From positions 8,774,741 through 8,838,740 of the forward strand of contig OZ037768.1 in the NCBI GenBank assembly GCA_964035545.1: DNA of 64,000 nt, read 5' to 3'. A program made the position numbers and the translations under genes. The notes below the pieces were generated by a model. It saw only the letters and a list, made by a program, of their open reading frames with translations, made no database searches and was not told where the DNA came from. The stretch is from Bugula neritina. Lineage: Eukaryota; Animalia; Bryozoa. Of this stretch, positions 1 through 64,000 are shown one piece after another (position 1 is the first letter of the stretch; each line of letters opens with the position of its first letter).

Positions 1-3000
1 GTCACCTTCTTCATCTGCCACTGCCTCAGCTAAAATATGAAACCAGTCCCATTGACAGTAACAATTTAGCATTGGATGACAAGCTTTACTAATAAGCACT
101 AGTATTAATAAAGATGCATTTTTATAATTTTATTAACCTGGCTCAGCATGAGCATCACAAGCTCTAATCATCTGATACAAGTAAGTTTAGTTGAAAGGCC
201 TTTACATACACTTATTATTAGCCATCTCTAATGAGATAATTTCAACTAAGTTTTTATAACATTATAGTAAAGCTGTTACCCGTGTATATCATATATTTTT
301 CAGGGGATCAAAAATGTTAACAAAATAATGTCAGAATGAACCCCTATGGCACAGAACGAGGTGTCACTGCATACAATTATATCTACGATATGAGCTCACA
401 AAAATATGACAGTTGTTCTATGGAGCTTAAGGTACTAAAGTAAACAATGGAGACTTTAGTTAAAGGCTGCTATTATAATAGGATTCACGAAAATAAATAT
501 CAAACTAAATAGACTTGAAATAACATTCGAGATTGCTAGGCTGCGTACAATATCTCAATTAGACAAATGCTTTTATATCTAGTTTCACAACTAACCTAGC
601 TAGGATTTTTATTTATTATTTTGTTTATTACTGCTTATAGCCAACAAAACTAGCTAACATGTAAATGGTTTTGACTTAACAAGTTGACATTACTAGATAA
701 AACTAAATTTATGATAATTTTCCTATATATTTATGCTTTCATTAATTTTGGGAAATGCAACATCATGCACACTGGAGTAAAGAATTTGTTATTTAACACC
801 ATAGGGAATAAGCCGAACAGCTAAAGATAGATACGCTTGTACATAATATTCTCATCAGGATATTATACACACTGCAGCAACTTATTGACTTTAAAATAAC
901 TTTAAATTTGCTATTATATTAAATATTGACACTGGTACAGTTGATTACAAATATTGATATTTATAACTAGATCACAATAGAGAGACCAAATTTTGTGTAC
1001 CAACAGTAAGCTATGTCTCCAAATCTAGCTCGATCAATTGTAAGTTTATTCGTTAGCAAACAAAGAGGTTGAGGTCAAATTCACGGGTCGTGTTGGATAT
1101 AATAATATGTTAATATTATTTTATGAAACTGATAGTACAGTAATTTCATTTATAGACGTTATTAATTTGTTGGGTAAATATTTGATCATGTGTATAACAA
1201 GCAGAAATAACATTGGAGAATAACAGAATTTTAAATCAAAATTGCAAAACTAAATAATGGAATCATATATTCATATCCGTTGTATAAGTTAACCATGTTG
1301 ACATTAGGCTAAGCATTAATACATATTTTCTACAAGAGATTGGTTATTGTTATGTAACTAATGGCACACATATGCCAATAAATGCACATTTAGTCAGCCC
1401 ACTTGAAGGCTTACAAAACCTATATCTATTAATGGCAGCACCGATAGCAGAATATGAGGATTGCATAGGAAACCAGAATGCTTAGACTTCTTTTTATTAT
1501 TTTTTCTTTACTAATTAGTATTTTCATGCGACAGTAATGTACCATAAACTTAACATTTCTATCCATATTATTATTTCCGCAGCAAAAAGAGCTTAATAAA
1601 AAGACTCTTTTTAAATTTAGAAATAATTCTTTTATTCTGTATTCACATTCTACAAAATATCCAGGACTGTATTGCCTTGTGCAAATAATTTTACTGTGAA
1701 GGTTATTTAGTATTATTTATTACAATTTGAGTGTCAGCTTTTGAGATAGCAGCTAATTCTCTATCAGCTAATCATATTTCATGATCAGCATAATGAAAAT
1801 TTATATTCAACTAATTTGATTATCATTCATACACAGCAGTCTAATATGGATTATAATATTAAATTTTATATTACTATATTATTGCAATCATATAAGGGAT
1901 GGAAGACATCGCATGTCTACAAATTGCAAGAAATTAGTTTCACTAATTGAAGTTTGGCATGAATCAGGCTACTTTGAGAAAGCATAACGGTACAGTCCAT
2001 CTTCAACTGAATATCCTATTCTGTTAGTCAACCATAATGATTCTGATGACATAAACTGCAGCCTTCAAAGCTTGCAGCATTTCAGTTACTAAAAGTAAGC
2101 AAAGTAAAACTGGGATTTTATAGAGATTTTCAATCTCTAATAAATTTTCTAGCTGTTAAAAACATCAACTAAGAAAATTTACACACTATGCTAAAAACTA
2201 TTAATATGCTCTTGATTTAAAACTTTTCTAACTTATGCTATCAATGGTTTGCTTATTTTCCTTTTAATAAACTTCACAAAAGTATTATCTACTACCATAC
2301 AGCATTCTAAATAAGAGACTAAATTGCTAGTTCTGTGTCAAAATATTATGTTCACTTACAATATACCTAAGTTGGTTATTTATCAACCACAGCAACTGTT
2401 GATATTTACCATTTACTTGAGGATAATGATTGATTGATGATACGATAACATACTTGAAAGGAGTTGACTCAAAGTGTAACTTCCTTTTAGTAGTATTATG
2501 GCAAACTATGATAGTAATGCACATTCACCATAATTCTGATGTTAAAATATCAGATATTATTTTTGAATCAATATAAGTGCTGCAAGCTGTGAGTTTTATG
2601 TTCAAGTGTAAAATTAAGAGTTTCCTACAACAAATTTTGTTTGGTAAATAATTCTAAGCCCAAACCCATAAAATATAAATCCTTGAATTTTATTGCCAAT
2701 AATTGAAATTGGGTTTTCATGAAAATGCTTTGATTCTGGTGGTATAATTTAATTTAATTTAATTTGTTCAGATCTTATTATTTCTAAAACAGACTTGAAA
2801 AATATATTCCATAAGGCTTGTTAGAAAAATTTCTTCAGCATTGAGATCATGCTAGAGCAAAAAAATTAGTCTCGGGCAATAAAATTAAATGATGCCCAAG
2901 ACTAAGAATTAGTGAGCTAGCAGCCATTTCTGCTTATAATATAAATAAATGTTTAGTTCACTTAGTTTATATTCTGCAAAGCTTTAATTATTGGTTTTCT

Positions 3001-3175
3001 TACCTTTAGCAGCATTGAAGCTCTCGATATTGTTGTCATCAGGTTCTTTTGCTGACTTGCTTGGTGTCCCGTTAATAACCCCAATTGATTCATTAGGTAG
3101 CAGCTGACTTTCCATGTCGTCTTCTAAATGCTGGGGTCTATCTTGTTTTCTTCTGGGCATTTCTAGCTGAATCAT
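1..3175 (-). CDS. 5' exons of an unidentified spliced gene, truncated at the window's left edge (candidate exons 3004-3175, 138-171, 1-29; intervening exon(s) not found)
   Basis: ATG at 3175 has an in-frame stop upstream and reads MIQLEMPRRKQ...NAAK up to a GTAAG donor. Exon 138-171 (MIRACDAHAEP, phase 1) splices in frame to 1-29 (AEAVADEEGD). Exon 3004-3175 does not join 138-171 directly in frame. No family recognised. Confidence 0.4.
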
Positions 3176-6100
3176 TTGATAAAGTGATGTTGGCTGACTA
3201 CTAACTTATATTTTCTGTAGCTTGTTATATGTGTCTGCTGCTCATAGGACTGATCAGGACACATTGAAAGACTAGACTAAACTATAGCAGAGCTATCAAT
3301 AGAGTGAATCATCTTTCAACAAAATGAAAAGGTAACCCCAATTATAAATACATGAATGATGATATAGAATCTGCAGCCTTATTACTCTCCATCCATAAGC
3401 GATTATAACGAGGCACCCATTCTAATTCACATTATGATATGCAATGTAATGCACTCAAGTTATTAGGCTAGGCTAAATGAAGTGACAGGACCAATCAGGT
3501 GAAGCTCAAGATAATGCAAATTCATTTTCTTATAAAGATACAATAAAGGAAGGATTAATGGAGACACTATAACAAGTCAATATGTGGATTACAGTAATGA
3601 GAGTTGATATGCATGCATATTGAAGATGTGACAGGATCGGCAAATTAGCCTGGGAGACGACTATGAGCTATTTCACAAAAAATTGGTTCTGGAATCCAAT
3701 TCCCAGGCTATGAATTTTTTGTGAGCTTATACTAAATTATACTTTGAAGTATCATTTCACTATGAATATTTAGTGGTTGAAAATTTTAGTTTATGCAACT
3801 TTTTAAAAAAAATATTTAAATTTCACACAGCTGTCGTATTTGATTTGAATTGTAATCAAAATATTTGTGATTCAAAAGGGTAAACATAGTTGACAAATCT
3901 CTTATGGAGAAATTACTATCATATAAATACATTGACACTCTTAAGAAACCATACAAATATAATTGTAAGTTATCAGAGATGGAAAATTAGAACCTGTTAT
4001 CATAGAAAACTTTAATTTATGGTTATAAATGGTTGGTTGACATTATAATTACAGCCTTTGGTTTAAAATTCATAATCATAACAAAGACAATATTTTGGTA
4101 GTATTAGTTTTGTGTACTGCAAACATATCAGAAAAGGCTCTACTCCAAAATTCAGGTACTGCAATGCACTTATCAACACACCCAAAACAATTGGCTCTAT
4201 TAAAAGCTATAATTTAAAAGACACAACAAAATTCTACACAAAAACCCGACCATTTCTTGTTGAGTATTTGTTTGAACAGTTGTTGATAAATTTTTTTTAA
4301 TATATGCACCTTTCATGAATATTCAAATGTATTTTAGTTTCAATTAATGCTGTTAGTTAAAACTGATTACAAAACTACTAAATCTGAATGTTATGCTACT
4401 CAGTTTTACCTTCACAAATATGGGACAGCAAACGTTCTTTCAAGCGTGTCCAAAACCTGTCTAATGATTCATAACATTTAAAACAACAGGAATAAACAAT
4501 GTTGGCAACCGAGTTTCTACGACAGGAAGAAAAATAATGTGCCACTATACTAGGTTTCTTATATCAACTGCTAAATTTATTTCTAAATATTTTAATTACT
4601 AGTATCTAAGATAGCCAATAAAGTATATAGCTGCCGGCTAAAGTACGTTTTACACCAGAAAACTAGTTTATAGTAGAGCAGTTCATTTTAAAACACCAGG
4701 TGTAGTTACTATGTTGCAGGTATACTATCAAAGCTATATACTGTATAGTGTATACCCTCAGTGCCTACCTAAGTGTCTGCCTATTCATTATGTACTCATC
4801 GTATTATATGTTTATTTGTCTCAACTAGCTGTATACATTCCTGCATTACCTATGACATTCTGCCTAATATACATATTTTATCTTACCTTCTCGTAGAGTT
4901 TAACCTGAGCTGATTTTAATCACCAAATAAACTCAAATAAAGGAAATGTACTTGATGTCCTGTACTTATGAAGAACTAATAGAATTTTAAATTTTTTTGC
5001 AGCAACTTTGCTTTTCATAATTGCATTATATTATTTTGAAAACTTAGATTATAGCTGACAGGCTATTTACAAAACAAAAAGTTAGTAGTTTTTGAAAAAA
5101 TCATATAGCTGCAAAAATAATTATTATAAAGCCATTTTTGCAAGTACAAAGAAGCACAACAGCATGTAGGGCTGAAGCCAGATGGAGGTCGGTGCAGTAA
5201 TGAAGAAAATGAGAAAAACCTGTGTTCTAGATTAGAGACTTATCAAAATATGTTATGTTCTCTCCAGAATTTCAACCCACGCCCAAAACCAAAACCTAAT
5301 AAGATATTTAAAGAACTTAAGCCATTTCAATTTCTCCACTACTGCTCTTAAACGGCCTGGAGGTGCTCTTCAAAACTACTAACTTAGCAACTCGTTAGTA
5401 AGCTGCTGCACTGTTAGCTCTATCTGACACCCATAGTTGATATGGTGTAGGAAAATGACAGTAAGTGGCTATGAATGAAAAATGAATATTCAAAAAAAAT
5501 TAATGCAGCAGATATAAAAGGTTACATTGACCACAGTCACAGGTGTTGTTTTGGATTCCCACATACAATTGCTCTCTGTTATTATCAAAGCCACAAATTT
5601 TGACAATAAATTTCAACTGTGTCTTGCTTTAGCATGATTAGATGATAACTATATGATGAGTTTCCTGAAGTGAAAATACATATTTGTGTTAGGGTTAATT
5701 GATGACCAGGTGGAATTGGTCACAGATAACTTTCACTAAACCAAAATGTGGTGATTTCGATATCAATATGTGTTCTTTAAAGTGATTATTGGTATTTGTA
5801 TTAATTGTATAGCTCTTACATGGCTAAATACCTAAATATATTGGCTCTTTAATTATAACTGGAGTGTATAAGTTGATGACACCAGTATCCGATTATCTTA
5901 AACTGTCTTATTTATTTTTCTTGGTGTTTATATAGTAACCTTATATAAATTGACTGAGGCAGGCTTTATGGTGAAAATATCAGGGCGAATGAAAAACTTG
6001 ATTCCAGGTGCGATTATTGATCATAACAACAATTTTCTTGCTGAAAGCTACAAGCAGTTTTAAAAGTAATGCTTATTAGCTTACTTTCGAAGTATCTAGA

Positions 6101-9100
6101 ATACAGCAAATATTAATAAATAAAAACATATGTTATATATATTATAGTCATAAAAACTGCTCTTAGATTTGGCAGGGAAGTTGTTTTATCTGTAAGCCAA
6201 CAAGATTGTGTAAGACCGACACAAATAGTTATATTCTACTAAAGTTGAACTTTCAACACATTCAAAGTGCTAGGGGGAAGGCACAAACAGCATAGCATGA
6301 CGTAAACCAATAGCTTGTACATTATTAGAGAGCATTGGATATAAAATTAATAGAGTACAAAGAAGTATATCAAAATTTGAACAAAACAAGCCGAACCATG
6401 CAGTGTTAGAATAAGTTTGCTTTATTGAAGGGAGGCCACAATAGTCTTGATGATTGTGCAACGCCCACATTCTAAAAGTCAAGCAGGACTTTCAGTAAAA
6501 TGTATCCCTGGATTAATTTCTTTTACTTTGTGTTGGTTATGAAGTTACAGATTGGGGCTGAGAGACCTGGGTAGTAGGAGCATACTGCTTTCACTGCCTA
6601 TCAAAATTAGTAAAAATACCCTGTAAGATAACGTGAACACACGCCACTATGAGGAAAGTGCAGAATAATGATGTTCTCATTAGTTCTATTAATTTGTGTA
6701 AAGGAAATTGCGCATTCAACATCATCATATTTTCAAAGCTATATGAAATTTGTTGAATAAACATTATTTGCTTGCGTATGTTTGCTCAACTGAAATATAA
6801 AATGTTTCAATTGTTCCGATGTTTGGAAACAAGGTAGACTACAATATAACATGTCATAGTTTAGAACTGATTTTATTTTATCAATATAATATTGAGGTGG
6901 GTAATAGAGAAATTTAGTATAGTTTTAAAGAACATAGCCACTCACTGTAATTGTGTAGACATTTACTTGTAGCCCTAGTGCTGAAAAATGTTATACACAC
7001 ACACCTTTATGATTGATGCATTGGCCTAATTATTTCAAAGTTCTCTACGCACTGGTTTTTAACAACTATTATTATCATATCGTATTGGAAGTATTTATAG
7101 TTACCTTGTTACCTAATAGAATATGAAAAAGAAGATAGCATTATACTCCCTAAATGTACAATATGATGATTACAATATAAGAAAATGCTCAGTACGAGTC
7201 CATTAGTAACCATATTTAAACTTCCCGATTGTGTAATAACATCTCTAAGACGCATTAACCAATGTAGCTCTGTTCAGCAAACTATAGATTTATGTTACAA
7301 AGTGGTGCCACTGACAGCGTATATTTATAAACGCTTCATTTTCAGCTGAAACATTAATGATTCTAAATCTACATTACCCTAATTATTTATAAAATGTATT
7401 GATAGGCAACTTAAGAAATTAGTAATATTATATCACTAGTTAATTATTAATTATAGAAGCTAATTCTAAAATAATATACAGTAATGAGTTACTTAGAATA
7501 TGTTTTTGTAAGTAGCAGATTCAATAACACTTGACAGCTCCAGTTTTAATTTGTAACGAAAAATCTATGCAAAAGTCATTTAGTTTTTCAATAGGTTCTT
7601 TATAAGCCTTGCAGCAACATATAAATATATGCTATGGGAAAGCATCTGCTTTTTAGCACAATATAAGCCATTTGCTACAATGGAGCATGGATCAAATTTC
7701 AATCCAAGTGCAGTTGTATTAGAATTTGATTTAATATTCCAGCTGATTATTGTACACTTATTAGGTGATTATTCAATGTTTCTTGGGATCCTTTCAACTT
7801 CAGTGCATTCCTTTATAATACCAAACAAAGCAAGGTGCGAAAATTTACTTTCGTGGAATGAATATGTGTGAAAATGTGCATATGATTAAAGATATTATAT
7901 TCATGCAGCTTGACAAGGCATGATCAGATAAAAAAACTAAAAACTAAAAATATACACTGTGACGCAATTATGCAAAACATTCCTACATCATAATTTATCA
8001 AATTCAATTATAAATAAAAGTTTGAGTTTGGGCTTCACCAAATCTGGCACCTGACCTAGATTGGTGTTGTGTAAGACATTTGCATTTCTTCAATGTTCTT
8101 GGCAGATTTTTGGCTACTGTAAATTTTAAACATATATTGGACACCCCTGCTAATTTGCTATTAGGTCCTAGTATGAACTGCAATGACTTTAAGGCTAGAA
8201 ATTAAGAGAAGCTTGAGCCAGCATCAAGTGGTTCAGATGACTTGAGAGTAGGAAAACCAGGTCTCGTCTCTGAGAAATTTGGTGTTCAAGCTAATGACTG
8301 TAAATTAATGATGAAGTTAATTTTTCTAAGTAAAATAATATATTAATATAGTGACATCAATGCAATGTAGCGCCGAGAGTTGTCTTTTCATGAGGCTGAC
8401 TCAATCGTAACAAGCTGGCAGCAGTTGTTTCATTTTACATTTAATTAAATCAGTTTTTGTAGTATAACCGATTTTAGTTTAGAATGTCTAAATTATTATT
8501 AATTTTCTAATATTTCTATGATTCTTCTTTAGTCGCCAATTTTGAGGCAGATGATGAGCATACATGTGAGACCCGCAGATTATTTAATCTCTAATGGGTT
8601 GTGTCATGTTTGCTGTTGCTACATAACATTCATTTATTCTAACACCATGCCTACCTTTACTTCTTCTACCCTCAACTTTTGTAGGTTTTGCTTTCGATGA
8701 AAGCGCTTCATAAACTGCAGCTGCTATTTCACTGTTCATGTTGGACTTCTATATGATATTAGCATAACTACGGTCCCAGTTGTTTTTACTTTCTGTGGAA
8801 TATTCATATAAAGAATTTAATTTTACAGCACGAAGTCTTCCCTACCTTCACTACTATGCAAGGTTGTTGACTTTTAGATTTATAAGTCATATTTAAATTG
8901 AGATGCTTCCGTTCCTTATAATAATTTATTGAACTGATCTGAGCAAATCCAATTTGCTTTTTCACTATAATGGTTGAGCATTTTTATCAATTACAATTCT
9001 ATAATGAAGGCTTTCTAAACTACTTGATTGTCATTGTACTTTTTTAGTCTATTAACAGTTCACTTATTTTGTTAGACAAGTGCCATATGCTTTGTTTTAA

Positions 9101-12100
9101 TTAGAGCTGTTCTAATGATTCACATTGTTTTAAAATGTTGCCTGTGGAACTGTAAAGCAGAAGATTAAAGAAAAGAGTGAGTAAGAATAAGATAACCACT
9201 GGCTCACAAACCAGAGAGCACCTTGAAGATGGTAGATGTAATAAGAATTCGACCAGGTAGGCATTTGAGCGTGCTGGTACATATCATTACTGAACTACTG
9301 ATGCAAACTACATGTACAGGTGAAATCTATCTTGTTTATCATTATTGAATATGACAGGGATTATTGAATGTAATTACCATAATGAACTACCAAATATATT
9401 ATGTTGAAAAGCAAAGTCTTTGGTTTCCTTTGGTATGTATTTTTTATAAATAGTAGGGAAGATTTGGTTGGTGATTGGTAAGAATTGGTTGTTTTAAGGT
9501 GTAAAACACTTACCAAACATCATTGGAGAAATATTCATTCGGCTATGACATGCATATAATATTTGCAATATTCATATAATATGCATTAATAGGTGTGAAT
9601 AACATTTGGTTCTCACAAAAGAACAATTGTGTCATTCTACCTTTTGCATTAGAAGACATTTCTATTTTTAAAACTATTGATAAAAATGCATTAAGGGTCT
9701 CATGATGTTGTTTACTTTTAATAATTGTTATGCAGGAATTTACACGTACTTGAATGTAACACTCTACCTTGACTGTTTATTCTACGGTATTACATTTTCA
9801 GTTGCATGTTGTAGGCAAGGATTAAAAAGGAATTGCCTGGCTTTGTTCATCATGTTAGTTGTTAATAGTTACACTGAATCAGACAAAATAACTGTTGTCT
9901 TATTTTGAAAGGCTTGAAAAATATTTGTTCAAAAAATTTGCTGAAATGAATAAAAATAACAACATTTTGCCGCAAGTCTAAAACATGATACAGTGAAAGA
10001 TAGCATAATTTTATGATGGATGAAAGATGTTATGAAATTTTTGATTTTTCAATGAATTAACTTGAGACCACAAAGCTGAGCAATGCTAGTAAGAGTCACA
10101 CCACATCAAACAGCGCTCAGGATGCTTATTCGGTGTGGGATATGACAAAATTAACAATTATCTTAAACTTATAGCTGGTTGTGGTATGTTAATTTTATGC
10201 CCTTACTTTGTGTCATTGTAAGCAAAGTCATTTTGTGCTAGAACTACCTACCATCTACAGTGTAACATTAGCATAGACCATGAAGGAAAAGTCAACTTAC
10301 TACTACCTACCTATTTGCATCTTACCATAACATTTTCATATAGCAACAGCTCATAAATAACAGAGTTTTCTCTTATACCAGCAGGTGAAAGGGAAGGCAC
10401 TTTTCTTGATTTCTCATGCAAATTAGTTAAATCTATTAGATAGCTTCTTTAGATAAGAAAAGAACATATTCTACAGACTATCAACTTCATAACAGCTTCT
10501 TCAGTGTGTTGTTTGATCTACTATTTGGATATTAGCAAGCGAAAGTGTACTCTTTAATAACATAGTGTATTCTTATGGAATAGATAATTATTTCTTAGGA
10601 TCTCATCAAAGTTTATAGTTCACATTTATAATATAAATCAGCAACAAAAGACACAACATAGTATTGATAACATTATGAAAATAACAGACTTTTTTAAAGA
10701 TTTGTGTAATATATGCTTGTAGAGTATAAAACTAACAACGTGAGGCACATGTGACCTTCCAGAAAAGGTTGTTTGATAAAATTTACATTGCGTGTGTGGG
10801 TTGACTGTATTGTTAACATTGAGAATAGGATGCATATAACCATTTAATCAAAAGATGGCCATGTTATCATTATTTGATATGCTTTTTGTTCGACTGCCTC
10901 ATCCAATTTTCCTAATAAACCACACAAAATGGTAATAGGCATTAGCTTTTATAATATACCATTTGATATGCTATATTTCTTCAACCAAACTATTAATAGA
11001 ATAAGGGTCACGGTCTAATTATTTATAGCACAACTATGGCAAGAATGCTAATATTCAAAGAGCTCACAGTTATAATTAAACAGTGAAGACCATTTTTCTT
11101 CTTAACTGGGTACTAAAGCCATTAAAGTTAGCAAATAAGCTGCAGAGACCTGAATTACTGTGCCTTGAACATTGTAGCTGACAAAATGAGCGCAGCGGCA
11201 TTCAAACAACAATGCCAATAAATTACAAAGTGGAAATATATTCGTAGATTTTGGCAAAATACATGTTATGACATAACGTGAGAGGCGTCCAATTTCATAA
11301 TGAGTCACAAGAAAATTAGGAAGGCATATTCGGGCTGAGCGAGATTACATATTTTAAACCATTCAAACTAAAATGATTTAATGCTTACATTTCCAAGGAC
11401 CTCCACCTGCATCCTGGTAACAAAAATAATGTTATTACCAGCATCTATCATACCTATTAATTAAGGTTTCATTGCTAAGTGTCATTGCACTATTGTATTG
11501 TATAGCTTAAGGCTTCTGGTTTAATTTTAACACCAGTTCGAATCTCAGTTTTATACAAATATATCTCAAGGCACAATATATATATATACTGCTGTAGAAC
11601 TTGCAGTAGTATCTTAGACAGCTATTAGAAAATTGTTTGTTGAAATACAAGATGGCTGCTCATATTAGACAGTGTTTCTTATAAATTCAGTTAAAACTTG
11701 TATTGAAATTAAATTACATCAGTTCTCATGCATATATACATATTGATAGAAATAATTTAAGAAAGTGTATTATTGTTTAGATTGCATTACACTACCATAG
11801 AGAGCATAACTTGTTTGTAGATCATAGCGTTTGGTGTCATTTTAATAGGACGTGAGGAAAAGACATTGAAGTGTCATTTGTGAAGCTGGTCACTTCTAAA
11901 GCCCTAGATATTTTACTCCTTCTGAATGCCTACCAAATATATTTTCATAAACTTACGTAAGAGGCATCAATCTTTAATGACATCTCATCTCTTATAATTT
12001 TTTGTTTTATGAGATCACATTAGTTTTTTTATTGAAGAATAAAAATTTGTGCCAAAGTTCCAAGTGTTTTCCTCCACTTGATAATCTGAAATTACACCCA

Positions 12101-12302
12101 ACCTACTCAAAAAATAGTAATGGATTAGTTAGAGTTTGCAGCAATAAAATCCTAAACAAGATATGAGTAAATTAGAAAATGACGTTGAGGCAAAAATTAC
12201 TTCCTTGAAGTTTGTTTCTGTTTTCAATGAAAGGCAGTGCACCCACGGAATATTTTTCAAAATTTTCGAACTTGTAGTCATAACTAAAAACAACAAATGT
12301 AG

Positions 12303-12475
12303 TGTGAGCTTGTGCGTGTGTGTGTGCGTGTGTGTGTGCGTGTGTGTGTGCGTGTGTGTGTGCGTGTGTGCGCGCGTGTGTGTGTGTGAGTGTGTGTGCG
12401 TGCGTGTGTGTGCATGTGTGTGTGTGTGCATGTACGTGTGTGTGTGTGCGTGTGTGCGTGTGTGTGTGTGTGTGT
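12303..12475. repeat. (GT)n/(GTGC) imperfect microsatellite
   Basis: Visible dinucleotide run. It explains the spurious CVCV/HTHT ORFs. Confidence 0.97.
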
Positions 12476-14112
12476 TTAGTATTATTGATTTCTATATCAA
12501 GTTACAATTTGAATAGCTCAGTGATTTAAACTCAGCGCAAGAAACCCATTTTGCATGTGCACCTCAAACTTAAAATGTAAATAAATTTGCATCTAATGAG
12601 TTATGATTAATATGTAAAGTGTGTGGACAACAAAGAAAAACATATTTGCAATACCTGTATATCATTTCTCTTATAGTTTAATTGCGTTGTTCCTATATTC
12701 CGAATTACATATTTTCAATTGGCCTGTTTATATGTGCTGCATGATCAGTTCATTGCTGCTCTCTAATATAAAATTACTAATGAGCATTCAGTATTATTCA
12801 GTATGCCTGGTTCAGGGTATGTAGATGGTTGAAGCATAAATAAATAACCAAGAAAAAATTAAAAGTGACAATTTTGCAGACTACATAATACTACCCCATT
12901 GAGCCTTAGTTTTGTATATTGTTGTGCTGTTCGCCCATGTAACAGTTTCACACACTTTGATAAAACTTTGGTTCTTACTGCAATGTAGTGCAGCAGTGCA
13001 AGTAGCAAATTTAATATTGGAATTTACTCAAAACCAATAAGATATTATTATCTTATTATATCTATATAAAAATAACTAAACTTATATACAAATGTATAAA
13101 ATTTAAAACTTTGCCAGAAAATTATTTTATGCAGTAATTTAAACATCAAACAAAACTTATATACTAGCCCTTTGGTATTTCAGCAACAAGTGTTTATTTT
13201 GTAACACATCAAATAAGTTAAAAAATATTATATTGCTTCAATGTTTGTTAGTTGCCAATCTATAATCTTTGAGAGAAAAACTTCAGTAAAACCTCCTTTA
13301 TAAATGGATCCTAGACAAGATTTCAATATAAATGCAGAGTTAAATTTATATTCCATAGAGCTGTCACAAGATTCTTAATGTAATAACATCACAGTATATC
13401 AATGTTCAATTTTCACAAAATATATTCAATTAAACTGTTTGAAAAACCTATGCAAAGAATAATTAAAATATCTGTTACCACAGAATTTCAACAATGTTAA
13501 AAAGTGCAGCCAGCAGACTGACATCTGGTAAGAATCTAATCACCACAGATTTACTTTTTTCAGAAAAATTATGTTAAAAAGCATATCAAATATTTTTTCA
13601 CACATAACTATTGTAGAGGACACTAGCATGAATAATTATTTAGCTTCAGACTGCCTGAGAATATAAATATGCAATCATAACCAATTTTGTGGAATAAATC
13701 AGTTGATGTTAATTTGCTGTTTGCTTGTGCTTAATTTCGAGTGTCAAATGCCTGCCATCCTTTTTTTAGCTTAGTGCTTGGGTTTCAAATCTGTCCTGTT
13801 GCTTTTGAATTTTGAGAATACATCTTGCAGTGAATTGTTGACAGCTATAATTACTTAAAAATATACTCCATTGAAGACTAAGTAAAATTTTATTTGCCAT
13901 GTGCGGCTCTTATAAGTCTACTATAGAGCTTGCAGCATTAGGTACTCTTTCCTTGCAAGAATATGATGGTTGCAAAATATTAGAAATGTCAAGCAAAATA
14001 TATGATTATACAATTTTCCTTAAGACTACTTTCGTTTGTGTTTGTTTGGCTCTTATTAGCTTCAATTGTGTACTTGTTTCTGGTTTACGGATTCTTGAAT
14101 AATTATTGATCA

Positions 14113-14345
<233 letters not shown>

Positions 14346-16486
14346 TAAGCTATATGTACCCAAGTATATCTGGTCTACTGTAGTAATTTGATATTTTTAC
14401 TAGAGGTAATGCACCATTTGATTGTTTGTATGTTTTAATGTCTATTTTAAGTTACTGCATACATTTTATTGCTGTTTATTTTTAGGAGTTAAAATTCATA
14501 CTGTTGATCGGCTCAGCAGTTTTATAATAGCCAACAGCATTACTATAAACACATCTGTATTACCTTCAGTTACAGCCATTAAACCTATTCACACAAGTTG
14601 CAGCTATTCTATTGTTGCTAGGAAAAAGTACTTACTGCTTTTAGTTTCACAGCAAACTAATAAACTGCCCTCGGAGAAACAAATTTTGCTTTAATAAAAT
14701 AAAAATGGAGATTTAAGGGCGTACGAGCAGATTATTAAAACTTTGTAGGTTACACTGAATCAGTAATAACAGTTCAGCAAATGGATTTCCTAATTCTAGA
14801 TGTGTGTTTTCTTATTTGATTTAAAAGTGAAAGACACACCTGGGACACAAATTGGGTTTGGGGTTAGACCTTGTGGCAAGTATATTTCAAGCAGAATAGG
14901 AGGGGCTAGTACATGAAAGTTAGATGAGTTACCCAACTTCCAATCTCTAACAAAGCATTGTGCTGTGGTATCATTTGCATTTAGCTGCAACGATTTCATT
15001 TAAGCTGTACTATATGTTATATATTATACTATATAAACACACATGATAATAGATATATTATGTTTTCTACTTCAACAGATGGCTTTGCCAAAAATAGTCT
15101 ATTTTTGGTTTATGTAACATTCTGGATGTTTATTAGAGCCAAGAGTTTGTCATCTAAAATTATGGAAGCCCTAAATAACATTGAAAGGCTTTTTGTAGCA
15201 TTGTTTAAATATGCACATTATAAACTTCAAACTTGAAGGGCAAAGTCACTAGAATAAACTTACAGATAGAATACGTGTTGCATGCCCTCTCAGCAGCTAT
15301 TTTTAGAAAAACATTGCAGCTTCCTATACTTTACTACCAAAACCAAACAGCTGCACTAAAAATTTGGATAATTTTAGAAATATGCTTATGCTTTGAGAAC
15401 TGGAAGGGTTGCAAACCTAATATCAGAAAAATTTTAACTTAAAGCATACAATTTTTTATTGGAGCTATGGTATAAAAGATATCATGGACTTAAAAGTCAA
15501 AAGCTGGCAATGATAAATAAATAGTAGTTAATTTTGATTATAGATTTTACGTCTGAAACTAGAATAAAATATCGCTGTTTTCTTTTCTGTCTTTTAGCAA
15601 ACAGCTTTATGAACAGTAGATAAAGAAGTTGAGAGTTTTCCCTACAACCTCTCATGTATCAATGATCAACTGTTAAGTTATTCCGACTCAGACTATTTGG
15701 TTGTGGCTCGCTTAACTTTTTTTTCAGTAATTCTGACAAGGAAAACCTGCAAAAGATTTTAATATCGATATTGCTTTTTATACTGGTTTTCATAATTTGA
15801 AAAAAGTTGGCATTGGCTACAATTACATCATCTAGAGAAGTAAATGATTCAAGCATGAGATTGTTTTTGTAAACAGATGGTAAGGTTGGTTATAAACTCT
15901 CAACCAATATGCCAAAAGGTTCAGCAGATAATCTTCAAATATATATTGGTTTCATCAGTTTTATTGCCTGTAAAATAAACAAATAAATACAATATATAAT
16001 AGTAGTATAATAAAATAATAAACAAATAACCTGTACACATTTTGTATATGTTATGTTTTATTGTTGATACAGACAGAAACTGTTTAAGTTAGATATACAT
16101 AATTATATAAAATGCAACAACTATTACTGCGAACCTGCATTGTAATGCACTTCATAACATACAGGAAACACTTTGAAATTAGCATAATATACAACGTTGC
16201 TAATGGTGATGAAAGACAGAACACAAAAGCATATAGAGTGTTTTACATGATAATAAAAACAATGAGCTAACCTATTTTGCTGATGTTGAGACAAATCAAT
16301 TGTAGTTATACCAGTCTAAACCTTGAATATCTTTTGACTGTGCGGCATTTTTCAAGTATATTGGTTTTGTCTTTAAACACACCTAAAAATATGAAGGTAA
16401 ATTGAACAGCTTATCTTATAGTTTTGTTTTGACAAGCTGCACTAAAGTGGTATAAATAAATGAAGAGCTCAACAAAATATATTGTA

Positions 16487-16611
<125 letters not shown>

Positions 16612-16860
16612 CGTAGCAGCCGTAGCAGCCGTAGCAGCCGTAGCAGCCGTAGCAGCCGTAGCAGCCGTAGCAGCCGTAGCAGCCGTAGCAGCCGTAGCAG
16701 CCGTAGCAGCCGTAGCAGCCGTAGCAGCCGTAGCAGCCGTAGCAGCCGTAGCAGCCGTAGCAGCCGTAGCAGCCGTAGCAGCCGTAGCAGCCGTAGCAGC
16801 CGTAGCAGCCGTAGCAGCCGTAGCAGCCGTAGCAGCCGTAGCAGCCGTAGCAGCCGTAGC
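16612..16860. repeat. perfect 9-bp minisatellite (CGTAGCAGC)n, about 27-28 copies
   Basis: Identical units directly abutting the (CA)n tract. Confidence 0.98.
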
Positions 16861-16918
16861 AAGACCAATTCCCTTACAGTACTTTTTATAAATAAACATA
16901 GATGATTCTTTTATACCC

Positions 16919-17201
16919 AGGGAGTTGGGGGTGAAGGAGTGTTGAGGTGCTGGGGTGAGGGGTGAAGGAGGAGGAGGTGAGAGGGTGAGAGGGTGAGGGG
17001 GTGAGGAGAGAGGGTATGAGGGAGTGAGGGGGTGAAGGGGCGAGGAGGTAAGGGGGTAAGAGGGTGAAGGGGTGAGGAGGTGGGTGGGTGAGGGGGTGAA
17101 GGGGCGAGGAGGTAAGGGGGTAAGGGGGTGAAGGGGTGAGGAGGTGGGTGGGTGAGGGGGTGAGAGGGTGAGGGTGTGAAGGGGCGAGGGGAGCTGTGGG
17201 G
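16919..17201 (+). repeat. G-rich purine tract (GGGGTGA/GAGGAGG units) with a ~64-bp tandem duplication; G-quadruplex potential
   Basis: Many runs of 3-5 G. CGAGGAGGTAAGGGGGTAAG occurs at 17041 and 17105. Confidence 0.85.
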
Positions 17202-20200
17202 AAATTTTTGATTTTTTGAAAACAAGCCATGCATTGCGCGCATGGTACTAAAATTCCCTGAACTACTAAATAAAATTAATGTGCGTGCATTAAAAATTCA
17301 CTTTGGAAAAGCTGAACTGTATTATGTTTTAATTACACTAATCTGTTACTAACGATCTTTTGTTAGCTGTTTTTTACAAAGTTTACTAAAAAGCACTAAA
17401 CTATGTTTACACTGATTAACTATTCCAGATTAATTCGCTGAACCAAATAGTTGCTGTTTACAGAGGCAGCTAGAGGTTGACCTCTGCGGATCCTCTCAAA
17501 AACAAGATTAAAACGACAATCATCAGAGTAACAATGATTCACATTGCTCACTTTTTTACTTCTATTTTATGAGCGGGGAAGCTGTTTTAGAACTACACTC
17601 TAAATGATATAGCTATTTTATTTTAGCAGTTTGCTCATAAGTGAATAGTTTTTCTGGCTCTGGATTTTTCACAATATTATTTTAATTCTTGAAGCAAGGG
17701 TGAAAAACAAGAAGGCACAGAACCATTATATGCAAAGCTGCTCGAGCACAGTACAGGCTTTTAGACTGGTTTATTTCCTGAATAATGATGAACGGTGGGG
17801 AAGGACATGGCAAAACAAGAGCAAATATATAAATATAGAGTGATCTAAATTTATCTACAAAACTTATTTCTGTAAATGACCTTTTGTTTTAATTCTATTG
17901 TGCAAGAGTTCTAAAACAAAAATCTTGTTTGATAGGCCAGGAATAGTTTGACTGAAAGCCAGAAAAACCAATCATCATTGGTTCATAATGCCCTTCTTTC
18001 CAAGACTACGCTTATGTAAAACTTTAACTATATACTCTATAGCAAACTTTATAAGTTCAAGCCTTATATATTAATTTTTTATATGAATGATCTCATATAG
18101 CAGAATATTCCAATAAAAAATGGTTTTATAAAATTCATGGTTTGCCAGAATAATTTGTTTAATGGCTTAAACTGCACAGGTATTCTGCTTGGAAATTTGT
18201 TACCTGTTTATTTACTGAATTTATAAGTTAATCATTTGCATTCTATACAAAAAAGTTGAATAAATGTTGGAAATGTTGAAACATATTACCAGGGCATATG
18301 AAACCTCTAGCTTTAGCATGCAAGCAAGCATACAGAATATAAAAAGTTTAAGGACTTTTAACATGATTGTGTTTGCAACTTTACACTCAATTGAATTTAA
18401 ATATGAGAAAGATATAAACAACAATTTGCAACTGTTATTGTTGTTATACCAAAAGATTTGGAAGCAAACTAGAAATGTGTGCATCATCACCAACTTCACA
18501 CCTTCACACTGTCAGGATTGACTGAATTAATGTCATAAATGTCAACTAAATATAAAATACACAGCTAGCTCTAAGATACTTGTGCCAACTATTATAACAC
18601 TTGTCACAAAAATTATAATATATTGTATAGTTGGAGCTTTTTGTGCATCATGCAAGGAGCAGGGAGTTATAATAGCTGCAAACTGACAAGAAGAAACTAG
18701 TAAACACGGTCTCATTGACAGAAGAGTCATAGTTTGTATTGCTGTGACATGGAAATTATTTTTTGCAGCTTTTAGCTTTCCAATACAAGCATATAATATA
18801 CTTGAGCTGCATGATATTATAGCATGATGAAGTATATATCTGCATGTATTACAATTAACTTTTATCAGGTTTAAATATGCTTAAACTTGATATTGTTTAA
18901 GCTAACCGCTGACTAATACATATGAAGCTTAGTTAACTTGCGGTATCAGATTTAAAATAAAGAATTACTATCTCGTTTAAGTTTTGTTTATTAAAGTTTG
19001 TTTATATTGCGCTAGTATTATCTTTAAATGCCAAACGGACATTTTTAATCGAATAGCAATTGTGTAAGTAGCAATAGTAATTTTCACTTTAATATAATTT
19101 AGTACATTTTAGATGCATTTTAGTAAATGTCACAAAGGGCCCTTCTACTATGATCAATGATTTTGCTAGAATCTTTAGCCACGACTTTTGGATTGAACTC
19201 ATCATGATCATAGGTCTATTTCCACGTTTGACATTGCTATTCATATTCTTAGAAGTTGGGCTCCCATCTTTTTCCCCTCCATCTGTATCCACTCACAATA
19301 TAAGTTATAATACTATTTATACTCAGCCACACATCACATTGTTAGCGTAGATCCTCAAATTCAGCCTAATTCTATTTCTCTAAGGCTATTAATCTTCAAT
19401 TTATAGGAAACTGATGTATTCTTGATCTGCCAATCTTTCAACTTAAAAATTGTGGATGAGTGTTTTAACACATCAAACGAGAAGCTGTTATTGAATTATA
19501 ATTTAGAAACTTTCTAGTAAACAACTTCTATAAACCATATTATTAATTTATTTGAGTGAAAAATTATCAATTATGGATGCATGAGTTCCTTTTTCTCACA
19601 ATGAATCTAAAATCAATCCTTTGTAATTTTTTGCTAATAGCACTGTTTGGTTTATTCGGATACCACAATATGATTGATTTTGGAGGTTTTTGAAACACTG
19701 TGGTTATGAAGTTAATATTTTTGTAAGCAAAACAAGCCACTGTTATAGTTGACTTTTCAATTTACATATTATGGTAAGAAGAATAAAATATCTGATGTAA
19801 AGTGTTGATATTAATATGCACTGGTTAATGATGTTCCTTCATAAGTGGTAGCTAATGTACCGCTGGTATCTATAAATATTGCAGACAAAATAGCTTTCTT
19901 CTGAGCCATAGACACTCATTTAGTTGGATAGGCTATGCATGATGCAAGGCTAAACAAATAGAAAGATGTTTAATGGCACTATTTAGCAAGGCAATACTGA
20001 TTCCAGCATGCGCTGAGTTTTAATTAAAGACTTTATTTGTAAACTATTAGAAGTATTTTATGGAACTATCTAATTTCTTCTATGAAAATGTCTAAAAACC
20101 CAAACTTTAGCACTGATTGAGAAATGTTTTATCTCTATTGCTAAAATTCACAAAATATGTGTTCGAAATATCTTTATATGTTTATATTTCGATTCACACT

Positions 20201-23200
20201 TAGGCATTATAAAATGTTAATATTTATGCACTATAAATTAATTAATAGTATTCAAAAAATTATTTCAAATAGTATATTGTTGAGCTGACTAAACATGCTT
20301 GTTTTGCAAAATGATGTATTTGAATATTCAAGTGTATGAATCCTCTGCAAATATATATAATATTAATACAGCTATAAAACATATTTCATAAATTGCAGTT
20401 TATTGAAAGTTGTCTGCTTTCAGTACTGTCAATAGCGACACATATTAATTTGCTGGGCAAATATCAAGACCTGAGTACAATACTAATCATAGAAGCCTAC
20501 AAAAGGCCGTAAATTTGAGATGCTGTATAGCCTGAGATTTTCACAACCCCACCAGTGTGCTTATTTGCATAATGGAGTTACAGTTGGTGAGGTTTTGGTA
20601 AACCCCACAAGGTGCCATTATTTTTGACAATGCTTGTTAGTTGGTCGATTAATTCAAAATAAAAGCTCAAAATATGTTTGATCTTGTTCTAACGAGTTAC
20701 TTAATAAAATTATGTTTTGCAATTTTTTGACTTTTTTGCAAGAGCATGTTGTTCCAATAGTAATGTCAGTTTGGTTTAGAAAGAAATTTATGTTTGAAAA
20801 ATCAATTTGCTTTCTTGTCAATCAGCCCAATGAGCCCATATAGAGCAGTTTGTGGTAAAATAATTTTAATAAATTATAAAACTTAAACGCCTTTAATATA
20901 ATGTAACTGTTCCAACCCTTGGAAATATGCATCAGGCAAATGGTGTCCAAAGTCTTTTCGTAATTGTCACGTATTTAAGCTAGATTGAGTAATAATACTG
21001 ACTTTCTGCTAGCTTGACATTTGGGTAATTAAAATTTAAATTGGATTTAGTTTAGTAACGTAATTAGATGTTAGAAGCGTGAGAATAAATTCTAGAACAA
21101 TAAATTAATTTATATGGCTGTTGAAATTTGATGTAAATAATAATATACAGGTGTGTTAGTGCAGCATAGCAAAATTAATTCGAGGGTTAAACATATAAAG
21201 ATGTTTGGTTGAACATTGATATTCATCTTAATGTATGCAGTCTGCACCTCAAAATGCATAAAATGCTAGATCAAAAACATGTAACAACTTAGCATTCCAT
21301 CTGATTAAATATTCAGTGGTTAAGAAGTAAAACCAATATTGCTCATATTGATGTGGTGTTTATTAATTAAGGTGGGAATTTACTTTTGATATTCTCTTCT
21401 TGAATTTATTGTGCAAATAAGCGTCAACTTATAAGAAAAAATGAAAATTATGTAAATCTTTAGATATACTGAGACATTATGTCTCAGTGTTTTATTGAGA
21501 AACGTTTCCCATACACAATGCCTGTAGATTAATGCAAACATAATATCAAAATTAAAATCTCATTTGTTATTAGCTAATTACAAACAAAACTCCAAAATGT
21601 TTGCGGGTTTTCCTCATTTTTGAATATAGTATATAGCAGACACTGTTGTTGGAACTTAGTATATCTGCCATATATAAATATTATGTTGTTCTTTTCAAGC
21701 ATTGCACTTGCAAATGTATGCAAAATATATGTTTGCTAAAAACGCATCAAGTGATTTTTCTTGACAGTCTGTTATAATCTTATGAGGTTTGTTTGCCAAG
21801 GACTTGAATTTTCAAAGTATGATAATACATTATTGACTAACAGCTATAAAGTGAATTTCTAAAACATAAACTAGGCTTTAGAACTTTAGTCAATAAAGCA
21901 AAATAAATGCTTAAGAATAATGTCTAAATCAGTTGATGATGACACTTTTATCAAACACATACTTTGTGCACTTATATATGGTATCCATTTAATGTTTATC
22001 ATATATACTTAATTTATTTTCCTATAAATCTCATGGCTTTTAAAACAAAGTATATTGATGTTCTGTTACTAAACATAAGAAATGTAACAACATTTATTCA
22101 TATAATTTTTTATATTAATACATATTATCAAGTAATACCCCTTCAGTACAATAATATGTAGGCTACAATATCACATTTCTATTTAAACTTGTGCTGTATT
22201 GTCAAGTAACAAATTACTCAAACACTGCTATATATATAGCCTACACTCAAAAAATGCTATAACACCACTTAATGGCTTAATTGCTTTTTATTAAAGTCAT
22301 GCAGCAAGAAATCAAGATTCAAAATTTGCCAGCATAATATATTATTGCATTATTTATTTCTAATCTCCATGTAAAAATGGATAATGCAATCATGTACTTT
22401 ATGTCGCTAAAGGTTTTTATTAATGGAGAAACTCCCAAATTGTACACCAGATATATACATGAATTTTCTTTGCTATAAGTTTTCACACATTTGTTACAAA
22501 CTTATAGAAGCCGTGGCTGTTAATTAACCTTGAAAGAAAACATTGTGATAATATTACATTCCAAGATAGATTTTGCTACAAATACCAAAGTCAATGCTGT
22601 TGTAACTCACTCAGTCTAATACTGCCGTATGAGGAAAGCCATATATAAGTGCTTCCTTTTGGGGACAATTTTTTGCTATGCACATAAACAGAAAAGCGCT
22701 GCCTTAACAAATAGCACTCAGTACGATAAAAAGCATCTTATGAGTTACAATTACATATAGAAAAGAAATTGCAGTTATTACCACGATATAATATATAGAC
22801 ATGCCTTGCATAAGTGCACTGCAATTTCAAATAATGTTTTTACATGTTATAGATGTTAGTTTATTATTCAGCATCAACCTAGCATGCTTATATGCACAGA
22901 GCTTTATATCTTATTGCATAAAAGAATAAAATACATATAGAAATGAGGTATCTATTATATGAGCTGTTTCAATTCATGTATTCAAATAAACCTATACTAT
23001 CTCAAAACTAGCCATTGATTCACATGCTACACAATAAGATGAATATAAATACTACAAGTCAGATGTTAAAATTGCACTTAAACAGCATTATTATATATGT
23101 TACTATAATGTTGCTTTGTTAGTACTCTTAACTCAAAAGCTAGAATTTTTATACCATATAGCTTTCACTGTGTGAAAAGAGCCTCTTGCCTAATGAACTA

Positions 23201-26200
23201 GAAGGCAAGCTGACGTTATGGGGAATGACTGTCAGCTGACATACTGCTGACCTATATTATGATATTACTCTTTAGATGTAGCAACACATCTGGTGAGGTT
23301 GAAGTAAACTCTCTTCTAGATTAGTCACATGTTAGCTTTCATTGAAATTTACGGCTGCTTGCCTTAGATGATAATGTTCACAGGTGTGCATGAATTATAA
23401 TTTAAGTATATAGTTGAGATCTCACTGCTTTTTTAAATTGAAATGCACAAATGTGGAATAAAATGTAATTTTTTTTCTATGCTAGTTCTCCGATACCAAA
23501 ATTTAATAAAGCTCTCTCCTAAAAGCATTATGGTAGATATTAACAGTTTTATTTTAGCACTTCATTCATTTATATATTTACTCAAAAAAAAGTGAAAAAA
23601 TAAACCGAAAATTGGTTATTTCTATGAATGCATAACTTAAAAATAAATATCTGACAAAATAAGGCAACTGATTGAACGATCAGGTTTACAATAAATTGCA
23701 TGAGTTTAAAATTTGACTCAATTAATAATGCAAATATAAAGCTGCATTAAATATTTTGGAGAGAGCTTTCAGCACATTTATTGCAAACTCATCAAAATTA
23801 TATTTGTTGATCAACTTTATTTAACCTTTAAAAACATTGTCTTCTATTACGTGATAAACACATGAAACAGAAGCCAAAACTCAATGCAAATTTGCCTTGC
23901 TTGCAGTGGCTAATTATTGTTTATACTAATTTAAGTGCAAGGGATGAATTACAATAGTATACATGTCACCTTACAAAATCAATTGAACTTATCAATAGCA
24001 AATATAGTTCATAATAATACCTATGTGATATAAGATCTGAAAATCTTTAGAATTGAGCTTTTAATACTGCAGTATGTCACAAAAGCACAATTATGCAGAA
24101 AATAAAATTTTCCAAAACTGTATTTTAAACTACATGCAGTGATAGTTTGCACGAATTAGCTATTGCAGCTGTCTATATCCATATAAACAGTTGACGTCAG
24201 AATTTATCTTGTGTTAAATGGAATATGTTTTTATTTTTCAACTAATTAATAATTAAACATTAATTGACAGCGCTTTGTAACTGCCAATACTAAAGAGACA
24301 GCAAAATTCTAAAATTCTTAGCTTATGCAATGTAGTGGTTTTGTAAAGTTTCAAATTATTGGTTCTTTTATTAATCTGAAAAACTTAAAAAATTCACAAT
24401 TCATATATACACATAATAGTAATTAGGCCTAATAATCTGCAATAGCAATTTTCTCACACAAGTGCAGCATTAAATAAGGTGTGTTTTCAAAACATGATAC
24501 TTGATATTCTTGCAACACTAATTGAAAATTATATAAAGTCTAACTTGCCTTCTCAGACTCAATAACCGATAACTCTTGCAAAAAACAACTCTTGGCAGAT
24601 GTTGTGGGATTTGAAGAGGGTAATAAATGAGTCACCCAAATTCTGTTTGTGGCTAAAGCAGAAATTTATTAACTTTCTATGCTCTTCCACAATGCTTTCT
24701 TAATGATTATAATTTAATCTTTCAAATATTCTAAATCTCTATAATTTATTGCCAACCTGAAAGATTACGGAGATAAAGATGGGTCCTTGATTTGCCACCA
24801 AGTGATAGCGCGGAAACGATGAAAATTTCAGTCTAGTGCAATCCAACAAAAACCCAAAAGCTATTTAACAATTACAATGAGAAGAAAGTTAACAGCTTAG
24901 TCAATCAATGAATTTGAACTTATTAAGACATTTAATTTTTTATATTTTAATTATGAGTGTGCGTAATAGAGAGGTTCACTTATTCTCTCTATAGTAGCTA
25001 AACAGGCAAGATAGCTGAACAACTATATAGGCACTCCACTGCTTTATAGATAGTCACACTATAGAAAAAAGACCAGTTAGTATAACATTGGAGATTTTTG
25101 CCTATCAAAGAACAGCAATAACATAATTATATAGGTTATTAACAAAACAGCCTGTAGTACAAAATGTTGCTTTTAAATTGAATTATGTAGCTACTACAGT
25201 AATAGAGAAAATAAATTAAAATAAATTAGTGCAATCAAAATACCATCAACCAATAATAAATGAATTAATAAACAAATAAATAAGTTGTAATGACAATTTC
25301 TTTATTTACTCAGAAATTATCTTCTCTCTGTTTAATATATTATTGTATTGATCAAAATTAGATATTGTATAATATTATAATAGTAAACTGTTTTTGCTTA
25401 TAAATATCTATTATTTGTTGCCTTTGTATTAATCTTGTGAGTATATGCGGTACCTTTGTTAGATAAAAGAGTGAATTATATGTTTTTCATAACATAAATA
25501 TATGCATAAATCTAAACAATTCCAAGGATCAAAGACTACTGTACAACTCATATTCTAAGTGACTGTATGTTTCTGTAATGCTAAAACTTGGTTTCAGAAT
25601 GTATATATATTTATATAAATTACTATCTACAAATAAAATTCATTATTATAGGCTTACAGTTTAATTGATGGCCCCCTTATTCAGAGAACTTCAAGCAGTT
25701 GTGAGTAATTGCTATTCCCTACAATGTCTTGCTTTATCTTTGTAACATAGTACTACTACAATTGTCTAAAAAGCTATTGATTCAGTTTGTTTACTATGTT
25801 ACCAGTTTATTCAACTTTGTAGCAGCTTATTTTTTAAAATTTAATAATAATAGATAGACTTGAACAGTTTAAGCAGGTACTGCATTATATTAAGAAAATG
25901 TACATGACTTGCACAGGTTCTAATTGGCACCCACTTTGTGTTTTAAGATGCTTTTAAAACTTGATATATAAAATTTTAAACTATACAAGACAACAATGGG
26001 TTTTAAATTATACTAACTGTTTAATGTAAGTTTGCAAAAGCTGTCTTGCTATAGATCATTTTGTCGGATCATATCAATGATTGATATATTTGAACCATGT
26101 GAAGTTGTCACCTCTCTATAAACTGCATTATAAAATTATATTAAACATAGTGATGGCATGCAGCAACACTCTCTTACATGATGAAACTTATTTCAACTTT

Positions 26201-26239
26201 TGTGCTTATTTCTAAAAGTTTTAAAGATTGAAAAGCAAC

Positions 26240-26294
26240 TTGTGTGTGTGTGCGTGTGTGTGTGTGTGTGTGTGCGTGTGCGCGCGTGTGTGTG
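26240..26294. repeat. (GT)n/(GC) microsatellite
   Basis: Visible directly in the sequence. Confidence 0.95.
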
Positions 26295-28489
26295 ATTAGT
26301 AAAACTAATTATATATGCTTATTGAAATTAGTTTTAGCAGTATTAATATTTTAACTGTGAATTTATTGTGTTTAGGCTTTTAACTGATCTTCCAATAATT
26401 ATATTAAATATTAATAATGAAAAAGGTTTGCGATTTACTATTAGTTTTCTTTTGAAAATATGCAAAATCTATTAATACGATATTAATCATACAAAGTCCA
26501 AAAATTGAAATAAATTTACATATATATGTTATAATGTATTACTATTTAGACATAATAAATACAAAATGTGATATTGTGTCTACTGTTTTCGAAACCTCGA
26601 CAAAGAAACTATTCCATTATAATTACATAATGTTATATTCATGCTCAGTCAATGCATCACCAATACCCAATAATGACTGTGTAGGCCTATGGCAATGCCA
26701 TTAATAATAGCTGGACAATATATCAATAAATCATTATTGATTTTATGTTGTTTATTTAATTTAGGATACTGTTTCATCCATCATGATCAAAGACAGATAG
26801 TTGCAAAAAATAACAAAGAGTGATTTTTGCTAAGCAAAAAGTTGTGGTTGAAAACCAAATTAATGCCTTATGTCTATAACCTTGTGAAAGCAAAATGAAG
26901 AATTTAATTAGGTTACCGCAGTAGTTCACACACAAAGAGAATATTAATAGAACTTAATATAGAGAGTCATTGCCTCCTTAGTTGCTATTTGGTAATTTAT
27001 ATTAGTACCATTTTTAAGTCAGCTGTTTTATTATTTTTCTGATGATACTGTCGCGCTGTGAGTATTTGTAGATGATGCTTTCGTGTAGTTTATATCAACA
27101 CCTGATTAGCGTGCTGTAACATATTACATACAGTCGCATGTGCCATTATATACTTTTTAAATGCTTTAACTTGCTCTCAACCATGATGATAATTAGAATT
27201 ATTAGCAAGGTTTATAACAAACAAACTGATTTTTAAAAAATAGCAATAAAATTTATGTTATAAAACAGTTAAAATGTCAATTTCTTATTTAAAACTACTA
27301 ACGGAGATATGTGCTTTTTAAACTTTTTAAACAGTATTAATTACCTTCATTACAAAGCATGGTGTTGAATTACTATAATTGATATGTATTATATATCGTA
27401 TTTATTATGTATACATATAAGACTATTATAAAGATATAGCTTTAAAGACAAAGTTTAAATAATATAATTGTTTTTTTAAAGTTATTTTGATGATCATTTC
27501 AAATACTTTTAGCTGATAATAATATAACATGTTTAAAATCATGATATTTATTGTATTATTTAAACATGAATAGCTATATACACTATACAGACAGAGATTC
27601 TAAAAATACAACAATGACCAGCACAAAATTAATAAAAACTTTGATGATAACTGTTTGACTCTTTGAAGCATGAAATAGAATGCCTATGTTGAATGCAGGA
27701 TATATTTATGTTACTTTAAAGGTATCATAATAACTTGTTGTAGCTATATTTTAAACAGTTCAAAGTATTGTACAACATACAAAAAGACCCTATGATTGCA
27801 TGTATGAAGCAACTTGACAACATAGGCCTATTGCTATAGCACACATATAATACAGTTTGTGTATGACTATTATAATTTTAACTCAACAATCCTAACAATC
27901 TAAGTTGACAGCATTTTCATAGAGTACCACTAGATTGGAATGCATTCATTTCAGTGTAAATTAATTTGGAGTGTTGATACATGACATAGTCACGTAACTA
28001 AAGACTGTAAGCATAAGCGTAGCAATTCCTTTAGCAAAATAAAGTATTGGTAGTACCTAAAGAATCTAGCATAGCTCAACACAATTATTATGTTTATCAT
28101 GCAAAACAATATCTGCATGACTTTGTGATAATTTTATTATTCCCTATTATTTCCCAGTTCCATGCGTTTAAAATATAGGCTATGAGAGTTGTCCGTTCTA
28201 AGAAGACTTCCAAAACAGGAGTTGCGTTTAAACAGAGAGATAGAAAATAGACTGATGATTTGTATCACAACCAAATACAAAGCATCGTATATTCATTGAA
28301 AACAAAAATTTGATATAATGAGCTGCTATAGCTTGCTTAGTTAGTAGAGGATTACCAGATGCAGCATAAAAGTTGGGACTATCTAATGCACTGTTTGTAT
28401 ACAACTGAACTCAAAATTAGTGAACCAATGCACTCAATGACTTCCTACTCTGTGCTGCATCAAGCGATCAAATTTTAGTTAGTTTTATT

Positions 28490-28800
28490 TTCGCAAAACT
28501 AGCTAGTCCAGCCAGTGTGATCTTTAACCCTTTGTCTGAGATAAGCGGCGGTTTTATGATCGAAGAAACCACGGTTGGCGTTGCTCTCGATTTACGCCTG
28601 CTATATCGAGTTACGTATTAGAAACTCAGGATGAAAACAATATTGTTCAGTTCCTGCAAAAATGGTGGCGCTAGTTAAGCTCACCAGAGGCGCTTTACAA
28701 AAAGCGCCACTGGTGACAAAATTGAAATAACATTAGCACATGATGAAGTTTCGTATTGAAACCGAAAGGGTGGTTATAGAATTTTTAGACACGCAATCAT
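28490..28800 (+). promoter_or_regulatory. probable CTCF promoter / non-coding first exon region
   Basis: Local CpG enrichment in an otherwise CpG-poor background, ~1.5 kb upstream of the CTCF ATG. Contains a 16-bp inverted repeat at 28681-28716. Confidence 0.5.
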
Positions 28801-30290
28801 AAAAATGGTTTATGTTTAATTATTAAAATCAATATAATGACTAAGTCTAATGAGAATCATAATGATAATGATATTGATAATGATTTATAATGATATTCAT
28901 ATTGAATCATTACACTTTACAGTTTTAGTTTACAATTTCAGTTTACACTTGCACTTCCACCTACTCTTAGTCTTACTCTTAGTCGTACAGTTATTCTTAC
29001 TGATAGTGATACTGATAATGGTATTTATTATTTATTATCACAATTGTCTAGTTACTAGTTAGTGTAACTATACTCATACTGATGCTGTTAGTGTTACTAT
29101 TGCTATTAGACTTAGTACTCACTTAGTCTTACACTAACTCTAAGTGATAAGTCTAACACTTACCTATACTCATACTGATACTGTTAGTGTTACAGTCACA
29201 GTGACAGTGATTGTAATTGTCATCGTGATTAATATTTATTGTTATTATTACTATTACTATTAGTATTAGTAGTAGCCTTAGGCTCAAGCTGAGGCTTAGC
29301 TTCAAATGCTCATCATTCTATATAATATATCAAATTCAATAACAATGTGAATATTGCTATTGAATTTGATTAAAATTGAATTTAATTAATATTATAGATA
29401 TTAAATTCAATAATATTTTATTAAAGATACTATTAATAATAATATTACCATAAGTCTTAGACCCAATATTATTATTACGGATACTTATAATAAAACTAAT
29501 ACTAATAGTCATACTATTATGAGCATTACTCTATAACTATTAGTATAAGTGTTATGTATACACTAGTTAGACTAAAAGTTATGCTTTGTTTTACAGTACA
29601 AGACACAAATGTGCATAACTTATAGTTTTGTAGTTATACTTATAACACTGAGCAATTAGCAAACCCGGGCCAATGTCGAAATCAATCATCAGATGATTGT
29701 TATCAGGAGAAATAGGTCACACACAGTATTTATGTCAATCAAATAGGCTACTCTATTTTGGTCAAAACAATTTATTGTGAAGTACTGCAATAAGGGTTTG
29801 GCAGTTCATTTAACTAAGAATTGCTATACATGCTGTTACTTCCATTATTAATCACAGTTTTAAATTTTTCCAAAATGCATTTACTTTTGAAGAGAATTTT
29901 GATTGTTGTTGTATAGATCTTATTCCGACCACCTATCTGTATTACTAAAAATTTTGAGATGTACTCTACTTAATGTAAATTTGCATTATAAAAATAGATT
30001 TCAAGACATGATAAAAATACTTTTCTAATGAATATTGTGGGGGAGTATGAATGTCACCATAATAATTAATGGTTTTAACTTTTTAAGTAGTTTTGCTTAT
30101 GTTGTAAAATGTATTTTCTTGATGTTAAGTTTTTAATGATGCAAGATATTTTGGGTTATCAAAAGTTACTGGCAACGCTCTCCATTTTTCACAATTCTCA
30201 AAGGGTTATGAGTAGATATAATTATTGTTAATTCTTACTGATTACCAAATTTGTGTTATTCTATTATATATATGTAATATGCTATTAGAT

Positions 30291-33200
30291 ATGGAGATTA
30301 TGAATGAAACAAAGTTAATAGATGACCAAGTAAATGTGGCTGAAAATACTGTCATTGATGATTTGGAGAATGAGAAGTTGCAGGTTCTAAATACGAATGC
30401 AAGCACAACTACTCTGAACATGCAAAATTTCATTGGCACCGCAGGATATCCTGAAAACAGAGAAGAAATACATGGAGGACATGAGCCGGCGTTTGAATGC
30501 ACATGTAAGTACTTGTATTTGGAAAGTACTTGCATCATGGATCACGATCATTAATCAATAATGAAATTTTGCATTTAGAAAATGGTTTACCAAATTATTT
30601 ACATTACTTCAAATAAGTTTCAGTCTAGATTGAATAGAATAGGTCTGGGTTCTGTTGAATAGTGTTTAGATTTGTATATGTGTAATATTTTATGTAGTTC
30701 TGAATGTCACAATTTGTTACAGCAATTGCAGTTGATGATGAGACACACACTACACAAATCAATGCCATGCTACAACAAGATGGACAGCTTTTACAAGTTG
30801 ATGGAATGTGTGAAGATGGTGATGTTTACCTGGCAACTGCCAATCGACACCCTTTGACATACATTACAGGTATGACAAGGTGATATTGAAGAAATAATGT
30901 CTAGTATATCGTCATCACTTTAAGTACATTATATGCATGATAGTACCTTTGATGTAATTTCAATTTTTTTAAAAATCATTAGTTGGATAATTTTATTCTT
31001 TTAGTGTGGTCTTGAAAATTCTACTTTTTGTCTATGCCTACATATTGTTGCTCAAATGTTGAATAAATCTATTTGTGGCCCTTAGAACATACCTTGTGTT
31101 GAATAGCTGTTATGATGTTAATATGCCCACAATTTAACTAACCGTTGTGCTTTAGTTACACAATCTCAAGATCTGGAAGATGTTACTACTGTTCCCCTCA
31201 CATCCCTCTTGGCAACTAGCCCACAGAAGCCACATCAGCTGGTGTTACCAGCTGGGCTTGCTGACACACTGCTAGGTAAATTATTTTGAGTATTTATTTT
31301 TAGTTTTATTTTAATAAGTCCCCCTCTTTCAAATAGAATTAATGTAGTTACATGCTGAGAGTGTAGAGCCTTTAAATTTTGGAATATGTGAATTAATTCC
31401 ACACTGTTTATACTGTCACTGATTTAAACTAAGAGTCTTTAGTAAGAGTCAAACTGTAATGTAATCTCTAATACAACACTGCCCTATCGAATTCAAATGC
31501 TTTTAGCTTTCTACACCAAATGCTATCTATAAGCCAAGCGCAGCTGACTTGTTACAAATTTCTATATATTGAACAGACGCCAACCGTAAAAATAAAACTT
31601 ATAATCATTGCTTTAAATCACGGCAATGACTAATAATAGCTGAAAGGAAAACAACATAAGCTGATTCAGTTCAAAATGAATAATCACATTTAGGTACTAC
31701 TTGCCTTAAGTTTATTTTATTAAATATATAAATTAGAACAAAGAGCAGATGAGTCACATGATCAGTGTAGCCAAAGGAAACTAGAATCAAGTACTGTGCC
31801 TGCGTCAGTTCCTTCTACAAGTGCTATCAAGACTCAGGTAATTCCCACCTCGTCTATGAAGCTGAATTCTCCCGACAGCCAAAATTATCACACCGTTACA
31901 GTTACATTAGTCAATGATAACAAGAAAACACCCACTAATGTGAGTATTCGGCTAAAATATCTTCATGCGACGTAAATATTTTGTCAATGTATTATAACAT
32001 TTATTAACATAGTTCATTCATTTATGTTCACTTGATTTTACAGTAATCATTATACAATAATTTACATCTGGAAAGGTCCTGAAAAGAAATGAAGATCGAC
32101 ATAGAAGCGGCACTAGCTAGATAGTCCATCATATAGTTTAGATGAACTAAACCAGCCTTAGCTACTAATTTTTTGCAAGTGAACATGCAGACCATGGAAA
32201 ATCCTATTTACAAGATTTATTTTGTTCTTTTAGACCAACTACATCTTGCTACTCTCTACTAATGTAGACGGCAGCCCAACAACAACCGGTGCAAATGTTC
32301 TTAGTATAACTGAACAAAAAACCTCTCAAACCACATCTACACCATATTCTGTAGCTCAGAAGGTAACAATCATTACTTTATAACCATAAAGTTATAATAA
32401 CATCATTTCTGCTAAATTACTGTTGTCATTTTTGACTATATGTATTTGTTGATGATTTTCATTCAAGGATTTTTTGTAGCCCGAGGACACGGAGAAAGGC
32501 ATATGTAGTTTGTGCAATTATAAGACTACGCACCGCCACTTGTTACATAAGCATATAAAGACCCACTCTGAAGACCGACCCCACAAATGTCAAGTCTGTG
32601 GTAGTGCATTCAAGACGATGGCTAGTCTGAACAATCATATCAACACTCACTCAGGTATGGGTTATTTACATTATAAAATCTAGCTTCTCGCTGTGTGTAC
32701 TAGATGTGTGTATAATAGAGTTTACTCACTCTGATCTCAGGTAGTCTTAGAGTACTCGCTGCTTGCACTGATAACTGAGGGGCGTCCATTACATATTTGA
32801 AAATAATTTAGGAGTGTCTTTCTGGTAATGTACTATGTTGTCGGCTGCACAATGTGTTATAATATAAATTTTGCTAATTTTGGTTGTGGCTTTTGAGGAT
32901 ATCCGAACACCGGGCATTTTTCTGTATCACTATCAAACACTTTAGTTAATTTATCTGACATGATGGCTTGAGCACCGCAGAATTTATACAGTAAGCTATA
33001 TGCCATAAATTATAAAGAAAATACACATTTCCTATAGATATATGTTATATAAGTATAGGTATGAAAATATGTTGTATAAGATAATGATAGTATGAAAATA
33101 CTTAAACAGTGCCTTTTTAAATTTTTTTGGTCATAATTCAATGTAAAATGTGTTTTTGAAATGCATATCAGTTCTGGGACAATGATCAACTAGAAATTGA

Positions 33201-36200
33201 TCATTTTCAATGCTATATCACCTGTGATTATGTTGTTGTTGGCTAATCTTGGTGCTGAGCCAGGGGGGGGGGAGACAGCTTCATATTAGTATAATACAGT
33301 AATTGGTTAGGGTGTAATAAAATTGAGAAAAACTGGAAAGAGTTGCAAGCATAAGTTTAGTTGTCATTGTTGGTGGGATTTAAACTGCTTCATAACATAA
33401 CCCAGCACTAGCACATATACCACTATGTAGGGTAAGAGGGATAAACCTCAAGCTTATTTGTTGTGTATATTCCTCTCACCTAACCTTTGAAAGCGTTTTG
33501 TGTGAGAAATAAATTGTATGATTTGTCTGATAAAGGGAGAAGACCTCACAAGTGCAAGTGCTGTGATTCCGCATTCACTACATCTGGGGAGTTGATTCGT
33601 CACGTTAGATACAAACACACGTTCGAGAAGCCACACAAATGTCCACATTGTGACTATGCTTCAGTGGAACTGAGTAAAATGAAAAGACACATTCGAACAC
33701 ATACCGGTGCGTGCAAAAAGGAGTTCAACTATCTGAAAAATGATTTTCACTTTAAAGCAGATTTATTAATATGATGGTGCAAATTGAACTATGATCACAT
33801 TGTTCTTAATATCAGGTGAAAAGCCATACCAGTGTTCGCAGTGTGACTATGCCAGCCCTGATTCCTATAAACTAAAGCGGCACATAAGAACTCACACAGG
33901 GGAGAAACCCTACGCTTGTGACATTTGTCCATTGAAGTTTACACAAAGTAACAGCTTAAAGGTTATAATACAACCTATTTTTTTTTGTAAAAATAAATCA
34001 AATATATTTAAAGAGCGTTATTTTGAGTTTACCTTTATGTTATGCTGGATGCACCAATTCAAGGAATATTAAAACATGCTTCTTTGCGAGTTGCTACTTG
34101 CTGTGAAATTATTCTCTACATGTTTAGGCTCACAAGAGAATTCATATGGGTAGTAAACCAGTATTTGCGTGCCAGCTCTGCCCAGCCACATGTGGACGTA
34201 AAACCGATCTGCGGATACATATGCTGAAACTGCATAGCCCGGAGAAAGCACCCTTAGTGTGTAGAAAATGTCAAATGGAATTACCAAATAGATATGAGTA
34301 TAAGCTGCATGTTAGAAGTCACGACGGAGAGAGAATTTACAGATGCAGTAAGACTGATGAATTCAACTCACTTTCACTAGACTGAAGATTTTATGCAGCT
34401 ATGGTGGCAATAACTGTATAGCTGGTTTGTCATAGCCTATCGCTTTATGGTAAACTGATTTTCCATTTTTACATTGTATCACAGGTTTTATTTATACTTT
34501 AGCACTTTGTGCATTTGCCACTCTTGTGGACCGGAAGCTGGGAGAACATTTGCTGTCACAGCATGCCCAGTACAGGCCATATAAGGTAGGTACAGCTTGC
34601 TCATGCGTTTTATTAACAGTTTGCTAGTCTAAAACTATTGTTATTTCCTGTTTAATTTACACAAAAGTTGTAGCATTTTTTATGCATTTAAAAATTTCAA
34701 GATTTAGGAATTTAGTAGTTTACAAAATTGGCTTCTTGATGTGAAAGGTTAAAATTGTGGAATAATACATTTCCAGTATTATTTATATGTTGATAATGTA
34801 TTCATTAACCAATTTTGCTGTGTTATTTTATAAAGACATGAACCTTATATTTATAATGCACAAAAGTTGAAATTGATTTAAGAAATTCTTAAGCTTTCAG
34901 AATTATTTTGACCACATAATGTTCTCACAAGAGTTTGGACTGAAATACTTCGAGTGTTGTGTGTGTAAGTTGCTATTAGGATATGAGTGTTATTCATATG
35001 ATGGTATCAATTGTTATTATGCTGCATTTTCTGGTCTTATACAGTGTACAGAGAGCAATTGCGATGGAGCTTTCCGATTTAAATCTCTATTGCGTCGTCA
35101 CAAGATGTTCTTCCATCGACTAGAAGAATTTTACCCACAGGAGAAAAATTTTGAATGCACATGTGGAAAAAAATTTGCATTGCAATGTATGCTATTAGTC
35201 TTACTTCAAATTAACGAAACCTATAAACAATAAGCTGTTTATTTAAATACATTTTGATTATACTGTTATTCAAACTAATACTAGCGTTATTTCAATTATT
35301 TTAGCAAACCAGTTAAAGCATCAAGAACTGCATGCGGGTAACACTGTCCTATCATCACTCGTTAACATTTTGAAAGATATAGAAGACATCGATGATATTG
35401 GTGAAGATGTCAATGAAGAAATTTCAGAAGAGATCAATTCTATGAACTCATTTGATTTACCAATATCAGTTTTATCGTCTTCTGCGTCTTCTTCTTCAAA
35501 GCGGTTTGTCGACATTCTTTCTGTGCTTTTCTTATTCTAATTTATAACTGTGCCGTGTACTAGCTCGACCCCTGAGTGGTCCTGTAAACAAATTTCTAAC
35601 TATGAGTCAGCCCTTGTAAAAGAGCCAAGCCTGTTATTGTTTAGTAAATGTGTTATACACCCATATATTTAGGACTCTGATTTTCTGGGAGGGGGGGGGG
35701 GAAGAAGAGTAACTATGCACCTGACAAAACTGAATTTATTCCAAAAAGTTAGCTATTTCATGTAACTAATAATAACTTTAATTAAGTTTTTGTAAATAAG
35801 CGACTATTCTCAAAATATTTTGGAGTTGTCTTATTTTAGAGACAAAACACTTGATAAATTTGCTAAATTAACAGTCATCAATGAATAAGTCTTCGTAAAA
35901 TATATTTTACTGTTATTTAAAATTTGCTAAATTATTTTCTGAATTATTATATCTTTTCCTGTGACAAATTGTTAGCATCAGCAAAGCGGCAATAGCTGTA
36001 ACTGAGCTGTGAAAGCAAATGCTGAAACCAAAAGTTTATAATTCTTATAGTTGTGCATAACTTGCTTCTACTGTTGGGTAAATATAAAGTATGGGCAACT
36101 CCCGCACACACTAACCCCAACGTAGACATTCCACTTCAACATACTCTTACTCTAACGAAAACCTTGTTTTAAACTGTAGAACTTCATCTAAGCTAAATTG

Positions 36201-39200
36201 ATTTGTTTATGGGTTATTTTATAATTATGAATCGCAGGTAATTCATTATATGTATAAAAATAAAGGATATTTCTAGTTTCTACAGATATACACTGGTTGG
36301 TTGTATACCATAGTATATTTTTGTTTGATACATTAAAGGTATGCGGATGAGGAAGACACAATGACACAGAGACTTGATGGTTTGCCAGATGGTGGTAACC
36401 TGGTAATGCGGAGGATAGTCCAGCAAGTCAAGGGCCATAGAGTGGTGGTAATGGAAGTGGGTCCCTCTGATAGGTCTAGTCTAAGTGAAGATGACAATAC
36501 CAATGAGCTGAATAAAAAGTCCGCAATGGAAGAATCTACATTGAATAGGTTTGCTGCTGTATTAAGAAATTGTCAGCTATTTCATTTTGTTCAAGATGAA
36601 AAAATTGTTCGCTTGTGTATTTAGATAACTGTATATTGTTAATTAGAAGGTCTATGTGTTAGCATGTATTCTCCATGTTTATTATTTATTCTTAGGAATA
36701 TTCTTGGAGAATATTCCTAAGAATAAGAATATATTAATGTTCTTATATATAAGAATATTCTTCTTATTATATTAAATACCATTTGTTTGTAGAATGCCAG
36801 AAAGCGAATCCTTTGAGCCTGATACATCTATGTCCGAGGATGCTGCTGTGCAAATACTCTACAATCTGTCCTCAGACGGTCATTTGTCTGGCAGCAGTCC
36901 GCACCAACACCACTCAGAGCAGCAAGAGTCTGGTACAGTTACACGTTCATGTCTTATGGGGAGAAGTATATAGCTGTTACCTTTATTATGTTGTAATTTT
37001 ATGGGGGTGGGGGGTATAAGTGTGCATCTTGGCTTTTCACTTACTGTGTTTAAATCTTTCCTATATTGTAATTTTCTATAATCATTCATGTGTAGTTTTT
37101 CGTATAAAAAGTTACCTACTGATCTTGTTTACTATTTAAGCTCTTTTATAACAAGTTTATTCAGCTGCCATTTAAACTCTCTGCCTTTTATGTTTAATTG
37201 TTTTGGTTGTGTCAGCTGCATGTCTATTTACTTGGTTTGGTATTGACAGTGGCTGTCGGCAGCATATTTACTAGGTAATCTTACTTTATATATATTATAT
37301 TTATTGTGTTATTGTTGACATAATAATACTATAATAATAATAATGTGTATATATATATTATATTATATTTATTGTTAACAGATATGGTGACCTCCCTTAC
37401 GTCAGGTCGAGTGGTAACACTAGAAATGGATGCTCTACCGGATGTTTTGTGCGGGGCTGTTGGAGAGGTGTGTATTGGTTGGAAGTAGTTCTGGAATATT
37501 TTAGCTTACGATGAAAATGATTGTGGATTAAAGCACTTATACCTGCGCAACGGCTGACTAAATTTCAAATTTCTATTCAACTGCCATTACAGTGATAGTA
37601 ATACTGTCTCTAACCCTATGTACTTTGTATATGATGAATACATTGGTGCATAGTGTTATATTTACTGTTAGTGTAGTAATAAAGGGCTTTTGAAAAAAAA
37701 ATTTTATATTTTGTTTGAGGTCAAAAAAAATGCAGAGTTGAATACTATTTCTGTTTGCAAGCAGTTGATCAAAAAGGCTTAGTCTAACAACATCATACAA
37801 AATCAAATTTATTGTTTTAGACAATTTTCAATTTAATTAAATTTTATATGTTTTAAAACAGTATTAACTAGTTTTCATGTTGTTTCCCTATAATATATTA
37901 GATTGGGTATGTCTGTGTAATCTATAGAGAACACATGATTTTGCAGTTAGCCTTATGGGATATGTATCGGAATTTGCATTAAACTACTTTTTCCGATGTT
38001 TCCTTTTTTCTTCTATATGGAATAATGTTTTGTTATGCGTCACATTTGAGTAGTGACCAAGTGGTTCTGAGTCTATTTTGTGACCGGTACCGCCGGTAGA
38101 TAAACTGGCTGGTTTGCTCTTGCACTTTACTCTGTATCTTGTATTGTCTTTGGATAGCTTCATCTCAAGATATTTGTCGCTGTAAGGCGATACTTTTTTT
38201 TGTTTTGAGTTGGTGAATATTAGCGAGACTGGTGCATTATGTTGAGGTGTTATAGAGCTCTGGGAATTTTCTGTAGCTTTTATTGCAATAGGGGACATGT
38301 TTGAATGAGTTGCACTCGGTGAGTATGGACTAGGCTGTGCAGTTCTGGGCAGGGCTCTGTCAGATTGCCTTTCTGCATGCATGACTTTACGATGTCTCAC
38401 TCGGATAGATGGTGGTATATTTGATTGCGGTGTTATTGAGCTTTGTGACAAGTGTGTATTTCTTGGATACAGTTGAGAGACATTAGATGCGGCCAAAGAA
38501 GCCGTACTTGGTGTATTTGCACTAGCAGGGACTACTGGTTGGGTTTTGTCAGATTGAATGTCTTTATATTGAGAGATATTTTTGTGTTTTGATCGTTTTA
38601 CTCGAAGAGGAATAGAGCGAGGGACATTTGAGTGGGGCGTTACTGAGCTCTGTGACGGGCATAAACTATTCATCTGCAGCTGAGAAATGTTTGAGTTAAT
38701 TAGTGAGCCTGCACTTGGTGTGAATGGGCTTAGAATTATCTCTCTGCTCTGCTTCTGTATATTCGATAGCTCAGATTCTTTAGATTTATTGAGTGATTTT
38801 CTCGATTTCTCTGTAACTTCTGGGCTGGTAATCATCGTAGGCATAGTTTCCATTTGTAGTGATTTTCTTGAATTGAATTCCTTTGTTGACCGATTGCCAA
38901 CAAGATTTTGAACTGAGAGAGTTGCTTCTCGATTCAGATTTTGGCCTGATTTTGTCTTTTTTGTAGCTGGTAAGTCACTCTCATTAGTTGGGTGACGCGA
39001 TTGGTATGGCTGAATGTTAGTGTTCAGTTCATGACTGGTTTTAACTTCGCAAATTGGCGAGTAGAGAAAAACCACGTATGATCGTTCTATTCTCCACAAC
39101 CTTTTGGTTATAGCTGTCTTCCAGCTGCGTGTGATAACATTTGCTCTTCCTATTCCCACCGCTCTAGCATTCTTCCATATAATGTTGAAAAATTTATCTA

Positions 39201-42200
39201 AAGTAGAGAAATGCAACATTGCATGATTTGAACAATCAAACAAGTGTAGTTGCTTCAAGCTCTATTTTATGTATTATTTATTTGGTTTACATAACATCGC
39301 AGCTTACCATAGTTGCTATCATACTTTTCTTTATATGTGTAAGAAAGACCGCTATCGTAGGCCAGTTGTACTGTAGAATCACCTAATTAAACAACCACAG
39401 GAGAACAATCTATTGTAAAGTTTACATAGTTTGAATTTTATAAAGTGTGTTTAATAATTATAAGCTGGCAAATTGCTTACATTTGACTAATTTACAAATT
39501 GCATTCAAGTTCTGCTCAAATTTTTGTATGGTGTTTAAATGTATTTTACCTGAAATAATGTTTGTACCAGGTTTACCCTCTTGGTATAATAAACTCTCTG
39601 CACATATTGTTCCGTCCAATCGTAGCCTGCTGTTTTCTTCACTACTCGGCTTGTCATTTGTTTTATGCTTTCGAGCGTATTTTATTGCTATTTTGTTGGC
39701 CAACTCACACATCTCTCTGTTCAAAGATAAGGGCGGCACATGGTGACCCTTCAATGACAGTTATTGTGCTTGCTCAAACACTCACCTGCTTTGATTCGGT
39801 TCTAACTTTTTATCTAAGTTTGATTAACAAAAATGAGGTTTTAAAAAAGTTCTCCTTACATTTATAATATTGCTAAAAACTGTTGGTACTCTTTATAATT
39901 TATTTCTACTAAACTAATTATATAAAAATGTTTGTTGAGATTGTTTTAATTCATCTCATTGCATTGATGAAAACATGATATATTAAATATGACATATTGT
40001 TATAGTTTTCAGATTTAGGGTTGATGTGCCACCAAGAGAGTCTATTTAACACTAGAGAAACTTCACCAGTTAAGTCGAGTAGATATCGTTATATTTAATA
40101 CAAGAATACATAATAAAAATCCAATGTACAACAGTAATGATACGCACGTCTATTTAGTTTACAGCACTATCCTCAACTGAGCTAGTAGCGCGAAGCGGCT
40201 ACTATTACTTATCAAACAGCTTAGCTAATTGGCTAATACATTGTTCCGGGTCAATACGCAACCTTGCGTATTGTGTTGCTGGTAGCTCCACGAGCCACCA
40301 CACTGCCCCCTCCAGCAGAAAGCCCACTTTCTGATAAAATAAGATTCACATAAAAAAACGTATACTTCGTTGTGGGGGGTAAGAGAACAGTATAAAAGTA
40401 TATACAAAAAAAAAGAACAACAACTGGTAAAAATATACAGGTATATATAACGTGCACTAAGTAATAAGCAAGAGAAGATCCTATCTACATGTAGAGTACG
40501 TGCCACCATTACGGTAGGGAATGCCACAGAGAGGTAGGGGAATGAGTAGTAGGGAGTAGTAGGTAGACTCGAGTTAACTGCGGGCCGCACGCTTCATGCG
40601 TTTAATAGACTCCTGTAAGTATTTGAGTTCACTGGATGCTGCCTGTACCCGTGGGGCCAGCCTGTACACTTCTTGCTCCAAGTCATGCGCCCTAGCTTCT
40701 ACCTCACGTAGGTTACGGGCCCAGGGGGACGAGCGAGAGGAAGTTGGCTGCCTGTGTCTTTTCCGCTCTGAGGATGGAAGGGGAGGAGGGAGTGTATACG
40801 CATTTGTGTCTACTCTCTGTAGTACGACACGAGGAAAGGTATGCGGCATGCGTATAGGACTGTGAGGTGGAGAGTTAGTAGACTGTGTAGGTTTATCTGC
40901 GGCTTTAGAGATGATGGGTCGCGGGGAAGGGAAGCCTTGCTCCAGGCGAGATAGCCGAGCTGAGTCAGTGATGAGTGGTTTGATGGCGTTGAGAAAGGCA
41001 GGATAGGATGATTCGTCTACTTCATAGACATGCCCTTGATAACACTGCATAGTACGTTGGTGCCGCAACAGGTAATCACGATTGTAGCTATATTCTCCGC
41101 AAGGGCAGAAAGTGGTGATGTAGTGTTGCGGCAAGTGTACTTTTAGTCTGCGGTGGGTCGTGAATCGCTGCTGGCAGAGGTTGCATTCACGATTACCCTC
41201 ACCTCCTTGATGGGTCCTGATCTCTCTCTCTGTGGCAGGGGTAATCCAGTTGGAGGTTGCTTCCAACTGGGGTGGCAGTTTCCTGGTGGTAGAAGTTGTT
41301 GGGGCCGGCTCTGAGTCCCACGCCATCTCTAGAGAAGGCATGCCCGGAGAGACGGGCGCGAGTGTGCCTACAAAAGTAGAATTAGTGTTAGATCGCGGTG
41401 GATCTTTACAACCTAATTCTAGTGACTGTCGACCGTTGCTAGCCTGAGAGTCACTGCTTTTGGAATGCACTCGAGGAACTGATGAATCATGTGTGGACTG
41501 ACCAAGAACAGTGTCTAGCTCCAGGTCTAACAGACCATCGGCCATTACAGTGTCTTCATCGTCATTCACATGAAACGTGGTTCCCAGTAATTCTGATTCA
41601 ATCTGCTGAATTAGTTCAGAATCTACTGGCATCGAGCCCGTTTCCATGAATAGGAATACAAGACTTATACTGGCTTACCTGGGAACTCGGTATTAATGTC
41701 CATACTCAACGTTCTTGGTAAGGTTGGAGCTGGTTGTGAGATACGTCTGCCTTTGGCGATGTCAGCATAAGAAAAGGCTGAGCATCGTTTCTGAGGCACG
41801 AGGTCGGAACTATTTGCTTTACGCGCATTAATTCCTCCCACTATTCCGCCCTCGCAAAAGTTGATATTTGCGTGGGGTTCACAACTCCAACATTTTATCG
41901 TACGGTTTTCCCCTAGACTTTCATGTGCGCCGCTTCTAATGCAGTCACATATGAAGTCTTTCAAATACGGTGGGGGCTTCCTCGTACGCTGTCCCCTTTC
42001 TAGGGGGGGTGACACGCTTGCCGGTTCGTTAGTAGGGGCCTCTAATGGCGTCTCTACTTCACCGTTAGTGGTCACCTCTTCTTGTTCTCCGGATGGAGCC
42101 CCTCCCTCCGTGGGGGTTTGCACTTCCGGAACCGGCTCGGTTTCTGGAAGTGATGGAATTAGACTTGGCGGTGGCGGACACACTTCTGTTGGCAAAAGCT

Positions 42201-45200
42201 GCCGCTCCTCTCTCACCAAGTTTTCCTCCCGCGGTATGACCACTTCGTATTCAGGTCCATGCCGCCGTCGCCCGCGCGTCGTTGTCTGCCTCCTGGGCTC
42301 TAACAACGGGGGGGCTTCTCCCACTCCGTCAGGGCTAGCCCAATACGGTTTCAAGCGAGACTCATTCTGGATAGACACCTGTCCTGAGCGCTCAATCTTG
42401 TACGTATGATTGGGCATAGCCTCGACGACCACGTAGGGGCCTACGAACTTAGGCTTCAGCTTATCAGCCTGTCCGCGGCGCCTACGGTAATTGACCATCC
42501 ACACCTTATCTCCTCTTTGATAGAGGGGTGGTTCATCGGAATCTTCGTGCCGCACCTTCCACTGCTGTTGACGCAGTATCTCGTGTGCGGCCTTCATCCG
42601 TTCCACTAGTTCACTGGCATACTCATGGACTGAGTTATCTTGCTCCGGAACGTGATAGGTGAGATGGTCAGGGACACGAGTCTCTCTCCCGAGCATCAAG
42701 AGGTTTGGGGTCTCACCAGTACTGGTGTGTGGGGTGCTACGGTATGCACGCATGACTTGCGGCAACACCATATCCCATTCCTCTTGACCTCGTCCAAGGA
42801 GGAGACTCCGGAGCGCATCACCTAGCATCCGGTTGTTGCGCTCCACCACCCCGTTACCTTGAGGGTGGTAGGGGGTGGTCCTGCTCTGATTTACTCCCCA
42901 GAGGTGGCAAAGGTCGCTCATCAGTTGAGACTGGAATTGAGCGCCTTGATCAGAGTGTATCTGTTCGGGAAGCCCAAAATAACAGAATACATGTTGGTCT
43001 AGTGCCCTGGCCACTGTTGGGGCTGATGCATCTGGGATAGCCAGAGCATCCGCCCACCTAGTAAAGTGGTCGGTTAGTACTAGGATCCAATTATTGCCTC
43101 TGGGGGTCAGGGGCATGGGTCCGACCAGGTCTACAGCGACCACTTGCCAGGGCCTACCAGCATATAGCCTCCGCCGTCCTGCTTCACCAGGGGGGCGGCT
43201 ATGCTTACTGGCCTGGCAGATCTCACACTGTTTGACTCTGAGCCGGACGTCACGCTCCATCTGCGGCCAATACCACCGGAGTCGTAATTTGGATATCACT
43301 CGCTTGACCCCTGCGTGGGCCTGCTTGTGAGTATCCCAAATCAACTCACGGCGGATGGCTGTGGGGCAGACTACCCTCTTCCTTTCCGGGTGTCTGCCGC
43401 TGGCAGCTAGAGAGATGGTTAGCAACCCATCCTGCCCGATCCGCAGCGAGTCCCAACGCTGACAGTATAGCCGGAACTCGGCGCATCCCTGTCGTATGCG
43501 TTCCTCGCTGGGTCGTCGCCCTTCCCTTTTGGCCCGGTAGATGTCTGCCACGACTCCCGGCAGCTCTTCTTGGAGCTTCTTCAGCTCTCGAACATTACCG
43601 GCCAGTACAGGGTTGGCGCGGAGGTTTTGTACATCCTCCGGGGACTCGTCAACTCTTTGCCTGAGTTGACCTTGATCCCAGTCAAACGGTGCTCCGTGAT
43701 GAGCCAGCGTCTCCAACTCGCATCGTGGGGGACCTCCATCCCTCCTCTCGATGTTGAGACACTGTTTGCAACCTCCGTCAGGTCGGCGACTCAACCCATC
43801 CGCATTGCTGTGTCTCTTGCCCGGTCGGTGTTCGATCCGGTACGAGAATTCAGCTAGGATTTCGAGCCACCGGGCGACCTGACTGGAGGGCTCTGCTCTC
43901 CTGCACAACCAGATCAGCGAGGCATGATCCGTACGCAGCCGGAACTTCCTGCCATATAGGTATGGTCTGAAGTGCTTCACTGACTTGATTACTGCCAGCA
44001 GCTCCTTGCGGGTAGTGCAGTAATTTCGTTCAGCGGGAGAGAGAGACTTGCTGTAGTAGGCTACTACTACTTCTCGGCCTTCCTGCACTTGCGACAGCAC
44101 AGCGCCAACATTCTGGTCACTGGCGTCTGTGTCTAGGATGTACTCCAGAGTGGGGTCTGGGTAGGCCAAGATGGGCGCCGTTAGGAGGCAGCCCTTGAGG
44201 CGGTCGAACGCTTCTTGTTCGACTGGAGTCCACTGCCACGTCACTCCCTTTGCGGTAAGCCGGTTTAACGGCTGGGCTATGCCCGCAAAGTCTGGTATGT
44301 ATTGCCTGTAATACCCTACCAGCCCCAAGAAAGCCCGGAGTCCGGTCAAGTCTTGGGGGGGTGACCCAGTCTTCTACTGCCCGTACCTTTTCGGGATCCG
44401 TTGCCACGCCGTTTCGACCGACAACGTGCCCCAGGTACTTGACCTCCGGCTGCAATAGAGCGCACTTGGAAGGTTTGAGCTTAAGACCGGCACCTCGGAG
44501 TCTCTCGAAAACCTCCTGTAGACGACTGACATGTGTCTCGAAGTCTGGAGAGATTACGATGACGTCATCGAGGTAGACCAGCAGTGTCTTCCAATGGAGT
44601 CCGCTAAGGACTTGTTCCATCAGCCTCTGGAAGGTGGCTGGGGCGGAGGTTAACCCGAAGGGCAGCACCTTCCACTTCCACAAACCGTCCCGTGTGATAA
44701 ACGCCGCTTTCTCCTGGGCGTCGGGACTCAGAGGAACCTGCCAATAGCCGCTTAGCAAGTCTAACGTACTGAAGTACTTGCTGCCGGCTAGGGCGTCCAA
44801 TGACTCGTCAATACGAGGTAGAGGGTAGGCGTCCTGTATGGTTACGCTATTGAGTTTGCGATAGTCCACACAGAACCGCCAACTGCCGTCTTTCTTCCGG
44901 ACCAGTACGACTGGCGAGCTCCACGCACTATGGGCGGGCTCTATCAGTCCCCGGTCCAGAAGATCCCGTACTTGTCGGCTAAGCTCCTTCTCTTTCTCCG
45001 GCCCCAGCCTGCGCGTGGGCTGCCGGACAGGGACTGTCCCTGCAGTCAGCGGTATTTCGTGTCTGACAATTCCAGTCAGTCCCACGTCATTCTCCCCGCT
45101 GCTGAACACATCACCGTAGTCGCGTAGTAACTTGGCCATAGCTTGGCGTTCTCTGTTACTCGCGCAGCCGCCACTGGCTGTTTCGTATAACTCCCGGAGA

Positions 45201-48200
45201 TGTGTCGGGACTGCCCCTCGTCCCTGAATAGGGTGTCGAGAGGGTGCCTCCGTCGCGTCACCCAGCGACGGGCCCACGTCCTCTTCCTGGACGGAATGGA
45301 ACCGGCCCAGCATTGACCCAGCTGGGAGCTCAATGGGCTCGGTAAAGGGGTTGACGCACTGCACTAAGACCTCCCCTCGCTCAGTTAGTCGGTTTAAACT
45401 ACTGGCGAGTTGGATCTTTTCGTGCGCGCTTTCAACGACCCCGAGCCTGGCTATCCGGTTGCTGTTCACTCGGCAGTGGATAGTAGCTCTGGAGCGTCCG
45501 GGTACGGTGCAGTTCCGAACTACCTGAACACCGCCCACCAGAGGACGCCCAAACTTATCCACACAGGCGAGTTCTCGCCCGCCCATCAGCACCACCGACT
45601 TACTAAAATCTATTCGGCACTGGTGTTGCTTCAAGAAGGGCATGCCGAGGATAGCATCTTCCTCCAGTTGACCTATGATAAAGGTCTCCTGTACAGCCTG
45701 ATCTCGGACACGCCCAGGGAGCTCGATAATACCATAAAAGGGGATACATGACCCGTCTGCCAGGGTGCCATGTTCTCCAGTATACGGTCGTACTCTATCC
45801 CTGTCCCGGCGGGGCAGTGCCTCAAAGACTCTACGGCTGAGAAGGTTGGTAGTACAACCGGAGTCGAGCAGGAAAGTGACGGCGTTGCCGGCCACCTTTC
45901 CGGGTAGGAAATAGCTCTCTCCATGTGGTTGTACTTTCACCCCCCCCGCATGTGCTGTCCTGGTTTGACAGGACGGCGGGGGTTCCACCCGTGGTTTACG
46001 GGGCTTCCGGCGGCGAGGTTGGTGCCGGCGGGGTTTGGGCCTCTCCACTGGGCCTTCTGGCTCCATTTCAGTGGCGGGCTCCTCCTCCCGAGGTAACCGG
46101 TGAAACCGGTTAGCGAGTGGCAGGGAAAAGGTACTGGGCCGTTGTGCGGGCCTACTAGTCCTGCGTGGTACCTGCCACTCGGGTAGAATGTTCCGCCGTG
46201 TCCGTACGGACAGACGACGGCGTGTTCCACCATACTCCTTTAGTTGCGGCCCGCGGGGAGGGAGAGTGTCCGCGGGCCGTGACAGTTTAACGCCCCCTGG
46301 TATTGGGGTCGTCCTTTCTGTCCCTGGTCCTGATCAGCGCTACTCCAGCCTTGCCCCACAGGTGTTGGGGGCATCCGCAAGGCCTGCCCGGGGCCAGCAC
46401 CGGCCAGAATGGTCACCAATTGTCCCAGCATCTCTACCATACGGTCCACTTCGGCTTCCAGCGGGAGGGCTTCGGAACCTGTCGTAGCCCGAGCAGCGCT
46501 GACTCCAACTACTGGTGGGTTCCGTTGTGCTCGATGCATTTGGGTGGCCAACAGGTAAGCTTCTCCAGCCTTCAGGGCATCCTCTATTCTGGTTATCCCT
46601 TTAGCTCGTAGGTGATGGTCTAGGCCCAGGTCGTTTAGGGACTGGACAAAGGCGTCATAGGTGTAACGCTCTTGGTGTTGTGCTGGCAGATCGCTATATG
46701 CAATCTGCGCCAGCTTCTTCACTGTCGCGGCATGTTCTTGCAGCGAGGTCCGCGGGGTGCGGCACAATCTCTCCAGCTTGGTCCTGGCGTCTATGACGGA
46801 GGTGCCAAAACGGGCCCGCAGCGCAGCCAGTATGCCGTCTACGTCCGTTCCCACTCCGTACGGCTTGGCTTGCTCCGTCACCGCCCTCCGCAATTTGATA
46901 AGGGCCACTCTATGCGGCCATTGAGCAACTTCCATTACCTCTCTAAATTCTTGTATAAATTGTTCGACATCTTCCGACCCAGTAAAGGTGGGAGCTTTCA
47001 AGCAATGTCTATAAGCTTCTTCTCCTTCACGATTCACAGGATTAACAGCATTTCTACGCTCACCTTCTACTGGGGGTGGTTGCATTCTAGCATTTTCAGT
47101 CTCCATCTTTGATATACACTATCCCACTGCTGCCACCACTGTTATAGTTTTCAGATTTAGGGTTGATGTGCCACCAAGAGAGTCTATTTAACACTAGAGA
47201 AACTTCACCAGTTAAGTCGAGTAGATATCGTTATATTTAATACAAGAATACATAATAAAAATCCAATGTACAACAGTAATGATACGCACGTCTATTTAGT
47301 TTACAGCACTATCCTCAACTGAGCTAGTAGCGCGAAGCGGCTACTATTACTTATCAAACAGCTTAGCTAATTGGCTAATACATTGTTCCGGGTCAATACG
47401 CAACCTTGCGTATTGTGTTGCTGGTAGCTCCACGAGCCACCACAATATAGTGTTTTTTTAATATGTAACTTAGTGCTCAGGTTAGACCTATCAAAATGCA
47501 ATGCTTTATTGTTAGAACTAGGCTCTGTCTTTAAGAATCATTAGTATCTTAGTGCTGATTGAGAGTATTGATAATGAGGCTCAATAATATATTTCTGCAC
47601 TTCTTGCATGAGTATTTCAAATATTTGTGGCTTGTTTTTTAACGTTGTGGCATTAGAGCCTATCTACTGAAGCTTCTAGTAAGCAAGTTAAGCCAATAAG
47701 TATGTTACAAGATAGATTGTTAGTGATTCAGGGTGTAGAAAGAGCTCGAGTCTAAGAAATATGTAAGAATTGTACTCTACCATAATTCTACTACCTCTCG
47801 CAAATTATTGTGCTTCTTAAATGCCTTGTCTATGAATTCACTCTTATTGGTATTCGGCTCCCATCTATAAAGCTCAGTGCAGCCAAAGCAAGTCTGAACA
47901 ACTGAACAGCAGGTCAGCTCAAATGTGTGAAACTCATCTGTAGGGACAAAAGTCTTGTTGACTTATCTAATTAATTCACTTATCAACGATAAAAATAAAT
48001 TCTGTTCAGGTGTAATATCAATTTTTATGAACTGTTGAAATATAGTATATTGGTGTAACAAGCCTCATATGTGAAGTTTGTGTGATCAACTCACATATGA
48101 AAATACAATAGTATTACAGTTCCTATAGTAAATAAACTGAATCTACCAGTATAGGTTTATTGAGTTCTCAATTAGGTTCTATGACAGCTAATTATTTTTA

Positions 48201-50225
48201 TACTGACCCTTATATTCATTTTTGGAGTGGCTAGATTTGGTAGACGGTGCTCCTGGTATTGTCTGATTGCTTTTATTCGGCACCCAATATTCTGTATACT
48301 CCGACTCACCAATAATTTTTTTTGCCAATTTTTTAAACATTTTGTCATGAAGTGTAAATGGTTCAAAATATTATGTTATGGCGTCTCCTTGTTTATTGCT
48401 CCATTGCTGTATTTATGTAAACTGTTGGTGCAGTAATTTCATTGAATAAATTCCACGTTTTGTTGACAGAAATACTTCAATGCGCTGGCATCTTCAACAA
48501 AGTAATTACGAAATGACATATTTTAGAAATTTAAAATGATACTTGTATAAAATATAACCCAATCAAGTATAGTTAGATAATTTAATGAATGATAAATTCA
48601 ACTTTAAATTATGTTTAGAGTATTGTTGAAATTAGTTAGGAATGATCATTGTTGAAATTAATTGTAATTATAATATTGTTGTTTTTTAAAACCTTTTGTA
48701 ACTTGGCTCTCTGGATTTATATCTACACATGTCTATCCTTGTTTTAGTCCCATGAAGTTAATGTTTTGGAAGATGATCACGAAAGTAACCTGGGTCACAT
48801 ATCCCTCAGTGTACGAGACCAGAATGCCTCTACAACTCTTATGCAGCTGTAGGTCTTCGAAATATAATTCATTCAAACATTCTTATATAATTTTTTTATT
48901 ACTGCAGTCTGTGTTGATCAACTTTAGTTTAAGATGCTGGATTATAGGAGTTCAGCTGATGTGAGTTTGACATTTTTTATAATTTGTTTTGCAACTAACA
49001 TAAATAATTTATTAACTTATTAAGCAAGTTTATAAATTAATTCAATTAAAACTTAACTTTACACAAAGTTAAAGTAGTTAATACTTAATATCATGGATGT
49101 TGGCTGTAAATGGAATAAGTTGTTGGAAAAAGGCTTTAGATTGCTGAGTCAAAAAGCCCTAATGTTCTTTTACCATTTCAATGCAGTTATTGCTCAAGGA
49201 GCATACGCTCAAGCCTAAAGTTTCTACCAGCACCTTGTAGTCATTAATGTGCAGCTTAAATTGCAACATTTCTTTTTAATATTAAAATAATATGTATGTT
49301 ATTAGCAAAAATATGTTGATACCTTACTTATATCAGCATTAGCTATTTTTAGCTTGGCTTAGTAAAACAATGAACTGGTGTTTTAAAATTAGCTAAATGT
49401 CTACCTGCTACTTGTCTACCGTGATTCTATAATTACATATAATATATTTAGTTTGTATAAGTTGCTTTATTAGTATGTTAACTAAATTGAATATCTCCTC
49501 ATAGATAAGAGGTATCTTTATTTATCTAAAGATAATTTAAGGCTGCTGTTGGTTTGAACTTGGCAATCAGTTTTGAATAGACTATATTTTTACAAAAAAA
49601 GTATTATGTGCTAAAGCAGTTTGAATTATTAAACTAATTTATATCAATATTTTTAAGGGTCTAAGCACAACATACTTGATTATTTATATAAAGTACTTGT
49701 AAATTATAGTTGCTGTTTTTTGCTTGTAGAACAAATACTATTAAATTTAAAACTTCCTTCTGTTTAATGGTGGTATGTTCATTAACAAAGCTTTCAACAC
49801 AGCTGTTTGCTGATTTGGCACAACTAAAACATTAAAATAACCATGAAAATGCTCCATCAATGCCTACGCTAAAGTTGTATTCAGCTCTATACATCAACAG
49901 CCTTACTATTTATAATGTTGGTGCCTTTTGTTGCTAAGCCTTGAAAGGGGAGGGGGGAATAAACAAAGTTCTTGGTTATTACTAAACTTTTTTGTGTAAT
50001 CAGAAAATTTATTACTTTTGAAATCTTATTTAGGTAATAATCTGTGTAATTAATGATTGTCACTGAGATGTGCTCATTTTTGTTGTTGCTAATTGGATTT
50101 TTCCTTCCAGCAAACAGAGTGCTATGGAACAACAAATAGAAGAAGATGTTGATGTTGTGAACCAAAGTAATCCTAAAACTTCTATTATAATAGATAGTAA
50201 TGATGAGGTTGATATTCAAAGTTAA
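30291..50225 (+). CDS. CTCF: CCCTC-binding factor (11 C2H2 zinc fingers), multi-exon
   Basis: Phase-consistent GT-AG exons: 30291-30504, 30723-30869, 31156-31275, 31737-31939, 32234-32362, 32480-32654, 33536-33706, 33816-33961, 34128-34347, 34503-34585, ~35045-35186, ~35305-35502, ~36340-36548, ~36793-36931, 37382-37467, 48748-48848, 50111-50225. Diagnostic CTCF finger sequences: [72 protein letters not shown]. The last two exons (after the large intron) are less certain because read-through of exon 37382 would stop at 37488. Confidence 0.93.
37984..48340 (-). CDS. nested antisense gene: divergent CAP/SCP (GAPR-1/GLIPR2-like) domain protein with a long Ser/Pro/Lys-rich tail, about 600 aa
   Basis: Exons 48208-48340, 47795-47937, 39481-39748 (donor could alternatively be near 39550), 39308-39370 and 37984-39197 join in phase. 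They rebuild CAP motifs in order: [15 protein letters not shown]|[54 protein letters not shown]. Confidence 0.75.
39998..40302 (-). repeat. 3' LTR (305 bp)
   Basis: No differences found against 47140-47444 when compared by eye. Plus-strand ends TGTTATAG...CCACCACA. Confidence 0.97.
40303..40313 (-). other. polypurine tract
   Basis: GGAGGGGGCAG on the minus strand immediately before the 3' LTR. Confidence 0.85.
40574..41647 (-). CDS. retrotransposon ORF3 (357 aa): acidic N-terminus, two zinc fingers, basic patch, C-terminal coiled coil; not Env
   Basis: Intact ATG-to-stop ORF beginning 18 nt after the pol stop. Fingers [21 protein letters not shown] and [22 protein letters not shown]. Heptad repeat [39 protein letters not shown]. 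No hydrophobic signal or TM segment. Confidence 0.85.
   Translation of the reverse strand: METGSMPVDSELIQQIESELLGTTFHVNDDEDTVMADGLLDLELDTVLGQSTHDSSVPRVHSKSSDSQASNGRQSLELGCKDPPRSNTNSTFVGTLAPVSPGMPSLEMAWDSEPAPTTSTTRKLPPQLEATSNWITPATEREIRTHQGGEGNRECNLCQQRFTTHRRLKVHLPQHYITTFCPCGEYSYNRDYLLRHQRTMQCYQGHVYEVDESSYPAFLNAIKPLITDSARLSRLEQGFPSPRPIISKAADKPTQSTNSPPHSPIRMPHTFPRVVLQRVDTNAYTLPPPLPSSERKRHRQPTSSRSSPWARNLREVEARAHDLEQEVYRLAPRVQAASSELKYLQESIKRMKRAARS
41665..46291 (-). CDS. pol: Pol polyprotein (protease, RT, RNase H, integrase), reached by -1 frameshift from gag; interrupted by one extra base at 44355-44361
   Basis: Protease LLDSG; RT YLDD; RNase H LDTDAS...KELLAV...TDH...NADGLS; integrase HHCC, AVDLVGP/HSDQG/VERNN DDE triad and GPY motif. 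The frame is open from ~46333, overlapping the end of gag. ORFs 44117-46066 and 41665-44349 join if one C is removed from a C7 run. Confidence 0.95.
46240..47106 (-). CDS. gag: Gag (288 aa)
   Basis: First ORF after the PBS. Gypsy capsid-like motifs [25 protein letters not shown] and AFVQSL. Confidence 0.9.
   Translation of the reverse strand: METENARMQPPPVEGERRNAVNPVNREGEEAYRHCLKAPTFTGSEDVEQFIQEFREVMEVAQWPHRVALIKLRRAVTEQAKPYGVGTDVDGILAALRARFGTSVIDARTKLERLCRTPRTSLQEHAATVKKLAQIAYSDLPAQHQERYTYDAFVQSLNDLGLDHHLRAKGITRIEDALKAGEAYLLATQMHRAQRNPPVVGVSAARATTGSEALPLEAEVDRMVEMLGQLVTILAGAGPGQALRMPPTPVGQGWSSADQDQGQKGRPQYQGALNCHGPRTLSLPAGRN
46247..46291 (-). other. -1 programmed ribosomal frameshift signal
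   Basis: G_TTA_AAC heptamer in the gag frame (46291-46285), 5-nt spacer, perfect 10-bp stem CGGCCCGCGG/CCGCGGGCCG with a 13-nt loop. The pol frame is the -1 frame. Confidence 0.85.
47121..47138 (-). other. primer-binding site complementary to the tRNA-Leu 3' end
   Basis: TGGTGGCAGCAGTGGGAT, 1 nt after the 5' LTR. It matches the common metazoan tRNA-Leu end ATCCCACCGCTGCCACCA with one mismatch. Confidence 0.85.
47140..47444 (-). repeat. 5' LTR (305 bp)
   Basis: Matches 39998-40302 and is followed by the ATAT TSD. Confidence 0.97.
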
Positions 50226-52676
50226 TCAGTTATCATTTTCAAAATATTTTTGTTCATCTTTTATTTATTGGCAAACTTTCTGTTTTAGCTAAAAATTCAC
50301 TATTTTCTATTGGAATAAACATATTGAAGCTTCATTTTTTTTAAAAACTTTATAATTATTGTTTGTTATTAGGAAAGCTCTGGTCTAATTTTTTACATAA
50401 ATACAGCTTATCGTGTAATATGATTGATCTCATGGTTGTAATATTACTTAAAAAGCATTATTTATTGTTTTTTGTTATCTTGTATATTTGCATGATATGT
50501 TTTTTTAATAAATATACATGTGGATAATTTTCAGGTTTCACTATTAATAATTTCAGTCATTAAATTTCCCGTCGCAACCATAGAGTTATCTCCCTCATCA
50601 TGCTGGAAAAATATTATCTTGTCACAACTATAATATTATTTTCCCATTATACTAAAAATGTTACAGCCAGATGCTCAAATCTTTCACCTCTAGACTCTGC
50701 CACTAGAACTTCACAAATCACACAGCCCATATCTAAAAGCTCAATTATGTAGAATAATTGCAAAAGTTGCATGTTTCTATTTCATCATGTTTTTTATTTA
50801 ACCATTCAATAAACAAATGTAAATTATAAAGTAAGACATAACATGCAACTACAACAAATCAATATTCAAATTTGCAGTTGAGATAAATGCTAACAGTCTA
50901 TATATAGTCACACTGCTCTTTAACAGGTTATCTGAATCAGCTAGTAATAAGAACTTTTTTGGCGAGATGATTGTAGGCTTCCCATTATGTGATTAATATT
51001 AGATAATGCTGATTCACAGCTATAAGTAAACAGCAAATGTTGTTAGCAAATAAACTCTGATCAGTTATAATATATATAATCTACTTACCCTATTGAACAA
51101 GGTTTTGTTATGCATTAATTGTTTTATTAAGACATTTGCTACTGTTATTCCCTGCGCTTGATGCTACCATTCTCTATCAATGGTGATTTTCATACCGTTG
51201 CTTTAAAATTACTTGAACTGGTCTTAGAATTCAACTTAATTTTATATCATGAGCATAAAGTTGTAGGCTGGCAATCTTTCATCATTTGCGTCTGCTTCAC
51301 TCAAAAATTGTTGCCTAGCTTATGTAAGGCTAATTTTGATCTTAAATAGGTATATAATAATATAACAATTAAATTAACTTCAGTAATGTAGAATTTTAGC
51401 TGAAAGTAATGCATAAATCTGGAATTGCATGTGTTGCGTCAGAAATGTATTTTTTCGAAAATGCAATTTACTATAAAAAAAATATACACACTGTTATAGC
51501 GCATAATATTATCTGCCGGAGTTATCTTCCTTAAAAAATAAGAACGAGTACTTTTCCTCTTTTCTTTATTGCTACAAAAATCTAGCCGTTCCAACATCTT
51601 TATTTGTCAGCGTTTCCTATTTATTAGAGAGAATCTACTACTAGTACTAGTCACGCGATTAAGAGCACGAACTTAAAGGGATAAAAATTATGTTAGAGTC
51701 AAATCTAATAACTACAGTGTAGGAAAACTTAAAATTGACACAAATTTAATTTTTAGCTAAACTAATTATTAACAAATATTACTTGCTAACTTAATGATTA
51801 CATGTTCATGTTGGTATTACCAGGTCCAGAGTAAGACTGGGAGTGTGAGATTGAGACCGAGGGCGAGAGTGAGTGACACTCTCAGATTGTTAGTGTCACA
51901 CTCACTGTAACTGAGTTCTTATTACTATTAGTATTGCTTTATTGGTCTTTTGTTTAAATATTGTTTCTTTTTGTTTTCACATTGCCTATCGGCTATCAGT
52001 ATCACTGACAACCACAATGACTATGAGTAATGACAATCTGAATCAATGGAACTATTGCTATTACCATTAGTATTACTATAACTATTAGTATTAGTATTAG
52101 TAGTATTAGTCACTCACTATTACTATCAGTATTACTATTACTAAATATATTGCTATTAGATTAATAGTTATAGTAATACTATTAGTATTATTATTACTAT
52201 TTACCAATAGTAATAGTAATAACGGTTACTGTGACTATCAGTATCACTCTGACCATTCGTAAAATTATAAGTATTAAATTTTGATTTACTATCACATCAC
52301 TAGTACTACGACAGAGGTGTTTTTTGTAATTTTAAAGCATGGAATAATCATTAAATTTCATTATACATCCAATTGTTGCTATCTCCCCAGTACATAACTG
52401 AAATGCTTATTGTGTTAATACATTAATGAATTAATGTACATGTAAGGATTAAATTCTGTAGCCGCAGCTGTGATAGGTTCATTGTTATATAATACTATTA
52501 CCAACAAATCTAGTTGAATGAAATGAGTTAAATTTATATATTGAATTGCAGTTGATAATACAAATTAGTGGTACAGATACCATTATTGAATATTAATCTA
52601 TCAAAGCATTAAAGTATGCCATTTTATTTGGAATGAGTCGGTTTTAATTATCCTTACAGTTGATGTGGAATTCACA

Positions 52677-55600
52677 ATGAGAACGATTTCATTTGTGGAA
52701 AGACTTGAATTAGAATTCTATGATGAAGTATGTGACAATCAACAGCAACAGGCGCTTCCTTGGAATTTATGTCAACAAGCGATAGCTTTGGGTGATGCAG
52801 ACAATGATGATGTAAGCTTGACTATAAGTTTAGTGTTGTCAACTAGTGACTTAATCATACATGTGGATCATTACTAAAAGTTTGCTAATGAAAATACTCA
52901 TGGGTAACTGGTATTTGTTTGTCGAAAACTTTGCCGCTTGAAAAACTTATGTTTTAGAACGTTTGTTGCTTTTTTTAGAGCAATGAGCTTGCAGTAGGCA
53001 CTGTCTCAGGTCGTCTCTTGATCTATAAAGGTCATGGCCACACAGCTTGGAGAACCAGTCATGAAAAACTAGGGATGGTGGGTATAATGACGGATTTACA
53101 TGTCTCATATGATTGGCTTCTTTTAATAAAGGACTGGAGAGTTATGATAGAAAATTTTCACTCACATTAATAAGCTTAATACTGATGTTAAGGTTTTAGC
53201 GAGGAAAATGATTTAATGATACCTTCTTTAAATGGTTTGTTTATTCTTATGTTGTCAAGGTTATTATGAGCTTTGATCTAACTCACAAATTATTTTGAAA
53301 TATATTTTAGAGTTTTTACTTTACTTCTGCTCTCAATTTAAATAAACTTGGTTTGTGACTTTTCCAACAGATAACTTGTGTTACTATTGGAGATGTATGC
53401 AACAAGAAACAAAACAATGTGTTTGTTCTAAGTGCTGATGGCTGGTGTAACATATTCCATATTCCTCCAAGCTCTCCGGTTAGTTGTTATGAATGAAAAT
53501 TGTTTTAGTTCATTTTACAATAATAAATTTTACTGCATATATTATTTCAACTGTTTTACATTTTTTGCAACTTAGATTATTTAAAACTAACTGTAATATA
53601 TTGCATTTATGTTGAAAGAGAACATGAACTGGAGCTTTTTAGATTAAGTTTTCATAAACATTGCTGCATTAAGATGACAATGCTATATAGTTAGTCATTC
53701 TTTAAGAATGCATAATAGTTTAAAATTAAATTATATTAATACAGATCACATGTATATTTGGAGGAAGCCACTAGCCAAAAAGGAGTTATAGTTTTAATTG
53801 AAAAATAAATCTTTTCTCCAATTAAATTACACAAGATATTTATGACTTTATTTGCTTTCAGTGACATAAACTAGCTCTTTGACCATCAAGTGTCACAGAT
53901 AGCTTTATTTGCCTTTACAGATAAATAGTGAAATATCTAGTTTTCCATTGATTTAATAAATTTAGTAAAATGTTTGTGTTTTCAGGAGGAAGTACAAGCA
54001 CCAGTTTTAAGCAATGAGATCTATTCTATGCACAGACAACATTTATCTCCAAACAGCAAATTACTAAAACTGGTGGACATTGGTATGTGGGAAAATATAT
54101 CATGTCAACTGTAAAATGTGCTTCATTCTATTTACAATAAAATAATGAGCAGTTGATAATTTACTGATTAGTTTTAGTAGTTTTGAATATTGTACCATAT
54201 TTTGTCAATTGTTACCTGATAATTGGTTTACATCCCCAATTTTTTGACCATTTATGTGGACAAAATGCCAGGCTAAGGTTTGGTGAAACTTACGCATGTA
54301 AGTAATTAAAGCTTTTATGTAATCTAGTTTTTTAGTATTGTAAAGGCTACTTTATGGAAAATTTTAGTATTTTGTTGCTCTGTATGATTTAAATAGTATT
54401 ACTGGGACATTTAATTTACCTATTAATAAACTTACCACATAGTGGTAGGTCTATTAATCATGTACCCTTTATATAAGTTTGTAAGTCAGAGTTATTTTTT
54501 GTAGAAAGCAACGGTGGTATAATTATAGCTGTTGGGTTTTCTGACCGTGTAGTGAGGACATACCGATGGTACCAGTATCTAGATGGAAAGGGAGAACTGG
54601 CTATCCTCAATAAATGGGCTTTAACAGCTCAGGTAGACTTTGCAGACTGATCTTAGACTTATCGAGCAAGGTTTAGTTCAACAAGACTGAATAATTTTAG
54701 TTTGCATAATTTTCTCACTTCCGGATATTTGATTTTGCAGATAGGCTCACTATCTCTAAAACCCACAGCTGACAACGCAAGCTTTGAGCTAATTGTGGGT
54801 CAGCCAGGCAGTACATACGTCACGTTATTTCAAAATGGGCAGTGAGTATTAATTTTGATGAAGTTTTTAGTTTACTGTAACACAATGTAGATGAAATTCT
54901 AAATGCTATTAAATTATAACTTTGTCATGATGCAAGTTGTGATGGCACTTATACTGCATTTGCTGAACTCTAAATTGCTATCTGTAGTTATAATTTAAAC
55001 TAATTGAAATAAATTTTGCCACCTATGACCTAGTTCTAAAGGGTAAATCTCAGCATCATGCACTTATTTTGTAAAGGGTGTTCTAGTTTCTTGCTTGCAG
55101 TATTGCATACAATGGTCCTGAATGCTGCAAGACACACAGTGAAACTGTTTCTGCTGAAGTAGTCAGCAATGTGCATACTGGAGATGGGAGGAGCTGTTTT
55201 GCCATGTCAACTCTAGATGGTAATGTATACTCTATTTGTAGTGTGGTGGTGAGATGTTCATTCAAAATACTATCTGTTGAAACTCTGAAATGTATTGATT
55301 CTAAGCGCTTTGTTATAATGCTTTAGGTAATTTGACTTTGTTGTATAGGTAATATCATGCTAATGGATTATAGTGGAGAGATAATATATGAAAATAGTGT
55401 GGATCATCAATTATTTGGATTAACTAAGCTAGATATTACAGTAAGTAATACAAATATATCTACCAGCTAGTGGTTCAGCTAAAGTTGCTAACTTTCCTTA
55501 ATTTGCAAATCACTTGGATGATGGTACGATGATATAACACTAGAATCTTGGAATTTTACACTTTTGAAATAAAAAAGGGCGTTTTGGTAAATGAAATAAA

Positions 55601-56850
55601 AATATTTGTGTAATATTTTTATGAATCAATAAACCCATCTCTTGTGATTTATAATTTCCTACTGGATTTGTCTTCCTATAAGCTGTGTAGCGTTGTTTAC
55701 TGAATAGGGAGATGGGCTGGAGGAAGCTATAGTGTGCTCATGGGATGGGCAAACTTATATTTTCAATGCTAACAAACAGATAGCCAAGTTTCAGTTTGAT
55801 GAACGTACTGCTGCCTTTATTGCAGGTAATTTTGACATTCTTTCAATTGTCTACAAATCGAGAGCGAAGTACTTTTGCATGGTACTGTATACAAAATTGA
55901 TATAATTATTCAGATACCATGTCAAGTTTTTTAAAACTAGTAATTCCTTTGGTAATTTTGTCAGGCAGTGAGGTGTTCAATTGCAGGTGAAAATTTTTAA
56001 ATACTATAGAATGATATGCAAATTTGACTTTGTTGAGCTTAATAAAATCAATTTTTAAGTCATCTCAATTCATAAAATTTACATCGCACTTTATACTTCA
56101 TTTTTGGAGTTTTCTCTACAGTATATTATCTACACTGAACTGAAACTATAATTATAGTTCAATGATTATCTAGATCACATTTATATGTACAATTCTCAAT
56201 GTTTGCAAGGAGCCCTTTTTAGGGAAACCAATTTTGTGAAATTAATCATACTTGAATGGTTTGTAAATTTTTGCTCAGAAGAATGGTATTGTTTTAATTA
56301 ATGTTTTGTAATTTACTAATATTATAAACTCCTGCATTTATTTTCTTATTGGTTTGGCTTTCTATACTTTGTGTGTTTATAGGTCATTATTCTGTCAGTT
56401 CTTCAAATGAACCTTGTTTAGTTTACGTCACCTTCAGTGGCAGAATCTACATCTACCATAATGTTATGCTGGCACATGTACACACCGTCAGTTTAATAGA
56501 AGAGATCGATGATAGTGAAAAGGTCAAAGAATTTCTTAGAGAGCGAAATATGACAGGTAGGCAATCACAGTATATTTTACTATACTTTTACTATTTTACT
56601 AACAATTTAAACTGATTTTTAAGAGTGAATGTATAAGCCATCGATTGCAAGAGACACCTTACACATTAGACTGTGATTGTGCAATGCTGATAGAATATAT
56701 TTCCATCACACATTAATTTAGACTCTGAGTAGAATTTTCCAGAAGCATCTTGCTAAATTGTTGCCATTTTTAGATTGTTCTCGAGAAGAAAAGAAAAAAT
56801 TATACCAGTGGTGTCTGTATGGACGTAAACCAAAGCTATGTCTAGAATAA
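52677..56850 (+). CDS. ITFG2: KICSTOR complex subunit ITFG2 (integrin-alpha FG-GAP repeat protein 2), multi-exon
   Basis: Spliced exons give MRTISFVERLELEF...AIALGDADNDD|SNELAVGTVSG...GM|ITCVTIGDVCNKKQN...SADGW, DRVVRTYRW, VDHQLFGLTKLDIT, VCSWDGQTYIF, LVYVTFSGRIYIY and LYQWCLYG, all matching ITFG2 motifs. Confidence 0.93.
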
Positions 56851-57012
56851 CAATATATATACAGCCTATTAATAATGAATACTATATTAAGATCAAAGAT
56901 ATTTATGCATTATTTTGTTTATAATTATATATATATGTACATAAAACTTATTATAATTTTTAATTAGAAATGTATTATTTTCATTGAATAAAAAAAAATA
57001 ATGGAACCCTTT

Positions 57013-60000
57013 TCAGTGAAGAAAGCCCATGTATTTTCTGTTTGTTATACTAGATTCTTCCTTTAGTTTGTTTAGTAACGCTTCATTCAGTGATATTCCA
57101 ATTTCTCTGGAAGTCTACAAAATTACATTTTTTATAAAAACATGCGCACAGCACAAAATAATGGTGTATGTTTTGTCAACATTTCCATGTATTCTCTTGA
57201 TAAATAATGCAAGAAAGTATCCTAATTTGCATGTTTAGAGTGTTCAAATATTTATGATACTATCTACCACAATTCTCTATAGAATACGCTGAGCAAAATA
57301 CTGACCGAAACCATCTCAGCTATGCTTTCTGGTAGCAGACTACCAGCGCCTACTTTCCTTGTACTTGTAATATGACCGGTGCGTGTTACGGAGACAACAA
57401 GTCTACATAATGAGCACACCTCTTCTTCTACTGATGGATCTATTACGTGAGATTTTCCAATCTAAAGTACAAACATAATTAGACTCAAAACTAATTAGTC
57501 TGTATTAATACGAGAAAATTAGTTGCAGGAGTTAGAGCATTTGGCTTAGTAAACACGAAGTCATGGGTTTGAACCCCAGTAAAGGTCATTGGTGATGTTT
57601 AGGAAGAGCATCCAGTCATAATTGCTTCTGTGCGACACATGAATAAGTCCTTAGCCAGCTTTAAAAAAGCCCTTTCTATCAGGGGTTCTCACAGATAGTG
57701 ACTATAAACTTGTGTGAGTGAGTATGAAAAAAATAGTTCAGCAGAGTTAATTTTAGTTGCATAAATAACAGAAAAGCTAGAAGCATCAGCTAAATAAGTT
57801 GCCAGTAACTGTGAATAACGCTAACAAACCTTGCAACATGTGACTAAAATAGGGCAATTTTCTACATCAATTTCATAATAGTCGAATGGATCATCAGATA
57901 AATCTATTTCAACCTGACCTTCTTCATTGGTAGTGAGAGTGAGGTTTGGTATTCTACAAAGTATAGAATAACCATCAAAAAAGAGCAGCCGTGACCTATC
58001 AACATACCACTTTAAATACAAACCATATGCTGTACAAAATGTGATGAAGAGTAAATTGTATTATAAAATTGTGCAACTTAATATTGTTATACTGAAGCTA
58101 ACTAAAGCGTTAGAAAAATTATTTTTTAGCAAGATATCTTTAGCAGCCATAGCTAAATAAAAATAAATTTTATAACAGAAAATCTGGTTTTATTTTCATA
58201 AATATGATCATACGCTTCAATATATCATGCTGTGCATAGTAAAAAATTAATGGTAAATTATCAAAAAAAATTTAAATTTCATCAAATTGAAATATGATTT
58301 TCAAAATCACTTATCGGACAAATCATCACATTTTGAGCTAGAAACCACAAGCTCATTTTGTAAGATGCTAAATCAAGTGACTAATATCAAATAAAATAAA
58401 GAATACAAATAAACCTTCAGCTATGTAATTTTGAGTATTTAAAAATCTTTGAGTTTTTGCTGCATCAAGTGTTTTTTTTTCAAAATATGTACAGAATTGT
58501 GGAAGATGATATATTCAATATACTCTGTCTCAAAAGTTTTATGCAGAATAAGCTTACTTTGTGTCATAGAGAGCTGACTTCACAGCTAAAGAGACTGCAT
58601 CGTAGAGATTGCCACCAACTTCTAGAAGCTGTAAAAAAAACAGACCATGTACATAGTAACAAACACTCAGGTGACATATTTTAATACAAATGTAAAGTTA
58701 TATAAACCTTTAAACCTACCAAAACATCAATGTATAGAATCCAACAGTGTTGTCCATCAGCAATGCACAGCTTTCTCATATCTAATGTGTTCTTGTCACC
58801 ATATGCTTGTGATAACATGCTAGCAATATCATTTGCCAACTCCTCACCGCCACGCCCCTCAAACTTAGGATTCGCGTTAGCAGAACTAAAATTTATATTC
58901 AGTGCCCTCATAATCTGTACCAATAAGACAAAGTAAACTAATGCAGCATAAAGTATCAGCAGATTTACCTATGAGCCAGAATTTCATTCGATATCACTCA
59001 CCAATCTACAAAGAACTCCAAATTGCCTTCATTGGGCTTTCGTAAAGCTGGAACACCCAATTCAGCCTTCACACCAACCAAAATGTCTGTATTTGCCTGC
59101 AAATATTCAAGACTGTCCAGTAAAATAAATATAACTCTCATGCGCTACCTAGAGAGATGGAATATATAGAAAATATGAAACGCTCCCACATTATAGCCTA
59201 AAATTACATTTTATAAACTTCATGAAGAAAAATTAAGATTACAACTGCTTATCATAATTTATAATGCTTTGGGTGGCAATATAAATTTTTGGGCATTTGA
59301 CAACCAAAATAGTGTAAACAGGAGATTAAACAAGCAAGTTGATTTTCATTGACCGGTACCAAATATGGGTAGGTGGCAAAAACCTTACAAACACTGAATG
59401 CAAGTGTGAAAATTTTTAAAAGTCAATTTGTGTAACTAAGTCAGCATTTGAGGTCATGTGACAGGGAGCTATTACTGCATCCTACTATATGACTAGCCAA
59501 CAAGGTGATACACAAAGTGACACACAAAGGTTAAAACTCTACTCACCATCCTAACACGAGCTGAACCTGATGCATTACTCACTGTTCCTGTTTCTATTTC
59601 AAAAGATCTATATTCTAAACAGCTCCGTCCATCTATTCTAACATTGTCCTATAACACTCAGTAATTTAGTTAAATAGCAACTTATATGATTTCATGATTT
59701 TAAGCCTGTTAAATAATTCATATTGAACATAGTAATAAAACACACTGGCATATGTTTGCATAGTTGGCATTACTATTTCTATTTTATTATCATTGTCTAT
59801 ATAACCATCAATAGAAATTGTTATTTTTTATATGACTGTAAGAAAAAAATACTATTATAACATTAGTTGCTAATCATTGGCTACAATAAATACTGTTGCA
59901 ATATTTGCTCACTCAAACTTACAGTTCAGCTACAATTAAGGTCTGAGCGTGATTTAGAAATTCTTCTTATTACTAAGGTTACCATATACAATCACAAACA

Positions 60001-60342
60001 TGATATTAGTGAGGTTACTGTGACTGTATAAAACAATTACAATTATATTATAGGCACAGAGTTATATGCAATAAAAAAATTTTGCTTATAGAATTTTACC
60101 GACAATTTTTTTTTCTATTCATTAAATTGAGTAAATCAGTTGTTAATATAATACTAAGAAGTCTGGATAAATATTGGCGGTGAAATGAGAAGACAACTGC
60201 AGTTGGCATTCAGAATACGCAGGCTTGCAACCTCTTCATTATAATTAATAATAAAAGTCTTACTATAAGTATATCTATGCCTTACCTCAACGCCATGCAC
60301 AATGAAGATTTTTTCAGCCTGGCTCAGTAAGACTTCGGCCAT
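57013..60342 (-). CDS. EXOSC7: exosome complex component RRP42, multi-exon
   Basis: MAEVLLSQAEKIFIVHGVE|DNVRIDGRSC...ASGSARV, TDILVGVKAELG, SANANPKFEGRGGEELA, CWILYIDVL, DLSDDPFD, DPSVEEEVC, ending GFLH*. Confidence 0.95.
57520..57720 (+). mobile_element. degenerate tRNA-derived SINE-like element in an EXOSC7 intron
   Basis: tRNA-like head with A-box-like GTTAGAGCA and B-box-like GGTTTGAACCCC, followed by AGGAAGAGCATCCAG, which resembles a central motif of metazoan SINEs. Boundaries are approximate and no intact cloverleaf is present. Confidence 0.45.
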
Positions 60343-61639
60343 TATTTTTACTCACTGCCAAGAAACTTTAAAAGCTAAAAAGAGATTTATTGTTAGTCCT
60401 ACAGTATCTATAGCCAGCAATTGAAATACCAATTCCAACATATGAATATGAGTAGATAGCAGGTTGAAATTGATATTAGCTGAATCATTATGAAGTGACC
60501 ACGGCTGTCAAATTTTAGTGAAACTGAATACTTAGCAATGCAAATTGCTTGTTTCAAGGTATCACCATACAAATAGTTTAATGTTTAATTATTCAAGACT
60601 GATATGAACATTTAAGTTAGCTTAAATTTGAATTCCAATGTGAAACCAAATAATTTTTAAATGAACTGCAATATGAATATATAGCCAAAGGCCTACTACT
60701 AAATGAGGAAAATTTTCAGAGCAATGGAAATCAGCTAATGCCACATCTACAGATAAAGATGCTGCTGACCAAGATCATAAACATCTAAAACTAAAAGAAT
60801 ATATTTAAAATGATGATGCAATAAGTTTATGATATTGAATTTGATTGGAATCAGACATAGTCAACTAGTGATATACTCACTTGAAGTTGAAATAAATAAT
60901 CATATTGATATTGATATTCAATATTTATAATACAAAATTAAATACCAATATGAATATCAATTAGACAGTTAGTGAATATGAAATTGAATATAGATATTAT
61001 AATTATAATACAATTATAAATATTAAATTTAATTATAATAATTAACATTTAAATACTCATAGTCATATAATAGTAATAGTAATTACTTATTTACTAAGAC
61101 TAAGACTAAGAGTAATACTAATAGCAATAACATAACTATTACTACTACTATTAGTATTAGTATTAGTATTCGTAAATACTAAATAGTATTACTATTAGTA
61201 TTACTATTAGTATTACTCATACTATTAGCATTACTATTTATTCATTATTGATTTTACTTTTAGTAATACTAACAGTAATATTACTAATACCAATAGTAAT
61301 ACTAATAGTAATAGTAATACTAATAGTAATTCTAATAGTAATAGACTAATACTAATAGTAATAGTAATACTAATACTAATAGTAATAGTAATACTAATAG
61401 TAATAGTAATACTCATACTGATACTGACAGTGATACTTCAAGTTCACTATCAATTCATTATGATAAAGTGATTATGATTATTATTATTAATATCATAGTA
61501 TTACTATTAGTATTAGTATTACTATAACTATTAGTAGTAAATTAGTGATACTGATAGTGATACTCAGTCTGAGTCATACTCATACTGATAATGTTACCTA
61601 TAGCCTTTACTAATACTAATAGTAATTATCTTTTCCAGT

Positions 61640-62330
61640 TCAGTGGTAACACATGTCTGAATTCACGTGCGTCTTCTAATTGGTGAATGAAATAACCTAC
61701 TCGCTTGTTTATTGCCTTGTAAATTTGCAGAGTTCGAATATGCAGCGTGATAATATATAACCCCCTGCGAATGCCCAACGACTACATCCATTCACGACTC
61801 CATTTCTACGAAAAGAAAAACGCAATAATTATCATTACAATAATAATATTATTATGGTTATGATAAATTATAATAATTACAATTTTTTGCGTGACGCATA
61901 TTATGATTTATTGAACAATTGTTTGTAATTGCATTGTTATTTGATGCGTTTCAGCAAAATTATTTCTGTATTTTAAATTTTTTGTTCCTTTCGATTAGAA
62001 ATAGTTAGTTAGGCCATAACTCACAACGTTCTATTCAAAAATTACTAGTTTGCCTGAGTTGTCTCCTCATGGTCATAAACACGCAACTCGCGAAGTTTAT
62101 AAGCGCCTATAGCCTGAATTTGAAATAGGCTATCCTAAGAAAGGCTTAAAATTGAAAATTATTTTATTTTTTGTTTAATAATAAAAAAATTGCAAATTTG
62201 CTAATATAAATTATACTTACTGACTTGTCAATATAATTATTTGCGCGAATAATTCACAGTTTCTATAGCGACAAATACACCGGAAACCTTCGCAAGTAAA
62301 CTTTAATCTGCATATGGCATTGGCTTGATA
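61640..62330. promoter_or_regulatory. probable bidirectional promoter region for EXOSC7 and MDH1B
   Basis: CpG-enriched patch between head-to-head genes whose ATGs are at 60342 (-) and 62449 (+). Confidence 0.55.
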
Positions 62331-62448
62331 GTTGTAATATTGCTTTAAAGCAAATTTTATTAGGGTTTAAATGTTTGTTGCAAAGTATTTTATGTCCTAA
62401 AAATTTGATTAAATTAGGCTCTGAAGCAGTTCTATCAAAAATCGACAG

Positions 62449-64000
62449 ATGGCTAAGCTAGTAATAGCAGGTAAGAAAATAGTTATACTAATAGTAATAG
62501 TAATACTAATAGTAATACTAATAGTAATTTACTTATAAGTTATAGTTGTTCCTATTACTATTAGTAATACTGTATTGGTATTAGGCTATTACTATTAATA
62601 AATTACTATTAGTTATCTCTATTAATATTAGTATTAGTTAGTAGTTACTGCAGTTGCTAATAAAATAATGCAAAAATGCTTTCTAGTTTAAATTAATTTA
62701 TTATTTTAATAAACTAAGTAAATCTGAAAAAGTTCACTGATGTTGATATAATAGCAGTTAAGAGTAGATGCATGGTGGCACCATGCTTGCTTTTTAGTTA
62801 TTGCACTGATTGAAAATCTGTGCAATCTATGGTAAACAAGTGTTTTATATTGCAATTTTCTATTATATACAATGAGCACTTGGGATTCTAATTACATTAA
62901 CTTTAAGCCACTTCCAATTATTTTATATCTGTTAAACTGTGTAGGTAGATCGGACTGCCCTTATTATGCTAAAGTAGAACTATTGGCTGATCGGTTGGCA
63001 AACTCTGTAAATTGCTGTGATGTTCATAAAATAGTAAAGACACCTGAAGAATGGGAGGTAGGGATTTTAATGTTTCAATAATCAAAATATTCTGCTTGCA
63101 CTGTACTTATCAGTTAGAGATAATTATTAAATTATTTTATTTAAACAATAACTCAACTGAACTAATTTTAGTATTTTGCAAAATTGTCAGTACGCAGGAA
63201 ACTGGCTGCATTTTTATATATATTTATTTTATTAAGAGATGGGTTAAAAAAGAGTGTGAAGAGAGAAAGTTTGACTATGAGAAGTCTCCACTAATATGGC
63301 GAGAGTTAGTGGATAGAGGCGGCAAAGGTATATTAATTGGCGGTGCGAATGAGTTCCAGGAGTATGTACTGGGCTATTATGGCATAAAATCAGACTTGTG
63401 CACTTCTGATGTAACAAAGGTAACTATTGGCTATTGCTCATAGCATAAACTTTTTATATAAATCATTTATGGATACAACATTTTCAATAGCTTTAGTTAT
63501 ATGTCATCTGTTATTATACATGGTTAAACTTATAGATATCAGCTGAAAACATGTCTACCAAAAAAGAAACAGATAAAGAGTTAGAAGAGTTCAAAAGTCT
63601 CAGTAAACCCATGAAAGTTTGCATATCTAATGCAGGATCACCAGTGAGCTACCATTTATTGAATTCTATAGCATCCGGGGAGATCTTTGGCACTGAACAG
63701 GAACTAATAGTAAACCTTTTAGGAAATGATGATGAACTCACGCAGCTTAATGGAGTGCAAATGGAGGCGATGGATCTAGCTCACAATGTTTTGAGAGGAG
63801 TTACAGTAACCTCAGATCCTAGAGAGGCTTTTGCCGCCTGTGAAGCTGTAATAATGCTAGATCAACTGATGCGAGAAGACGGAGAACCTGAGGATATTTG
63901 GTTAAAACGAAATACCGACAATTTTGTTAACTGTATTGCTGTAATGGATGAACTGTGTAAACCTACAGTAAAAGTACTGATTGCTGGGATTGGCCCAATC
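62449..64000 (+). CDS. MDH1B: putative malate dehydrogenase 1B, 5' part (truncated by window end)
   Basis: MAKLVIAG|RSDCPYYAKVELLAD...HKIVKTPEEWE|...SPLIWRELVDRGGKGILIGGANEFQEY...|ISAENM...SGEIFG...EAMDLAHNVL, matching the characteristic MDH1B N-terminus. Confidence 0.93.

Follow-up and report, generated by a model that had tools for sequence, protein, structure and literature searches.

LTR retrotransposons are thought to depend on host factors for the firing of their promoters, and it is complex retroviruses that characteristically encode transactivators of their own. Foamy virus Tas, for example, binds both the LTR and an internal promoter. Element-encoded, sequence-specific regulators have been described for foamy viruses (PMC7828637, in part) and for DNA transposons (PMC5735166 and PMC13547354, both in part). 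Accessory open reading frames, in turn, are known from Cer1 of C. elegans (PMC10309623, in part), from the Drosophila MDG1 group (PMC11952523, in part), and from Tat-clade and fungal elements (PMC2774666, in part). The bdelloid rotifer LTR retrotransposons Vesta, Juno, and TelKA carry third open reading frames (ORF3s) that are not env (PMC5408684, in part).

How does the locus described here compare? It is a Ty3/Gypsy element in a window of 64,000 nucleotides, the window being the whole stretch of Bugula neritina DNA that was analyzed. Like the rotifer ORF3s, its ORF3 is a third sense frame past pol that does not encode Env, and a host of the lophotrochozoan type is plausible for it as well, but the rotifer products are GDSL esterases, DEDDy exonucleases, or transmembrane or coiled-coil proteins (PMC5408684, in part). 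The terms “zinc finger,” “C2H2,” and “transactivat” have 0 occurrences in the main text of that paper. CERV, the nuclear accessory protein of the animal Gypsy element Cer1, resembles the ORF3 product in that it combines a zipper with a basic signal and has a loop that binds zinc; by its description it is set apart in being spliced, with exons shared with gag, and in having a C4-type loop, a G-protein-like domain, and a part in RNA export (PMC10309623, in part). Tas can be compared by position and role: it is encoded near the 3' end of its retroelement and has the role proposed below for ORF3, but it follows env in a true retrovirus (PMC7828637, in part). VANC of Arabidopsis VANDAL, compared by description, is likewise element-encoded, sequence specific, and active on its element's own non-coding motifs, as ORF3 would be under the proposal made below; it differs in belonging to a plant DNA transposon and in having tandem-repeat targets (PMC5735166, in part).

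An earlier note on this DNA did not recognize ORF3 as a described family. This agrees with the literature searched, in which no description of a C2H2/coiled-coil ORF3 was found; Repbase, GyDB, Dfam, supplements, and subscription papers lie outside that scope. In the portions covered of the mollusc and annelid LTR surveys PMC6238403 and PMC8556966, to which the supplements do not belong, “zinc,” “ORF3,” and “envelope” have 0 matches, and the portions covered of PMC13269885, PMC6338049, and PMC2836005 hold nothing further on ORF3. New here are a perfect palindrome in the LTR, in-frame joins to integrase-tail sequence in a few relatives, and the occurrence of the ORF3 domain in Watersipora and Bugula gene models.

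The element and its third open reading frame

The window is AT-rich animal DNA with about 30% GC and has a GC-rich insert at 40-47 kb. This insert is a minus-strand LTR element of the Ty3/Gypsy class, with the following parts:

47140..47444, minus strand: 5' LTR, TG...CA, 305 nt, the same as the 3' LTR over all 305 nt
39998..40302, minus strand: 3' LTR, 305 nt, from LTR-LTR identity
39994..39997, with the other copy at 47445-47448, no strand: target-site duplication ATAT, from the sequence on both LTR sides
47121..47138, minus strand: primer binding site directly after the 5' LTR, presumably of the tRNA-Leu type
46240..47106, minus strand: gag-position ORF, 288 aa, assigned by position
41665..46333, minus strand: pol, PR-RT-RH-IN, from Pfam and domain matches
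40574..41647, minus strand: ORF3, 357 aa, an intact open frame after pol
40303..40313, minus strand: purine tract adjoining the 3' LTR, from the sequence

All the structural marks of a Ty3/Gypsy element are found, namely, direct LTRs of the TG...CA form, a primer binding site, a purine tract, and a target-site duplication. The domain order PR-RT-RH-IN is found as well; pol contains an aspartyl protease and RVT_1 (both by Pfam), RNase H, Integrase_H2C2, rve, and an SH3-like domain, and in this copy it is broken into two frames near 44,350. The 288-aa ORF in the gag position has no significant family in Pfam. When the reverse transcriptase (RT) is compared with solved structures, Ty3 is the best match (E = 1.6e-54) and the next groups reach 7e-35 or weaker; these scores place it nearer to Ty3 than to the RTs of retroviruses or caulimoviruses.

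How old is the insertion? Contigs in runs X1 and X7 connect both flanks without the element, which indicates that the insertion is very young. The summed contig depth in run X1 is ~23,000-41,000 over ORF3, 38,000-39,000 over gag, and 75-107 over the unique flank, so that ORF3 resembles gag and stands at several hundred times the unique flank, such depth not being a copy number. In the metatranscriptome run X2, a 276-nt contig lies on ORF3. If the entire element is divided into 30 bins, however, contigs of this run cover 21 of them, so the ORF3 contig shows neither transcription nor a subgenomic RNA.

The start of ORF3 lies 17 nt past the pol stop, in a frame that differs from that of pol. An intact 357-aa sense ORF in the env position, as the earlier note had claimed, is indeed found at 41647-40574, and a stop-free stretch of this length appeared in 0 of 1000 shuffles of the region (median, 103 codons; maximum, 225). 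The same note placed ORF3 between pol and the polypurine tract. That order stands, but the frame is not flush with the tract, as ~270 nt of AT-rich non-coding DNA separate the two. A contig of run X8 covers positions 41508-41714, from the end of pol to the start of ORF3; it is ungapped and differs at 32 of its 207 letters. Together with the depth in run X1, this contig indicates, though indirectly, that ORF3 is part of the element family and follows pol in relatives too. Run X1 has no indel at a level of at least 5% in ORF3 or at the pol-ORF3 junction, and low-depth contigs of run X8 have one-base indels at 41718-41742.

The ORF3 product can be divided as follows:

41498..41647, minus strand: acidic/hydrophobic segment, aa 1-50, candidate activation region, with 13 D/E and 0 K/R
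40910..41287, minus strand: double zinc-finger core, C2H2 plus atypical C2HC, aa 121-246, from the predicted fold and ligand conservation
40751..40765, minus strand: basic patch RKRHR, aa 295-299, candidate nuclear localization signal, from the sequence
40580..40723, minus strand: C-terminal heptad helix, aa 309-356, predicted coiled coil, from the heptads and the model

Every ORF3 motif named in the earlier note is present, among them the acidic N-terminus, the RKRHR patch, a second CxC...H...C finger (C181-X-C183-X12-H196-X5-C202), and clean C-terminal heptads, in which hydrophobic residues fill 13 of the 15 a/d positions that begin at residue 306. One description has to be softened. The canonical C2H2 finger does have the Krueppel-type spacing (C155-X2-C158-X12-H171-X3-H175), but its score falls under the Pfam cut-off (15.6 versus 25.2 bits). 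An RKRR-like patch occurs in most close homologs that extend that far, and a run of SPSP adjoins the patch in close homologs. The highest 19-residue Kyte-Doolittle mean anywhere in ORF3 is 0.74, so the protein has no signal or transmembrane segment, again in keeping with the earlier note. An Env of the errantivirus type was rejected on this hydropathy and because the Pfam matches at E <= 1 include no env family.

The ORF3 family and its predicted core

How widespread is ORF3? Of 1936 candidates from a word-seeded search, 46 proved to be homologs, and 8 of these span 98-100% of ORF3 at 48-72% identity. A family profile of 24 sequences, searched against 1.84 billion representatives, matched 296 clusters at E <= 0.001 and 123 at 1e-10, the longest relative having 596 aa among the 150 of 296 clusters listed. 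The core was aligned in 125 rows, which comprise rows from 121 core-covering proteins plus ORF3. In these rows, with identity down to 26%, seven of the zinc ligands are kept at 94-100% and C202 at 89%, while W134, T139, F180, V210, and D211 are kept at 89-96%. A five-residue linker and the C-X-C second finger run throughout the family. Among the finger-helix residues of 69 distant rows, position 166 is K or R in 57, R167 is kept in 46, R190 is kept in 51, and position 191 is D or E in 59. Mean identity among 14 close homologs is 62% in the N-terminus (aa 1-50), 59% in the core, 49% in the coil, and 46% and 33% in the linkers.

The combination of fingers and coiled coil proposed earlier recurs in distant relatives: where the core of a distant homolog is followed by 70 residues or more, as in 29 cases, the tail passes in 24 an ad hoc heptad score against shuffles (p <= 0.05; near-duplicates included). 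The ESM Atlas gives, as leads only, unnamed clusters at 0.91 for the whole of ORF3 and 0.95 for the core, followed by generic C2H2 clusters. Scans of metagenome contigs, viral contigs, and prokaryote genomes yielded no confirmed related loci. ORF3 is thus a genuine accessory gene, conserved among relatives and carried by a Ty3/Gypsy element that is itself young; the family to which it belongs is large and unnamed. The claim that it is conserved and is not Env is upheld by the 296 clusters, by the ligands kept to 26% identity, and by the lack of a hydrophobic segment.

The model of full-length ORF3 is confident only for residues ~121-245 and for the helix at 308-356. Modeled alone, with 70 sequences, the core reaches a pLDDT of 95.8 and a pTM of 0.87 and is predicted to form one compact double-finger domain, with the fingers cradled by extra helices. 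Searches of the PDB and of viral and wide libraries gave nothing significant that matched the 126-aa core as a whole (of 48,161 chains, the best had a Z of 3.6), and a structural search with the core gave no match at Z 5 or at a Foldseek E of <= 0.001. A missing fold match does not, of course, show a new fold.

What do the fingers themselves resemble? Finger 1 follows the consensus of the ZBTB20, CTCF, and SALL fingers, and the core finger pair can be laid on the DNA-bound tandem fingers of ZBTB20 and CTCF with an rmsd of 2.5-3 A over ~50 residues, at a Z of only ~3. ORF3 differs from these proteins in its C-X-C second finger and extra helices and in having no tandem canonical fingers joined by a TGEKP-type linker. 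Atypical fingers held in one globular domain, as the model has it, could equally well bind RNA or protein.

When solved structures were searched by sequence with the family profile, the C/EBP-beta zipper came out best (E = 0.0017), and a heptad zipper like that of bZIP proteins is found in ORF3. In bZIP proteins, a basic helix with the motif Asn-X7-Arg precedes the zipper. ORF3 was rejected as a bZIP protein: it has prolines at 301 and 308, no Asn at the expected place, and a pLDDT of <50 at 299-304. As its basic region is broken by prolines and modeled with low pLDDT, there is no bZIP DNA-binding helix, and the match to C/EBP-beta is one of coiled-coil likeness.

The LTR palindrome and a candidate self-regulator

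Two further features bear on what ORF3 might recognize:

47394..47415, with a second copy at 40252-40273, no strand: perfect palindrome CAATACGCAA-GG-TTGCGTATTG, 10+2+10, at LTR positions 30-51, candidate operator
41648..41960, minus strand: pol-frame tail and ORF3 leader, with ACGCAA at 41873 and TTGCG at 41857

The palindrome, which was noticed after the fact, is the longest perfect inverted repeat of the element, and an equally good one appears in 3 of 1000 dinucleotide-shuffled LTRs. Downstream of it, a CCAAT motif lies at LTR position 71. Its half-site ACGCAA is found outside the LTRs only in the ORF3 leader. LTR palindromes can alternatively be host-factor sites or RNA hairpins.

What might the element gain from such a gene? 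The reading we favor, to which we assign a probability of about 0.45, is that the ORF3 product acts in the nucleus as a dimer, binds DNA sequence specifically, and thereby regulates the LTR of its own element. The contributions of its parts would be 4-fold. (i) The coiled-coil tail would join two copies of the protein. (ii) The two zinc cores would each recognize a half-site of a palindrome, for which the repeat near the LTR start is the best candidate. (iii) The basic patch would carry the protein into the nucleus. (iv) The acidic N-terminus would recruit host co-activators. The outcome would be that ORF3 switches on, or de-silences, its own LTR promoter. In favor of this reading are the conservation of the gene and of the basic residues on its finger helices, the superposition of the finger pair on DNA-bound fingers, the recurrent coiled coil, and the LTR palindrome. 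ORF3 itself might be expressed from an internal promoter, by splicing, or through reinitiation past the pol stop. Against this regulator reading, the in-frame joins to integrase-tail sequence are something that a free transcription factor would seem not to need. The atypical fingers, the broken basic region, and a small DNA-level test (described below) with no departure from neutrality also count against it. By analogy, CERV may also speak against it, since in tests that protein acts on RNA export and is dispensable for transcription (PMC10309623, in part).

A broader proposal is more tentative. It holds that a deep marine-invertebrate Gypsy lineage may encode a transcription factor that works as a dimer, has a double zinc-finger domain of an undescribed kind, and recognizes a palindromic operator in the LTR. 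This would be a Tas-like feedback switch without an envelope, and the domain would have passed between elements and bryozoan host genes. With a conserved, transcription-factor-like ORF3 and a candidate operator in hand, self-regulation of transcription or silencing by a Gypsy element becomes directly testable, and the family, in which finger sequences and LTR sites are naturally paired, lends itself to tests of co-evolution. Its core presents structural work with an apparently new domain that binds zinc, one that seems to have been exchanged between elements and the genes of bryozoans. Under the broader proposal, activators or antagonists of the ORF3 switch may also be encoded by the host itself.

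Other possible roles for ORF3

Could ORF3 serve integration rather than transcription? In a targeting or tethering role, the module would bind host DNA or chromatin and guide the integrase; in some lineages it would be fused to the enzyme as its C-terminal domain, and here it would be a protein of its own. We consider this unlikely, though several relatives point toward it. P0101 has a match to the pol tail of the window (E = 5e-7), and in P0118 the integrase SH3 region is fused with ORF3 sequence. In P0170 and its cluster mates P0200 and P0201, an integrase-tail motif stands in frame before the core; we take this motif to be the Gypsy integrase end, and its pattern also occurs in the window's pol tail. 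Integrase-tail sequence is in frame with the core in P0101/P0202/P0203, and by eye the starts of P0058, P0111, P0121, P0180, and P0181 resemble the window's pol tail (E = 0.027 for P0121). A quick tree of 77 rows, from which most close homologs and six near-duplicates were left out, has integrase-tail rows on both sides of its midpoint root, with 44 of 73 forks open and weak support. Because the module is joined to integrase-tail sequence in some relatives, a targeting role has to be kept in view. Matches to the element outside ORF3 are, however, confined to 2 of 195 proteins by tblastn (P0101 and P0118) and 1 of 195 by motif scan (P0170), and P0101 and P0118 look like products of internal deletion. 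No long Pol-ORF3 fusion was found in two protein searches (672-2000 aa and 918-2620 aa), a weak result given that most contigs are short. Furthermore, the ORF3 start motif opens 16 of the 46 close homologs, and tethering would call for no acidic N-terminus.

It is likewise doubtful that ORF3 acts on RNA in the manner of Rev or CERV. The protein would then multimerize on unspliced genomic RNA for its export or stability, and the LTR palindrome would be an RNA hairpin. C2H2-type fingers are able to bind RNA, and the SPSP run beside the basic patch of close homologs also fits. As mentioned, CERV is a nuclear protein with a basic signal; it also has a potential leucine zipper, a cysteine finger, and proline-directed phosphorylation, and it is required for export (PMC10309623, in part). 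CERV is, however, spliced from gag and has its G-protein-like domain, whereas ORF3 is a single 3' frame of another architecture. Just upstream of ORF3 there is no clear splice acceptor, only two weak candidates. A special RNA structure in the ORF3 leader (z = -4.4) was considered and rejected: a z of <= -3 is found in many 200-nt windows all along the element, and the surroundings of ORF3 do not exceed the rest in the strength of their RNA structure. The leader RNA has no Rfam match.

What about the host genes that carry the domain? Organism-named clusters number 3 among the 30 proteins looked up, all of them bryozoan gene models: XP_067940964.1 and XP_067944745.1 of Watersipora subatra and KAF6040922.1 of Bugula neritina. 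These are annotated host genes with the zinc core. Two of the three end in a heptad helix, and one has two cores. KAF6040922.1 and XP_067944745.1 have in common an N-terminal segment that is absent from ORF3 (whole alignment, E = 4e-19), and this suggests that the two are orthologs of a host gene bearing the core. The core identity between ORF3 and these models is 29-43%, compared with up to 73% for element-type copies, and ORF3 is therefore no recent capture. The earlier note had raised a recently captured host gene fragment as a threat to its own proposal; the recency is contradicted by these identities, and host genes with the domain do exist. The models may reflect capture from the host or domestication by the host, and some may be element genes annotated as host genes.

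These models give some substance to a decoy role, which nonetheless strikes us as improbable. ORF3 would be a captured relative of a host nuclear protein that pairs or competes with host proteins of the same domain, possibly repressors of the element. The shared N-terminal segment, as expected of an orthologous host gene, and the terminal heptad helices would fit. Set against this are the possible misannotation just mentioned and the tree, unrooted and weak, in which the gene models fall at three places among unnamed rows; moreover, we know of no repressor function for any bryozoan gene model that bears the core. Capture from a nearby gene in the window, which we take to be CTCF-like, was rejected, as the likeness to ORF3 extends over just 31 residues (E = 0.024). 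The presence of this gene and the marine runs in which the element occurs fit a marine bilaterian, plausibly a bryozoan.

Least probable by far is that ORF3 is a non-functional passenger or a recent host fragment: only 9 of 46 close homologs have at least 340 aa, and 14 of 46 lack the exact spacing of all eight ligands that the other 32 keep, but cut or damaged copies are as expected of a multi-copy mobile element on short contigs, the ligands and fold residues are kept at distances where neutral sequence would be unrecognizable, and the short likeness to the CTCF-like neighbor also argues against it. A small DNA-level test used the 25 single-base differences in ORF3 among those listed (40 of 121 rows, weighted to the N-terminus). 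Of these, 9 are silent and 16 replacing, one of them a stop, which does not depart from neutrality (p = 0.32) and so is counted for the passenger. In the same 25 listed differences, second codon positions are under-used (3/25; p = 0.015).

Gag, its junction with pol, and the LTRs

Upstream of the junction, the Gypsy element carries a short ORF at the position of gag. It matches no Pfam family significantly, and its sequence shows no obvious CCHC knuckle. How does the element pass from gag to pol? The two frames overlap by ~90 nt in a -1 arrangement on the minus strand, and the heptanucleotide and stem read from the sequence of this overlap are likely to be a -1 frameshift signal. The predicted fold of the stem is no stronger than that of shuffled sequences (z = -0.82). 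The LTRs also contain a second inverted repeat.

46243-47106 (-): gag-position open frame, 288 aa
46291-46247 (-): heptanucleotide GTTAAAC, read in the gag frame, and a GC-rich stem after it
47325-47346 (LTR positions 99-120): second inverted repeat, 7-bp arms and an 8-nt spacer, with a copy in the 3' LTR

Other proteins with the ORF3 core

Among the collected proteins that share the double zinc-finger core of ORF3, two gene models, one from Bugula and one from Watersipora, have a short N-terminal segment in common (P0197, aa 7-51; P0159, aa 28-72). This segment, which belongs to no Pfam family, may be an unnamed host domain joined to the core. In P0056, P0085, and P0151, the double-finger core or the finger pair is present twice.

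Host genes and simple repeats in the window

The element is inserted about 2.5 kb from the end of a multi-exon host gene that encodes tandem C2H2 fingers and resembles CTCF. A Ser/Pro/Gln-rich open frame with internal repeats, without a Pfam family, is probably a long host exon. Exon-like frames farther along represent additional host genes; they look similar to an ITFG2-like protein and to an RRP42-like subunit of the exosome. The long microsatellite and minisatellite tracts are built from GT, AT, and AC repeats, a unit of 9 nt, and a purine-rich unit of 8 nt.

about 33,480-37,470 (+): C2H2 finger gene
37984-39261 (-): Ser/Pro/Gln-rich frame, 425 codons
about 52,600-56,600 (+) and 57,800-60,350 (-): exon-like frames
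12,300-12,480, 14,130-14,345, and 16,480-17,200: microsatellite and minisatellite tracts
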